Assembly (NCBI GenBank): GCA_025839675.1
Contig: CP104013.1
Coordinates: 2,580,001-2,612,000 of the forward strand
Direction of reading: 5' to 3'
Length of the DNA stretch: 32,000 nt
From: Candidatus Lokiarchaeum ossiferum
Lineage (GTDB): Archaea > Asgardarchaeota > Lokiarchaeia > Sigyniarchaeales > Promethearchaeaceae
Of this stretch, positions 1 through 32,000 are shown one piece after another (positions within the stretch are counted from its first letter, which is position 1; every line of letters begins with the position of its first letter). The notes beneath the pieces are model-generated. The model was not told where the DNA came from. It did no database searches and saw nothing but the letters and a program-made list of their open reading frames with translations. A program made the position numbers and the translations under genes.

Positions 1-90
1 GGATACAAACTTGAAGGGGATGAAATAATTATGGATAATACGAAGAGTAAACAAGATTTTCTTATTCTTATTGATGACCAATTTTTCTAA
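1..90 (+). CDS. 3-prime end of a gene that starts upstream of the window (unknown product)
   Basis: Frame 1 is open from the window edge (..GYKLEGDEIIMDNTKSKQDFLILIDDQFF) to TAA at 88-90. A T-run at about 167-176 follows. It is too short to assign. Confidence 0.3.
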   Translation, partial: GYKLEGDEIIMDNTKSKQDFLILIDDQFF

Positions 91-178
91 TTGGAATCAA
101 AAAGTAGAACTAAGTGTTGGAAAAAAAGAGTAATAAAGTGGGAGTTGATCTTGCTTTATGATGAAATTTTTTTTTGTT

Positions 179-1342
179 TTATAGTTTAGGCATTTTATTT
201 TGAGTTTTTGTTTTTTTTCTGAGGAAGAGAATTATGGAAAGAAGGGAGATCCCTAAAAAGATGAAACCAAACGATATTGTTCCATTTTCATCACTTTCAG
301 AACTAAAATCAGTAGAAAGAGGTTCCCATTTAGAGTCTGTAGAATCATAGGACCATAAATCCCCATAGTTCACACTATAGTCTTCTCCAAGCCCTCCAAA
401 TAGGTAAGTTTTATTGGTTGACGAAGCAAAAGCCATGGCATGTCCGGTTCGGGGGGATGGAGTGCTATCGGGAGAGAATTCAGTCCAAGTTGAAGAGGAA
501 GATCCATTGAAACACCATGTATCCCCCAAAGCTCGAATAGGGGATTCTTCATTATCACCTCCAAACAGGAGGCTTTGACCCAAATGAGAATCAAATACCA
601 TAGAAAACCAATATCGGCTTAAAGGAGTTGTATTAGGAGACTTTTTTTGCCAAGTACCTTCTGTAAGATTCAAACTCCATGTTTCACTAGACAGACCAGA
701 GACACGCCCTCCAAAAAGTATTCCTAATTTAGCATTGGTATCGTATACCATAGCATGGCCATAACGAGCTTGGGGTGGAGTATTTGTGGTTAATTGCACC
801 CAATTTTCAGTCTGTGGATTAAAAATCCATGTTGCATCCTTAAGAACAAAATTGGGATCAACGTGACCTCCATAAATAACAATTTTTTGTTCGTTTTCAT
901 CATAATGCATAGAGAAATCAGCCAAATTTGGTGGAGAATTTTCGGGTGATAATTTTGTCCAAGCGTTAGAAGAAGGATCAAAAGCCCATGTTTCACCTCC
1001 ACCAAAATAAATGACCCGATTTGTGGATGGATCGTAGACCATTCCAGAATTTTCTTGAATTCTTGGAACGATTGGAGTATTTATAGGAGTCCAAGTATTA
1101 TTGGATAGATGATAAAGCCACGTAGAATAATCTGGAGAACTACTTGCCATAGTTCGACTTCCGAAAAGAATTAGTTGATTTTGAATAGGATCGAAGACCA
1201 TGGAATGGGCATACAGAAGAGAAGGTCCATCATTAGAAGATGAGGAATAACCAAGCGAAGGAAAACTTATCAAACCGAAAATGAAAATAAAAAAAGCAAA
1301 TTTAAGTTTGAAGTCGCGGTGAACTTTTAATTTTGACGACAT
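179..1342 (-). CDS. Surface-anchored Kelch-repeat (six-bladed beta-propeller) protein
   Basis: 387-aa ORF with an ATG start. N-terminal hydrophobic signal/anchor (FAFFIFIFGLISFPSLG). Six repeats each end in a hydrophobic-FGG/YGG motif (LILFGS, VIYFGG, IVIYGG, GILFGG, SLLFGG, TYLFGG), with W-containing strands (TW..L, AWTKL, NWVQL, TWQKK, TWTEF, KWEPL). C-terminal TM helix plus basic tail (ISFGFIFLGISLLSIILFLRKKTK). Confidence 0.8.
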   Translation of the reverse strand: MSSKLKVHRDFKLKFAFFIFIFGLISFPSLGYSSSSNDGPSLLYAHSMVFDPIQNQLILFGSRTMASSSPDYSTWLYHLSNNTWTPINTPIVPRIQENSGMVYDPSTNRVIYFGGGETWAFDPSSNAWTKLSPENSPPNLADFSMHYDENEQKIVIYGGHVDPNFVLKDATWIFNPQTENWVQLTTNTPPQARYGHAMVYDTNAKLGILFGGRVSGLSSETWSLNLTEGTWQKKSPNTTPLSRYWFSMVFDSHLGQSLLFGGDNEESPIRALGDTWCFNGSSSSTWTEFSPDSTPSPRTGHAMAFASSTNKTYLFGGLGEDYSVNYGDLWSYDSTDSKWEPLSTDFSSESDENGTISFGFIFLGISLLSIILFLRKKTKTQNKMPKL

Positions 1343-1481
1343 AAACTGATTAATACCAAACTATAATATAAACCAAGGGAACTGAATTTTTAGATTATTC
1401 AGATGATTTAGAACCCCTAAAAAAAAAGATATTTTACAAATCAATGAATGAAAAATGGATTTAATCCTTTTTCTAAATACG

Positions 1482-2747
1482 CTATTCATACGTTTTTATT
1501 AATTTTTCAATATCTTTAACAACTCTCTCAGAAGAAACTGGATTAAAATCATGATCTAGCGCATTATTAGCATGATCAAAAAGATAATGGAGTTTTAATT
1601 CTCGATCTCCAGATAAACCTGATATCGGAAGTATATAGGATCTAGTCATCTGCATTTGTGTACGGTAGGCTAAAATAACACTGTCTCCAATTTTGCAAGT
1701 TTGATTCAAGTCTGGATTTGGTATAAATTGCATATGATAATCAATATCTTGTACTACATCGAAATTATATCTAATTTTATTTTTCCGAGCTTCATCCCAT
1801 GTTGAGCCAATTAAAGCATTAATTTGGTCACTATAATTCGTGTGATAAACTCCTCCTCCATAAGCGTAAGCTCGCTCTTTATAGAAATGAGAAATTTCTG
1901 TAAGATATATAAAAGCCGTCTTTTCAGCACAATCATTTCGAAATGCGTTTGAGGGAGTTGTGCCTAATAATGCGTTACCAGGTTCTACATGAGTCGCACC
2001 TAATTTTCTTAATTCAGGCATTAGTTCAGAATTCGTATTTCCAGGTGTATTGATTTGAGTGATAGAAAAGCCCATTTGGTTTAGATTAGCAGCAGCACGA
2101 AGTATTGTTTCGAGATTTTGCGTAGATTTAATTTGATCATCTTTAGTTTCGTTGTACCTAACACAGGGAAACGAAGTGACTCCAATCAGTTCTATATTAG
2201 ATAATTTTTTGACTTGATGTGCAAATATGTCAAGTTCCCGTTCTTCAATTCCCCCTTCTTGCCCGTCAAATAAGACATCCCCATCTGTAATTACACGAAC
2301 CATGATATTTTGAATTTTTTCTTGCAATTTTGCTTCTTCATTTATCCATCGTGCCTGATTGATGCTGTAAACCGTGATTACTTCCGGATTTAGCTTTAAA
2401 ATATATGGAATAAAAATCCGTGGAATCTGTTCTAAATGGCCAACATGACCAACTGGAATGTTATATCGGCCACATTGGAGAGCACCTTGTACATCAACTG
2501 CAACTATTTTGTGAAGTCCTTGAGATATGGCAACACTGTTAATATAGGGGTTTCGATTATGTTGCTTCGACATCAAATAGGTTATCAATTTATTCTGAGA
2601 TGCTGTTCCACCCAATATTTTAGCGTTAGCTGCGATTTGATCAAGATCAATAACCCATGTATTTGGAGGAATTTTGTTTTTTTGATGTAATTCAATTGTT
2701 TGTTTGATAAGTTGAGAATTACTTTCCATAACATGTTCTAAATACAT
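1482..2747 (-). CDS. Putative PLP-dependent amino-acid racemase, alanine-racemase fold (YhfX / COG3457-like)
   Basis: 421-aa ORF with an ATG start. By eye it resembles the predicted-racemase family that includes YhfX and ornithine racemase. Candidate PLP lysine in LMSKQHNRNP. Barrel-like alternating beta/alpha pattern, then a C-terminal beta domain. Not verified by HMM. Confidence 0.45.
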   Translation of the reverse strand: MYLEHVMESNSQLIKQTIELHQKNKIPPNTWVIDLDQIAANAKILGGTASQNKLITYLMSKQHNRNPYINSVAISQGLHKIVAVDVQGALQCGRYNIPVGHVGHLEQIPRIFIPYILKLNPEVITVYSINQARWINEEAKLQEKIQNIMVRVITDGDVLFDGQEGGIEERELDIFAHQVKKLSNIELIGVTSFPCVRYNETKDDQIKSTQNLETILRAAANLNQMGFSITQINTPGNTNSELMPELRKLGATHVEPGNALLGTTPSNAFRNDCAEKTAFIYLTEISHFYKERAYAYGGGVYHTNYSDQINALIGSTWDEARKNKIRYNFDVVQDIDYHMQFIPNPDLNQTCKIGDSVILAYRTQMQMTRSYILPISGLSGDRELKLHYLFDHANNALDHDFNPVSSERVVKDIEKLIKTYE

Positions 2748-2932
2748 TAAGAAATGGTATTATGAAATCTATTAAAAAATTTAATGAATAAAATATTCCT
2801 CCAAAGCATATTGAAGTTGGAATTGCGAATGCAAGAATAGTGTATTAAATCTCCAAAGGAAGTAAAAAATTGGTTATCAAAATTAAAGAAAGCACTGTTA
2901 AATCCTATCCCCCCTGCTTTATCACAAATTCT

Positions 2933-3385
2933 TCAAAAAAGCGAAGAAATAAACTGAAAAGGTGCAAATAACTTCGCCTCAACATGGAGAGATTTTTTCA
3001 AAAAATCAAGTAAACTTTCTGAAAAATTGATGAAATAAGTCACTTCAGATATATTTTGAAATCTTCCCTCTGATCTCTGATAGAAATAGGTTAATTGAGT
3101 GATTAAATGCTTGTTATTAAGATCTAATTGGTGAGCAATGTTCAGTATTCGCGAATCCGAGTGAGATAGTAATTTGGGATAAGTTATTTTTTCTTTCCAG
3201 CTAATGTAAAAAAGAACATGCAAATTGAAGTCGGCAAATTGAGACTTTAACTGATTTTTATTTCCAAAAAAAGAAATTCTTTTATAAATAGATTCAATTT
3301 GCTTAATTTTTTGAAGGATTTGGGTTCGCTTCTCTTCCAATAAAATAATATTCTCTAAGTTCAAGACCGCTGACCTCACTATCAA
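2933..3385 (-). CDS. Hypothetical protein (150 aa), non-ATG start
   Basis: Long open frame in an AT-rich background where stops are frequent. There is a stop codon immediately upstream. The only start options are TTG (3385) or GTG (3379), and the frame has no ATG codon anywhere. No recognisable motif. Confidence 0.45.
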   Translation of the reverse strand: MIVRSAVLNLENIILLEEKRTQILQKIKQIESIYKRISFFGNKNQLKSQFADFNLHVLFYISWKEKITYPKLLSHSDSRILNIAHQLDLNNKHLITQLTYFYQRSEGRFQNISEVTYFINFSESLLDFLKKSLHVEAKLFAPFQFISSLF

Positions 3386-3581
3386 TTAAAAATCAAGAGA
3401 TGTATTTACTCAAGTTGAAACTTGCATTGATTTTTAATTTGAAATAATTATAAAATTTCACAAATTAATAAGTTAGCATTTTCTACTGATTAATTTAAAA
3501 CATCAAAACTTGACGTTTCTACATCACACGACCTCTTAACAATTCATTTGAATTCTCAATTCCCACGATATCATTTCCTTG

Positions 3582-3622
3582 GCATCAAATCGCTTGATTC
3601 ATTTATCTTAACCATTTGATGC
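3582..3622. repeat. Perfect 9-bp inverted repeat (GCATCAAAT ... ATTTGATGC) with a 23-nt spacer
   Basis: Read directly: left arm 3582-3590, right arm 3614-3622. It lies in the 563-bp non-coding stretch upstream of the radical SAM gene. Confidence 0.6.
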
Positions 3623-3948
3623 AAGTTTATCAGCAAATTAAGAACATCTAATTTTTACTATTAACTAACTAAAATATATGTAGAATAGACTTATCCTATG
3701 AAATTGAAGATGAAGTATATGTAGCATTAACTTTTTTTCCAATATTTATGAAAAAAGGTTGTATAAAGACAAAGAAATGTATTAAAAAATTTCAATTGAA
3801 TTCAGAACACTATGTTTCCGAATAGGAGTATGCGGTTCTAAGTTTAAATATTGTCATGTCTACATTGTATACTTGACAATTACTCAAATAATTGTTTATA
3901 CAAAAAAATTTCTCGAAAAATATTGAAAAATTAAAGACTTGAACCCTC

Positions 3949-5898
3949 ATGAATCCAAAATTACTTTTAACAGCGGTTTTCGGCCCATATGGTGTGAAAA
4001 ATGCTTATGCTGAAGGCATAGGAATGCAGATGGAATTATTAAACAATCAAATCACACGTCAACAGGGAATTCACTCCCCACGGCAAAATTACTGGACTTT
4101 TGCACTATATTTATTAGCTGAAAATATCTCGACACCGACCACAGTCTTAGATTTTCCTAAATGGAAAGATTTTACACACGAGTTAAATACTAACCATTAT
4201 ACACATGTAGGAATAAATTTTATAGTCCCCAATGTTCTAAAAGCCAAGCGGATGACCGAATATATTCGGAAGCATCATCCTAAGATCAAGATTATCTTGG
4301 GAGGATACGGTACTACCATACCAAACTTAGAAAAAATGGTGCCCCACGATGAATTATGCATCGGTGAAGGAGTACGCTGGATGCAAAAATATTTTGGAGA
4401 AGAGGATCGACTAACCCAACCTGTTATCCATCCTGTTATTCAAAATCCCATATCGCAAAGAGTCTACGGTTATAGATCCGTCCCGAGAGCAGCAGTATTA
4501 TTACCTGGATTGGGATGTGAAAATGGATGCGAATTCTGTGCAACATCTCATATGTTTAATAAGAAATATGAACCCTTACTTGCAAATGGACAGGAATGTT
4601 TTGAAGCTTGTCTCAAGGCAGAAACTAAAATGAAAGCATCAGGTTTTTCAATCATGGATGAAAATTTTCTAAAACAACCCAATACAGCTCGAGATTTGTT
4701 GAAGGCTATGGAAAGTAATATGAAGAATTATGCTTTTGAGATTTTTTCATCGGCAGAAACAATTACAAGCCTAGGAATCGATTTTTTGGTTCGTCTTGGA
4801 GTCAAAATGGTATGGATTGGAGTGGAATCCAAAAAATGGGCACATAACAAAGTAAAAAATGTTGATTTTACCGAATTGTTTGCGAAATTACAAAATAACG
4901 GTATTACAGTCAATTCTTCAGCCATTCTTTTCCTCGAACATCATGATGAGAAATCATTACAAGAAGATATTGACTGGGTAATTAGTTTGGGGGCGGATCT
5001 CACCCAATTTATGAACTATACCCCACTTCCCAACACAACTCTCTACAAACGTTTGAAGGAAACTTCAAAGCTTAAAAGTCAAGAAGAAGTTCCGTATGCA
5101 CAATACCATGGCGCGGCCGAATTAAATTGGATTCATCCCCATATTAATGATCCTAAGAAGCATTTTGAATATTTGAGACAGGCGTTTCGTAAAAAATATC
5201 TGACTAATGGGTCTGGCATTTTAAATATGACCATCACATCTCTTTTAGGATTGAAATCAGCACGAAAAGATTTTGCATATCGTGAAGAAAATGGAATCAA
5301 TTGGAATCCAATAACCCTAAAATATGAAAAATCTGACTCACCTCACCATGATGCTTACTTTAAATATCGGTTACGGAAGATTGAACGCGTAGCCATGATT
5401 AGTCGTCCTATGTTGCTTCCTTTATATTTACTTGCACCCAATAAATCTATTCGGAACAAAACAAAAGCCGCCTTGAGATTAGCACGAGAGACTTTAGGTA
5501 AACCAACGATTCAGGAGAGAATAAAATCCTTTGCTCTTGTGATTTTTGCTCTAATTGAAGGTATTAAATTCACATTCATGAAAATTCGAGGGAAGGAATC
5601 CATCATCTATCAACCGAAAGCGCGAAAAGTTGATTATAATATGGAATCTCATACCGTGCTCGCAATTGTTAAGCATCAAATTAAAAAGTGGGTGAGATTA
5701 GATAAGCCTTACCACTGGGTGCAGGATCAATTGAGAACAATTCCAAGCAAAGCAGAATTGTTGAGAAAAATCCAAAATTATTCCAAATTCAAAAAAACAA
5801 ACCTTTCATTATCAAAAATGCAAGAATGTTGGGTTCAAATGATTTCTAAACAGGATTATATTCAAAATTATTGGATAAACGAAGGAGGCAAAGTTTAG
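3949..5898 (+). CDS. B12-binding (class B) radical SAM enzyme with a long C-terminal extension
   Basis: 649-aa ORF. The N-terminal Rossmann-like cobalamin-binding region ends in KIKIILGGYGTT. The canonical CxxxCxxC cluster motif is CENGCEFC (C190/C194/C197, nt 4516-4539). About 200 further residues include a hydrophobic segment (FALVIFALIEGIKFTF). Confidence 0.85.
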   Translation: MNPKLLLTAVFGPYGVKNAYAEGIGMQMELLNNQITRQQGIHSPRQNYWTFALYLLAENISTPTTVLDFPKWKDFTHELNTNHYTHVGINFIVPNVLKAKRMTEYIRKHHPKIKIILGGYGTTIPNLEKMVPHDELCIGEGVRWMQKYFGEEDRLTQPVIHPVIQNPISQRVYGYRSVPRAAVLLPGLGCENGCEFCATSHMFNKKYEPLLANGQECFEACLKAETKMKASGFSIMDENFLKQPNTARDLLKAMESNMKNYAFEIFSSAETITSLGIDFLVRLGVKMVWIGVESKKWAHNKVKNVDFTELFAKLQNNGITVNSSAILFLEHHDEKSLQEDIDWVISLGADLTQFMNYTPLPNTTLYKRLKETSKLKSQEEVPYAQYHGAAELNWIHPHINDPKKHFEYLRQAFRKKYLTNGSGILNMTITSLLGLKSARKDFAYREENGINWNPITLKYEKSDSPHHDAYFKYRLRKIERVAMISRPMLLPLYLLAPNKSIRNKTKAALRLARETLGKPTIQERIKSFALVIFALIEGIKFTFMKIRGKESIIYQPKARKVDYNMESHTVLAIVKHQIKKWVRLDKPYHWVQDQLRTIPSKAELLRKIQNYSKFKKTNLSLSKMQECWVQMISKQDYIQNYWINEGGKV

Positions 5899-5903
5899 TT
5901 AAT

Positions 5904-5947
5904 TTCCTTGGTTTTTTTGCCTCATTAACCAATTAAGGAAAAAAAAA
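5904..5947. terminator. Convergent intergenic region with oligo-T/oligo-A tracts (candidate bidirectional archaeal terminator)
   Basis: T7 at 5912-5918 follows the plus-strand stop (5896-5898). A9 at 5939-5947 (T9 on the minus strand) follows the minus-strand stop (5958-5960). TTCCTT (5904-5909) can pair with AAGGAA (5935-5940). Confidence 0.45.
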
Positions 5948-5957
5948 GATTAGAGGC

Positions 5958-7229
5958 TTAAAACATCTGATCCTTCAAAGTTTTAACCGCTTTTTGCTGG
6001 ATTAATTTTTTTTCAGCTTTCTTTTGCTCAGTAATATCTTCCCCAGAACTTAAAATGCCTCTGAATTCTCCTTGTTCGTTGATAATAGGTGCGTTATGCC
6101 AGAAAATCAACTTTTTCTTACCACGTTTATCGAGAATATAATTTTTATTGAATTCATTTTTCCCTTGGCGCACTTTTTCAAGTTCCTTTCTAATAGACGA
6201 ACGATCTTTTTCTTGAATAAAATTTTCGCACCAATCCAACCCTACTACTTCAGTTTCATCATAACCAAGAAGTTGAATCCCTTTACGATTGATTTTTGAT
6301 AATTTCAAATTTTCATCTAGAACAATAAGCATAACTCCAGCAATATCAAAATACATTTGGGCGATGGCTTTTTCCGAAGCAAGTTTCTGTTCAGTTTTTT
6401 TTAAAGAGGTGATATCCATCCCAACAGAGAGAATCTCGACAATTTTTCCATTTTTATCGTAAATGGGTTTATTTGTCCAAGCGACCCACTTTGATGTATT
6501 ATCTTTCAGAATACTTCTCACTTCCCGGAATTCAAAATTCTCAGGGTTTTCCAAGAAGAGTTTCAATCGATCAGCACTAAAAATACCATCTTCCTCCGTT
6601 CTAGGTAGGATGGTTCCAACAATACTCTTGCCCAATATCTCGTCAGATGCATATCCAAAAAATTTCTCAGCAAAGGGGTTTAAAAAGGTCAAGTTTCCAT
6701 TAAGATCAATTTTAATGATAGAATTATTTGCAGTAAGGATCTCATTTGCATTATTTAAAGCGACTTCTGTTCGCAAACGTTCTTCTTCAAATTCCGTGAC
6801 ATATTTTAAGGTTTTTAATCGTTCTTCCCATTTCGAACAAAACTGCGAAGCAAATTCGGTGATATCTATTCCATTACTCATTTTAATTTCATCGATGAAA
6901 TCATTTCGTATGCGCATCAATAAATCGGTTCTAATTTTCCCAATATCCTTATTCAGCTTAAAAATTAAAGAATATTTATCAAAATTGCCTCGAACTTGAG
7001 GATTTTGAATTAAAAAGTTGGTTGCTTGATAAAAAGAATTTCTTTCTTCAAAAAAGAGATTTTTTTTATTTAAACTTAGGGCATCAATAATAATTTTTGA
7101 GGATATATGGTTGCAAGTGTCTTCGCAAAAAGTACAACCTTCACTATCTTGTACATTCAAACAGATTGGACCTTTGTAGTCATCAAACTTACCTAGGGTT
7201 ATTAATATATTAGAGTGATCAAATTGCAA
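5958..7229 (-). CDS. Cytoplasmic sensor protein: novel N-terminal alpha/beta domain, coiled coil and two PAS domains, no output domain
   Basis: 423-aa ORF with a TTG start at 7229 (first ATG-encoded Met is near residue 105). PAS signatures: LTFLNPFAEKFFGYASDEILGKSIVGTILP and KLSKINRKGIQLLGYDETEVVGLDWCENFI. Each ends in the usual (S/G)xxxDIT(E/S) strand (SVGMDITSLKK, SSGEDITEQKK). No kinase, GGDEF or HTH follows. Confidence 0.8.
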   Translation of the reverse strand: MQFDHSNILITLGKFDDYKGPICLNVQDSEGCTFCEDTCNHISSKIIIDALSLNKKNLFFEERNSFYQATNFLIQNPQVRGNFDKYSLIFKLNKDIGKIRTDLLMRIRNDFIDEIKMSNGIDITEFASQFCSKWEERLKTLKYVTEFEEERLRTEVALNNANEILTANNSIIKIDLNGNLTFLNPFAEKFFGYASDEILGKSIVGTILPRTEEDGIFSADRLKLFLENPENFEFREVRSILKDNTSKWVAWTNKPIYDKNGKIVEILSVGMDITSLKKTEQKLASEKAIAQMYFDIAGVMLIVLDENLKLSKINRKGIQLLGYDETEVVGLDWCENFIQEKDRSSIRKELEKVRQGKNEFNKNYILDKRGKKKLIFWHNAPIINEQGEFRGILSSGEDITEQKKAEKKLIQQKAVKTLKDQMF

Positions 7230-7380
7230 TATAACATCATTTAACTCGAAAAAAATAAAAATTTATTCAAATTCTTAGATAATCTAGCAAATAATTATGA
7301 TTAAGACAAAGTTTTGAATAAAGTCGGGAAATTATCGTTCCATTGTTAGAAAATGTGATGATTTCGAGAATTTAAAGGTC

Positions 7381-8235
7381 TCAGTTTTCTTCTACAGTAA
7401 TAGATGTTTTTTTTACTTTTCCAAATCCATAAAAGATGAAAACTGGAGAGATTATCCAAAATAAATGCCCTAGGATATAATAAAAAAGGGTAGGTAAAAC
7501 TAAAATCATCGGGGAGATAAGAGTTATCACACCTAAAATTACCCAATATATATGACCAATCCCAAGGAAAATGATTCCCCACATGAAAAAGGTAATTCGC
7601 TTTTTAAAATCTTTGGAAGGATCTTCTATTGCGATGTCTTTTAGGGTTAGATAAAGCATTAATGCACTGATTAAATAAATAATTACATTTAAAGCAATGG
7701 AAAACCCCGCAAATCCATTGAAGATCCCACTTACATCGATGCCAATGGATGAGATCAAGATTTGAATGATGTCTCCTGCGGAGATTATGATTGTTATTGC
7801 CCCCATTAAAATAATAACAATTGCATTATTCGTAAAAACTGCTTTTACTCTTTCTTCATCATATCGAAGTGCGAATGCTGCAATTAGGAAATTCCAATTC
7901 ATTACAGTGCTAGCCCCAAAAGCAATGTCTCTAAGAATATTCACCCAAAATAGAGATTGATAATTGAAATCATATCCTTGATAAATGCCCATTGGAGTTG
8001 TTTCATCCATGGATAACCCTGCACATGTATAAATAACCATATCCAGTGTAATATAAAGGACCCATGCAAACATCCCTATTAATAGAGATTTGTGAAATTG
8101 TGATCTATCTTTCCAAGCCGTTTGTTTATTTTTCTTGTTAATTAAGTAAATATTCATAATAAATAGAGCGGCTTCAATGGATTTAGGAATAATTAAGGTA
8201 AGTTCTAAATTTGAAATTAAGGGCACAATTATCAC
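7381..8235 (-). CDS. Polytopic integral membrane protein (about 8 TM), unknown function
   Basis: 284-aa ORF from GTG at 8235, with an alternative ATG at 8157 (MNIYLINKKN..). Hydrophobic helices run throughout. The gene sits 44 bp downstream of the GTPase gene on the same strand. Confidence 0.65.
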   Translation of the reverse strand: MIIVPLISNLELTLIIPKSIEAALFIMNIYLINKKNKQTAWKDRSQFHKSLLIGMFAWVLYITLDMVIYTCAGLSMDETTPMGIYQGYDFNYQSLFWVNILRDIAFGASTVMNWNFLIAAFALRYDEERVKAVFTNNAIVIILMGAITIIISAGDIIQILISSIGIDVSGIFNGFAGFSIALNVIIYLISALMLYLTLKDIAIEDPSKDFKKRITFFMWGIIFLGIGHIYWVILGVITLISPMILVLPTLFYYILGHLFWIISPVFIFYGFGKVKKTSITVEEN

Positions 8236-8279
8236 ATGATTATTTTATTGAAAAAACTTTAGCTTACAGCATTACACTT

Positions 8280-9209
8280 TTATGCTTGATACGTTTGCAT
8301 CATTAATGATTTTCTAAAAACAGTATAAATCGTTGATCTATAGATAGTATTTTTAAATCCCACAGGCATTAGCTGTTTGATGGGGCCAATAATTTTCTCA
8401 TTGATGGTTTGCTGGGAAAATTTCCCTTCCTTATCGATATTAGGATCAAATTTGTGAAGAAATATATCCATTTCAAAGGTTTGTGAAAATTGGTCCAAAC
8501 TTCCAATGATCTCGCTCAAATAAGAAATAGATTCAGCATATCGTTTATCATTTTGGACATCGATGACATAGATTATTTTATCAAAGCCTCTGATAACAGA
8601 AATAGGATCTTTTTTAAATTCTTCACGAAAGACTACTTGACCGCCATATTCAAAGTATATTGAATCAGGTTGGATTTTTGTCTCCAAATTCATATCAGAG
8701 AGAATTTCGGACATATGTTTCTTCCCATTTGTTGCTTTGAGATTTTGGTTCATATAAGCCATCAAATTTTTGTTTCCTAAGAAGCTAAGGAGAATTGAAG
8801 TTTTTCCACTACTATCAAGTCCCATGAGTAGTACTTTTTTTCCTTTCATGCCTTTTTTTGCAGAAACAACATCAGATGTAGAAAGATAAGAACTTACGGA
8901 CTCTAACATATCAAAAATCTGTCGATCTCGGATTTTATAAAATTTTTGCGTACCTTCTTTTCGATATGTTACCAAGTTGGAGTTAGATAAACTTTTTAAT
9001 TGCTGCGATGTAGTGGAATGGCTTTTTCCAGTAATTTTTTCAATATCACTGACAGTCAGCGGACCAGATCGAAGAGATTGAAGAATTGCCATTCTAGTAT
9101 CATCGGCAATTGCCTTCAAGACATTCATATATGTGAATTTATTTTCCATTTTAGTACTCTCAACGGGTAATTTTTCTTTCTTATATATGTTTAAAAGAAG
9201 CTCAAACAT
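8280..9209 (-). CDS. ArsR-family winged-HTH fused to a Rag/Gtr1-like small GTPase domain
   Basis: 309-aa ORF with ATG at 9209 (alternative ATG at 9149). The wHTH is ADDTRMAILQSLRSGPLTVSDIEKITGKSHSTTSQQLKSLSNSNLV. GTPase motifs: G1 GLDSSGKT (nt 8799-8822), G3-like FEYGGQ, and G4 in the Rag-type HKxD form (FLHKFD). KKVLLMG, IIYVIDVQN and YRSTIY resemble RagA as I recall it. Confidence 0.75.
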   Translation of the reverse strand: MFELLLNIYKKEKLPVESTKMENKFTYMNVLKAIADDTRMAILQSLRSGPLTVSDIEKITGKSHSTTSQQLKSLSNSNLVTYRKEGTQKFYKIRDRQIFDMLESVSSYLSTSDVVSAKKGMKGKKVLLMGLDSSGKTSILLSFLGNKNLMAYMNQNLKATNGKKHMSEILSDMNLETKIQPDSIYFEYGGQVVFREEFKKDPISVIRGFDKIIYVIDVQNDKRYAESISYLSEIIGSLDQFSQTFEMDIFLHKFDPNIDKEGKFSQQTINEKIIGPIKQLMPVGFKNTIYRSTIYTVFRKSLMMQTYQA

Positions 9210-9406
9210 TTAAACACTTTGACATTTAGGTATTGATCCAGTTAAAATCACAAAAAAACTAATTTAATTTGATGATCTAAAAGTCACTTAGTTTGAATGT
9301 CCAAATATCCAAACATTTAAATATATATAATTATTAAATAATATTATCCCGAAATTGTTATCACATCAATTCTTCAAAAATGGAAGAAAGGAAAGGGTAA
9401 AAAAAA
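9210..9406. promoter_or_regulatory. Divergent promoter/operator region between the wHTH-GTPase gene and the ABC operon
   Basis: 197-bp AT-rich spacer between divergent starts. TATA-like TTTAAATATATATAA at 9316-9330. Purine-rich RBS (GGAAAGGG) a few nt before ATG 9407. No transcription start data. Confidence 0.4.
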
Positions 9407-10204
9407 ATGACTGAAAATCAAAATAAAACCGTTGCAAGTGAAAACGCATATGCAATAGAAGTTGAAAACTTAAAAAAGCACTTCACTAGTAAATCCGAAG
9501 CTAACATTGTGAAAGCTGTTGACGATATATCCTTCAAAGTTAAGGAAGGCGAATTCTTTGGACTTTTAGGGCCAAATGGCGCTGGGAAAACCACCACCAT
9601 AAAAATGTTGACAGGTCTTAGCACCCCATCTGAAGGAACCGCACGCATTGGAGGATATGATCTTAAATCACAAATGATGAAGATTAAAGAATCTATTAGT
9701 GTATGCCCTCAGGAACCAGCCTTGTTTAAATTTCTCTCGGGAATTGAGAACATTGAATTTTTTGCAAATCTACACTTGATGTCAAAAACCGAAATCAAAG
9801 CTCAAGCAGAGAAATTCTTAAATCTCTTGGGACTATACGATGTCCGTAAAAGAAAAGTAAAAGGTTATAGTGGTGGAATGTTGCGACAGCTTAGTTTAAT
9901 TGTATCATTGATCCATGATCCAGAAACAATATTTTTAGATGAACCAACTGTAGGTATGGATCCACGTGCTCGACGTAAAGTGTGGGATTTTCTTGGAACT
10001 ATCAAAAAACAAAAGAAAACAATCATCTTAACCACCCATTATATAGAGGAAGCCGAAGCCCTTTGTGATAGAGTGGCAATCATTGATTATGGAAAGTTAG
10101 TTGCCTTAGGAGCACCCCAAGATCTTATTGCCCAATATGAAGTTAAAAATTTAGAAGAAGTCTTTATGAAAATAACTGGCAGAAGCATTTTGGAGGGGTT
10201 ATAA
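9407..10204 (+). CDS. ABC transporter ATP-binding protein (ABC-2 / DrrA-type exporter ATPase)
   Basis: Walker A GPNGAGKTT, Q-loop region, signature YSGGMLRQLS, Walker B IFLDEPTVGMD, H-loop TTHY. 265 aa. Confidence 0.95.
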   Translation: MTENQNKTVASENAYAIEVENLKKHFTSKSEANIVKAVDDISFKVKEGEFFGLLGPNGAGKTTTIKMLTGLSTPSEGTARIGGYDLKSQMMKIKESISVCPQEPALFKFLSGIENIEFFANLHLMSKTEIKAQAEKFLNLLGLYDVRKRKVKGYSGGMLRQLSLIVSLIHDPETIFLDEPTVGMDPRARRKVWDFLGTIKKQKKTIILTTHYIEEAEALCDRVAIIDYGKLVALGAPQDLIAQYEVKNLEEVFMKITGRSILEGL

Positions 10205-10206
10205 AA

Positions 10207-10962
10207 ATGGAATTTCAAAGAATACGAGCCATTGTTAAAATGGAAATTAAACGTCAGCTACGAGATCCCCTAACTCTATTCATAACCACCCTAATGGTAC
10301 CAGCACTGATCGTAGTAATGGGTTTATCGTTAGATTCCGTGTATTCATGGTCTCCAGACTATAGTGTATTTGAAATAATGTTTCCTGGATTTCTGGCTTA
10401 TGGATGTTTGCTGACAATTTTTGATGTTGCAGGATCCGTGGCAACGGAAAAGGAATTAGGAGTTCAAATTCGGCTGATAACTAGTCCTCTGTCATCTTCT
10501 GAATATATATTTGCTCAATTAATCGCTTATACAATTAAACCTTTGGTTCAAGCAATTATAGGAATTCCACTTGGATATTTAGTTGGATACCGCCCTGATA
10601 TTTCCGTAATGGGATACATCTTAATAGTAGTATTTCTGATAATTCTAACCTTTTGCTCAGTCGGATTTGGACTTATTACAGCAAGTTTAGTAAAGAATGC
10701 CGGAGCAGCACAAGGTTTAGCTTTCGCATTCATAGTCCCCCAACAAATCTTTGGATCTTTTATCCCAGCCGCTTTCTTCGGATTAGAAAAATTTGCATGG
10801 GTCCTTCCCAGTTTTTATGCGACAGATGGAATTGGACTCATCTTTGCAGGAACAAATCTCTTAGATTCCCAAATTTGGCTTCGAATGTTATTGCTTTGCA
10901 CCATAAGTTTAGTAATTTATGTAATCGGAACTTTTCTTTTTGAGAAAAATAAAAAATCATAA
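10207..10962 (+). CDS. ABC-2 type transporter permease
   Basis: Starts 2 nt after the ATPase stop, with a GGAGGGG RBS upstream. 251 aa, six hydrophobic helices, typical ABC-2 length and layout. Paralogous to the C-terminal half of the next ORF. Confidence 0.85.
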   Translation: MEFQRIRAIVKMEIKRQLRDPLTLFITTLMVPALIVVMGLSLDSVYSWSPDYSVFEIMFPGFLAYGCLLTIFDVAGSVATEKELGVQIRLITSPLSSSEYIFAQLIAYTIKPLVQAIIGIPLGYLVGYRPDISVMGYILIVVFLIILTFCSVGFGLITASLVKNAGAAQGLAFAFIVPQQIFGSFIPAAFFGLEKFAWVLPSFYATDGIGLIFAGTNLLDSQIWLRMLLLCTISLVIYVIGTFLFEKNKKS

Positions 10963-10983
10963 AAATATTGGAGAGTAAAAACT

Positions 10984-12921
10984 ATGCAGAAAATAACACA
11001 CAAAAGCAAATTGAACTCAAATCGTGAAGTATGGGTAGATTATCTACGGATATTTGCCGTTTTTTTAGTTATTCCTTACCATATAATAATCTCCTATGTT
11101 GAGAGTGTGTTTGGTGAAGGGACACACTTCACAATTTGGAACGAATATTTCCCAAAAGGAGCTCACCAGATTTGGAATTTCTTCAATCCTTGGCATATGC
11201 AATTACTTTTTGTTCTGGCGGGTTTTAGTTTGGTCCTTTCATTAAAAAAACGTTCATTCAAGATTTTTACTCAAGAACGTCTTATCCGAATTGGAATCCC
11301 AATCATTTTTGGAATTATCTTGTTAAACGCCATAATGAGTTGGTTTAGCACCATGTTTTATTACAATTTACACCCAGAAGTTAATCCAATATACCCAAAC
11401 CTTCCAGATTTTTGGACATTTTTTGTCTATTGGTGGTGGATAGGAAAATCTTTCAATTCAGGTCATTTATGGTTCTTAGTTGTATTGCTTGTGTTAAGCC
11501 TCGGGATGGGATTGATCATTTCACTTATACAAAAAAAGAAAGCCGATTCCACTCACAATCAGAATAGGTCAACAAAATTTCTTAAATTTCTAACACATCC
11601 AGCCACAATGTTATTATGGGGTCTAATAGCAACACCTTTAAGCTATATTAAACCAGCCTACACAAATCCAACTCTATCTGCCATATTTGGAGTCTTTCAA
11701 TACAATCAAGTTCTATTCTTTCTTTTTGGGATCATTCTTGCATGTAATCGACAAAATATAGACAGAATCAATCAACATTGGAAATGGACACTACCTCTTG
11801 GATTCAGTATGTTAATCACTTGGATTATATTTCAAAAAGATTATCTTCTGGTCTTAAAAAATGTTGGAGCATGGTTCTTTGTATATGGACTGATTTGTTT
11901 AGCAAGTGTGAAACTCACAAAATCCTCAAAAACCCTCCAATATCTATCAAAAGCCAGTATGCCAGTTTACATTCTTCATTTACCTTTGGAAATTATTGTT
12001 GGCTACTTTATAATTCAACTTCCAATTTATCCGATATTGGAAATCTTTCTACTTGTGATCATCAATTTAATCTTATGTTTTCTTTTATATGATGGAATAC
12101 ATAGATTAAATCGAGTAATTCCAGGGATAGGGTTAGTAGTTGGTATTAAAGAGAAGAATATGATGCAAAAAATTCGCCGAATGTTAACAATTGTGAAATT
12201 AGAAATGAAAAGACTATTTCGGGAACCAATGACAGTTATCTTTACATTATTCCTTGTTCCAATTCTAATCATAATTCTTGGGCTAGCCATGGGTTCAAAT
12301 TACGGTTGGCATCCGGATTACTCAATATTTGATATAATGATGCCAGGATTATTAGCCTATAATGCATTACTTTCCACATATGATGTGGCCGCATCTGTTG
12401 CAAGCGAAAAAGAGTTAGGAATTCAAATAAGGATTAACACAACACCACTAACATCTGCAGAATATATTGGGAGTCATTTAATATCCTATTCCATTAAGCC
12501 AATTATTCAATTGTTGCTAAGTTTACTCACAGCCTATGCTGTTGGATATCGCCCCGTAGCTTCAGTGGTTGGTTATATCGTTGTAATTGCATTCATGATT
12601 TTTTTAACCTTATGTTCTGTCGGTTTTGGGCTGATTACAGCAAATTTCGCAAAAAGTTCCAGTTCCGCGGGAAGTTTAGCTTTTGCGTTTATCGTACCAC
12701 AGCAAATTTTCGCATCCATAATCCCTCCTGCGTTTTTGGGAATGGAAAAATTGGCCATGTTCATGCCAAGCTTTTATGCAACTGAAGGTATGGGTCTTCT
12801 TTTAGCAGGTGCATCTTTAACAACACCAGATATTTGGGCCAAAATGGGGATATTGGGGATTTTCACATTAGTATTTGTGATTATTGGAACAATTCTTTAT
12901 GAAAAAGGACGAAAGGAGTAG
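10984..12921 (+). CDS. Fusion protein: acyltransferase-3 (OafA/AT3) membrane domain plus a second ABC-2 permease domain
   Basis: Single 645-aa frame with no stop. The N-terminal ~390 aa carry the AT3 TM1 signature (REVWVDYLRIFAVFLVIPYHI: R, D, R, H) and about 10 TM helices. Residues 393-645 (from the ATG pair at 12160) align along their full length with the 10207-10962 permease (e.g. GFGLITA, LAFAFIVPQQIF, PSFYAT). Confidence 0.8.
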   Translation: MQKITHKSKLNSNREVWVDYLRIFAVFLVIPYHIIISYVESVFGEGTHFTIWNEYFPKGAHQIWNFFNPWHMQLLFVLAGFSLVLSLKKRSFKIFTQERLIRIGIPIIFGIILLNAIMSWFSTMFYYNLHPEVNPIYPNLPDFWTFFVYWWWIGKSFNSGHLWFLVVLLVLSLGMGLIISLIQKKKADSTHNQNRSTKFLKFLTHPATMLLWGLIATPLSYIKPAYTNPTLSAIFGVFQYNQVLFFLFGIILACNRQNIDRINQHWKWTLPLGFSMLITWIIFQKDYLLVLKNVGAWFFVYGLICLASVKLTKSSKTLQYLSKASMPVYILHLPLEIIVGYFIIQLPIYPILEIFLLVIINLILCFLLYDGIHRLNRVIPGIGLVVGIKEKNMMQKIRRMLTIVKLEMKRLFREPMTVIFTLFLVPILIIILGLAMGSNYGWHPDYSIFDIMMPGLLAYNALLSTYDVAASVASEKELGIQIRINTTPLTSAEYIGSHLISYSIKPIIQLLLSLLTAYAVGYRPVASVVGYIVVIAFMIFLTLCSVGFGLITANFAKSSSSAGSLAFAFIVPQQIFASIIPPAFLGMEKLAMFMPSFYATEGMGLLLAGASLTTPDIWAKMGILGIFTLVFVIIGTILYEKGRKE

Positions 12922-12939
12922 ATTCATTTTAACCTTCAA

Positions 12940-12960
12940 TTTTTTTTTTTTGATTTTTTT
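12940..12960 (+). terminator. Oligo-T terminator after the ABC/acyltransferase operon
   Basis: T12 (12940-12951), then GA, then T7 (12954-12960). It begins 19 nt after the TAG at 12919-12921. This is the archaeal-type intrinsic termination signal. Confidence 0.6.
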
Positions 12961-12993
12961 CCTAGGTAAAAGGATTGCTACACATTAATTTTT

Positions 12994-13515
12994 TTAGCAT
13001 TCTACAAGATTTGATGGAACATCATAATAAGTCTGGCAAAAATAATAAATTTTCACTGCTTCTTCTTTAACTTTCCATTTAAAATCAGTAATAAAATTTC
13101 TAAAATCAATATCATCCATAGATCCTTCTTGAGATTCTACGAAAACATTCAAGAACCATTTATTTCTACTGGTCTCATCCCCATCATATATTTTTTTACT
13201 AATCTGAACTGTAATATTTCGTATCTGTTCAATATTTAGTATCTTACTTCGCTTTGAATGAATTCGTGATATCAATCGAATTTCATTTTGCTTGAAGATT
13301 ATTTTTCTATAAGGGGTTCTAATGATATTAAAAACCATATAAACACCAAAAAGAACGAGAAAAAGATATAAAAAATCAATGGTTCCACCAGTATTCGTAA
13401 TAAGTATAGTGATTAGTAAAAAAGGCAGGCTTTTTATCACAGTATAAAAAAATTTTTTTTTATATACCATTACTGGCTCATTGTTAAGAGCCAGTTCTTC
13501 AACATTATATACCAT
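12994..13515 (-). CDS. Membrane protein with two N-terminal TM helices and a possible bacterial-PH-like (YdbS-type) domain
   Basis: 173-aa ORF with an ATG start. TM hairpin (LPFLLITILITNTGG / FLYLFLVLFGVYMVFNII) followed by a beta-rich soluble part (IIFKQNEIRLISRIHSKRSKILNIEQIRNITVQ). The domain call is tentative. Confidence 0.5.
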   Translation of the reverse strand: MVYNVEELALNNEPVMVYKKKFFYTVIKSLPFLLITILITNTGGTIDFLYLFLVLFGVYMVFNIIRTPYRKIIFKQNEIRLISRIHSKRSKILNIEQIRNITVQISKKIYDGDETSRNKWFLNVFVESQEGSMDDIDFRNFITDFKWKVKEEAVKIYYFCQTYYDVPSNLVEC

Positions 13516-13634
13516 AAGTTTTTCTCAGCAACATGTTAACATTGTTTTTGGACCTAAAGAACAAGTTCCATAATGAACATTGTGACCCATATGGAAAAAT
13601 TTATAGGAATAAAATCGAATAAGAGGACATTCAA

Positions 13635-14309
13635 ATGAGTTTTGCACAATACGAGAACGCGGCCCCTCATACACTCCAAGCATTGGAAAATATGCGGAAT
13701 TGGGAAATGTTGGAATGGTATGCAATACCAATGCTCGGAATAATGTTTTACATCTATGCGAAAGAAATTCAAAAAGCAAGAACAACCAAAAATTGGGATC
13801 CTCTCTTTTGTGCGGTCACGGTGATGGGGGTCGTGTTCTTCAATGAAACTTGGAATAGTTGGGTTGCATGGTTTACAGGAAAATCAGCTATTTGGACAAC
13901 ACCAGGGGATACGGCATTTTTAATCATGTTTGGAATCAATTTTGAAATTTTGTGCCTCTTTCTAATAAATGGATTTACCTACGCAAATCTCATCGATCCA
14001 GATGAAAAAAAGAAATTTTTAGGAATTCCAAATTGGTGGTTTTATGGAATCTTAGTATCTGGTTTTTCAGTTTTGGTTGAACATATGCTCAACAGTGCAA
14101 ATCTACTAGTCTGGTATTTTTCCTTTTGGGATCGGGATTTTTGGGGATTTTGGATAATTTTATGGATTGGATACTTTCTATTCTACTTAGCCTGTATCCT
14201 CGTTCTACGACTAAAATCTACTAAAAAAAGGTTAATTGCGGTGGGATCAATATATGCAGTACCAATCATAATGAATATCATTGCTGCTATTCTGGGGATG
14301 GTATATTAG
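13635..14309 (+). CDS. Trp-rich polytopic membrane protein, unknown function
   Basis: 224-aa ORF with ATG preceded by a GAGGA RBS. About 6 hydrophobic helices. No recognisable motif. Confidence 0.6.
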   Translation: MSFAQYENAAPHTLQALENMRNWEMLEWYAIPMLGIMFYIYAKEIQKARTTKNWDPLFCAVTVMGVVFFNETWNSWVAWFTGKSAIWTTPGDTAFLIMFGINFEILCLFLINGFTYANLIDPDEKKKFLGIPNWWFYGILVSGFSVLVEHMLNSANLLVWYFSFWDRDFWGFWIILWIGYFLFYLACILVLRLKSTKKRLIAVGSIYAVPIIMNIIAAILGMVY

Positions 14310-14344
14310 TAAAAGTGATCATAAATACTCTAATGAAAAAAATA

Positions 14345-14995
14345 TTAATTTTGATTGAGATTTTTGATAAAACCAAGCAATTTTTGAATTCTTTCATCCT
14401 CAAGATCCACACCCAGATACTGAATCCAATCTTTAACTTCCCGATAATTAGTGGGATCAATTTGAAAACCTAAGAAATCATTTTTCCGCATATAGAAAAA
14501 CAAAAATCCATCCTCAATTTCTTCAATGGAAAAAGCAACCCCAAATAATTTCACTATGTTCCCAGCAAATTGATAACTTTCCCTCATTGGTTTTTTAAGA
14601 TTCGTCCGGTATTTTAAAACGAGATAATTTTTACCTAAAGTAGAATCATATTGGGATTTTTTTGCATTCATAGCTTCAATGAAAATAGTATTTGGCAAAC
14701 TCTTCGAAGAATTTAACTCTTCAGCTAACTGATTAAACAAATCATGTCCCATTTTATAACATTCAAGAAAACGAGATTCTGATGGGTATATTAATTCAAA
14801 CAACAAACCACAATCTTCTGTTTCGATCCATCTAGCGGGAACCTTATGAGTTCGTTCAAATCGTTTTTTGATCAAAGAAAGGATATGTTTATGTGACCAC
14901 TCCTTTTCAAGAGTTGAAATAACGGAGATCTGAAGAAAGGGTTTCATTTCGAAGACATTATTGTAATAGTTTTTATAAAATATGAAGTTATTCAA
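14345..14995 (-). CDS. Hypothetical cytoplasmic protein
   Basis: The ORF is open from TTG at 14995. A more conventional ATG lies at 14947 (MKPFLQISV.., 200 aa). No motif recognised. Confidence 0.5.
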   Translation of the reverse strand: MNNFIFYKNYYNNVFEMKPFLQISVISTLEKEWSHKHILSLIKKRFERTHKVPARWIETEDCGLLFELIYPSESRFLECYKMGHDLFNQLAEELNSSKSLPNTIFIEAMNAKKSQYDSTLGKNYLVLKYRTNLKKPMRESYQFAGNIVKLFGVAFSIEEIEDGFLFFYMRKNDFLGFQIDPTNYREVKDWIQYLGVDLEDERIQKLLGFIKNLNQN

Positions 14996-15071
14996 ATACC
15001 AGAAAAATATTGAAATTTCACAAATATTTTAGAGTACTAAGAATATTTCTATCAAATATTGAGGATTAAAA

Positions 15072-16304
15072 ATGGATACTGAATACGATCAAACTGCAAC
15101 TCTCGAAGAATTACAAGTGGAATCATCGCAAAGGAAGAGATATTTTCAAGTGGATGCCATGAAGGCAATCATGATTGGATTGGTAATTATGGATCATACC
15201 TTTACTCACAGTTTTTTACATCAATTTGGATCTCCTTTTTGGGAACGAATTTCAATCCCAATATTGATGATCATTATGGGTTTTAATTTGGGAAACTCAT
15301 CGAAGGGAATAAATCACATGAAATTAAAAGATTATTATACCCGATCTTATTTTGAGAAGAAATTGAAGCGATATTTCATCCCCTACCTCATTCTTTACTT
15401 CATTCACGGTATAATGAGGTTAATTGTAACATTAGGGGAGATTCAAATAAATTCCCCTGCAACATATGATTCAGCGGTCTTTCGGTACCTAGGATTCACG
15501 CTCTTTTACGGTCCAGGCTTGTGGTTCATCCCGGTTCTCTTTGGAACAATACTAGTGTTTCCAATCTTACATTTCTACTTTAAAAAAATGCCATCAACAA
15601 CTTTTTTTGCAACTTTTTGTATAGAATTTTTGACCCAATTTATTGTATTAATGATCCTTAGTACCAATCAAGGTAATATTCTAGGAGTATTTTACTTTCT
15701 TTACAGTGTTTTCTGTTTGTTCAGTGCTATTGGAATGGGATTATGGCTTTCAATTGATCATAATATGTCATCCAAACATAACGTAGTAATTTGGATCCTT
15801 TTTCCAATCAGTTTAGGATACATGATTATCGCTATGATATTCCCAGGGCTTTTATTTTTCCCAATTGGTGATTATCAAATGTTTTATTTCCCCTATTCTG
15901 CAGTAATATTTATGTGTTGCATGAAACTTATCCCCGAAAATCCCAAAGGTACAGTTAGTGAGTTTATTAGGAAAGTGAGTAAATCCACATATCATATTTT
16001 ATTAGCCCAGATATTTTATTTCTCAATTGTTTTTCAATTCTTTTTGATAATGACCGATGGAGATGCTTCCACCCTTGATATTTTTGATGCAGCACCTTTG
16101 AACTATTTATGGTTCTTTCCACTAAATTTGGTTATTACATTTGGAATTGGATTATTTTGGAACCATCTTGAAGAGAAGTTTTATAAAAAGATGCCTGAAA
16201 AGAGAGGATATCAAAAAATATATGCTTTTATGCTAACATTGGCCGTGATCGCATTTGCAGCATGGATAATTGGACAAATTTTATTTTTCTTTGTGGTATT
16301 TTAA
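15072..16304 (+). CDS. Acyltransferase-3 family integral membrane protein
   Basis: 410-aa ORF with a GAGGA RBS. The AT3 TM1 signature is RKRYFQVDAMKAIMIGLVIMDHTF (R, D, H), followed by about 10 TM helices. Confidence 0.7.
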   Translation: MDTEYDQTATLEELQVESSQRKRYFQVDAMKAIMIGLVIMDHTFTHSFLHQFGSPFWERISIPILMIIMGFNLGNSSKGINHMKLKDYYTRSYFEKKLKRYFIPYLILYFIHGIMRLIVTLGEIQINSPATYDSAVFRYLGFTLFYGPGLWFIPVLFGTILVFPILHFYFKKMPSTTFFATFCIEFLTQFIVLMILSTNQGNILGVFYFLYSVFCLFSAIGMGLWLSIDHNMSSKHNVVIWILFPISLGYMIIAMIFPGLLFFPIGDYQMFYFPYSAVIFMCCMKLIPENPKGTVSEFIRKVSKSTYHILLAQIFYFSIVFQFFLIMTDGDASTLDIFDAAPLNYLWFFPLNLVITFGIGLFWNHLEEKFYKKMPEKRGYQKIYAFMLTLAVIAFAAWIIGQILFFFVVF

Positions 16305-16337
16305 AGAAAAAATAGTTTACTAAATAAGCTTCTAAAG

Positions 16338-16360
16338 TTTTTTTTTGTTTTTTTTTTTTT
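16338..16360 (+). terminator. Oligo-T terminator
   Basis: T9 (16338-16346), G, then T13 (16348-16360), about 35 nt after the TAA at 16302-16304. Confidence 0.6.
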
Positions 16361-16457
16361 GATTTCCAACATTAATTTATTCTTGATTTGGTTGGATCCA
16401 AGGTAGAATGTAACTTAAGCGGATAACATTATAAATATAAGGTGAAGGTGAAAAAAA

Positions 16458-16769
16458 CTAAAACCGGATAATTTCTCCCAAAAGGAACATCACAACCACG
16501 GTGATGACAGTTAAAGCCATCAATCCATATACTATTTGAGTTCGTTTTTGATCATCAAGATCGACTTTGTTGCTTTTAGCTTCGGTACTATTTATTAGGA
16601 GAAAAATAGCACTAACAATCAACAATGAACCCCCAACGATGGTAAAAATGGATCCTGCCATAGGATCATAATTTGCCCGAAAAATAAAAACTGCAGGAAA
16701 ACATGCACATGCACCTCCCATGCAGTAAAGCATCAAAATACCACTCAATCGATTTAAGTTTAACTTCAT
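16458..16769 (-). CDS. Small membrane protein (103 aa, 3 TM)
   Basis: ATG start preceded by a GAGGT RBS (reverse complement of 16776-16780). Three hydrophobic helices. No motif. Confidence 0.55.
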   Translation of the reverse strand: MKLNLNRLSGILMLYCMGGACACFPAVFIFRANYDPMAGSIFTIVGGSLLIVSAIFLLINSTEAKSNKVDLDDQKRTQIVYGLMALTVITVVVMFLLGEIIRF

Positions 16770-16935
16770 TTATATACCTCAATACAATTCTGTCAAAGTA
16801 GTATTTAAATTAGTATGCTCCACATGGATTAAAGCATTTTTTGCTAAATTCGATTGGGTATTGATGCGGTAGATTGTTCATAAAATTTATATATTATTGA
16901 AATATTATATCAATTACAAATTTGAAATCTTCAAG

Positions 16936-17060
16936 AATATGAAGGTAATAAATTTCTCAATTTTTGATGGGACTGTGGATTTAACATAGGTGCATTTGAA
17001 AAGCCTTAAAAAGTGCAGGATTTCCATGGTCTTGTCAAATCCAAAGAATTATCACAATAT
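16936..17060 (+). pseudogene. Decayed duplicate of the 5-prime end (RBS-proximal bases, start codon and signal peptide) of the downstream metalloprotease gene
   Basis: AATATGAAGGTAATAAATTTCTCAATTTTTGATGGGACTGTGGATTTAACAT (16936-16987) matches AATATGAAGGTAAAAAATTTCTCATTTTTTTTGATGGGACTGTTGGTATTTAATGT (17415-17470). A 2-nt shorter T-run shifts the frame, giving MKVINFSIFDGTVDLT and a stop at 16987-16989. Weaker similarity continues (TTAAA..TGC..TTCCATG..AATCCA) for roughly 70 more nt. Confidence 0.65.
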
Positions 17061-17405
17061 TTTTCCAATTCATTGCACGAATTTAATTTCAATATTTTGA
17101 ACATTAAACTATTGAAAAAACCCGTTAATAGAATTACAAAATTAGTTCAGCATAATCTTCATACCATTATAAAAATTAAATTTTTCTTCAATCTAATCGA
17201 TCTATATGCCTAATTCTTCCCATCATTACACCAAATTGTTCCATTAATAACTAAACGGAATAATGGGAAAAAGAATTGTACTAAAGAATGGTAGAATTTT
17301 CATTATATTTAATTTCGATCAAAACAATCTATCAAAATGTATTCGAAAATCTGTGACAACCCATGAAAATGAATTGTATAGATTTTCAAATATTAATATA
17401 GAAAC

Positions 17406-19457
17406 GTGAAAAAAAATATGAAGGTAAAAAATTTCTCATTTTTTTTGATGGGACTGTTGGTATTTAATGTCGCTGCAATGGTTGGTTTAAATTATGCGGC
17501 AGCTTCCATGAATCCAGCGATTCCGGATTATGAACCAATGTCTGTTTCTGAAAAACTACTCCACAACGATATGTCACAATTGATTAATCCAAGTGATGTT
17601 GTTGGAGAAGATTCAGATTCTGGTTCTGAAACCGTTGTAGAAGAAGCCATTGTTGGTGAAGTCAAATACTTCCTAAGTTATGATGATGTAAACGGTATGT
17701 TTGTTGATGCATATCAGTTACAAGCCGCAGGACCTCTCACCGAAATATGGGTTCAATTAGATATGACATATCCTGAAGGTGATCCTCGAGAAGATCCCGT
17801 TGTAACCCAAGAACAATTAGACTATCTTTTAAATGAATTTGAAAGCAATATCTATCCAATAGATACGACGTATTTTGGGACTCCTGACGAACATACTGGC
17901 GAAGCAGCACCTTTAGCAGGTATGCTTGGACTTCCAGAAGATTATTATCTTAGCAATGAAGGTAAAATTATTATTCAAATCTCCAACATTCGAGATACCG
18001 CATATTATGATTATACATATCCATCATATATTGCCGGTTTCTACTGGGGAACTTATGAATATTACTTCAATCGAAATATTATCAATATTGATTCCAGTGA
18101 TTGGGAAAATCGAGTGGGACCAGATGTAGCCCGACCATTTTTATATGAAGGTACAATTGCTCACGAACTCCAACACTTAATTCATGCAGATTATAATCCT
18201 GCTGATGACACCTTTATGAATGAAGGATGTTCTATGTACTCCGAACCACTTTGTGGGTATGGATACTCGTGGGGTCGAATGGGAGATTACTTTGCAACTC
18301 CAGATAACAGTTTAACCAATTGGGAAGATCAAGGTGGTCTCAATGTGTTAGCTGATTATGGATGTGCCCAATTATGGACCGTCTATTTAGCAGATCATTA
18401 TGGTGGTGCAGCATTTATAAGCCACTTTGTCCAAGCAGGAATTGGTGGAATCGAGGGGATTAATGCAGCCTTGGCTTACTTTAATTATACCATCACCTTT
18501 GATGATATCTATCGAGACTGGAGAATTGCTAATATGCTTGATTTAGATGATAGTGTCTATGGATACCCATCAATAGATTTTGATGAAGTAGACAATCCAC
18601 TTCGAATTTATAATGTTTCTACACCCGTTGCAGATTTGTTAGGTACCGATTTTGGCACCACAACAGGTTATGGGGGAGATTCAGGTATTTCTAAACTCGG
18701 ATCTTATGGAAGCGATTATATTAAATTTACTCCAGGAGATTACAATTTCTTTGATATCTTCGCATTTGATGGAGATGACACCGCTGAATATGGTTGGGAA
18801 TTAACCGAAGATGGATGGTATTCTGGAGCAGCAGCATTATATGATGTTTCCTTAATTAGCACAGCAACAGTAGATACTGCAGACCCATACTTGCGATTAG
18901 ACTCTATGTGGTCTATTGAAGATTACTGGGACTTTGGATTCGTGCAAATTTCTACCGATAATGGAGAAACTTGGACCTCTTTAGCCAATGAAAACACTAC
19001 CACTGATTTTGATCCAAGTGGTCACCCAGATATTCAAGCCAATTTACCAGGTTTAACCGGAACTGGTGATGGAATCATTGAATTTGATCTATCCGCTTAT
19101 GCAGGGCAAGAAGTTATGTTATCTTTCCGATACATGACTGATTGGGGTACTGAATTTGCGGGTTGGATTATCCGAAGCGCAAGTGTCAGTGGAGTAGAAA
19201 TTGAACTCGTAAATGTACAACCTGAAGCCGAATTCTTAGTTACCATTGTAGAAGTATACAATTGGTGTGGAGAAGACTACTATTACATCTATGATTTAAA
19301 TCTCTATGATGCCTACGAAACTGGATTTGGAATTACTGCTGCTGATGAATATTATATGATCGTCTCGCCAACTATGGAAAATGGTATGGTGGATTACGAG
19401 ATCAACGTTCTCAGTTTCGGTATGAACTGTCACCGTTATCGACATATGCGTGTCTAA
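17406..19457 (+). CDS. Secreted zinc metalloprotease (MA-clan HExxH...NEG gluzincin-like) with an InhA-like C-terminal beta domain
   Basis: The ORF opens at GTG 17406; the probable start is ATG 17418. Signal peptide MKVKNFSFFLMGLLVFNVAAMVGLNYAAAS. Active site is HELQH (nt 18162-18176) followed 15 residues later by the E of NEGCSMYSE. The C-terminal FVQISTDNGETWTSL ... FDLSAYAGQEVMLSFRYMTD is typical of immune-inhibitor-A-type secreted proteases. Confidence 0.75.
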   Translation: MKKNMKVKNFSFFLMGLLVFNVAAMVGLNYAAASMNPAIPDYEPMSVSEKLLHNDMSQLINPSDVVGEDSDSGSETVVEEAIVGEVKYFLSYDDVNGMFVDAYQLQAAGPLTEIWVQLDMTYPEGDPREDPVVTQEQLDYLLNEFESNIYPIDTTYFGTPDEHTGEAAPLAGMLGLPEDYYLSNEGKIIIQISNIRDTAYYDYTYPSYIAGFYWGTYEYYFNRNIINIDSSDWENRVGPDVARPFLYEGTIAHELQHLIHADYNPADDTFMNEGCSMYSEPLCGYGYSWGRMGDYFATPDNSLTNWEDQGGLNVLADYGCAQLWTVYLADHYGGAAFISHFVQAGIGGIEGINAALAYFNYTITFDDIYRDWRIANMLDLDDSVYGYPSIDFDEVDNPLRIYNVSTPVADLLGTDFGTTTGYGGDSGISKLGSYGSDYIKFTPGDYNFFDIFAFDGDDTAEYGWELTEDGWYSGAAALYDVSLISTATVDTADPYLRLDSMWSIEDYWDFGFVQISTDNGETWTSLANENTTTDFDPSGHPDIQANLPGLTGTGDGIIEFDLSAYAGQEVMLSFRYMTDWGTEFAGWIIRSASVSGVEIELVNVQPEAEFLVTIVEVYNWCGEDYYYIYDLNLYDAYETGFGITAADEYYMIVSPTMENGMVDYEINVLSFGMNCHRYRHMRV

Positions 19458-19458
19458 T

Positions 19459-19716
19459 TCAATTTATTTTAGTCACATTTTTTTTTCTTTTTCCTTCTCG
19501 TTCCCTTCGTTGCTCAATAATTTTGTTCCGCACTTCATCCTTGAGCGATTCTTGCTCGTTCAAAAAATTGGAATTTTGCATGTTTGCCGCCATGTTAGCA
19601 GCCATTATTTCTGCTACACCTTTTGCGGTTTGTTTTGTTGGGGTTATCTTGTCTTCATTTTGATTTTCACCCTTTTTAACTTCGACATCAATTGATGAGT
19701 TCATTTTTTTTTGCAT
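19459..19716 (-). CDS. Small charged hypothetical protein (85 aa)
   Basis: ATG start. Lys/Glu-rich, probably disordered, with an AANMAANM duplication. It is preferred over the overlapping plus-strand 81-aa ORF, whose translation is Phe/Ser-rich low complexity. Weak call. Confidence 0.3.
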   Translation of the reverse strand: MQKKMNSSIDVEVKKGENQNEDKITPTKQTAKGVAEIMAANMAANMQNSNFLNEQESLKDEVRNKIIEQRREREGKRKKNVTKIN

Positions 19717-19827
19717 AACAACTCAAGGGAGATGAAAGTAAAAATTGTATGTGTCTGGATAATATATCATTTAAACTAAATCGGAACTTCTATAGAGAAT
19801 TTTCACTTCTTATCCACGAAATTTGAT

Positions 19828-20469
19828 ATGAAGAACAACATATATATTAATAAGGATTCAAATCCTAGTGAAAGTACTATGAACCGATTAGTCGAAGCCC
19901 TTGCTCAAGCTTATGTGGGTGAATCTCAAGCGAGAATGCGCTATACTGAATATGCAAAAATTGCTGGTAAAGAAGGATATGAACAAATCAAGGAAATTTT
20001 CCTCGAAACCGCGAATCATGAAAAAACTCATGGAAAGAATTTCTTCCGTATGATTCAAAAAGTGATGGAAAAAATTGGTGAAAAAACGGAAATGTTGGAA
20101 ATTCAAAATGTCGCCGTCCCCGTGGTGCGAGGGTCAGTTGTTGAGAATCTCAAAGCTTCTATTGCAGGAGAACACCATGAAACTTCAGAAATGTATCCAG
20201 AAATTGCAAAAATCGCTAAAGAAGAAGGTTTTGCGGATTTATCCGTTCAAATCCTAGGAATTGCGAAAGCTGAAGAACATCATGAAAAACGGTATCAAGC
20301 AATATTAGATGCATTGGAATCTGCCAGCATGTTCAAAAGCGAAGGGAAAGTATGGTGGTTATGTATGGAATGTGGTTATTGGCACTATGCGGAACATCCC
20401 CCAAAGATGTGCCCATCCTGTGATCACCCTATGGCATTTTTCAAAAAGATGGATAGTTCATTTATGTAA
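19828..20469 (+). CDS. rbr: Rubrerythrin
   Basis: Four-helix diiron motifs (GESQARMRY, ETANHEKTH, IAGEHHET, AKAEEHHEKRY). C-terminal rubredoxin-like CxxC...CxxC (CMECGYWHYAEHPPKMCPSC). The true start may be ATG at 19879 (MNRLVEALA..). Confidence 0.92.
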   Translation: MKNNIYINKDSNPSESTMNRLVEALAQAYVGESQARMRYTEYAKIAGKEGYEQIKEIFLETANHEKTHGKNFFRMIQKVMEKIGEKTEMLEIQNVAVPVVRGSVVENLKASIAGEHHETSEMYPEIAKIAKEEGFADLSVQILGIAKAEEHHEKRYQAILDALESASMFKSEGKVWWLCMECGYWHYAEHPPKMCPSCDHPMAFFKKMDSSFM

Positions 20470-20474
20470 TTTTT

Positions 20475-20798
20475 TTATTTTTCTTCTTCTAATGTGATTA
20501 ATGAATTCATTTGTTCGTGTAAAACCAAACGTTGGTCATCATTTAATTCCGTATAGGTGTTATGATGAAAAGTTTCAATATCATACAATGAATTGATGAG
20601 AATTGCAATATTATTACAAATATCATTCGTGGTTATTTCATCTTTACCTAAAGATTGGAAAAGTTCCGTAATCAAGAAGGCTTCCTTGATTGCATATCGT
20701 AAAAACACATCTTTCAACTCCCCGTTTAATAAATCTTCATATTTGCTAATAATATGATTAAAATAATTGATATCGTTGGGAATGGAGTTTTTTGGCAT
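20475..20798 (-). CDS. Hypothetical helical protein (107 aa)
   Basis: ATG start. Convergent with rbr, with 5 bp between the stops. No motif recognised. Confidence 0.4.
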   Translation of the reverse strand: MPKNSIPNDINYFNHIISKYEDLLNGELKDVFLRYAIKEAFLITELFQSLGKDEITTNDICNNIAILINSLYDIETFHHNTYTELNDDQRLVLHEQMNSLITLEEEK

Positions 20799-20890
20799 TG
20801 AAAAATATCCTTTAATCCAAGTGAATTCTCTGTTATCTGTTACAAAGCATCCTACAAAATAAAAATTGAGACTATCAAAAACGTAGTTGT

Positions 20891-21838
20891 TCAGTCATTA
20901 TTTTCTTTTTTTGGATGTTCTCGATAGAAGAAAAGTATTGAAATGATCACTACAGTAATGCCGATTAGATGAATCACTGTGAATTTTTCATTTAAAATAA
21001 TTAAAGCAAAAATAGAAGTCACTATAGGTGTCAAGGCATAAATTGTTGTTGATTTAGAGAGATCCATATATTGAAGCACTTTATACCAGCATATATGGAT
21101 TATTGAGTAAACAACTCCGGCAAGGAGTAAAGATAATAGATTTTGTAGATCCAATAATATGAAAATACTCCGATCTGGAAAAGCAATGACGTAAAAAATC
21201 CCAAGTACTAAGCTTCCTATAGCAGTGCGGGAGATTACAATTGTCATTGGGGGAGATTTTTGAACATCCATTAATTTTTTGGTGAAATAGTGGCCAAACA
21301 TCCAAAGGAGGGGTAAGAAAAATAACATTATAGCACCGATATTCATTTCAACAACTGCCGCAAAACCATTTGTAAGGGTAAAAAATAGACCAAACAATAA
21401 GGTAAGGGTGAAGACTAATTGCTGTTTAGTTACTTTTTCATGAAGTAAAACAACTCCAATTAGCATTGAAAAGATTAAACTTGATTTTAGAACAATTGAA
21501 CTTAGTATTGCACCTGCTATCGGTAATGCATAAAATTGTATGATTAGGGCTACAGCAAAGATAATACCAATAATGATATTGGATAAAATGATTTGATTTC
21601 TTGATAATTTCGTCTCAAGCTCGGTTGCATTTTCCATTAGATATAACTTATTTTTAAATTTTTTTCGTTCTGCAATCATTAAGGGAAAAATGAAAATTGA
21701 TTCAAAAATCATCGTAAACCATGCAAAATAGAATGCATCCAAGGCATCTGGTCGTAAATTAGTAACAACCGGTAAAAAACTTTCTGCAATGACACCAAAA
21801 GCCCCAAACATTAACCCTTTTTTTGTGTTTTTATTCAA
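20891..21838 (-). CDS. EamA/DMT-superfamily transporter (10 TM)
   Basis: 315-aa ORF from TTG at 21838, or ATG at 21811. Two five-helix halves typical of the drug/metabolite transporter family. Short charged C-terminal tail. Confidence 0.7.
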   Translation of the reverse strand: MNKNTKKGLMFGAFGVIAESFLPVVTNLRPDALDAFYFAWFTMIFESIFIFPLMIAERKKFKNKLYLMENATELETKLSRNQIILSNIIIGIIFAVALIIQFYALPIAGAILSSIVLKSSLIFSMLIGVVLLHEKVTKQQLVFTLTLLFGLFFTLTNGFAAVVEMNIGAIMLFFLPLLWMFGHYFTKKLMDVQKSPPMTIVISRTAIGSLVLGIFYVIAFPDRSIFILLDLQNLLSLLLAGVVYSIIHICWYKVLQYMDLSKSTTIYALTPIVTSIFALIILNEKFTVIHLIGITVVIISILFFYREHPKKENND

Positions 21839-21907
21839 GAAGTATCATGATTTTCAACCGTTGAAATATTTAAAATGATGGTAAAATGCACATTTTAAAT
21901 AGGGCAC

Positions 21908-24229
21908 TTACAGAAATTCAGACAAAACATGCTTTATGGAGTCAATGGTGTAAGGTTTATTCAAAACTTGTGAAAAACCATATTTTTTATAATTAGCAAG
22001 AATGGGATCATTCGAATAACCGCTTGAAACTATCGCGATAACATCAGGGTCAATTTTTTTAAGTTCGGATATTGTTTCTTTTCCTCCAATTCCTCCTGGA
22101 ATTGTGAGATCCATAATTACCAAACGATATTTTTCATTATTCTTTATTGAGTTTGCATATTTTCTTAACAATTCTTCACCATCATAAGCAATATCTACGG
22201 ACAAACCAAATTTTGTAAGTATTTTGGATAATATCTTCAAGATCATGGGATCATCATCCATAATAATGACTTTACCTTGAAATTCCTGCTTTAAAGCAGA
22301 TTTCTTTAAATTGTTTCTTATTTCCTTTTCACTTATCGGGAGATAAATATGGAATGTCGTACCTATAGCCATTTGAGATTCAAATGTAATATAACCCCCA
22401 TGTCTTTTAATAATAGAATAACATGTTGCTAAACCTAAACCATTTCCCTTCTTTTTTGTAGTGAAATATGGTTCAAAAATATGTTGCTGAGTATCTAACG
22501 AAATACCTTCACCTTGATCTTTAATTGAAATATGGATATAATTCCCATCCGCTAATGGAACATCAACAGAATTCACCAATTCGATAACTTCAAGAGAGAT
22601 TAAAATAGTTCCCCCATCTATCATAGCTTGATTTGCATTAATTAGGAGATTATTAAAAACTTGATTCATTTGGCCAGCATCAACTTCGACTACAGGAATT
22701 TCCGAGTTCTTTTCCACTACGCATTTTGATTTTGATCCCCGCATTACAAATGAGAGCGATTCTTCAATAATCGAAAGAATATCGTGTGTTTTTTTCAGAG
22801 GTGCACCACCTTTTGAAAATGTTAGTAATTGTTTTGTCAGATCTGTTGCTCTTAAAGTTGCTTTTTCTATATCCCGCAATGAGTCTAACATTTCATTAGA
22901 AACATCATCTTCTAATTGCATGTAATTAACATTACCAAGTATTCCGACTAAAATATTATTGAAATCATGAGCAATTCCACCAGCCAGAAGAGCTATTGAT
23001 TCGATTTTTTGAGAGCGTAATTGTTCAGAATCTCGACGTTTTTGTTCAGAGATATCCCGAATTATTGCTTGAATGAATTTTTCACCATCCAATGAAATAA
23101 TACTAGCAGTTACATTAGATTCGAAGGTCTCACCGTTTTTTCTCTGCATTATTATTTCATAAAGACCACGGGAACCGCTTAGAAATTCATTCGTCAAGTT
23201 CTTTTGTAATATCTTCTTATCTGTAGGATGTAAATCATCAGTAACGAAACTTAATAATTCTTCTCGAGTATAACCAAATAAATTGAGAGCACTTTGGTTC
23301 GCCTCAATAATTTTCCCAGAAATTTCATGCAATATTATAGCATCACGAGAATTATTGAACAAATCATTATATTTTCGCTGGTTTTCTTGAATTATCTGAA
23401 GAGATTTTTTATACGCCGTGATATCTTGATGAATAACTACAATATTTTGCATCAAATTTTGATCATTCTTTATGGGAAAGACTATTGTCCTGAGCCAATG
23501 TATCTCTTTATTATTATTATTAAACATTCCCGGTTCTAATTTGAAATCAGGTATCTGAGTATAATTTCCATTAAAAGCTTCTTGAATATAAGGAAGCAAA
23601 GCTAACCTATCAAAAAGAGGTTCTTTCAGTAAATTAAATCTTCCAATAGCATTCTCTGGATCAATCCCCCAAAAAACTTGAAAATTCTTGTTAACTATTT
23701 GTAAATATCCTTTTGTGTCATAAATTTGAATGTCAAAGGGGGCTTGATCGATCAAATTTCGAAACCTTTCTTCGCTTTCAATCAAAGAAAATTCAACCTG
23801 CTTTCGTTCAGTAATATCGATAAGAGATCCAATCATGTAACAAGAATCATTTTGATCTATTATAAAAGCAAAACGATCTAAAAACCACCGATATCCTCCA
23901 TCTTTATGTCTTAATCGGATTTCAAGCTCACTGGAACGAGAAAAATTATTAAGATTTGTGCGAGTAAACTCAATAATGGACTCCATTTGATCCAAATCAT
24001 CAGGGTGAAAAATAGTTTTGGAAAAAGAGCGCCCGTCTTCTAAAAATTTATTTAAAGGCCACCCTAAGATTTCTTCAACAGAATTGCTTATATACACATA
24101 GGATGAACTGGTTAAATCAATTTTATATGAAATATCTTTTGAATACCTCAGAATTTCATATAGATTTTTTTGGTTTTCAAGCAATTTGTCAACAGACTGA
24201 TCTGGTAAATTTTGGTCTTGAAATGGCAT
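21908..24229 (-). CDS. Hybrid sensor histidine kinase: multiple PAS domains, HisKA, HATPase_c and a C-terminal receiver
   Basis: 773 aa. At least three PAS modules (..IDITERK, ..HQDITAYK, ..IRDISEQK endings). H-box GGIAHDFNNIL, N-box NLLINANQAM, G1 DQGEGIS, G2 GNGLGLATC. Receiver with MDDDPMI and the phospho-acceptor context LVIMDLTIPGG. Confidence 0.92.
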   Translation of the reverse strand: MPFQDQNLPDQSVDKLLENQKNLYEILRYSKDISYKIDLTSSSYVYISNSVEEILGWPLNKFLEDGRSFSKTIFHPDDLDQMESIIEFTRTNLNNFSRSSELEIRLRHKDGGYRWFLDRFAFIIDQNDSCYMIGSLIDITERKQVEFSLIESEERFRNLIDQAPFDIQIYDTKGYLQIVNKNFQVFWGIDPENAIGRFNLLKEPLFDRLALLPYIQEAFNGNYTQIPDFKLEPGMFNNNNKEIHWLRTIVFPIKNDQNLMQNIVVIHQDITAYKKSLQIIQENQRKYNDLFNNSRDAIILHEISGKIIEANQSALNLFGYTREELLSFVTDDLHPTDKKILQKNLTNEFLSGSRGLYEIIMQRKNGETFESNVTASIISLDGEKFIQAIIRDISEQKRRDSEQLRSQKIESIALLAGGIAHDFNNILVGILGNVNYMQLEDDVSNEMLDSLRDIEKATLRATDLTKQLLTFSKGGAPLKKTHDILSIIEESLSFVMRGSKSKCVVEKNSEIPVVEVDAGQMNQVFNNLLINANQAMIDGGTILISLEVIELVNSVDVPLADGNYIHISIKDQGEGISLDTQQHIFEPYFTTKKKGNGLGLATCYSIIKRHGGYITFESQMAIGTTFHIYLPISEKEIRNNLKKSALKQEFQGKVIIMDDDPMILKILSKILTKFGLSVDIAYDGEELLRKYANSIKNNEKYRLVIMDLTIPGGIGGKETISELKKIDPDVIAIVSSGYSNDPILANYKKYGFSQVLNKPYTIDSIKHVLSEFL

Positions 24230-24232
24230 CTT

Positions 24233-24517
24233 TTACAAAATATCCTGTTTTCTTATCAAATCTTGAATCTTCTGGTTGAATTCAGCTTCAAATTGAGCAT
24301 ATTCAGATCCAAGAGCTTTGTAGTACAATATCGTGGCGTTTGGTCCTTTTTTTTTATGGAGTTGATCAAGATGGGCCGCAATGAGTTTAATTTGAGGAAT
24401 CTTGTCGGGATTTTCTTCAACATATCGTTTTAGATTGATTTTAAATTTCTCTTGAACCGATGTAACATATTTAATACCAAGATCAGCTCGCTGTTGATAG
24501 AGATCTTCCTCCTTCAT
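24233..24517 (-). CDS. Small helical hypothetical protein, tightly coupled to the histidine kinase gene
   Basis: 94-aa ORF with an ATG start. Its stop codon (24233-24235) lies 3 nt before the kinase ATG (24229). Confidence 0.5.
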   Translation of the reverse strand: MKEEDLYQQRADLGIKYVTSVQEKFKINLKRYVEENPDKIPQIKLIAAHLDQLHKKKGPNATILYYKALGSEYAQFEAEFNQKIQDLIRKQDIL

Positions 24518-24585
24518 AAATATGTAAGTAAATATCGATCCTAAAGGGTTATGGATTTAAGGTATGATGAATGCATCATTAATAT

Positions 24586-25812
24586 ATGACCTCCCGATTA
24601 TATTATGAAAATGGGTATCTTTCAAAATGTCAAGCAAAAGTTATTGAAGTTAAAAATATTAAAAGAAAGTTCGGAATCTGCCTTGACCAAACATGTTTTT
24701 ATCCCGAGGGTGGAGGCCAACCGGGAGATATTGGTACAATGAATGATATTGAAATTCAAGATACTCAAAAAATCGAAGGTCGAATTTATCATATTACTGA
24801 CAAATCAATCCCAATCGGTTCAAATGTCGAGCTTAAATTAAATTGGAACCATAGATATGAATTGATGCAAGCACATTCAGGTCAACATGTTATCTCAGAA
24901 TGTTTTTGGGAGTTAATGCAAGCAGAAACATTTTCAGTCCATTTGGGGAAAAAAACCCTTTCAATTGATGTAAAATTACCCTATTTTTCATGGCAAGATG
25001 CAGCTCGAATAGAATCTAGAGCAAATCAGATCATTTTTGAAAATAGACCCATTTTAATTCACTGGCATGATCACCTAGAAGATTTAGAACAATATCCACT
25101 TCGTCGACCTCCCAAAAAGAAAGGTGAAGGGGGATTTCGAATCGTGATTGTAAATGATTTTGATTATTCGGCGTGCGGAGGTATCCATACAAGGACTACG
25201 GGTGAACTTGGATTAATGAAAATCACAAAATGGACCAAGATGAAAGAAGGAATCAAGGTTGAATATGTTTGTGGTAATCGAGCTTTGAAGAATTATCAGC
25301 AAAGGAGTGAGATTTTGCGTGATTCATCAGAGAAATTTAAGTGTAGTGAAGAAGAACTAGTACCCTTGATTGAAAAAGTTCAAGCAGATTTAGAGAAAAC
25401 ACAAGAACAATTATCTAATCTTTCTAAAAAAATGATGGAATATGAAGTTCCAGAATTAATAGCACAAGCTCAACAGATATCCGGAGTGTATTTGATCATT
25501 CACCAGTTTTTCAATCGAAATATGCAAGAATTACGGGAAATCGAGTCAAAACTTATTAAAAAGGTAAAATCCATTGTAATTTTTACGAATCTGATCGAAG
25601 ATTCCAATAAACTTCAACTTATCTTTGGAAGAACCCCAGAAATAGAAAGTAAAGAACTACATATGGGGAATTTACTTAAAGAAACTGCAAAAATTCTCAA
25701 TGGAAAGGGTGGAGGAAAACCAGAATTTGCTCAAGGCGGGGGAAATCCCACCAATCTTCCCCAAGCATTGGAATTCATAGAAAATAAGATAAAAAATATA
25801 ATTTTTGAGTAA
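24586..25812 (+). CDS. alaX: Alanyl-tRNA editing protein AlaX-L (AlaRS second-additional domain plus DHHA1)
   Basis: 408 aa. Zinc/editing motifs HSGQH (HxxxH) and CGGIH (CxxxH). N-terminal beta-barrel with the GGGQPGD motif. C-terminal DHHA1-type GKGGGKPEFAQGGG. Confidence 0.9.
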   Translation: MTSRLYYENGYLSKCQAKVIEVKNIKRKFGICLDQTCFYPEGGGQPGDIGTMNDIEIQDTQKIEGRIYHITDKSIPIGSNVELKLNWNHRYELMQAHSGQHVISECFWELMQAETFSVHLGKKTLSIDVKLPYFSWQDAARIESRANQIIFENRPILIHWHDHLEDLEQYPLRRPPKKKGEGGFRIVIVNDFDYSACGGIHTRTTGELGLMKITKWTKMKEGIKVEYVCGNRALKNYQQRSEILRDSSEKFKCSEEELVPLIEKVQADLEKTQEQLSNLSKKMMEYEVPELIAQAQQISGVYLIIHQFFNRNMQELREIESKLIKKVKSIVIFTNLIEDSNKLQLIFGRTPEIESKELHMGNLLKETAKILNGKGGGKPEFAQGGGNPTNLPQALEFIENKIKNIIFE

Positions 25813-25831
25813 AAATAGAAAATAAAAAAAC

Positions 25832-27259
25832 TTATTGGCCTGTACTTGATAACAAAATAGACACTACGAGCCCTAAAAGAAGCAAAACTAATAGAATAAA
25901 ATAATATTTTGGTTTCCATTTTTTGATATACTTCCCATCGAGTGCAAATCCCTTGAATTCGCCCGGAAACATATTAAATGTCCCTAAAACGCAATTTAAG
26001 GATCCCCCTTGTAAGAAAATCATCTTCAAAGTAGATAAGGATCCGGGGAGTATGAGTGAAATTAGAATAAATACTAATCCAAGGATGAAATTTGAAGCGG
26101 GACCCGCAATTTTAATCGCCCCCATTTTATCTTTATCATCGTCAGGATCAACCCCAACAGATACGGCAGCTCCGGGTAAAGCGATTGGAATTCCAATTAT
26201 TGCAGAACGAAGGGTTGTTTTCATCCCTACAGTTGTTAAACAAAAACGACTTTGGAAATGAAAATGTTTCCCTGTCTGTAGATGAGCGGTTTCATGCACA
26301 ATAAAAGACAGAGAAAAGATTAAAGCAATAGGGAGAGGTTCAAAAAATATTGCAGATATGCCGATAAAGTATTGATATTGGATATAATAATATAAAGCAG
26401 TTAATCCCATAACATTAATATAAGAGTGATACACCATAATAAAAAGTAAACTAAAGGCAACAAGAATATGCCATGTTTCACTCTTTTCTAATTTATAGAC
26501 CATTCCCAAATCTAATCCAGAATCTGGACGAAAGGCATTTGGAGGAATAGGCATTTTTCTTTTGACTAAAATGAAACTATTGGAAGTAAAGGAAGGATCC
26601 TCTGGATCCATAAAAATTGCATTCCGTCTTCGATAAGCAGGAGCCATAGATGGATCATGAACTGGGGGAACGGTGGGTGCCTGGGTTGGATCAAAATAAA
26701 CTCCACCAGATGACGATTCTTCGCTAGGTGCCACCGTTGGAGATTGAGTAGGATCAGTGAAGGAATGATGCGAGCGTGAAGGAGGTGCCACAGTAGAAGC
26801 AATTGTGGGATCTTTGAATGGTTCTTCATTTAATTTTTCTACTTGACTTGAACCACTTCCATTTGGAGTGTTAATTGTAGTATCATGAAAAATAAGATCC
26901 ATTTGAATCAACGTACCGTTTTCTTCGACAGGTACAATAATTTTATCACCATTTTTCAAGAGTTGTGGGGTTGTTTGTTTTAAATTCAAGTTTCCCAGGT
27001 AAGTTCCATTCGTACTATTTAGATCCTCGATGTAATAACGATCTCCTCTTAAAGAAATAATAAATTGTTGTTTAACATAACTCCCGGTTTTTGGATCTTT
27101 TCGAACACTCGAAATAGCGGAAAATAGTGCGGGATCAACGCTAAGTGTTGCAGATTTTTTGATATCCTTCTTTCCTATGTGAAAAACGTGTTGATTTTGA
27201 GGGAGGAGAATTTTACCACCAATTTTGGGAATTTCCAGATAAATTTCGCGAACAACCAT
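25832..27259 (-). CDS. FHA domain fused through a Pro/Ser/Thr-rich linker to an M50 site-2 protease membrane domain
   Basis: 475 aa. FHA core is ISLRGDRYYIEDLNSTNGTYLGN...LKNGDKIIVP. The membrane half carries an intramembrane HETAH (nt 26282-26296), AGPASNF, and the second S2P motif NMFPGEFKGFALDG (N..P....LDG). Confidence 0.8.
   Translation of the reverse strand: MVVREIYLEIPKIGGKILLPQNQHVFHIGKKDIKKSATLSVDPALFSAISSVRKDPKTGSYVKQQFIISLRGDRYYIEDLNSTNGTYLGNLNLKQTTPQLLKNGDKIIVPVEENGTLIQMDLIFHDTTINTPNGSGSSQVEKLNEEPFKDPTIASTVAPPSRSHHSFTDPTQSPTVAPSEESSSGGVYFDPTQAPTVPPVHDPSMAPAYRRRNAIFMDPEDPSFTSNSFILVKRKMPIPPNAFRPDSGLDLGMVYKLEKSETWHILVAFSLLFIMVYHSYINVMGLTALYYYIQYQYFIGISAIFFEPLPIALIFSLSFIVHETAHLQTGKHFHFQSRFCLTTVGMKTTLRSAIIGIPIALPGAAVSVGVDPDDDKDKMGAIKIAGPASNFILGLVFILISLILPGSLSTLKMIFLQGGSLNCVLGTFNMFPGEFKGFALDGKYIKKWKPKYYFILLVLLLLGLVVSILLSSTGQ
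26660..26815 (-). repeat. Coding tandem repeat in the FHA-S2P linker (three DPTxxxTVxP units)
   Basis: The units are DPTIASTVAPP, DPTQSPTVAPS and DPTQAPTVPPV, spaced 18-21 residues apart (protein residues about 149-200). Confidence 0.7.
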
Positions 27260-27324
27260 TGATCAATATATCTGTAAATTAAAGGTAAAAAGGTTCTGAT
27301 AAGAGAAGAAAAAAATTGAGACCT

Positions 27325-28332
27325 TCAATAAATGCCCGTAACCACGCGGCGTCCAAATTTATTAAACATTAATTTCCCACCTAAAATACCCATTAGCTGT
27401 CCAACATAAGAAGCAGTTGAGATTCCGGTGAAAAATATACCTAAAATTGCAAATACAGAGGAATAAGCAATTAAAAAATAAAGAATATATTTCGCTTTGA
27501 GTTTAACGGGAATGAAATAGAGATACATTCGCATTTCTCGATTTAAACCAACAAGATGCAATAGGAAAGTCATCATGCCAAGAATAGCGCACCATTGAGT
27601 AGAAATCAAGAATAAATCCAACAATCTCCCGATAGAAAGTATCATTCCTAAAGATTGGACAAGCACTATTGATAAAACACCCAATCCACCGCAAGCTAAA
27701 TAAATGGTAGCCATGAATTTTGATCCAAATTGCATTTCAATGGATTTACCAATAGAATAGAGCATTAATTCAGCAAAAAGTAATCCAAAAATATCGCGAG
27801 GGGCAAACATAGATGTTATTAAAGTTGGAATTGCTAAAATACTTGAAAATAGATTTAATGTATTGAATAGAATATATGGTTCCAATATTGGAAAGAGCGT
27901 TAGGACGAAGAAAAACGCTGATAAGCCCATAAACGTATAGGTGACTTGCATCTTATTTGTCCGTGAAATAAATGGACTATAATTTTCACCAGTGGGACGA
28001 CTGCCTCTAGTAGGAGGAGGGGGCATAGCTTGACGTTCTTGAGCCCGGATATAATCGCGCATTTCCCGTTCCATTTGTTTTTCGGTATCTTCAGGAGTGG
28101 TATAGTTCGGAGTATTAAAATTATTTTGAGCGGGATTATAAGATTCTTCTGGCACTGAAGTAGTTGATGAAGCAACTGTCGTCCGAGCACGAGGGTTATC
28201 ATTCATAGAAAACGTACAATCATGATTTTCAGGTAATCGATGTAGTTTACAAAAAGTTCCGCCACAATATCGACATTTAAAAGGGAGATAAGTCAACGTT
28301 TCGTTGCAATCGGGAGTATCGCATTTAACCAT
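27325..28332 (-). CDS. AN1-type zinc finger fused to a rhomboid-fold six-TM domain that lacks recognisable catalytic residues
   Basis: 335 aa with a GAGGA RBS. The AN1 pattern is C-x4-C-x10-C-x2-C-x4-C-x2-H-x5-H-x-C ([28 protein letters not shown]). The membrane part matches the rhomboid TM2-3 core (LITSMF...[28 protein letters not shown]). The HxxxN, GxSG and TM6 His positions read GLLFAE, TQWC and SYVGQ instead. Confidence 0.7.
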
Positions 28333-28491
28333 TTTTTTTTCCTCTTTATTAAATAATAGAAAATGTGCTTAGTTAAATAATTTAATGACACCTTTGTTCC
28401 TAAAGAGCATATTTTTCATGAATAACATTTAAGTTAAAAGGAATAGAATTTGACGAATAGAATAAAAATAAAACAAATTTCATCAATAAAT

Positions 28492-30486
28492 TCAGTTGAT
28501 TCCTTCGATTAATTGATTCACAAGGAATTTATCAGGCGTGTAGACACCACGGAAATGTTGATAAATTAAATTGAAGATTTCTTGTTTTTTGGAAGATTTC
28601 CCACTTTTTTTAAAACTAGTAAAGTCCATTTTCTTTAAAAAATGAGTTATTTTCTCGGTTAAAGCAATTTCACAATTTTTAACCATCGATTTATCAGCAA
28701 ACCACCATATATTTTCTTCATTTATAGAGAAAATTGGTAGTTTTTTCACCAACTCCATGAATTTCTCGAGATTCGCCATTGGAAATAGTCCTTGTTCGAA
28801 TAAAAATTCATCAATTAAATTAGAAATCCAAATGAAAGAAGTAGGTTCCCCGCGATGAAAGAGAATTTTTTGGATACAAGTGGAAATTTTGTTAATTATT
28901 TGTTCATCTGAAAATTTTTTCTGAGAATTTTCCCTTTGAGTTAAATAATCTTCATGATTTTTAGGTTTTTGAAATCGAATATAATAATCTCCAATAGGAG
29001 ATCCATTGTAATGAAGCATAGATTTAATTGAAACGCGAGGAGGAAGTTGGAATAAAATTTGTTTTAAAAGAAAAGAAGAATTTACGACAGAAGAAATTAA
29101 AGCATTACGAATTTTCAAAGAGGTGTTGTGAAAAGTAATTATCATAAAACGTTCAGGTTTTAAAACCCTATGCATTTCAGAGAATACTTGAGTAAGTCGG
29201 TCTTGATAAAAATCGATTTTTTTTCCTTGTTTTGAATTAATAACTATTTCTTCAGCTTCTATTTGTGAAATAAATTTTTCCATGTTCATATTGAGCCATG
29301 CACCCCAAAGAGATGATAGTTCCCCATATTGGATAGAATCCCCATAAGGTGGATCTGTAAATATAAAATCAATGGAAGCATCCGGAATGGGTAAAGAAGA
29401 GCTAGAAATATTGAGAAGGAAAACGGGAGTTTCAACAGATAACGTAGAGAACGAATCAGCTAAAGAGAATTTAAGAGATGATTGTAAGTTACGTTGATTT
29501 GAATCATTTTTACCTCGAAGAATCTTCTTGAATCGTTCGCAAAAACAATTCCACGGATTGACTTCAAAATATGAGGAGGGATCCCAAAAAAAATGATGAG
29601 TCCAAGAACCTACTTGTTTCTTTTTCAATTTCTTCCCGTTACGCTTATCGATCACCCACACCATTTTACTCGCTTGTCCAATAGCACTTGAAAACACAAA
29701 CATAAATATTTCAGAAAGATCTGTAAATGGAGTGGGCAAATTAATAATCAAATCTCTCAAATAAGTGAGGAAGACAAGGTTTCTTTTAGAAAAAAGCATA
29801 TCCAAACCATTATTAGACCGGAGATTATGACGGAGTTGTAAAAAGGGAACTTCATTTGTATACTTAAAATTAAAGAGAGGAGGATTAATTCGTTTAGTAT
29901 TTATCAAATTTTGCGCGAATTTTTCTCGTTCCAATATAGTTGTGAATGTTTTTTCTAAATATGAGGTATTTTGAGAAGAATTAACAATAATTTCTTTGCA
30001 CTTGGAGCATTGATAGCGGACTTCTTCAATTTCATCAACTTTTTCTAAACCATCATTTTTTCTTATTAAATGAGTCAAAATGGCAGATTGCCCACAAATA
30101 GGGCAATTAAATTGAAATAAATCATGATATAAAGAAGAGTTCTCCACTATTTGAGTTTGAAGAAATGTGAAGCAATCTTGCATCTTTTTTAGATCAACAC
30201 GGATTCCTGAATTTTTGCAAATAAACTGGGACATTGGATTAATATCAATCCCAATTGCCTTTCTTCCAGCAAAAATGGACTCTAAAACTGTAACTCCTGA
30301 TCCTAAAAATGGATCTAGAACGATCCCATTAAGCGGACAATACCGATTAATATATGAAGAAACAATGTTGGCAGGTTTTCTTGCCCAATACTTATGCATC
30401 AAATACATCGACGAATGAGTTTTTGGAAGAATGATATAATCTTGCTCTAAATCAGAAATTATATCTTCCTTTTTTTCATGGGCCAA
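28492..30486 (-). CDS. Zn-ribbon-containing DPPY methyltransferase (alpha-type order: motif X/I, insert, motif IV), probably N6-adenine DNA MTase
   Basis: 664 aa. TTG start at 30486, supported by an AGGAG RBS about 11 nt upstream. HKYWARKP plus the AdoMet motif DPFLGSG (nt 30295-30315). CxxC...CxxC ribbon (CPICGQ...CSKCKE). Catalytic motif FTDPPYG (DPPY at nt 29344-29355). The ~190-aa C-terminal region is unassigned. Confidence 0.75.
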   Translation of the reverse strand: MAHEKKEDIISDLEQDYIILPKTHSSMYLMHKYWARKPANIVSSYINRYCPLNGIVLDPFLGSGVTVLESIFAGRKAIGIDINPMSQFICKNSGIRVDLKKMQDCFTFLQTQIVENSSLYHDLFQFNCPICGQSAILTHLIRKNDGLEKVDEIEEVRYQCSKCKEIIVNSSQNTSYLEKTFTTILEREKFAQNLINTKRINPPLFNFKYTNEVPFLQLRHNLRSNNGLDMLFSKRNLVFLTYLRDLIINLPTPFTDLSEIFMFVFSSAIGQASKMVWVIDKRNGKKLKKKQVGSWTHHFFWDPSSYFEVNPWNCFCERFKKILRGKNDSNQRNLQSSLKFSLADSFSTLSVETPVFLLNISSSSLPIPDASIDFIFTDPPYGDSIQYGELSSLWGAWLNMNMEKFISQIEAEEIVINSKQGKKIDFYQDRLTQVFSEMHRVLKPERFMIITFHNTSLKIRNALISSVVNSSFLLKQILFQLPPRVSIKSMLHYNGSPIGDYYIRFQKPKNHEDYLTQRENSQKKFSDEQIINKISTCIQKILFHRGEPTSFIWISNLIDEFLFEQGLFPMANLEKFMELVKKLPIFSINEENIWWFADKSMVKNCEIALTEKITHFLKKMDFTSFKKSGKSSKKQEIFNLIYQHFRGVYTPDKFLVNQLIEGIN

Positions 30487-30560
30487 GATTTTTTTGCTCC
30501 TAAGGATGGATAAAATTTCAATTTGAAAAAGTTTTTTGGAAATCTCTCCAAAAGTTATAT

Positions 30561-31007
30561 ATGTCCAGCCAAATTACTCGGGAATTTAACAAAGAAATGG
30601 CAGTCGCTCTGAATGCTAATGTCAAAGTAATCTTAGAAATTGATTATCCAACTCATTTTTACATTGGAAAAATGACTGGGTTTGAAATGGGGTCCCAATC
30701 CATTTGTTTAGCAAATGCAAAAGATGATAAAAACAACAAATATGATAAAATTGTTATCCAAGGGTCTAAATGGATTTCATTTACATTGGAAGGAGAACCT
30801 TTCCCAATGCAAGAACTCGCTGCTCGTTTGCGTAAAATATTACCTGGTGAAGCTATAGAAATAGCTGAAGATAACACAGTTACGTTATTGGGTGGTAAAA
30901 TTAAAATTAGTGAAAATGGAGTAGAAGGCAGAGGACCAACTAAAAATCGTGTCCAAACAGTATTCGATAACTTTCTTGCTGATTGGCGAGATTCCCATAA
31001 AAAATAA
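30561..31007 (+). CDS. Sm-fold (LSm-like) protein with a C-terminal extension
   Basis: 148 aa. The N-terminal ~85 aa fit the Sm1/Sm2 pattern (VKVILEIDYPTHFYIGKMTGFEMGSQSICLANAKD....KIVIQGSKWISFTL). A further ~60 aa have unknown fold. By-eye call. Confidence 0.5.
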   Translation: MSSQITREFNKEMAVALNANVKVILEIDYPTHFYIGKMTGFEMGSQSICLANAKDDKNNKYDKIVIQGSKWISFTLEGEPFPMQELAARLRKILPGEAIEIAEDNTVTLLGGKIKISENGVEGRGPTKNRVQTVFDNFLADWRDSHKK

Positions 31008-31108
31008 TACATTTTTTTTCCTTTTCTTTCAAAATTTTACAATTTAAACTAATCACTTAGAAACCTTTTTTTCCTTCCTCGAAAAATAATATCTAGGAAT
31101 GAAAAAAA

Positions 31109-32000
31109 ATGCCCGAATTTGAACTTCTTAAGCAAAAGCATAATGATATATTTGGAGAAGACCCCGAATTAATCGTTCATGCTCCCGGGAGAGTCAACTT
31201 AATTGGTGAACATACAGATTATTCCAAAGGATTTGTTATGCCGATGGCAATCGATATGGGTATCACCGTGGCAATCTCGAAAATACCAGATTCGAATTTA
31301 ATTTCAGTGTATTCACTTGATTTTGATAAAAAAATGGTCGCAATGTACTCAGATTTGGTAAAAAGCAATGTAGATTGGTTTAATTATCCTATTGGAGTTG
31401 TGAAAGTTTTACAAAAGAAAGGTTACAAATTTGAAGGAATAAGAATAACATTTACAGGAAATGTGCCTCAAGGTGCGGGATTATCATCTTCTGCAGCATT
31501 GGAAGTTGGAGTTGCCTTTGCAATTCAAAAAATATATAATTTAGAAATTTCTGGAACAGAGATGGCCTTAATTTGCCAACAAGCAGAACATGAAGTCGTG
31601 GGTGTAAAATGTGGGATCATGGATCAATACATCTGCCGCATGGGTGCAGTTAACCAAGCGATGTTAATCGATTGTCAAAGTTTGGAATATCGATTAATTC
31701 CTTTGGATCTCGGAAATTATAAAATGATTATCACTAACTCAAATGTCCCTCACAAACTTTCTTCCAGTTTATACAATCAACGTGTTTCAGAATGTGAAGA
31801 AGCGGTGAAAATTTTATCGGAAGAAAAACCCGGAAAATTCTTACGTGATTATACAGAAGAGGATTATAAAAAAAGTCATGATATATTTCCTCCAGAGATT
31901 AGAAAGCGAGCTTTCCATGTCATTTCAGAAAATCAACGCGTATTAGATGCAGAAAAAGCACTTCAATCTCATGATCTAACAGCCTTTGGTAATTTAATGA
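31109..32000 (+). CDS. galK: Galactokinase (5-prime partial; continues past the window end)
   Basis: The ORF is not in the supplied track because it has no stop in the window. ATG at 31109 with an AGGAA RBS. Galactokinase signature GRVNLIGEHTDY. GHMP-kinase motif PQGAGLSSSAALEV. Confidence 0.93.
   Translation, partial: MPEFELLKQKHNDIFGEDPELIVHAPGRVNLIGEHTDYSKGFVMPMAIDMGITVAISKIPDSNLISVYSLDFDKKMVAMYSDLVKSNVDWFNYPIGVVKVLQKKGYKFEGIRITFTGNVPQGAGLSSSAALEVGVAFAIQKIYNLEISGTEMALICQQAEHEVVGVKCGIMDQYICRMGAVNQAMLIDCQSLEYRLIPLDLGNYKMIITNSNVPHKLSSSLYNQRVSECEEAVKILSEEKPGKFLRDYTEEDYKKSHDIFPPEIRKRAFHVISENQRVLDAEKALQSHDLTAFGNLM

Follow-up and report, generated by a model that had tools for sequence, protein, structure and literature searches.

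Could three adjoining genes of an Asgard archaeon encode a counterpart of the Rag GTPase switch of eukaryotes? The genes in question (NEF87_002158-002160 of Candidatus Lokiarchaeum ossiferum) all lie on the minus strand of a 32,000-nucleotide stretch of contig CP104013.1, hereafter the window, and are referred to here as G, M and P. As annotated, G (NEF87_002160; 8280-9209, minus strand) has 309 aa; M (NEF87_002159; 7381-8235, minus strand) is a 284-aa 7-TM protein of no described family, and P (5958-7229, minus strand) is a 423-aa longin-PAS-PAS protein that uses TTG as its start codon and has no enzymatic output domain. The original prediction had described three neighbouring minus-strand genes at this site, and the ORF coordinates and intergenic gaps (44 bp and 151 bp) agree with it exactly. 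Our best explanation is that the three genes act as a single signal-transduction module with a DNA-binding small GTPase at its centre; for this explanation as a whole, with all of the parts set out below taken jointly, we put our confidence at about even.

The original prediction had proposed conserved synteny as a check on its reading, and linkage of the trio proved to be a stable feature. G, M and P are adjacent in 9/9 orthologous copies, that is, in the window and in 8/8 other loci from the genera Lokiarchaeum and Promethearchaeum (those named are L001, L002, L003, L007, L008, L009 and L010), where G is 68-78% identical to the window protein and M, in L007, 57% identical. The linkage exceeds chance, being kept in all eight loci even though the outer flanks of the trio vary among them. 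Linkage has also withstood rearrangement, as the M-P pair of L003 and L007 is inverted and divergent from G and yet still adjoins it. The exact G-M-P order is restricted to one family, Promethearchaeaceae.

The GTPase and the longin-PAS protein

G joins an ArsR-type wHTH to a GTPase domain of the Rag/Gtr-like kind, and the original prediction had rightly seen in it a wHTH-Rag-like GTPase fusion. Orthologs begin at M21 (window position 9149) and the upstream frame is closed in L001, so that M21, and not the annotated ATG at 9209, is the conserved start; from this start the gene spans 8280..9149 (minus strand) and the product is 289 aa. The wHTH (8964..9104, minus strand; residues 36-82 of the 309-aa ORF) matches Pfam HTH_5/ArsR at E 1.9e-12 and scores 73.4 bits with NCBIfam NF033788 HTH_metalloreg, which is above the ArsR/SmtB family cutoff of 55. 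Its recognition helix is HSTTSQQLK, and S65, T67 and K72 are invariant in the family alignment. Metalloregulators of the ArsR/SmtB family sense metal through Cys or His/Asp/Glu sites; metal ligands of this type are absent from G, residues 21-115 of which hold 0 Cys and one His.

The GTPase domain (8313..8837, minus strand; residues 125-299) matches Pfam Gtr1_RagA best (E 9.8e-18, versus 2.3e-7 for Arf and 0.034 for Ras), and 18/18 PDB sequence matches of G at E<=1e-3 are of the Rag/Gtr type (RagA, RagC, RagD, Gtr1 and two unnamed GTP-binding proteins), a placement by match scores that does not separate ArfL from RagGtr in the Asgard nomenclature. The nucleotide-binding motifs are a P-loop (G130-x4-GKT), T160, E187-x-GGQ191 and H252-K-F-D255. 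Catalytic Gln191 is invariant in the family alignment and the G4 motif (H252-K253-F-D255) is invariant in 12 fusion-family sequences; HKxD in place of NKxD in G4 is a trait of RagA and RagC. G carries ExGGQ where DxGGQ would be expected of a Rag. It also lacks the C-terminal roadblock domain of Rags, as the chain ends ~10 residues past the G domain and contains no further domain besides the wHTH at its N-terminus. Rags are obligate heterodimers of two paralogs. No second GTPase gene was found within the window, and a 44% paralog of G (NEF87_000796) lies elsewhere in the same genome. ArsR-type wHTH proteins are usually homodimers, and homodimerisation through the wHTH could stand in for the roadblock dimer. 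Given that G carries a wHTH, its output is likely to be transcription and not membrane recruitment. The original prediction had named the wHTH and left this implication undrawn.

P was expected to be a dual-PAS protein without enzymatic output, and we found just that: PAS domain 1 (6411..6734, minus strand; residues 166-273; Pfam PAS, E 5e-23), PAS domain 2 (6015..6341, minus strand; residues 297-405; Pfam PAS_9, E 5e-20) and no output domain in the protein. The N-terminal domain (6810..7229, minus strand; residues 1-140), which carries a GP motif, R80-G81 and a Cys cluster, is left without an assignment by Pfam and NCBIfam; it measures ~140 aa by alignment and model and not the ~105 aa first estimated. 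Its AF2 model (pLDDT 85.7, pTM 0.80) shows the longin order beta-beta-alpha-beta-beta-beta-alpha-alpha, the elements being E9-16, E20-23, H45-52, E57-62, E65-75, E83-93, H101-117 and H123-140. When this model was compared by Foldseek with 350,542 PDB chains, the best 13 matches were FLCN (8dhb_J, 6ulg_L), FNIP2, NPRL2/3, yeast SEAC and a Lokiarchaeal longin; their query-normalised TM-scores reached 0.58, and PAS folds ranked lower. The fold of this domain was a further check that had been set in advance, and the best PDB matches are the Rag and Arf GAP longins named at that time. The domain had been called longin/roadblock-like, and only the longin half of that description survives. A roadblock has the order alpha-beta-beta-alpha-beta-beta-beta, whereas the model opens with two strands and closes with two helices, and Pfam Robl_LC7 gave no match in P at E<=1.

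At the sequence level, this domain shows no significant homology to FLCN or NPRL2. Pfam Folliculin (PF11704) matched 3/15 members of the longin family below threshold (E 0.012-0.063; 13.5-15 bits versus a cutoff of 23.3), hhalign against NPRL2 gave a probability of 0.2%, and a profile search against PDB sequences found no longin. The motifs are nevertheless placed as in the eukaryotic proteins: (i) the GP motif (F15-D16-x3-G20-P21), in which P21 is invariant and G20 is present in at least 90% of the 15 family members, falls at residue 20, where beta2 of the model starts; (ii) R80-G81 is found in 13/15 members (P0153 and P0157 have no Arg at that column) and R80 lies in the 76-82 loop preceding strand 83-93 of the model; and (iii) G20-P21 and R80 are colinear with G20-P21 and R78 of NPRL2 and with G15-P16 and R164 of FLCN in PDB-verified sequences, the equivalent of the GP motif in C9orf72 being G38-P39. 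A catalytic role has been documented for NPRL2 R78 and FLCN R164 (PMC9473554, PMC11363303), and the GP motif, which PMC12290439 places at the end of the beta1-beta2 loop or where beta2 starts, is reported there as a hallmark confined to GAP-type longins and missing from GEF and scaffold longins. By alignment and model, R80 of P is a candidate arginine finger.

A different role for the longin is conceivable and, in our judgement, unlikely. P might act as a GEF, scaffold or dimerisation platform for G, or might hold one nucleotide state of G, by analogy with TRAPP, Mon1-Ccz1 and DENN or with the inactive lysosomal folliculin complex that holds the Rags; the trio would then still be one functional unit and the sign of regulation would differ. 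Most longin domains do serve as GEF platforms or scaffolds (PMC12290439, PMC10933270), the arginine is missing in two family members and the Lokiarchaeal longin structure 8yqg is a homodimer. A counterpoint to GAP activity may also be drawn from the eukaryotic GAP longins, which are heterodimers of two longin subunits: the module encodes no second longin with which to form the two-longin pocket of FLCN-FNIP, NPRL2-NPRL3 and C9orf72-SMCR8, although homodimerisation of the P longin is possible. What favors GAP activity is that the family conserves a GAP-specific motif, that R80 occupies the position of known catalytic arginines and that the fold most closely matches FLCN and NPRL2, both catalytic subunits, and not TRAPP or Mon1.

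Conserved DNA boxes, the divergent transporter and paralogous modules

Two conserved blocks are found in the intergenic region upstream of G. The proximal block (TAAATGTC..TGTTTAAATGTTTGA; 9202..9228, minus strand) lies 53-80 nt upstream of the M21 start and is a candidate promoter/operator, while the distal block (ATATTTAAATGTTTGGATATTTGGACATTCAAAC; 9291..9324, minus strand) lies ~85-115 nt upstream of a divergent ABC ATPase gene and is a candidate shared operator/promoter. Both have been kept while the surrounding intergenic DNA diverged, and the conserved box takes the form of a direct repeat, TGTTT-AAA-TGTTT. The motif TTTAAATGTTT occurs 12 times in 370,760 nt, and 12/12 occurrences are upstream of G orthologs and in the orientation of G; within the window alone its count is not above chance. 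The boxes may be plain promoters, as they contain TATA-like sequence.

The divergent genes (9407..10962, plus strand) encode an ABC ATPase (9407-10204) and an ABC-2 permease (10207-10962). Such a pair is found near G in 5/8 orthologous loci, and the contigs of two others end too soon. This conserved transporter had been missed in the original prediction. We consider the pair a likely regulatory target of G and a peripheral part of the module.

Relatives of G and P also occur together in other arrangements. At L011, a longin 39% identical to that of P and without PAS domains is encoded beside a polytopic membrane protein, a G2-type wHTH-GTPase and a divergent ABC-2 pair that is 35% identical to the window pair. 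G2-type GTPases are paired with longin-family genes at L004 and L057, and P0152 is a natural fusion in which a longin of the P family is joined directly to an Arf/Rag-type GTPase. A split arrangement, with the wHTH and the GTPase encoded by two neighbouring genes, occurs in 48 metagenome loci; among those of this split type with enough flank, a MASE3-PAS-HisKA-HATPase kinase comes next in 22/28 and a receiver fused to a C9orf72-like WD-x3-GP longin is present in 18/28. In metagenomic DNA the GTPase subfamily of G is part of a wider module consisting of a wHTH gene, a GTPase gene, a MASE3-PAS histidine kinase and a receiver-longin.

These data bear on another scenario, to which we give a rather low probability, wherein G is a conventional local transcription factor of the divergent ABC-2 exporter, with a GTPase domain that directly reads the guanine-nucleotide or energy state, and M and P are a separate membrane/PAS sensory pair that is either a stable neighbour by happenstance or a co-regulated target of G and not its regulator. 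The recurrence of the ABC pair near G and of a related pair at L011, the conserved boxes in the G promoter region and the divergence of M-P from G in L003 and L007, which is a classic regulator-and-target layout, would all fit. It would leave unexplained, however, why GAP-type longins stand beside this GTPase subfamily in four architectures, including a direct fusion, and why a receiver-longin fusion is found in the split-type loci.

The membrane protein and a working model

M matches no Pfam or NCBIfam family. It was thought to have ~8 TM helices, but a confident AF2 model (pLDDT 84.6, pTM 0.84) gives 7 (residues 9-35, 46-71, 93-124, 138-152, 174-200, 207-240 and 249-272), with an N-out, C-in topology, K/R-rich loops after TM1, TM3, TM5 and TM7, and an extracytoplasmic beta-hairpin at residues 157-170. 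The best 50 PDB matches by Foldseek were all GPCRs or Frizzled (E 1.3e-3 or worse; TM-scores 0.39-0.57; rmsd 6-8 A), in a PDB that is rich in GPCRs. No 7tm Pfam match was found in M, and a WLS-like_TM match was found in only 1/17 M family members. There is precedent for a GPCR-like look in prokaryotic sensor modules (PMC10760455). M may have an accessory role, since the membrane partners of the paralogous modules share no homology.

In the mechanism that we consider most likely, P acts on G as a ligand-gated GAP, and G binds DNA, at conserved boxes shared with the divergent ABC-2 exporter, according to its nucleotide state. The GTP or GDP state of G would set how it binds these two boxes, of which one lies in the promoter region of G itself and the other ahead of the divergent ABC-2 operon. 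P would contact G as its cognate GTPase-activating protein through a longin of the FLCN/NPRL2/SMCR8 class with its GP motif and R80, and the two PAS domains would tie this activity to ligand or redox state. M may serve in the membrane as a sensor or anchor, recruiting or activating G or P. It is very improbable that the N-domain of P is instead chiefly a metal or redox sensor that partners M, its four cysteines (C23, C32, C35 and C39) binding Zn or Fe-S and its longin likeness reflecting a common alpha/beta sandwich, for although all four are invariant in PAS-bearing orthologs and three are kept family-wide, model confidence is lowest over the Cys loop (pLDDT 74-77), residues 19-59 faintly match ferredoxin-like NuoI in NCBIfam (E 0.042) and PAS folds do appear further down the Foldseek list, P0149 lacks the entire loop and retains the GP and RG motifs, the strand/helix order is that of a longin and not of PAS or ferredoxin, the best 13 fold matches are longins, and a metal site and GAP function can coexist.

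Comparison with known systems

The trio was put forward as a system not previously described, a claim that reaches too far. Longins fused to signalling domains and Asgard longins with a GP motif are already in the literature: the available text of Liu et al. (10.1101/2020.10.19.343400) describes both fusions of two-component signalling domains to NPRL2-like longins and fusions of longins to Rag-family GTPases, and that of PMC12290439 describes FLCN/SMCR8-type Asgard longins with a GP motif and Arg finger. These are of the same domain class and phylum as the P longin, keep the GP motif and Arg, and are likewise fused to prokaryotic sensory domains (PAS in the window, a receiver in the split-type loci). 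In the same texts the GTPase partner is left open, PMC12290439 asking whether it is ArfR or Rag/Gtr; neither reports there a wHTH-GTPase fusion or gene pair, a 7-TM partner or the trio neighbourhood, and most ESP genes, according to Liu et al., lie outside conserved neighbourhoods. What appears to be new is the GTPase partner, its coupling to a wHTH and the gene neighbourhood. Tran et al. (2024, PMC10933270) described Asgard Rag-like GTPases fused to longin and/or roadblock domains, in which the G domain, as in G, is also near Arf, and the P0152 fusion resembles their longin-GTPase fusions. The window GTPase differs in that its subfamily is fused to or paired with an ArsR-type wHTH (wHTH or ArsR fusions receive 0 mentions in PMC10933270) and in that the longin is on a separate PAS protein.

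Like MglA-MglB, the trio is a prokaryotic case in which the gene for a small Ras-superfamily GTPase neighbours one for a small alpha/beta regulator from the roadblock/longin superfamily. The regulator in the window has longin and not roadblock topology and carries a candidate arginine finger, whereas MglB is not known to contribute one; the output is probably transcription and not cell polarity. The resemblance to ArsR/SmtB repressors lies in a wHTH above the NCBIfam cutoff, a gene divergent from a transporter operon and boxes in the shared intergenic region. Unlike these repressors, G has no metal-binding Cys/His, a GTPase, fused or adjacent, takes the place of the allosteric input, and the box is a direct repeat in place of the usual 12-2-12 inverted repeat.

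The closest parallel is with FLCN-FNIP, which acts on RagC/D, and GATOR1 (NPRL2-NPRL3-DEPDC5), which acts on RagA/B. Shared features are a longin in which beta2 opens with a GP motif and an Arg just precedes beta5, a partner GTPase with a Rag/Gtr-like G domain and an HKxD G4 motif, and a polytopic membrane protein in the system; lysosomal membrane proteins of the Rag system include SLC38A9 and the GPCR-like LYCHOS and GPR137B. In contrast to these systems, the window has a single longin gene, fused to two PAS domains and without a DENN or NPRL2 C-terminal domain, its GTPase has a wHTH in place of the roadblock heterodimerisation domain, there is no Ragulator, TOR kinase or lysosome, and the output is likely DNA binding and not kinase recruitment. 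The idea of a compact prokaryotic analogue of Rag logic is supported in part, by the conserved gene linkage and by the longin fold. The trio points to an archaeal relative of the Rag nutrient switch of eukaryotes, one acting on transcription.

The three-gene module

The module is made up of three minus-strand genes: G, which encodes a fusion of an ArsR-type winged helix-turn-helix (wHTH) and a Rag-like GTPase (window 8280-9209, 309 aa as annotated); M, which encodes a 7-TM protein (7381-8235, 284 aa); and P, which encodes a longin-PAS-PAS protein (5958-7229, 423 aa). The positions of the open reading frames, with gaps of 44 and 151 bp, were as originally predicted, and G and M are 100% identical to NEF87_002160 and NEF87_002159, respectively (6.03-Mb contig). 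The expected synteny was also found. On contigs carrying orthologs of G and of M, the three genes are colinear on one strand in L001, L002, L008, L009 and L010 (G 68-78% identical; intergenic gaps of 25 to 191 bp), and L003 (G 69%) and L007 (M 57%) have M and P in inverted orientation, divergent from G yet still adjoining it. The outer flanking genes vary between loci and the G-M-P core has thus been retained amid shuffled surroundings. Members with a name belong to Lokiarchaeum or Promethearchaeum, genera of the same family. Close to G, both in the window and in 5 of 8 loci, is a divergent pair of genes for an ABC ATPase and an ABC-2 permease (window 9407-10962); 2 of the remaining loci are on contigs that end too early to judge. 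In L007 (1606-2482) a frameshift splits the G ortholog into a 158-aa wHTH ORF and a 135-aa GTPase ORF beside intact M and P, which reflects an error of assembly or decay of this copy of G.

The wHTH-GTPase fusion predicted for G was borne out by matches to HTH_5 (E 1.9e-12) and NCBIfam HTH_metalloreg (73 bits; the cutoff is 55) and, for the GTPase domain, to Gtr1/RagA (E 9.8e-18 versus 2.3e-7 for Arf). The P-loop G130-x4-GKT, T160, E187-x-GGQ191 (Q191 being the catalytic glutamine) and H252-K-F-D255 are invariant in 12 family members, and the HKxD form of G4 is that of RagA and RagC. All 18 matches of G to PDB sequences at E<=1e-3 were of the Rag/Gtr type (RagA, RagC, RagD, Gtr1 and the unnamed GTP-binding proteins 8zla and 8yl2), with Arf, Ras and Rab absent among them. 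The P-loop of G, GLDSSGKTS, resembles that of Arf and Sar, in agreement with the remark of Tran et al. that this Asgard class is Rag-like yet close to Arf (PMC10933270). G does not have the C-terminal roadblock domain of Rags and is, therefore, a protein with a Rag-like G domain and not a canonical Rag. A paralog of G, NEF87_000796, is encoded in the same genome. ArsR-type wHTH domains usually dimerise, and the wHTH of G may provide the dimer that the roadblock gives Rags. Cys/His metal ligands are absent from this wHTH, and the GTPase therefore appears to take the place of the normal ArsR/SmtB allosteric input. Given that orthologs of G start at M21, and that the annotated ATG at 9209 falls within a conserved non-coding block with the frame closed upstream in L001, the true start is probably 9149 and residues 1-20 (window 9150-9209) are probably an annotation artefact.

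M matched no family in Pfam or NCBIfam, in keeping with the prediction of a membrane protein of no known family, although the number of helices is seven and not about eight. The AlphaFold2 model (pLDDT 84.6, pTM 0.84) has seven long helices and a small beta-hairpin; by the positive-inside rule, its N-terminus is outside and its C-terminus inside. The top 50 Foldseek matches in the PDB were all GPCRs or Frizzled (E 1.3e-3 or worse, TM-scores 0.39-0.57, rmsd 6-8 A). Because the PDB is over-rich in GPCRs, and because prokaryotic sensor modules are already known to be GPCR-like (PMC10760455), we call M simply a 7-TM receptor-like bundle. The family has 18 members, all near the Lokiarchaeal sequence, and Pfam describes it consistently with no single family; 'Kinocilin' matches look compositional, and no member matches DUF998, the label given in UniRef. 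No kinship of M was detected with MASE3 (hhalign probability 0.2%) or with the membrane partner in the paralogous module of L011 (0.05%), and both ideas were dropped. Distant homologs of M (35-37% identical) form a tandem pair beside an alanyl-tRNA synthetase gene (L005 7001-8793; L006 898-2690) with G and P absent nearby, indicating that the M family is not restricted to the module.

The longin domain of P

P contains two PAS domains and lacks an output domain; its N-terminus is unassigned. This agrees with the prediction of a dual-PAS protein without enzymatic output, except that the N-domain measures about 140 aa and not about 105. The N-domain is the best-conserved region of P. Among 1.84 billion representative proteins, exhaustive searching with HMMER returned just 17 relatives, the architectures of which differ (PAS in some, TM segments in some and a helical tail in some). 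A scan of a genome collection, for which the alignment of the whole family proved too heterogeneous as a query, found one locus, indicating that the family is rare among species representatives.

The N-domain had been proposed to be longin- or roadblock-like, and it is the longin half of this proposal that stands. The AlphaFold2 model (15-sequence alignment; pLDDT 85.7, pTM 0.80) has the order beta1-beta2-alpha1-beta3-beta4-beta5-alpha2-alpha3, which is that of a longin and rules out a roadblock. Against 350,542 PDB chains the top 13 Foldseek matches were all longin-GAP proteins, namely FLCN (8dhb_J, 6ulg_L), FNIP2, NPRL2 and NPRL3 of GATOR1, yeast SEAC subunits and the Lokiarchaeal longin crystal structure 8yqg, with 8DHB (FLCN) at the top. 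Our literature search found no paper accompanying 8yqg, 8zla or 8yl2.

Two features mark GAP-type longins, a GP motif where beta2 begins and an arginine finger (PMC12290439). In the P family, in which beta2 begins at residue 20, all members keep P21 and at least 90% keep G20; 13 of the 15 have R80-G81, in the loop immediately before beta5. For comparison we used the N-termini of human NPRL2 and FLCN (100% identical to PDB chains 6ces_N and 6ulg_L). The GP motif and the arginine are G20-P21 and R80 in P (PQVRGNFDKYSLIFKL around the arginine), G20-P21 and R78 in NPRL2 (KKYSRNALLFNL) and G15-P16 and R164 in FLCN (SLARGFQRWYSIITIM). Arg164 of FLCN is the catalytic finger, as seen in the 8DHB structure (PMC9473554), and NPRL2 R78A abolishes GATOR1 GAP activity (PMC11363303).

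We favor the possibility that P would be the GAP of G, acting through R80 and the GP pocket. A main alternative is that the longin of P is instead a GEF or a scaffold; the GP motif is missing from longins of both these types (PMC12290439), which argues for a GAP. At the sequence level the homology of the N-domain to FLCN and NPRL2 is not significant: Pfam Folliculin was the sole family matched by more than one member (3/15), at sub-threshold E values of 0.012-0.063; hhalign of the P family against PDB-verified NPRL2 aligned the GP segment alone (0.2% probability); and a profile search of PDB sequences with the P longin family found no longin. Assignment of P to the GAP-type longins is, therefore, based on fold, motif positions and context.

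A second main alternative comes from a cysteine cluster, C-x8-C-x2-C-x3-C (C23, C32, C35 and C39; residues 23-39, window 7113-7163), located in the beta2-alpha1 loop. The cluster is invariant in PAS-bearing orthologs, with three of the four cysteines kept family-wide, and may bind Zn or an Fe-S cluster or serve as a redox site; the N-domain would then be mainly a metal or redox sensor. In FLCN, too, segments around the GP motif are rich in Cys and His. Outside any domain, the C-terminal tail of P, KAVKTLKDQMF (residues 413-423, window 5961-5993), is near-invariant in orthologs and may be a docking motif.

Related loci and upstream elements

Longins and GTPases of this kind are also tied together elsewhere. 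The longin-family protein P0152 is a natural fusion in which a longin-family domain is followed directly by an Arf/Rag-type GTPase (Arf E 2.4e-28), and it is adjoined by a convergent gene for a 399-aa Rag-like GTPase extended at both termini (L013 531-6136; L014). The surroundings of P0152 are rich in GTPases, with a 169-aa small GTPase three genes upstream; on the downstream side, GAF and PAS proteins are encoded. A paralogous module is found in L011: a longin without PAS (P0142, 39% identical to that of P), a 268-aa polytopic membrane protein, a paralogous (G2-type) wHTH-GTPase fusion 44% identical to G and, again, a divergent ABC ATPase and ABC-2 permease. In L004 and L057, G2-type GTPases lie no more than two genes from longin-family genes.

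A metagenome scan with the G alignment gave 245 relatives, from which 80 loci were kept; in about 48 of the 80 the wHTH and GTPase are adjacent separate genes (30-36% identity). We characterised the neighbours of these split-type pairs by clustering, Pfam and HMM counts, considering loci with at least 3 kb of flank and counting longins within 6 kb. The 7 loci with a fused wHTH-GTPase all had a window-type longin, and 6 had M; the 28 split loci had a receiver-longin in 18 and a MASE3-PAS-histidine kinase in 22; and the 16 loci with the GTPase only had a GAP-type longin in 10 and a small 145-aa longin in 11. The split-type kinase is MASE3-PASx3-HisKA-HATPase (MASE3 E 1e-81), and the receiver protein ends in a domain of about 170 aa with WDDxxGP and ERxGExQYM. 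Searched against 177,635 PDB sequences, a profile of this domain had human C9orf72 as its sole match (E 0.17), spanning the whole longin domain with WDNILGP aligned; its alignment with the window-type longin family was colinear and weak (P 0.02). The four-gene module of wHTH, GTPase, kinase and receiver-longin is widespread (L019-L095; e.g. L074 1236-4130 and 277-993; L056 3907-4821), and we found no description of it as a neighbourhood in the searchable part of the literature. The split-type and paralogous loci make the Lokiarchaeal trio one repartitioned form of a far broader module, in which a GAP-type longin is combined with a wHTH, this GTPase and a membrane/PAS sensor.

In 45 of 48 split-type pairs (L019-L095) the wHTH and GTPase genes are in the same frame with 1-5 mixed stops between them (e.g. 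L026 1494-2399; L021 4560-5471). Stop-codon recoding was ruled out, as TAA, TGA and TAG are mixed, often several together, and the GTPase has its own ATG; the common frame may stem from bias in tblastn ranking, from shared ancestry or from past fusion and fission, of which it would be a trace, through stop gain or loss. Recurrent near split-type pairs in L019-L063 are genes for an Lrp/AsnC regulator (27 loci, mostly divergent), cysteinyl-tRNA synthetase (19), cysteine synthase (11) and serine acetyltransferase (10), which may reflect lineage synteny or a link to cysteine metabolism. In L019 (6968-8877), upstream of the wHTH/GTPase pair, a 242-aa longin+V4R protein sits beside a 316-aa N-terminally extended Ras/Rab-like GTPase, another pairing of GTPase and regulator in the same locus.

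The DNA upstream of G is also conserved. The 11-mer TTTAAATGTTT occurs 12 times in 370,760 nt (the loci fetched by then, both strands), and all 12 sites are upstream of G orthologs and oriented as G. Alignment of eight upstream regions revealed two conserved blocks in otherwise diverged DNA, a proximal one (window 9202-9228, TAAATGTC..TGTTTAAATGTTTGA) and a distal one (window 9291-9324), the distance of which from the ABC start codon is about 85-115 nt. In the window alone the box motif is not significant (2 matches versus 1.55 expected), so the evidence lies in conservation across loci. Of 43 split-type loci, 18-24 have a conserved element of their own, AACGATATGCCGATATATAAATGTTACGAT with repeated CGATAT boxes, located about 100-130 nt ahead of the wHTH gene (L020-L034); it has the core TAAATGTTnCGAT in common with the window-type distal block. 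The conserved blocks include TATA-like sequence and may serve as promoters, as candidate operators bound by the invariant recognition helix HSTTSQQLK, or as both.

Immediately downstream of the ABC-2 operon, window 10984-12921 encodes a 645-aa fusion of an acyltransferase-3 and an ABC-2 permease, the permease domain of which is 54% identical to the adjoining permease, and a second acyltransferase-3 gene lies at window 15072-16304. These genes suggest export or O-acylation of an envelope polymer. Elsewhere the window encodes two unusual fusions, FHA with an M50 site-2 protease (25832-27259) and an AN1 zinc finger with a rhomboid (27325-28332), and a hybrid PAS-PAS-HisKA-HATPase-receiver kinase (21908-24229).

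Working model and relation to known systems

From the domains, fold, motifs, linkage, fusions and conserved boxes we infer a scheme of catalysis, contacts, nucleotide control of DNA binding and target, as follows. G would be a DNA-binding protein switched by nucleotide, acting on its own module and on the divergent ABC-2 exporter, for which the acyltransferase-3/ABC-2 fusion that follows suggests an envelope or export function. P would stimulate GTP hydrolysis by G, the PAS domains would gate P, and M would be a membrane anchor or sensor. We see the chance that this whole chain is correct as about even. The main rival at this level is that G is a mere local transporter regulator, with M-P a neighbour or target and not a regulator; the ABC-2 pair near G and the conserved blocks upstream of G fit this reading, which leaves the longin-GTPase ties in other loci unexplained. 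We think it improbable, though worth stating, that the module is a full archaeal receptor/G protein/GAP/transcription factor circuit, with GPCR-like M as receptor and exchange factor, the longin-PAS protein as ligand-gated GAP and the Rag-like GTPase reading onto DNA through its wHTH.

The original suggestion that such an arrangement had not been described holds in part. Already published are Asgard Rag-like GTPases and their fusions to longin or roadblock (PMC10933270; Liu et al., 10.1101/2020.10.19.343400) and NPRL2-like longins joined to domains of two-component signalling (Liu et al., 10.1101/2020.10.19.343400); Asgard longins with the GP motif and Arg finger are also published (PMC12290439). 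Within the searchable literature we did not find the wHTH-GTPase fusion or gene pair, the 7-TM partner M or a conserved neighbourhood joining GAP-type longins to this GTPase subfamily, although some of this may overlap with Fig. 5c of Liu et al.

Which Asgard GTPases partner the GAP-type longins has been posed as an open question (PMC12290439). If our reading is correct, the neighbourhood and fusion evidence offers a concrete candidate pair, with R80, G20-P21 and Q191 as sites for point mutants. It would also represent an unusual regulator, a Ras-superfamily GTPase fused to, or encoded right after, an ArsR-type DNA-binding domain, which implies direct control of transcription by a small GTPase. 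As Ca. L. ossiferum is in culture and the proteins are small, these predictions can be tested at the bench. Liu et al. proposed that Asgard growth control consists of 'eukaryotic' regulators wired into prokaryotic two-component systems (10.1101/2020.10.19.343400), and the wider module would give this proposal a specific form, namely a wHTH gene, a GTPase gene, a sensor kinase and a receiver-longin. If both the circuit and its split version are real, the Rag-GATOR1/FLCN nutrient-sensing axis would be older than eukaryotes, and would have begun as a transcription switch wired into two-component signalling that was relocated to a lysosomal membrane and coupled to TOR only later.

Follow-up and report, generated by a model that had tools for sequence, protein, structure and literature searches.

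DNA binding controlled by a bound purine nucleotide is known from the STAND/LAL regulators (MalT) and from the GTP-sensing CodY; the MalT type uses a STAND ATPase and CodY uses GAF domains, and neither relies on a G domain of the Ras superfamily served by its own GAP. Among the Rag GTPases of eukaryotes, RagC/D is served by the FLCN-FNIP GAP and RagA/B by the NPRL2-NPRL3 pair of GATOR1. GAP longins of the FLCN/NPRL2/SMCR8 class have their catalytic arginine finger next to a GP motif. Arg164 of FLCN is the finger (PMC9473554), and the GP motif, which opens strand β2, is lacking in non-GAP longins (PMC12290439). Asgard archaea encode dozens of eukaryote-like small GTPases without a simple readout. 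Their RagGtr proteins (LokiRagO, PDB 8YL2/8ZLA; Klinger 2016, Tran 2024, Vargova 2025) have been described either as a G domain alone or with a roadblock and/or longin domain; a literature search for PDB 8ZLA/8YL2 or 'LokiRagO' found no paper. The conservon (CvnA-D) and Group 3 MglA modules have been proposed to couple a GTPase to transcription (PMC4316618).

The locus described here lies in a 32,000-nucleotide stretch of the Ca. Lokiarchaeum ossiferum genome (the window), and its central gene encodes an ArsR/SmtB winged HTH (wHTH), a ~ 15-residue linker and a small-GTPase domain in a single polypeptide (Table 1). The original prediction, made from the DNA alone, had presented this architecture as one not known from any characterized regulator, and in the literature searched there was neither a paper describing an ArsR wHTH-RagGtr fusion nor any mention of an N-terminal ArsR wHTH on a RagGtr protein.

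The fused protein and its gene

The 309-aa ORF that had been called on the minus strand was found exactly as given, and all of the motif strings quoted for it are present in the translation. The start codon is the part of that call that did not stand. Fusion homologs are 283–295 aa long and begin at the equivalent of M21 in all cases, the N-terminal extension being missing from 16/16 homologs in the alignment, and Box A (see below) overlaps codons 1–3 of the 309-aa ORF. On these two grounds the true start of NEF87_002160 is probably M21 at position 9149, giving a protein of 289 aa. The same genome also contains a paralog, NEF87_000796 (P0014).

Table 1. Positions of the features discussed, within the 32,000-nucleotide window.
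Feature	Position	Strand	Remarks
Partner 2, GAP-type longin + PAS + PAS protein	5958..7229	−	423 aa
Two PAS domains of partner 2	6021..6734	−	aa 166–273 and 297–403; PAS 5e-23, PAS_9 5e-20, TIGR00229 7e-36
Longin domain of partner 2	6795..7229	−	aa 1–145; AF2 pLDDT 87.7, pTM 0.82
Arg80, candidate arginine finger	6990..6992	−	β4-β5 loop; invariant in orthologs
Four-Cys cluster C23-x8-C32-x2-C35-x3-C39	7113..7163	−	inserted between β2 and α1; Cys 4/4 invariant in orthologs
GP motif G20-P21	7167..7172	−	start of strand β2 (20–23)
Partner 1, predicted 7-TM membrane protein NEF87_002159	7381..8235	−	284 aa; hydropathy, positive-inside pattern
Fusion gene ORF, NEF87_002160	8280..9209	−	309 aa, one uninterrupted frame; Ca. 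Lokiarchaeum ossiferum
Probable fusion CDS	8280..9149	−	289 aa from M21, plus stop
RagGtr-class small-GTPase domain, without roadblock	8283..8840	−	ORF aa 124–309
G5 region STIY	8322..8333	−	13 residues remain after G5
G4 HKFD (Rag-type HKxD)	8445..8456	−	H, K, D invariant in 119 sequences
G3 EYGGQ	8637..8651	−	Glu replaces usual Asp; catalytic Gln191 retained, Q invariant
Switch I threonine T160	8730..8732	−	invariant, 119 sequences
G1 P-loop GLDSSGKTS	8796..8822	−	G, K, T (near-)invariant in 119 family members
Flexible linker	8841..8879	−	ORF aa 111–123; model residues 87–101 pLDDT < 50
ArsR/SmtB-type winged HTH	8880..9122	−	ORF aa 30–110; five helices + β-wing
Recognition helix KSHSTTSQQLKSL	8988..9026	−	aligns to SmtB vSESAVSHQLRSL
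N-terminal extension of the 309-aa ORF	9150..9209	−	20 codons; probably untranslated 5′ region
Box A TACCTAAATGTCAAAGTGTTTAAATGTTTGAGC	9200..9232	−	candidate promoter/operator of fusion operon
Box B TATATTTAAATGTTTGGATATTTGGACATTCAAACTA	9289..9325	−	second 13-mer copy plus GGAYATT repeats
DrrA/DrrB-type ABC-2 exporter operon	9407..12921	+	ATPase, permease, acyltransferase-3::permease fusion; Pfam, NCBIfam matches

The N-terminal half was strongly matched by HTH profiles, as the proposed ArsR/SmtB assignment would lead one to expect. It was recognized by HTH_5 of Pfam (1.9e-12) and by SmtB (5.6e-10), and the NCBIfam model NF033788 (ArsR/SmtB metalloregulator, HTH_metalloreg) returned 9.5e-21 and 73 bits against a cutoff of 55. 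An AF2 model placed helices at residues 2–14, 17–28, 33–40, 44–56 and 78–92, with the strands at 60–73. Metal or metalloid ligands (the α3N Cys and the α5 Asp/His/His/Glu) were sought in ORF residues 21–115 and none was found; this segment contains zero Cys and a single His, H64, which lies inside the recognition helix. The best explanation of these sequence data is a DNA-binding module of the non-metal-sensing ArsR/SmtB type, resembling the non-metal ArsR subgroups.

The Rag/Gtr1-like character claimed for the C-terminal half was borne out by profile searches, by solved structures and by structure prediction. Gtr1_RagA gave the best Pfam score (9.8e-18, 65 bits, aa 125–299), ahead of Arf (2.3e-7, 31 bits), SRPRB (6.5e-6, 26 bits) and Ras (0.034, 14 bits), so that Rag was outscored by no generic P-loop family. 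The Foldseek ranking was headed by 8yl2, a Loki RagA-like GTPase (Foldseek E 1e-10, profile E 1.8e-49), followed by RagD, Gtr1 and RagA, and RagC/D, Gtr1 and RagA were matched along the whole G domain. The domain is 37% identical (E 2e-35) to NVM28500.1, which is a RagGtr protein by tree (Vargova et al.), with Arf/Arl profile scores lying near the Rag scores; stand-alone relatives of ~ 180 aa have likewise been assigned to RagGtr by phylogeny (Vargova et al.). The G4 motif is of the Rag-specific HKxD form that had been pointed out. Membership of the Arf family was considered and rejected: G4 is HKFD and not NKxD, what lies ahead of the domain is a disordered linker and the wHTH, not an N-terminal amphipathic helix, and the Arf match has half the score of Gtr1_RagA and a coverage that ends at G4. 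A RagGtr-class G domain closest to Gtr1_RagA, with the G1–G5 residues and the catalytic Gln kept, is the best explanation.

A roadblock domain was sought after G5 using Pfam and the family alignment and is absent, as the original prediction had held. The Gtr1_RagA match covers model positions 1–170 of 232, and the tail after G5 is 8–15 aa long in the fused and stand-alone forms vs 143 aa in relatives of 320 aa. The first residue of G3 is Glu in 16/16 fused forms; among the stand-alone forms it is Asp in 90/95 and Glu in 5/95. This Asp-to-Glu change could alter Mg2+ or nucleotide handling. The invariance of the catalytic Gln and of the switch I Thr argues for hydrolysis.

Relatives of the fusion and its conserved neighbors

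The fusion was found in ~ 17 protein clusters from four data sources (NCBI, JGI, ENA and Logan), in 13 loci; the fused homologs are 44–100% identical and their linker is conserved. The same continuous ORF runs through these independent clusters, with no frameshift or stop between the halves. In ~ 13 other Asgard loci the ArsR and G halves are encoded by separate neighboring genes, 12–76 nt apart. The split ArsR is a distinct 111-aa protein that ends in a tail not shared with the fusion (D[IV]LDTL[HY]) and a separate stop codon, and its wHTH and recognition helix are homologous to those of the fused form. The signature KS[QH]STxSQ[QH][LI]K is common to both, and in both the recognition helix is the best-conserved part of the wHTH. 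In an NJ tree without support values, the fused G domains form a single clade that lies within the stand-alone and split forms; as judged from these sequences, the fusion is shown to have arisen once. At locus L016 the fusion is broken into two frames.

The conserved partner of the fusion is the downstream pair of 7-TM and longin-PAS genes, not the ABC transporter. The 7-TM gene adjoins the fusion in 7/7 clade-1 loci, and so does the longin-PAS gene, which is also found beside the fusion at the clade-2 locus L024. The linkage persists in four arrangements (tandem, divergent, divergent with insertions, and convergent), and because it survives where the genes are divergent or convergent it is independent of cotranscription. 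For the fusion clades L004, L017 and L025, no partner genes are present in the sequence available. The 7-TM family comprises only 18 clusters, and searches of the protein against Pfam, NCBIfam and PDB returned no relative.

The position of the gene divergent to a transporter operon had been taken as the layout of a local regulator. This argument was sustained in part. The ABC-2 operon is directly divergent to the fusion in 4/7 related loci (the window, L002, L012 and L013); in L001 it has been displaced, and L014 and L016 lack it at that position. The linkage that withstands rearrangement is that of the downstream pair, which the original prediction had not noted. The operon is a possible regulatory target, and not a constant one.

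The N-terminal domain of partner 2 is predicted to fold as a longin domain, with the topology β-β-α-β-β-β-α-α in an AF2 model built from the broader family alignment A6. Its top Foldseek matches were FLCN (8dhb, 6ulg_L), NPRL2/3, FNIP2, SEAC and a Loki longin, at a probability of 0.98–1.0, E 2e-3 to 1e-2 and TM of ~ 0.4–0.54. The Pfam Folliculin model reached E 0.025–0.067, which is below threshold, and profile searches of the domain against PDB gave nothing significant, the only match being a RecR zinc finger-like one to the Cys cluster, which weakly resembles the RecR C4 zinc finger. G20-P21 shows no variation among orthologs, and P21 reaches a conservation of at least 90% across the wider family; the position of the motif agrees with the definition of GAP longins (PMC12290439). 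Arg80 aligns to FLCN Arg164 (BLASTP E 0.009; hhalign E 0.042 at a probability of 1.3%). The link to folliculin is drawn from the agreement of several signals, each of them weak at the sequence level, together with the motifs. In protein P0152, a longin of this family and a small GTPase are joined in one polypeptide. No DENN domain is present in the C terminus of partner 2, which consists of the two PAS domains, and no second GAP-longin gene is present at the locus. Proteins of ~ 140 aa encoded beside stand-alone G genes were considered as kin of the GAP longins and set aside (hhalign probability 0.7%).

Upstream of the fusion, the invariant columns of the ortholog alignment cluster in Box A, which is kept in L001, L003, L012, L014 and L016 and partly in L002; Box B is kept in L001, L002, L003, L012 and L016. 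At ≤ 1 mismatch, GTTTAAATGTTTG occurs in the 32 kb only at the Box A and Box B sites, against 0.25 expected. The two conserved 13-mers are candidate operators; as both contain TTTAAA, they may simply be TATA boxes. A conserved palindrome, usual in ArsR operators, was searched for upstream among the orthologs and was not found, and a perfect 8-nt inverted repeat at 9188–9216 was rejected as an operator since orthologs do not share it. Neither the split ArsR-G pairs nor the remaining fusion clades have the clade-1 boxes upstream.

A proposed switch and its alternatives

The best interpretation of the observed architecture and linkage, to which a probability of roughly 55% is given, is that the fusion works as a transcription factor switched by GTP, with a PAS-controlled GAP of its own. 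The idea of such a transcription factor is made stronger by the split-gene (Rosetta-stone) relatives, the neighboring folliculin-type GAP longin and the upstream boxes. The fusion would be a one-component-style regulator in which the ArsR/SmtB wHTH is presumably homodimeric and the catalytically competent RagGtr G domain, attached just after the dimer-interface helix α5, serves as the signal receiver. The GTP/GDP state of the G domains would determine how the ArsR dimer is shaped or whether it is available, and through this its occupancy of the two TTTAAATGTTTG-containing boxes, which overlap TATA-like elements upstream of the fusion's own operon. The longin-PAS-PAS protein would be the cognate GAP, acting through the folliculin-type GP motif and the Arg80 finger under the control of a signal perceived by the PAS domains or the Cys cluster, and the 7-TM protein may be a membrane anchor, a receptor or an exchange factor; no exchange factor was identified. 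We infer binding at the boxes, nucleotide control, the activity and target of the GAP and any role of the 7-TM protein from this arrangement. A more tentative extension, possible but less likely than not, is that the locus is a complete minimal cassette of ancestral Rag-folliculin type, in which a PAS or redox signal would pass through the longin GAP and the Rag G domain to DNA binding.

It could be that the wHTH does not serve DNA at all. Rags are obligate dimers through the roadblock, which is absent here, and ArsR proteins are obligate dimers too; the wHTH might be a dimerization module replacing the roadblock, and the Rag-like dimer might signal via the 7-TM and longin-PAS proteins at the membrane. 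A membrane protein and a GAP-like protein are not obviously transcription-related partners, and no conserved palindromic operator was found. However, the recognition helix retains the canonical ArsR DNA-reading signature and is better conserved than the rest of the wHTH in fused and split forms alike, the NCBIfam ArsR/SmtB score exceeds the curated cutoff, and conserved boxes lie upstream of the gene itself, where ArsR autoregulation would place them. This reading is unlikely.

Slightly less probable is that the protein acts as an ordinary local repressor for the divergent ABC-2 exporter, its G domain being a passive, CodY-like sensor of the guanine-nucleotide pool with no GAP- or GEF-driven switch. 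The directly divergent operon in the window and three related loci, the placement of Box B on the operon's side of the spacer and the restriction of the G3 Asp-to-Glu change to the fused clade are consistent with such a role, yet Box B persists where the transporter has been displaced (L001) or is missing from its divergent position (L016, as at L014), the invariant catalytic Gln and switch I Thr argue for hydrolysis, and a GAP-type longin gene stays linked through four arrangements.

The 7-TM and longin-PAS proteins might instead be regulated targets, carried as operon cargo, with the longin acting on other Rag- or Arf-like GTPases. Their co-orientation with the fusion fits simple cotranscription, and Lokiarchaea have many small GTPases whose genes are mostly not in operons with regulators (PMC10933270). 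The linkage nevertheless holds when the genes are divergent or convergent, and the GTPase fusion in P0152 involves the same longin family; we regard the cargo explanation as improbable. That two neighboring genes were joined by an error of assembly or annotation (a frameshift or chimera), as the split pairs of other lineages and the two frames at L016 might suggest, is effectively refuted by an uninterrupted ORF in a closed 6.03-Mb genome and in the clusters from four independent sources, by the conserved linker and by the separate tail and stop codon of the split ArsR.

A GTP-switched transcription factor would be of interest for several reasons. The output of an Asgard small GTPase would here be a DNA-binding wHTH with candidate operators, beside which a membrane partner and a putative cognate GAP are encoded, and L. 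ossiferum is in culture, so that three recombinant proteins could be used for in vitro tests of nucleotide-dependent DNA binding and GAP specificity. Genomic context here gives the first evidence from archaea that links a Rag-class GTPase to a folliculin-like longin with the GP motif, and it bears on the origin of the eukaryotic Rag-FLCN/GATOR nutrient-signaling axis. If the ancestral-cassette extension is true, the Rag/FLCN partnership would be older than eukaryotes and would have been a transcription switch before it was rewired to TOR and the lysosome, and the GP-motif longins of Asgard archaea, whose partners PMC12290439 leaves open, would act on Rag/Gtr GTPases. Control of a transcription factor through a Ras-superfamily G domain would also be new among the designs of one-component regulators.

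Comparison with known systems

The small GTPase, membrane protein and longin-fold protein that come together at this locus recall the prokaryotic conservon and Group 3 MglA modules, which join a small Ras-superfamily GTPase, a membrane sensor and a roadblock/longin-fold regulator. In Group 3 MglA systems a wHTH protein is a neighbor and is never fused to the GTPase, and the conservon/MglA GTPases are of the MglA type, with a roadblock MglB homolog, not a GP-motif longin, as regulator and a histidine kinase (CvnA in the conservon) as sensor. Membership of the actinobacterial conservons was rejected, since the G domain is of RagGtr type and the window locus contains neither a roadblock nor a kinase nor a CvnC homolog; the likeness is one of analogy only. 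Like ArsR/SmtB repressors, the fusion has the five-helix and wing fold, a canonical recognition helix and conserved boxes upstream. Unlike the metal-sensing members, it has no α3N/α5 ligands, and the C-terminal G domain appears to take over sensing.

The closest relatives in sequence and structure are the Asgard RagGtr proteins; the subfamily of the fusion ends 8–15 residues after G5. With the eukaryotic Rag/Gtr proteins the G domain shares its best match to Gtr1_RagA, the HKxD form of G4 and the full-length match to RagC/D, Gtr1 and RagA. Unlike them it has no roadblock, and therefore no Rag-type heterodimer is expected; neither Ragulator nor TOR nor a lysosome is involved, the G domain shares one chain with a DNA-binding domain in place of recruiting a kinase, and G3 reads ExGGQ. 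The neighboring longin has FLCN and NPRL2/3 as its best structural counterparts; it differs from these heterodimeric, DENN-containing GAPs, whose catalytic pocket is formed with a second longin subunit, in having PAS domains and no second longin. The transcriptional output proposed for the fusion has its parallel in the FLCN-RagC-TFEB/TFE3 axis. Judged by sequence, the fusion and its longin-PAS neighbor together look like a compact archaeal Rag-folliculin switch wired to gene control.

Domain composition and start of the fusion protein

In the 6.03-Mb genome of Ca. Lokiarchaeum ossiferum, the annotation of NEF87_002160 goes no further than hypothetical or HTH arsR-type. The original prediction had described its product as a winged helix-turn-helix (wHTH) domain fused to a Rag-like GTPase, a candidate GTP-switched transcription factor, and all of the motif strings that it quoted were found in the translation of a single 309-aa ORF, whose residue numbers are used here. 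Because the homologous fusion proteins (n = 16, 276-295 aa) all start at residue 21 (MENKF...) and a box conserved in the upstream region extends into the opening codons of the long ORF, the true product is most likely a 289-aa protein that starts at 9149.

Pfam analysis of the ORF gave Gtr1_RagA (9.8e-18, 65 bits, with aa 125-299 covering positions 1-170 of the 232-position model) as the best match for the G domain, above Arf (2.3e-7), SRPRB (6.5e-6) and Ras (0.034), while the ArsR/SmtB-style wHTH was recovered by both HTH_5 (1.9e-12) and the NCBIfam ArsR/SmtB model (73 bits, cutoff 55). Among solved structures, the N-terminal part aligned to SmtB, NmtR, CzrA and similar proteins, and the C-terminal part aligned best to 8zla and 8yl2 (chains labelled 'GTP-binding protein'), then to RagC, Gtr1 and RagA. 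A profile of 119 relatives matched 8yl2 (1.8e-49) and 8zla (5.4e-37); RagC/D matched at ~1e-19 over the entire G domain, and Arl3/Arf6 at ~1e-18 with coverage ending at G3/G4. The AlphaFold2 model (pLDDT 79) comprised a canonical five-helix ArsR fold with its wing, a ~15-residue disordered linker and the G domain. Its top Foldseek match was 8yl2, described in its record as a 'homo-tetrameric RagA-like small GTPase from Asgard Lokiarchaeota (LokiRagO)', followed by RagD, Gtr1, RagA and Arl2/3, and both halves of the predicted domain assignment were thereby upheld.

Asgard small GTPases are divided into the classes ArfR, ArfL, RasL, RagGtr and MglA, and NVM28500.1, a stand-alone member of the same G family, is RagGtr by phylogeny (Vargova et al.); the window G domain is 37% identical to it over the full length (E 2e-35). 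The description of RagGtr as 'Rag-like but also close to Arf' (Tran et al.) agrees with the Rag and Arf scores of the window G domain. Little or no variation was seen across the 119 relatives at the Gly, Lys and Thr of the P-loop, at the Thr of switch I, at G3 Gly-Gly-Gln (catalytic Gln included) or at HKxD. Glu replaces Asp at the first G3 position in 16/16 members of the fused clade, against 5/95 stand-alone forms. At 36% identity, the fusion of Promethearchaeota Bin_342 is the most divergent; its G3 reads EYGGS, without the catalytic Gln, and its neighbours differ, neither partner gene of the window fusion being seen there.

The roadblock domain is missing, as had been noted: in fused and stand-alone forms alike only 8-15 residues follow G5, whereas related 320-aa proteins have a 143-aa extension. 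Because both forms stop so soon, the fusion is judged from its sequence to carry a 'mini' RagGtr G domain. One main alternative to a GTP-switched regulator is that the wHTH is a mere dimerisation substitute for the roadblock domain. Inspection of ligand residues in the ArsR part revealed zero Cys and one His, and the classical metal sites are therefore absent.

Neighbouring genes and upstream boxes

The divergent transporter, which had been taken as the classic layout for a local regulator, is a DrrA/DrrB-type ABC-2 exporter. That layout was found in the window and in three fetched loci (L002, L012, L013), where the operon is directly divergent from the fusion; in L001 the operon is set apart by four inserted genes, and in L014 and L016 it is missing at that position. 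The same loci bear on a second main alternative, that the fusion is a local repressor of the exporter and senses the guanine-nucleotide pool passively through its G domain.

A gene pair was constant in 7/7 clade-1 loci (window included): a 276-291-aa protein without a Pfam match and a 423-428-aa protein with two C-terminal PAS domains. Both genes follow the fusion in tandem in the window, L001, L002, L003 and L012, diverge from it in L014, and diverge with two genes inserted in L016; in a 51%-identity fusion clade (L024) the PAS protein occurs alone and convergent, with 53% identity to that of the window (E 2e-97). The smaller partner has seven predicted TM helices with an N-out/C-in charge bias, and its family comprises only 18 clusters, with no relative detectable in Pfam, NCBIfam or the PDB. 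The third main alternative is that these neighbours are cargo, not regulators. Elsewhere in the window are two acyltransferase-3 genes and two adjoining intramembrane-protease genes with unusual N-terminal domains.

When six orthologous loci were aligned upstream of the fusion, 34 columns were invariant, and ~30 of these fell in two islands, Box A and Box B, with the common core GTTTAAATGTTTG. At <=1 mismatch this core occurred only twice in the 32-kb window (0.25 expected), in equal orientation and 107 bp apart; Box B additionally has GGAYATT repeats. Both boxes are kept in L016 despite a different divergent neighbour, and Box A is kept in L014; neither was present upstream of split ArsR-G pairs or of other fusion clades. 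With a TATA-like TTTAAA in each, the boxes could serve as promoter elements, as operators that overlap such elements, or in both roles. Archaeal repressor sites often overlap the TATA/BRE region. Two split loci from different samples have a common upstream motif, ATATAACGATAT, repeated in L005 and unlike the clade-1 boxes; this motif is a candidate operator for the split ArsR proteins.

Coordinates of features in the window and in fetched loci
Locus	Positions (strand)	Feature
Window	8280-9209 (-)	fusion ORF, NEF87_002160
Window	7381-8235 (-)	7-TM partner, NEF87_002159
Window	5958-7229 (-)	longin-PAS-PAS partner
Window	7113-7163 (-)	longin Cys cluster
Window	9200-9232 (-)	Box A
Window	9289-9325 (-)	Box B
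Window	9203-9215; 9310-9322	GTTTAAATGTTTG copies
Window	10984-12921 (+)	third ABC-operon gene, acyltransferase-3 (6.8e-35) fused to ABC-2 permease
Window	15072-16304	second acyltransferase-3 gene, stand-alone
Window	25832-27259 (-)	FHA + peptidase M50
Window	27325-28332 (-)	zf-AN1 + rhomboid
L004	2022-2900	most divergent fusion
L016	1606-2482	frameshifted fusion
L005	6850-6905	ATATAACGATAT
L018	2480-2500	ATATAACGATAT
L005	6977-7312	111-aa ArsR with tail
L006	6995-7330	111-aa ArsR with tail
L008	2239-2574	111-aa ArsR with tail
L018	2613-2948	111-aa ArsR with tail
L023	3152-3487	111-aa ArsR with tail
L018	3593-6532	kinase context of split pair
L005	4927-5985 (-)	349-352-aa protein
L006	5761-6810 (-)	349-352-aa protein
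L007	7562-7999	~130-150-aa protein
L009	2147-2581	~130-150-aa protein
L010	3794-4216	~130-150-aa protein
L020	3600-4043	~130-150-aa protein
L022	3057-3446	~130-150-aa protein

Recurrence and split counterparts

The uninterrupted fusion ORF recurred in ~17 protein clusters from NCBI, JGI, ENA and Logan (44-100% identity; a same-genome paralog has 44%) and in 13 of the 54 fetched loci, all HMM-annotated; an assembly artefact is effectively excluded. In ~13 further loci from Helarchaeota and other Promethearchaeota a split form was found, in which a 109-113-aa ArsR gene lies 12-76 nt ahead of a ~180-aa G gene that belongs to the family of the fused G domain. The ArsR halves of both forms are homologous and have the common recognition-helix signature KS[QH]STxSQ[QH][LI]K. 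In a G-domain neighbour-joining tree, calculated without support values, all 17 fused sequences formed one clade among stand-alone and split forms. Fused and split ArsR-G genes stand in a Rosetta-stone relationship, which argues that ArsR and G were functional partners before they were joined and that the joining happened once.

In L016 a frameshift in the G domain puts the fusion in two reading frames, through either pseudogenization or sequencing error; the 7-TM gene, the longin-PAS gene and both boxes are intact. Separate 111-aa ArsR proteins have a conserved tail, D[IV]LDTL[HY], after alpha5, at the position taken by linker and G domain in fusions; the G protein may dock on this peptide. 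The L008 contig (DATKTP010000188.1), binned as the bacterium 'Candidatus Deferrimicrobium sp.', carries an Asgard-type split pair and POR genes syntenic with L023 and is probably misbinned. In the closest split relative, on 17 contigs (L018, also L019), genes for a MASE3-PAS histidine kinase and a response regulator come after the ArsR and G genes, a further membrane/PAS input that recalls the conservon.

The longin-PAS protein and a proposed mechanism

The most conserved part of the PAS protein is its first ~150 residues, with invariant KFDDYKGP, four Cys and R80-G81-N82 (its own numbering). Pfam Folliculin matched this region below threshold (E 0.067), as it did 4/17 representatives of the longin family from an exhaustive HMMER search (best 0.025). 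The confident AlphaFold2 model of the domain (pLDDT 87.7, pTM 0.82) has the longin strand/helix order, and its top Foldseek matches (probability 0.98-1.0, with modest E-values of 2e-3 to 6e-2) were FLCN (8dhb, the active FLCN GAP complex, and 6ulg_L, checked to be folliculin), GATOR1 NPRL2/NPRL3 chains, FNIP2, yeast SEAC Npr2/3 and a Lokiarchaeal longin. GAP-type longins (FLCN, NPRL2, SMCR8, C9orf72) are defined by two features, a GP motif where strand b2 begins and an arginine finger close to it; some Asgard longins carry both, and whether their partners are ArfR or Rag/Gtr GTPases has been asked (2025, PMC12290439). In the window longin, G20-P21 lies at the predicted start of b2, and R80 aligned independently by BLASTP and hhalign, each alignment being weak alone, to FLCN R164, the catalytic finger for RagC (PMC9473554). 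In P0152 (326 aa), a longin domain of the same family is fused to an Arf-like small GTPase (Arf 2.4e-28). Because fold, motif positions, the P0152 fusion and gene linkage agree, the domain is assigned from sequence and model as a folliculin-type longin, although its sequence-level match to folliculin is weak.

Two other family members, P0143 and P0145, have hydrophobic N- and C-terminal segments, suggesting membrane-anchored GAP-type longins. An invariant C-x8-C-x2-C-x3-C cluster, inserted in the window longin between b2 and a1 and weakly like the C4 zinc finger of RecR, could have a structural role as a Zn site or act as a redox/Fe-S sensor. In L005 and L006, 349-352-aa proteins encoded just upstream of the split pairs join an N-terminal longin/uDENN-like region with F-x-x-K-[LI]-G-P to a Rab/Ras-like G domain. 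Stand-alone mini-G genes without an ArsR neighbour adjoin, upstream or downstream, a ~130-150-aa protein without a Pfam match (five tabulated loci and ~7 more). Its weak PDB matches are all longin-fold (TRAPPC4, Bet5, SRalpha SRX); considered as a GAP-longin family member, it proved unrelated, and it seems to be a second recurring partner of the mini-G family.

From the observed domain anatomy and gene linkages we infer, with a probability slightly above even (about 0.55), that the fusion is a GTP-switched ArsR-type regulator. The G domains are joined directly after alpha5, the dimer-interface helix, where SmtB/CzrA-type relatives instead sense metal, and would control DNA binding or sequestration away from DNA. 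The longin-PAS protein, acting as a signal-gated GAP, would reset them; the 7-TM protein would provide a membrane anchor, receptor or exchange function. Two features make the module of high interest: direct tests are possible in an Asgard archaeon that grows in culture, and it bears on how the Rag-folliculin axis arose.

In line with the original prediction, which knew of no characterised regulator with this architecture, neither full-text searches nor selective reading of the main papers on Asgard GTPases and longins turned up an ArsR/HTH-GTPase fusion or the three-gene module. The nearest precedents are the bacterial Group 3 MglA systems and the conservon, in which MglA-type GTPase genes neighbour wHTH proteins or histidine kinases, and the fusion is rated as a variant, itself new, of one-component regulators and RagGtr GTPases.

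Follow-up and report, generated by a model that had tools for sequence, protein, structure and literature searches.

Gene Cassette and Domain Architecture

The window (the whole 32,000-nt stretch of the Candidatus Lokiarchaeum ossiferum genome that was analyzed) carries a cassette encoding an ABC ATPase, an ABC-2 permease (permease A), and a protein that joins an acyltransferase-3 (AT3 or TmAT) domain to a second permease (permease B; table 1). The ATPase and permease A genes are separated by a 2-nt gap, and the cognate ATPase shares an operon with the permeases. A GGAGAG Shine-Dalgarno-like motif is located 9–14 nt 5' of the ATG at 10984. The first-pass annotation described a 645-aa frame without a stop between acyltransferase and permease, and in the list of open reading frames (ORFs) this is indeed one uninterrupted ORF. 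Its product has Pfam matches to PF01757 at residues 16–369, ABC2_membrane (PF01061) at 401–603, and ABC2_membrane_3 at 447–636, and its AlphaFold2 model has a pLDDT of 87.7 and a pTM of 0.79.

Table 1. Features of the cassette and of the fused protein (positions are those of the window)
Feature	Positions	Strand	Basis or remark
ArsR-type HTH fused to Gtr1/RagA/Arf-like small GTPase	8280..9209	-	Pfam HTH_5 and Gtr1_RagA/Arf; divergent
ABC ATPase, 265 aa, bare nucleotide-binding domain, DrrA/NodI-like	9407..10204	+	Pfam ABC_tran, 110 bits
Permease A, stand-alone ABC-2 membrane subunit, 251 aa	10207..10962	+	PF01061, 73.5 bits
Fused AT3-ABC-2 permease gene	10984..12921	+	Single ORF, 645 aa plus stop, ATG start
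AT3/TmAT acyltransferase core, residues 16–378, ten transmembrane helices	11029..12117	+	PF01757; DSSP on model
TMH1 acyl-CoA-binding/catalytic motif D19-x-x-R22-x10-H33	11038..11082	+	Homologue conservation
Cytoplasmic connector, residues 379–392, with conserved AT3 C-terminal motif PGIGxxxGIKEK	12118..12159	+	Motif, K+R content, model
Permease B domain, residues 393–645: N-terminal interface helix, six transmembrane helices, re-entrant helices	12160..12918	+	Pfam, DSSP, Foldseek

The Acyltransferase Half

Profile score, motifs, and predicted fold agree with the initial reading of the N-terminal half as AT3. PF01757 (Acyl_transf_3) matches at 121.1 bits (cutoff 31) over profile positions 2–325 of 326. 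In both AlphaFold2 models (pLDDT 87.7 and 90.4), ten long helices lie within residues 16–378 and are assigned by DSSP to residues 16–36, 71–89, 92–129, 160–188, 206–220, 240–254, 256–283, 286–310, 316–343, and 350–378. The R..D..R....H signature noticed in the first transmembrane helix is present as R14 followed by D19-Y-L-R22-(10 residues)-H33, the DxxRx10H motif in which the Arg is essential and the His is the family-specific catalytic residue (PMC12423673). D19 and H33 never vary among 84 AT3 homologues, and R22 shows conservation of 90% or more. The RxxR motif of TMH3 is R99-L-I-R102, with R99 invariant in the 84 homologues and R102 invariant among orthologues. In the same 84 homologues, conservation is complete or at least 90% at F76, G80, G249 (the TMH6 Gly), and Y329; F76 and G80 of TMH2 are spaced FxxxG in this clade, which leaves some doubt about how they line up with the published FxxxxG. 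The SxxxY motif of TMH9 is S325-x-x-x-Y329, with S325 conserved in the orthologue set. Together, D19, R22, H33, F76, G80, R99, R102, G249, S325, and Y329 match the TmAT core set, and motifs and model predict a catalytically competent, acyl-CoA-dependent acyltransferase.

In Foldseek searches of the PDB, the best matches of this half are structures of HGSNAT, the lysosomal heparan-alpha-glucosaminide N-acetyltransferase (8vlu, 8jl4, and 8vlg; probability 0.96–0.99, TM 0.44–0.47), with the next matches at a probability of 0.35 or lower. A modest TM-score to HGSNAT has also been published for OafB. Searching the PDB with the fusion sequence gave no match at E ≤ 1. The score against the MdoC/OpgC glucan succinyltransferase equivalog (83.9 bits) is below its cutoff of 338. 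A second AT3 gene in the window (15072–16304) was considered as a paralogue of the fused AT3, but the two have no significant similarity and it is an unrelated member of the family.

The ATPase, Gene Neighborhood, and Candidate Substrates

The ATPase heads the cassette at every related locus. Its best-scoring NCBIfam families are those of DrrAB and NodIJ, exporters that likewise consist of a bare ATPase and a permease of ~250 aa. However, all scores are under the cutoffs (drrA TIGR01188, 278.2 bits, cutoff 312.45; NodI, 201 bits, cutoff 521; permease A against DrrB TIGR01247, 22.7 bits, cutoff 223), and this cassette has two paralogous permeases, one of which carries an enzyme. The substrate would be an amphipathic, hydroxyl-bearing molecule (a glycolipid, a lipid-linked glycan, or a secreted small molecule) moved to the outer leaflet or cell surface. 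No glycosyltransferase, flippase, or lipid-synthesis genes were found near the cassette within the window, which leaves a glycan or lipid-linked substrate without direct support.

Neighboring genes instead encode regulators (the ArsR-type HTH-GTPase and AsnC-type or MarR HTH proteins) and, recurrently at related loci, Zn-ADH-family oxidoreductases. This composition would suit a cassette for detoxification and efflux of a hydrophobic small molecule rather than one for envelope biogenesis. A DrrAB-like pump would then export a xenobiotic or secondary metabolite that the AT3 inactivates or tailors through O-acylation. DrrA is the best family for the ATPase, the permeases match DrrB weakly, some close relatives have the AT3 and others do not, as for an accessory gene, and AT3 enzymes are known to acylate macrolide lactone rings and sugars. 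We nevertheless regard this reading as somewhat unlikely, given that the DrrA and DrrB scores are all below curated cutoffs, a biosynthetic cluster for such a compound is absent nearby, and most characterized AT3s act on glycans. It concerns the substrate only and is compatible with both the fusion architecture and an exporter that couples transport to acylation.

The HTH-GTPase gene is a possible regulator of the cassette. It is also divergent and upstream of the ATPase gene at loci L001 and L023, and is ~3.7 kb upstream at L021. A role in antiphage defense was considered, but PADLOC has no match for the fusion or permease A, and its matches to the ATPase and HTH proteins are generic.

Two Paralogous Permeases

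Residues 393–645 of the fusion are predicted to fold as a complete ABC-2 (type V) exporter permease. The Pfam scores exceed cutoffs (PF01061, 52.0 bits, cutoff 26.9; PF12698, 49.7 bits, cutoff 31.6), DSSP assigns helices to residues 393–413, 415–435, 448–478, 491–519, 528–554, 559–578, 582–607 (re-entrant), and 615–644, and Foldseek matches ABCH-9C, ABCG25, ABCG2, Wzm (6oih_D), PmtCD, and NosY with a probability of 1.00. The first-pass annotation called this half a paralogue of the gene at 10207–10962. Permease A aligns to fusion residues 396–645 without gaps at 54% identity (E = 3e-97), values that place the likeness beyond chance, and all of the shared blocks that had been quoted (SPDYS/HPDYS, GFGLITA, LAFAFIVPQQIF, and PSFYAT) are visible in the alignment.

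Two copies of the ATPase would power a dimer of permease A and the permease B domain, and such a heterodimer would carry exactly one tethered acyltransferase per transporter. In the lineage of the window, permeases A and B are each altered at 13–17 of 108 strongly conserved columns, as compared to 2 of 108 in the permease A of locus L002. The altered positions mostly differ between A and B, which fits specialization of two nonequivalent subunits. In the lineage of L002 and L019, A and B copies are 74–87% identical and may exchange sequence. Deep nodes in neighbor-joining trees of the permeases have bootstrap values under 50%; with 95% support, the A-position permease of L019 groups beside the B copy from the L002 lineage. 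Counts of sites shared among permeases are 4 for orthology, 8 within genomes, and 5 for crossed pairs.

Alternatively, permease A and the fusion could form separate homodimers, A2 and (AT3-B)2, that share the ATPase and move different substrates. Permeases of the ABC-2 type encoded by a single gene normally homodimerize, as the loci with a single-permease core imply, and the high identity of A and B in L002 and L019 suggests that there the two may remain interchangeable. In the window lineage, however, A and B are just 54% identical and have each lost different conserved residues, and a single ATPase gene with tight spacing suggests a single complex. Moreover, the mycobacterial Rv2686c-Rv2688c system and ABCG5/G8 are precedents for one type of ATPase with two different ABC-2 permeases. 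We consider separate homodimers unlikely and favor the A/B heterodimer.

Junction Between the Two Halves

The motif PGIGxxxGIKEK is common to fused and stand-alone AT3 orthologues. Stand-alone AT3s go on from it with QI or QIW and then a hydrophilic tail no longer than ~20 residues before the stop. In fused forms, it leads directly into the N-terminus of the permease without a spacer, and the fused ORFs share the junction GI(K/R)EK-x-M. In the model, helix 10 (350–378) is followed by the 14-residue connector (pLDDT 84–91) and then by the permease interface helix, with no eleventh helix in between. Residues 376–410 include 9 K+R in 35 positions, so this segment is predicted to be intracellular. 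Ten AT3 helices would likewise place the C-terminus in the cytoplasm, where the interface helix of the permease must lie, making an extra helix unnecessary.

The ATGATG pair pointed out at 12160–12165 is present and codes for Met393-Met394, raising the possibility that internal initiation yields a separate 253-aa permease B, in addition to the fused protein or even as the main form, with the fusion a by-product of tight translational coupling. Many transporters would in that case have no tethered AT3. Met393 is conserved in all fused forms, starts of stand-alone permeases align two residues downstream of it (at Gln395), and in the window a purine-rich stretch (AAAGAGAAG) lies 5' of Met393. But the purine run codes for KEK, which is conserved in stand-alone AT3s too, and is not GAGG-like in L001 (AAAAGAAAAACAT) or L002 (AGAGAAAAACGG), whereas genuine operon starts in the window have GGAGG or GAGG. 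Without a stop codon, any ribosome translating the AT3 must also yield the fused protein, and no stop has arisen in lineages down to 61% identity. We consider such separate synthesis of permease B unlikely, although the conserved Met would allow some internal initiation alongside synthesis of the 645-aa protein.

Fused Relatives and Selection

The junction, singled out beforehand as the place to look for a stop or frameshift, is uninterrupted in the window, as it is in four additional ORFs that come from different assemblies and samples and have the same junction. P0330 (645 aa) belongs to another Ca. L. ossiferum genome, of 6.27 Mb, and P0002 (645 aa, on L001) is 82–83% identical to the window protein. 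P0331 (663 aa) is complete, fused, and 61% identical. P0003 (on L002) is likewise fused and 61% identical, but its permease B is interrupted by an in-frame stop, 23 nt short of the end of a 2.7×-coverage contig, at a position where its cluster mate P0331 has Gly. Relative to the window, L001 also has an ATPase of 91% identity and a permease A of 84% identity. At a dS of ~0.8 between the window and L001, dN/dS is 0.16 for the AT3, 0.125 for the connector, 0.08 for permease B, 0.07 for permease A, and 0.07 for the ATPase. These low values across both halves and the connector reflect purifying selection, and the fusion is selectively maintained.

A sequencing or assembly error that erased a stop or shifted the frame between separate AT3 and permease B genes is extremely improbable: the stop in L002 illustrates that errors or mutations do happen in such contigs, but it is far from the junction, the junction is open on two genome-sized contigs (6.04 and 6.27 Mb) among the ORFs above, the AT3 C-terminal motif abuts the permease, and the connector itself is constrained. 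The closed Loki-B35 genome was assembled with short and long reads (PMC9834061). The 645-aa ORF is confirmed as a genuine, conserved gene fusion in which both halves keep the features that define their families.

Unfused Relatives and History of the Fusion

Orthologues are not always encoded as two separate genes; the closest are fused, and stand-alone AT3s are found only in a more distant clade. Stand-alone orthologues (P0004–P0009, loci L003–L007) from other Asgard archaea are 48–52% identical to the fused AT3; a stand-alone form is encoded, for instance, in GCA_016839865.1. At all loci with readable upstream sequence (the window, L001, L002, L019, L003–L007, and the contig of P0006), the AT3 orthologue is directly 3' of the same ATPase-permease pair. 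This close linkage holds even where the AT3 gene is unfused. Where downstream sequence is sufficient, no second permease gene follows a stand-alone AT3. An ATPase-permease core without an AT3 is present at L020 (Promethearchaeum) and at L021–L023 (Asgard genomes), indicating that acylation is not needed for transport itself. A 42-aa ORF 3' of the permease in L021 and L022 was considered as a remnant of an AT3, but no similarity was detected.

AT3 domains of the fused genes are 60–63% identical to each other and 50–56% identical to the stand-alone clade, which favors a single origin of the fusion. In the likely history, an exporter core with a single permease gained an AT3 gene downstream, and in a lineage including Ca. 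Lokiarchaeum, the permease was then duplicated and the AT3 lost its tail and stop codon, producing the fusion. The fusion is encoded by a small clade of Lokiarchaeia that includes the cultured Ca. Lokiarchaeum ossiferum.

A profile search covering 1.84 billion cluster representatives yielded nothing else that extends over both halves, and literature searches for an AT3-ABC fusion returned nothing relevant. A scan of metagenomes recovered only L010, which shares its contig with L006, and L011, a short orthologue locus that was new, and a scan of a genome collection with the AT3 alignment recovered only two unrelated bacterial AT3 loci. Alignment A5 was used; A4 was discarded because MAFFT had placed the C-terminal halves of AT3-only sequences on the permease region. 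Reviews of AT3 proteins give fusions to SGNH, alanine-racemase, and NRF domains and none with an ABC permease (including PMC9558356). Both the survey and two such reviews agree with the first-pass annotation, which knew of no described fusion of this kind. An undescribed architecture that joins an acyltransferase to an exporter permease suggests acylation during export.

A Proposed Model of Export-Coupled Acylation

We consider it probable that, taken as a whole, the cassette encodes an asymmetric, DrrAB/NodIJ-like exporter in which a genuine AT3-permease fusion couples export to acylation at the outer face of the membrane. With cytoplasmic acyl-CoA as donor, the AT3 would transfer an acyl group via its own pore onto the emerging substrate. 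Gene order conserved across ~50% identity lends support to a transporter of ATPase, permease A, and tethered permease B, and to acylation coupled to export. TmaT, NodX and NolL, and macrolide acyltransferases are precedents for AT3 acylation of exported molecules.

More tentatively, the AT3 may dock laterally on the permease and be handed the substrate straight at its outer-face active site, making one polypeptide an export-and-acylate machine. Contact between the two domains is suggested by a single measure, the pTM of the model (0.79), and we see lateral docking as possible but doubtful. If correct, the same physical complex would be expected from those ATPase-permease-AT3 operons of other Asgard archaea in which the AT3 is unfused. 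Among ABC transporters, the fusion would represent a type V exporter with a built-in, membrane-embedded transferase that forces its asymmetric assembly.

In every domain of life, AT3 enzymes attach acyl groups to surface glycans, glycolipids, and secreted metabolites. A review of the field treats as an open question how AT3s of the stand-alone kind encounter their acceptors and if partner proteins are required (PMC9558356). A conserved fusion with an unfused operon in sister lineages names a concrete partner for an AT3 and predicts a complex. Under lateral docking, the fusion would be a "Rosetta stone" for how stand-alone AT3s that lack an SGNH domain get their acceptor, the partner being an ABC-2 exporter. 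Ca. L. ossiferum is among the few cultured Asgard archaea and has a single membrane, complex surface densities, and no ordered S-layer (PMC9834061). This unusual envelope is not understood biochemically.

Comparison with Known Systems

The closest counterparts in domain arrangement are the AT3-SGNH proteins (OafA, OafB, OatA, and PglI), which also have an N-terminal 10-helix AT3 with DxxRx10H, RxxR, and SxxxY and a C-terminal partner that handles the acceptor. Their partner, however, is a soluble, extracytoplasmic SGNH domain, in contrast to the six-helix ABC-2 permease of the fusion, where Pfam finds ABC2_membrane families alone after the AT3 and no SGNH or GDSL domain. An eleventh helix places the SGNH partner outside; the modeled fusion is without one, and would not need it because its junction stays cytoplasmic. 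Unfused Asgard cassettes share the AT3 orthogroup, the PGIGxxxGIKEK motif, and the upstream ATPase and permease, but differ in how the AT3 ends and, where downstream sequence is readable, in having no second permease.

NodX and NolL are AT3 enzymes that O-acetylate some Nod factors, and NodIJ secretes Nod factors. The rhizobial AT3 and exporter are distinct proteins that are not known to touch, as opposed to the covalent arrangement here. TmaT of Corynebacterium is a stand-alone AT3, and its acetylation of a glycolipid is required for correct export and targeting. That system differs from the fusion in lacking a covalent link, in the debated side of the membrane at which acylation occurs, and in its MmpL-type transporter, which belongs to the RND family. 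In PCATs, a C39 peptidase is covalently attached to an ABC exporter and modifies the substrate during export; the likeness is one of analogy only, as the enzyme is soluble, the exporter is of type IV, and fold and chemistry are unrelated to those of the fusion.

HGSNAT, the only solved TmAT fold, resembles the AT3 half in fold and in transferring acetyl across the membrane from cytosolic acetyl-CoA, but belongs to another Pfam family, carries Asn at the position of the TMH1 His, includes an additional helix and luminal domain, and lacks a transporter partner. Residues 393–645 are predicted to have the interface helix, the six transmembrane helices, and, between TM5 and TM6, the re-entrant helices of type V exporters (Wzm-Wzt, ABCG2, ABCG25, ABCH-9C, PmtCD, and NosFY). 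Sequence identity to these solved exporters is 13–20%, and none of them bears a polytopic transferase on its membrane domain as the fusion does.

Acyltransferase and permease in a single frame

The first-pass annotation had read an acyltransferase-3 (AT3) domain and an ABC-2 permease in one stop-free frame, with the fused permease paralogous to the product of the preceding gene, and both points hold. The frame is uninterrupted (table) and both Pfam families exceed their cutoffs: Acyl_transf_3 (PF01757) on residues 16-369 (121 bits vs. a cutoff of 31), and ABC2_membrane (PF01061) and ABC2_membrane_3 (PF12698) on residues 401-636. A GGAGAG motif lies 9-14 nt 5' of the ATG. The stand-alone permease (permease A) aligns ungapped to fusion residues 396-645 (54% identity, E = 3e-97), and all sequence blocks cited as shared with the fused permease (permease B) were found. 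The ATPase encoded upstream is DrrA/NodI-like, with scores below the family cutoff. A GC content of ~33%, the nearby HTH-GTPase fusion, and permease homologs labelled Asgard are all in keeping with 'Candidatus Lokiarchaeum ossiferum' as the source. The closed Loki-B35 genome of 'Candidatus Lokiarchaeum ossiferum' was assembled from short and long reads (PMC9834061). A cluster mate of the window protein (P0330, WP_371806552.1; two residues different, on a 6,274,825-bp contig) has the NCBI name 'acyltransferase family protein [Candidatus Lokiarchaeum ossiferum]'. Public annotation therefore holds the protein and is silent on its fused architecture.

Features of the window and Zn-ADH-family genes of related Asgard loci
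Locus	Feature	Coordinates	Strand	Remarks
Window	Kelch-repeat beta-propeller, 387 aa	179-1342	-	Best matches eukaryote-type Kelch: KLHDC2/KLHL20, attractin/LZTR1
Window	Polytopic membrane protein, 284 aa	7381-8235	-	No Pfam, NCBIfam, or PADLOC match
Window	HTH-GTPase, 309 aa	8280-9209	-	ArsR-type winged helix (residues 36-82), Gtr1/RagA/Arf-like small GTPase (118-299)
Window	ABC ATPase, 265 aa	9407-10204	+	Directly precedes permease A gene
Window	Permease A, ABC-2, 251 aa	10207-10962	+	Directly precedes fusion gene
Window	Fused AT3-ABC-2 permease	10984-12921	+	Single uninterrupted frame, 645 aa, ATG start
Window	Gene between fusion and second AT3	12994-13515	-	No Pfam match
Window	Gene between fusion and second AT3	13635-14309	+	No Pfam match
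Window	Gene between fusion and second AT3	14345-14995	-	No Pfam match
Window	Second stand-alone AT3, 410 aa	15072-16304	+	PF01757, 64 bits; 2 kb downstream of fusion
Window	FHA domain, M50 (site-2 protease) domain	25832-27259	-	Unusual combination; adjoins 27325-28332
Window	AN1-type zinc finger, rhomboid protease domain	27325-28332	-	Unusual combination
L003	Zn-ADH family	9964-10737		
L007	Zn-ADH family	3999-4442		
L020	Zn-ADH family	6844-7836		
L021	Zn-ADH family	4225-5160, 8789-9748, 10619-11656		
P0006 contig	Zn-ADH family			

Conservation and anatomy of the junction

Five fused ORFs share the same junction, free of stops and frameshifts: those of the window and P0330, P0002 (82-83% identity, 645 aa, on the 114-kb contig L001, where the flanking genes match those of the window), P0331 (61%, 663 aa, complete), and P0003 (61%, on contig L002). 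L002, a contig of 2.7x coverage, has an in-frame stop (2484-2486) deep within permease B of a fusion that is intact otherwise, 23 nt before the contig end; homology runs on beyond it and P0331 has Gly at that position. Either a local error or a mutation particular to the strain, the stop leaves the junction untouched. If it were a strain-specific truncation, the AT3 would stay joined to half a permease. In another locus, L019, an AT3 94% identical to that of L002 lies directly 3' of the ATPase and permease, and the contig stops before the junction. Comparison of the window with L001 (dS ~0.8) gave dN/dS values of 0.16 (AT3), 0.125 (connector and interface helix), 0.08 (permease B), and 0.07 (permease A and ATPase alike). 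On each side of the junction the frame has remained open and under constraint.

A PGIGxxxGIKEK motif closes every orthologous AT3, fused or stand-alone. In stand-alone enzymes it is followed by QI or QIW and a hydrophilic tail of up to ~20 residues before the stop; in fused enzymes GI(K/R)EK-(N/H/R)-Met leads into permease sequence, and residue 1 of stand-alone permeases aligns with Gln395, two residues downstream of the junction Met. The fusion event thus appears to have taken out the AT3 tail, stop codon, and any spacer, leaving the permease complete.

An internal ATG pair at 12160-12165, noted earlier as a potential separate start for the permease, is real and encodes Met393-Met394. Genuine operon starts in the window are preceded by GGAGG or GAGG motifs. 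Because the purine run 5' of Met393 provides codons for the conserved KEK and in L001 and L002 does not resemble GAGG, comparison of these contigs with the window yields no conserved internal-initiation signal. Internal initiation at Met393 without such a signal is possible.

Catalytic motifs and predicted structure

D19, H33, G80, and R99 never vary across 84 AT3 homologs (19-52% identity), and conservation reaches at least 90% at R22, F76, G249, and Y329; the orthologs also retain R102 and S325. These residues coincide with the published TmAT/AT3 core, namely DxxRx10H in TMH1, the Phe/Gly pair in TMH2, RxxR in TMH3, Gly in TMH6, and SxxxY in TMH9, positions that line the acyl-CoA site (PMC12423673). 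Comparison of motifs in these homologs and orthologs revealed no signs of a degenerate, noncatalytic domain. The nearest named family is MdoC/OpgC (84 bits vs. a cutoff of 338). Foldseek matched the AT3 half to HGSNAT, the sole solved TmAT family (probability 0.96-0.99, TM 0.44-0.47), and together with the Pfam score and intact motifs this bears out the assignment of the N-terminal half to AT3. The C-terminal half matched the type V ABC membrane domains of ABCH-9C, ABCG25, ABCG2, Wzm, PmtCD, and NosY.

AlphaFold2 modelled the whole fusion with pLDDT of 87.7 and pTM of 0.79 (checked block alignment A5), and the AT3 half alone with pLDDT of 90.4 and pTM of 0.89; the high whole-chain pTM alone suggests that the domains may be in contact. 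DSSP assigned ten long helices to residues 16-378, a short helix to 382-386, an amphipathic helix to 393-413, and six transmembrane helices to permease B, of which the fifth and sixth are separated by short re-entrant helices. The model thus has 16 transmembrane helices and lacks an eleventh AT3 helix. An even number of AT3 helices would place the C-terminus inside the cell, where the N-terminal interface helix of type V permeases lies, and nine Lys and Arg in the 35 residues of segment 376-410 likewise mark it as probably cytoplasmic. Because both the AT3 C-terminus and the permease interface helix are predicted to be cytoplasmic, the fusion would be topologically straightforward; AT3-SGNH proteins, in contrast, require an extra helix. 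The protein is a covalent chimera of AT3 and permease: its motifs are intact, its topology is compatible, and its gene keeps its place beside those of one ATPase and a paralogous permease.

Evolutionary states of the cassette

Three states of the cassette occur in Asgard genomes. The ATPase-permease core is alone in Promethearchaeum syntrophicum (L020), L021/L022, and L023, in the last of which the genes upstream are syntenic with those of the window (PAS protein, 284-aa membrane protein, HTH-GTPase). In L003-L007 and on the P0006 contig, a set that includes GCA_016839865.1 and GCA_016839385.1, a stand-alone AT3 comes immediately after the core; no second permease gene was found in these loci, though the L005 and L006 contigs end soon after the AT3. 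The third state, core followed by fusion, is that of the window, P0330, L001, and the L002/P0331 lineage. Wherever upstream sequence is readable, the AT3 ortholog sits after the permease, strong neighborhood evidence that the AT3 is functionally linked to the ATPase-permease pair.

Identity among fused AT3s is 60-63%, against 50-56% with the stand-alone clade (64-98% within that clade); this closer kinship of the fused enzymes favors a single origin of the fusion. Identity between permeases A and B is 54% in the window and 74-76% in the L002 lineage. The A-position permease of L019 (735-1490) groups with the B copy of the L002/P0331 lineage (95% bootstrap; 84-87% identity vs. 81% to the L002 A copy), deeper nodes of the tree have <50% support, and site patterns are uninformative. 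The paralogs may have undergone gene conversion, or one copy may have replaced the other. Of 108 otherwise strongly conserved columns, A and B of the window lineage each changed at 13-17, mostly at different positions, and L002-A at two, a pattern that specialization of two nonequivalent subunits would produce.

As far as the searches reach, the fusion is restricted to a small Lokiarchaeial clade. We searched the fusion profile against 1.84 billion representatives of ~15 billion proteins; among the matches listed (down to 85 bits), only P0002, whose 50%-identity cluster should contain the window protein, and P0003 spanned both halves. The remaining matches listed covered the AT3 or ABC-2 part alone, the search reaching fusions with combined scores of at least ~85 bits. 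Results were alike in a word-indexed search across 5.8 billion clusters. The AT3 review (PMC9558356) and the TmAT paper describe fusions to SGNH, alanine racemase (VanT), and eukaryotic NRF domains; neither includes an ABC fusion or the string 'ABC', and further literature searching for AT3-ABC fusions returned nothing relevant. The earlier view that such a fusion is undescribed agrees with both papers and the survey.

Predicted coupling of acylation to export

Both domains come from known families and coupling of AT3s to export has precedents: TmaT, without whose acetylation step trehalose corynomycolate is not correctly targeted, NodX and NolL, which act on secreted Nod factors, and macrolide acyltransferases, which also work on exported molecules. 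We infer that two ATPase copies would power a membrane dimer of permease A and the permease B domain, giving one AT3 per transporter. The transporter would carry an amphipathic, hydroxyl-bearing substrate outward, and the AT3 would take an acyl group from cytoplasmic acyl-CoA and pass it through its own pore onto the substrate emerging at the outer face. Acyl transfer from cytoplasmic acyl-CoA to the outer face is the general AT3 mechanism (PMC9558356 and the TmAT paper). Functional coupling of acylation to export is plausible. Because the core occurs without an AT3 in relatives, acylation would alter the exported product rather than enable transport.

Small-molecule efflux and tailoring is as plausible a role as one in envelope glycolipids because the ATPase is DrrA/NodI-like, no glycan-synthesis genes are near the cassette, and regulators and Zn-ADH-family genes recur around it in related loci. 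The fusion, an unusual enzyme-in-transporter design, points to a candidate partner for AT3 enzymes that stand alone. The gene is most probably in a culturable Asgard archaeon, leaving these predictions open to testing.

Other genes in the window and related loci

Zn-dependent alcohol dehydrogenase/quinone oxidoreductase genes (ADH_N, ADH_zinc_N) adjoin the cassette in several Asgard loci (table), with none among the window ORFs scanned, and may be a clue to substrate class. A 42-aa ORF in L021 (6734-6862) and L022 (2068-2196) overlaps the permease 3' end by 23 nt, as do called AT3 starts in L004 and L019; the ORF has no detectable similarity to AT3.

By BLAST the second AT3 of the window is not significantly similar to the fused one, and its TMH1 carries D-x-x-K-x10-H, with Lys for the usual Arg, a change also reported in the Cas1_AcylT and TraX families. 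L001 has different genes where the window has 12994-14995. Two of the three genes between the fusion and second AT3 were scanned against NCBIfam, with no match, and the 224-aa product of 13635-14309 resembles a polytopic membrane protein.

The 284-aa membrane protein is kept in synteny between the PAS-domain protein and HTH-GTPase (76% identity in L001, 70% in L021 [partial], 57% in L023). The HTH-GTPase is conserved at 68-94% identity: L001 and L023 encode it divergently upstream of the cassette, and in L021 it lies ~3.7 kb upstream. It would link a eukaryote-like GTPase to a transcription-factor domain. The Kelch protein is another eukaryote-like protein in the window.

Follow-up and report, generated by a model that had tools for sequence, protein, structure and literature searches.

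An AN1-rhomboid pseudoprotease of Asgard archaea encoded beside a site-2 protease

Introduction

Rhomboid pseudoproteases, such as the Derlins and iRhoms, are central to membrane-protein degradation and signalling in eukaryotes, and are usually discussed as eukaryotic inventions. In archaea, an AN1-rhomboid architecture has been reported for RhoII of Haloferax volcanii, while the AN1 fingers of the eukaryotic ZFAND and Cuz1 proteins are tied to Cdc48 and the proteasome. With regard to the origin of the Derlins, one proposal derives Der1 and Dfm1 from a bacterial symbiont (PMC2691004). In Bacillus subtilis, the rhomboid YqgP carries a metal-binding cytosolic N-domain and, irrespective of its own catalytic activity, serves as an adaptor for FtsH, a membrane metalloprotease (PMC7231995).

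In this study, a gene for an AN1-rhomboid of Candidatus Lokiarchaeum ossiferum was analysed together with its surroundings in a window of 32 kb, i.e. the whole stretch of DNA that was examined. In the full-text literature accessible without subscription, we found no account of AN1 pseudo-rhomboids in Asgard archaea or any other prokaryote, nor of a gene pair formed by a rhomboid and a site-2 protease (S2P). What is new here is the occurrence of a rhomboid pseudoprotease outside its known domain of life, along with its domain fusion and the type of its probable partner.

Gene and domain architecture

The coordinates of the gene, of its neighbour and of the features within both are listed in Table 1. 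The encoded protein shows 97% identity to a protein of Ca. L. ossiferum named 'rhomboid family intramembrane serine protease', and the window is 97.4% identical at the DNA level to a second L. ossiferum assembly, in which the gene order is the same. No NCBIfam model was found for the 335-residue protein. Related proteins are present in the databases either under the above name, which is wrong with respect to activity, or as 'AN1-type zinc finger domain-containing protein'. For several members, the former name is corrected by the results presented here.

An AF2 model, built on an alignment of 57 homologues, reached a mean pLDDT of 84, with values above 90 for the greater part of the membrane domain. 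Its parts are a small finger at the N-terminus, a disordered linker rich in Thr and Pro, six transmembrane (TM) helices and a short beta hairpin, predicted at residues 266-279. The finger has its eight ligands (C4, C9, C20, C23, C28, H31, H37 and C39) invariant or nearly so among the 57 homologues, and matches solved AN1 fingers including 5ij4, that of the yeast Cdc48-associated protein Cuz1. Based on the N-in topology of six-helix rhomboids, it is predicted to face the cytoplasm. Since AN1 fingers in archaea are found on active rhomboids and M50 proteases as well as on the dead rhomboids described here, they do not mark the pseudoprotease, and appear to serve archaeal intramembrane proteases in general as a docking tag on the cytoplasmic side. 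A link of the archaeal finger to Cdc48 or the proteasome may be considered by analogy with the eukaryotic ZFAND/Cuz1 precedent. Within the otherwise disordered linker, a single charged helix is predicted, of which the motif E-x-E-M-R-x-Y-I-x-x-Q-E-R is kept in clades a, b and c of the family.

Table 1. Location of the two genes and of their main features in the 32 kb window.
Feature	Position	Strand	Basis or remark
AN1 + rhomboid-fold pseudoprotease, complete gene	27325..28332	(-)	335 aa; ORF list and Pfam
AN1-type zinc finger, aa 4-41	28210..28323	(-)	Pfam zf-AN1 (PF01428), E 8.4e-13
Charged linker helix, aa 80-102, followed by PPPP motif	28027..28095	(-)	AF2, pLDDT 87-93
Six-helix rhomboid-fold membrane domain, aa 125-335	27328..27960	(-)	AF2, Foldseek, hhalign
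TM2 GLLFA in place of the HxxxN oxyanion motif (G183, A187)	27772..27786	(-)	Alignments
TM4 TQWC in place of GxSG; W247 at the catalytic Ser position	27589..27600	(-)	Alignments
Most conserved motif, between TM4 and TM5	27490..27546	(-)	F273, I274, P275 and K279 invariant or nearly so
TM6 GQLMGILGG; Q312 at the catalytic His, GxxxG retained	27376..27402	(-)	Alignments
FHA + Peptidase_M50 site-2 protease	25832..27259	(-)	475 aa; starts 65 nt after the pseudo-rhomboid stop codon
HETAH zinc-binding/catalytic motif of the site-2 protease	26282..26296	(-)	Read in the sequence
NMFP...LDG motif of the site-2 protease (third zinc ligand, Asp)	25934..25975	(-)	Read in the sequence

Loss of the proteolytic residues

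The membrane domain could be assigned to the rhomboids by profile as well as by structure. The Pfam Rhomboid model (PF01694) matches residues 170-322 with an E-value of 2.2e-6 (28.3 bits, gathering cut-off 22.6), and hhalign comparison of the family profile with that of active bacterial-type rhomboids gave 100% probability (E 7.6e-39). In a Foldseek search of the PDB with the AF2 model, the top 31 matches were all GlpG, with target-normalised TM-scores from 0.56 to 0.68 (0.58 to 0.68 for the best of them). The core FIPxxxK before TM5 is common to the family and the nearest active bacterial-type rhomboids.

For the catalytic columns, two MAFFT alignments including E. coli GlpG (about 105 homologues and 214 membrane domains, respectively) and one hhalign profile-profile alignment were compared. 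All three concur that H150 and N154 of GlpG correspond to G183 and A187, the stretch G199-x-S201-G202 to T245-Q-W247-C248, and A253-H254 to G311-Q312. Structural positions are retained, namely the Glu equivalent to GlpG E166 (E199) and the GxxxG of TM6 (G315, G319). According to these alignments, the protein is confirmed to have a rhomboid fold in which each of the catalytic and oxyanion residues of the active proteases (MEROPS S54) is substituted.

These results largely agree with the preliminary description of the locus, in which an N-terminal AN1 finger and a rhomboid core lacking its active site had been read. The finger is recovered by Pfam with all eight ligands conserved, the core by Pfam, hhalign and the best structural match with GlpG, and the proposed loss of HxxxN, the change of GxSG to TQWC and the loss of the TM6 His next to a preserved GxxxG are each reproduced in the alignments. 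A Ser and a His at the catalytic columns, named there as the observation that would speak against an inactive enzyme, did not appear on proper alignment, as Trp and Gln occupy these columns. The replacement of the loop 1 WR by PT was also read correctly, but it has no diagnostic value, since the Arg is also missing from the active archaeal AN1-rhomboids that were aligned with it (W-T or W-G). Alternative dyads of S244 or S233 with H259, likewise named in that description, were considered and rejected, these residues not being conserved; H259, the sole His of the membrane domain, is Tyr in close relatives.

Distribution and evolution of the family

A word-indexed search returned 139 relatives of the protein. 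An HMM scan of 1.84 billion representative sequences, performed with a profile of the membrane domain only, gave 8315 matches from the rhomboid superfamily; about 68 top matches (E below 1e-23) make up the pseudo-rhomboid family, and active bacterial-type rhomboids come next. The Rhomboid Pfam model matches 47 of 57 relatives.

The alignment of 214 domains includes 122 members of the family, 20 active AN1-rhomboids and 71 bacterial-type rhomboids. No family member has His in the column of GlpG His150, and the Asn of HxxxN (the N154 column) is found in only seven of the 122. The Ser201 column holds Ser in 31 members, Trp in 29, Asn in 22 and Thr in 14, besides other residues, while the His254 column is taken by Asp (47), Gln (28), Ser (13), Asn (11) or Glu (9), His being absent from all 122; Ser and His together occur in none. 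By comparison, all catalytic residues are present in the 20 active AN1-rhomboids and in 70 of the 71 bacterial-type sequences, and the remaining one (P0172) turned out to be an AN1-bearing pseudo-member. Structural residues are retained, the equivalent of E166 in 121 and that of G257 in 108 of the 122 members. Polar side chains (Asp, Gln, Ser, Asn, Glu or Thr) occupy the former His position in 112 of 122, consistent with a polar cavity that has been maintained. About one quarter of the members, mostly of clade c, have Ser in the nucleophile column, which is variable in that clade (S, T, F, W, Y and I). Some residual chemistry in members with Ser and Asp is formally conceivable; in the query, Trp and Gln occupy the two columns.

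In a neighbour-joining tree, which is crude and was constructed without eukaryotic sequences, all 65 non-redundant members and P0172 formed one clade in 100 of 100 bootstraps. Purifying selection was evident in six pairs, with dN/dS values from 0.09 to 0.24; the value of 0.09 was obtained for the gene of this study against its 97% identical L. ossiferum orthologue. A decaying pseudogene can be ruled out on account of these values and of conservation down to 25% identity. All members with a named source originate from Asgard archaea, including Promethearchaeota/Lokiarchaeota, MAGs labelled Heimdall, Thor and Hod, and Promethearchaeum syntrophicum MK-D1, so that the family appears to be Asgard-specific as far as sources are named. 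The absence of the His from the entire family, the single clade, the purifying selection and the Asgard origin of the named members lead to the conclusion that, judged from the sequences compared, the loss of catalysis is old and happened once, and that the protein was retained afterwards. The dead rhomboid suspected in an Asgard genome is thus a conserved and selected pseudoenzyme.

Conserved gene pair with a site-2 protease

The gene that follows the pseudo-rhomboid encodes a protein 100% identical to NEF87_002177 of L. ossiferum, with Pfam matches to FHA (E 1.6e-9) and Peptidase_M50 (E 2.2e-8; 34.2 bits, cut-off 27.2). Its AF2 model matches FHA domains and the S2P of Methanocaldococcus jannaschii, 3b4r_A (Foldseek, 217 columns). 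Every complete partner protein retains HExxH and NxxP..LDG, and HExxH, N429, P432, D441 and G442 are invariant in the partner alignment. The N-terminal domain is an FHA by fold and profile, and its phosphopeptide binding is putative: Gly-Lys (G29, K30) takes the place of the usual Gly-Arg, and no clear Ser-x-x-His position could be recognised. About 28 clusters of FHA-M50 proteins were found, and all named ones belong to the Promethearchaeota.

A co-oriented M50 gene adjoins the pseudo-rhomboid in all 27 distinct loci that could be assessed. Of these, 25 came from the pooled genome and metagenome scans, with ORFs scored by HMM, and two from queries with FHA-M50 proteins, where the pseudo-rhomboid lies directly upstream in both cases with gaps of 38 and 75 nt; six further loci cut by contig ends were left out of the count. 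L. ossiferum, P. syntrophicum MK-D1 and Harpocratesius (42-44% identity) share the order MTase, AN1-pseudo-rhomboid, FHA-M50. The most deeply branching clade, with 28-32% identity, shows the opposite arrangement, in which the M50 gene lies immediately upstream and carries AN1 instead of FHA. It follows that the two genes stayed together through a rearrangement by which their other neighbours were changed. In one locus (L040), an extra gene is inserted between the MTase gene and the pair, which itself is intact. As controls, two loci of active AN1-rhomboids had no M50 neighbour, and two loci of AN1-M50 proteins (Bathyarchaeia and Jordarchaeaceae) had no rhomboid neighbour.

The invariant adjoining S2P gene is the strongest functional clue available, and is absent from the preliminary description: since an intact S2P stands next to the dead rhomboid in all Asgard archaea that were examined, it is probable that the two function together. 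Part of the linkage could reflect inherited block synteny and not function, since an Lsm_C gene likewise stays within two genes of the pair in both arrangements; clades a and b have also kept the MTase gene. Given a T-run and an AT-rich stretch in the 65-nt gap between them, the two genes may each be transcribed from a promoter of their own.

Relationship to eukaryotic pseudoproteases

The Pfam model of the Derlins (DER1, PF04511) matched none of 57 members at E<=1, and a search of PDB sequences with the family profile found GlpG (E 6e-5) and no Derlin. By hhalign, the family profile gave 99.4-100% probability with the profiles of active rhomboids and 4.8% (E 8e-3) with a Derlin-1 profile; this low value is no proof of absence, because that profile is shallow and comprises 25 vertebrate sequences only, collected with a human sequence that is 99% identical to Derlin-1 in the database. 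The same Derlin-1 profile reached 67.5% against that of the active bacterial-type rhomboids. On the structural side, the Foldseek ranking placed human Derlin-1 at rank 32 after the GlpG entries, followed by iRhom1/2 and by yeast Der1 at rank 40, with TM-scores of 0.53 (7y4w_W) and 0.54 (6vjz_C) for the Derlin structures. No SHP-like FxGxGxxL motif was seen in the C-terminal tail on reading by eye. A specific kinship to the Derlins was rejected, as no sign of it appeared in the DER1 result, the PDB profile search or the hhalign value.

An iRhom homology domain is absent, loop 1 having only about 35 residues in the AF2 model, and instead of GPxG the protein has TQWC. TMEM115/DUF1751 (PF08551) was matched with 13.7 bits, under the cut-off of 22, and weak matches of this kind are also found in active AN1-rhomboids, which indicates similarity at clan level only.

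The description of the protein as a pseudoprotease of Derlin or iRhom type therefore stands with respect to the dead rhomboid fold, and is not supported with respect to a specific kinship to either group. Because all rhomboid pseudoproteases have a rhomboid fold that lacks the Ser-His dyad, this feature does not single out the Derlins, and 'Derlin-like' holds as an analogy of kind alone; a Derlin-like way of working, i.e. binding of TM segments without cutting, is possible by the same analogy. Of the checks that had been proposed, the structure prediction gave GlpG as first match in Foldseek, while the search for Cdc48/p97, proteasome and ubiquitin-like genes in the 32 kb window returned none, and the conserved neighbourhood likewise contains none.

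Possible function

Based on the above results, the explanation that we favour, with a chance slightly better than even, is a single-origin and selected dead AN1-rhomboid of Asgard archaea that serves as non-catalytic partner of the adjoining M50 S2P. The partnership is probable in view of the gene adjacency. We infer that the two proteins interact physically or functionally, that the pseudo-rhomboid acts on the protease as adaptor or inhibitor, and that the AN1 and FHA domains have ligands. The rhomboid fold of Derlins, iRhoms and active rhomboids binds TM segments of their clients. In such a pair, it would engage TM helices in its polar intramembrane cavity without cutting them, and could, by analogy with YqgP, present TM clients to the neighbouring S2P or gate access to it. 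The AN1 finger of the pseudo-rhomboid and, on the side of the S2P, FHA or AN1 would connect the two proteins with a signal or a machine in the cytosol. The linkers of both proteins are Thr-rich, and it may be speculated that these, along with the linker helix of the pseudo-rhomboid, are candidate sites of contact or regulation.

The dead rhomboid could alternatively keep the S2P off until a signal releases it, for instance phosphorylation sensed by the FHA domain. A precedent exists in Bacillus, where the membrane proteins BofA and SpoIVFA hold SpoIVFB inactive. The same adjacency, the regulatory FHA domain on the S2P and the Thr-rich linkers on both sides are in line with such a gatekeeper, and nothing in the data separates inhibition from presentation of substrates. 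However, no S2P inhibitor is known to be a rhomboid-fold protein, and the S2P of clade c carries AN1 and not FHA, which means that phospho-control cannot be the universal logic of the pair. As an explanation of its own, such a gatekeeper is considered improbable. A dislocation factor of the Derlin type, along the lines of the preliminary description, in which the dead rhomboid would thin the membrane and hand membrane proteins to a cytosolic unfoldase or proteasome recruited by AN1, would amount to an ERAD-like system and a possible ancestor of the Derlins. It would agree with the rhomboid-fold pseudoprotease, with the polar residue kept at the former His position and with an AN1 finger similar to that of Cuz1, AN1 fingers of eukaryotes being linked to Cdc48 and the proteasome; it would also be compatible with the S2P pairing. 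Moreover, Cdc48-20S systems exist in archaea (PMC13328587). This explanation nevertheless seems rather unlikely to us, as Derlin affinity is missing at the sequence level, the structure is nearer to GlpG than to Derlin-1 or Der1, the tail shows no SHP-box-like motif by eye, genes for Cdc48, proteasome or ubiquitin-like proteins are absent from the window and the conserved neighbourhood, and AN1 is also carried by active archaeal rhomboids and M50 proteases.

A scaffold or chaperone unrelated to the S2P, with adjacency as inherited synteny, would account for the Lsm_C gene near the pair in both arrangements, for the retention of the MTase gene in clades a and b, and for a possible promoter of its own in the intergenic region. 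Such independence is quite improbable, given that the two genes are adjacent and co-oriented at each of the 27 loci, at identities as low as 28% and even where their order is inverted and the flanks are replaced, and that the insertion in L040 splits the MTase gene from the pair and not the pair itself. That the protein is still a protease using unconventional residues appears highly improbable. Some members do combine Ser at the nucleophile with Asp at the His column, and Ser-Asp dyads occur in unrelated hydrolases, but the query has Trp and Gln, the Ser column varies within clade c, HxxxN is absent in all members, and the only His in the membrane domain of the query is not conserved.

If the pseudo-rhomboid is indeed a non-catalytic partner of the S2P, the conversion of a rhomboid into a partner of another protease would have happened independently in the Asgard lineage. 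As a concrete two-gene system present in the two hosts available in culture, namely Ca. L. ossiferum and P. syntrophicum MK-D1, the pair can be used to test how a pseudo-rhomboid may serve another membrane protease. Further speculation leads to a two-protein intramembrane machine of Asgard archaea, in which the pseudo-rhomboid selects or unfolds clients for the S2P and the AN1 fingers dock the complex to a cytosolic system of Cdc48/proteasome or ubiquitin-like type; we hold this for a doubtful extension. If true, it would point to an archaeal ERAD-like pathway of membrane-protein quality control or signalling, and rhomboid pseudoproteases acting as adaptors of proteases or unfoldases would predate the eukaryotes.

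Comparison with described systems

Among the described systems, the active archaeal AN1-rhomboids (P0088-P0109) have the same order of AN1 finger, linker and six-helix core, and their profile aligns with that of the family at 99.4% probability (E 1.3e-21). They differ in having kept the catalytic H, HxxxN, GxSG and AH in 20 of 20 sequences, all of which are lost in the family of the query, and in standing without an M50 neighbour at the two loci inspected. The AN1-Peptidase_M50 fusions (P0110-P0119) of Bathyarchaeia and Jordarchaeaceae likewise carry AN1 on an intramembrane protease and are homologous to the partners in clade c; at two loci, however, no rhomboid-like gene is found next to them.

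The bacterial-type rhomboids, including GlpG and B. subtilis YqgP, represent the best structural and profile match and share FIPxxxK before TM5, but are active enzymes. In the case of YqgP, the partner is the AAA protease FtsH and not an S2P, and no fixed gene pair is described (PMC7231995).

The Derlins (Der1, Dfm1 and Derlin-1) are rhomboid-fold pseudoproteases without the Ser-His dyad and structural neighbours of the protein. In contrast to the Asgard family, they are eukaryotic, lack an AN1 finger, have Hrd1 and Cdc48 as partners instead of an S2P, and show no detectable specific sequence relationship to it. The iRhoms differ in that they have an extended N-terminal tail, a seventh helix and, on the luminal side, a large iRhom homology domain; they act with a single-pass sheddase and not with an intramembrane protease, and no close sequence relationship was seen. 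Nevertheless, iRhom1/2 with ADAM17, which were also recovered as structural matches (9xy4_A and 8snl_B), have in common with the favoured explanation of the Asgard pair that a dead rhomboid is the obligate partner of an active metalloprotease.

Genes adjoining the pseudo-rhomboid and site-2 protease pair

A gene for an Lsm_C-domain protein lies at most two genes from the pseudo-rhomboid/site-2 protease pair in both gene arrangements (window; loci L001-L006 and L041). In clades a and b, where the FHA-M50 gene is downstream of the pseudo-rhomboid, it is found upstream of the pair and divergent, and in the deep clade c, where an AN1-M50 gene is upstream, it is found downstream and co-oriented. 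The Lsm_C protein may thus be a third partner in function; alternatively, the synteny of the block is very old. The methyltransferase gene directly upstream of the pseudo-rhomboid is kept in clades a and b and not in clade c. Its product, in which a Cys-rich zinc-ribbon insert divides the methylase motifs, weakly matches the anti-phage DUF1156 family.

AN1-Peptidase_M50 site-2 protease fusions were found in several archaeal lineages, namely Asgard clade c, Bathyarchaeia and Jordarchaeaceae (loci L005, L006, L020 and L021; proteins P0110-P0119). AN1 is therefore carried by both intramembrane protease families of archaea. At L020, a PrsW-family protease is encoded about 3 kb from the AN1-M50 gene. 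In both clade c loci inspected (L005 and L006), a gene for a cobW/MeaB-like GTPase comes after the pseudo-rhomboid on the same strand; judged by ORF size and position, this is also the case in L014 and L035.

The linker of the FHA-M50 protein carries three tandem 'DPT(I/Q)xxTVxP' repeats and a degenerate fourth. These Thr-rich repeats beside the FHA domain could be phosphorylation-dependent self-ligands.

Features of the window and of clade c loci L005 and L006
Feature	Length	Location	Strand	Score
All-Kelch beta-propeller protein	387 aa	window 179..1342	-	
B12-binding radical-SAM protein	649 aa	window 3949..5898	+	
ArsR-type helix-turn-helix and Gtr1/RagA-like small GTPase fusion	309 aa	window 8280..9209	-	Pfam E 1e-17 (GTPase domain)
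Protein with InhA-like MAM domain	683 aa	window 17406..19457	+	
PAS histidine-kinase/response-regulator gene		window 21908..24229		
Disordered, repeat-bearing linker of FHA-M50 protein	aa ~149-205	window 26645..26815	-	pLDDT about 30
N6/N4 DNA methyltransferase	664 aa	window 28492..30486	-	
Lsm_C-domain protein	148 aa	window 30561..31007	+	
AN1-Peptidase_M50 genes, clade c		L005 225..1322; L006 3878..4864		
cobW/MeaB-like GTPase	roughly 220 aa	L005 2483..3151; L006 5997..6653		

Other genes of the window

The two L. ossiferum assemblies are 97% identical, but over the sensor kinase gene the value falls to 87% (window 21679..24203 versus L001 10503..13008). The kinase has 773 aa in the window versus 890 aa in the L001 assembly, which also has an additional 90-aa ORF. 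This PAS histidine-kinase/response-regulator is a sensor evolving fast locally.

Three ORFs of 170-225 aa (window 12994-14995) had no match in Pfam. The joining of a eukaryote-like Rag GTPase to a DNA-binding domain is an unusual pairing, and the Kelch protein strongly matches eukaryotic Kelch domains of the KLHDC2/KLHL20 type (E 7e-43).
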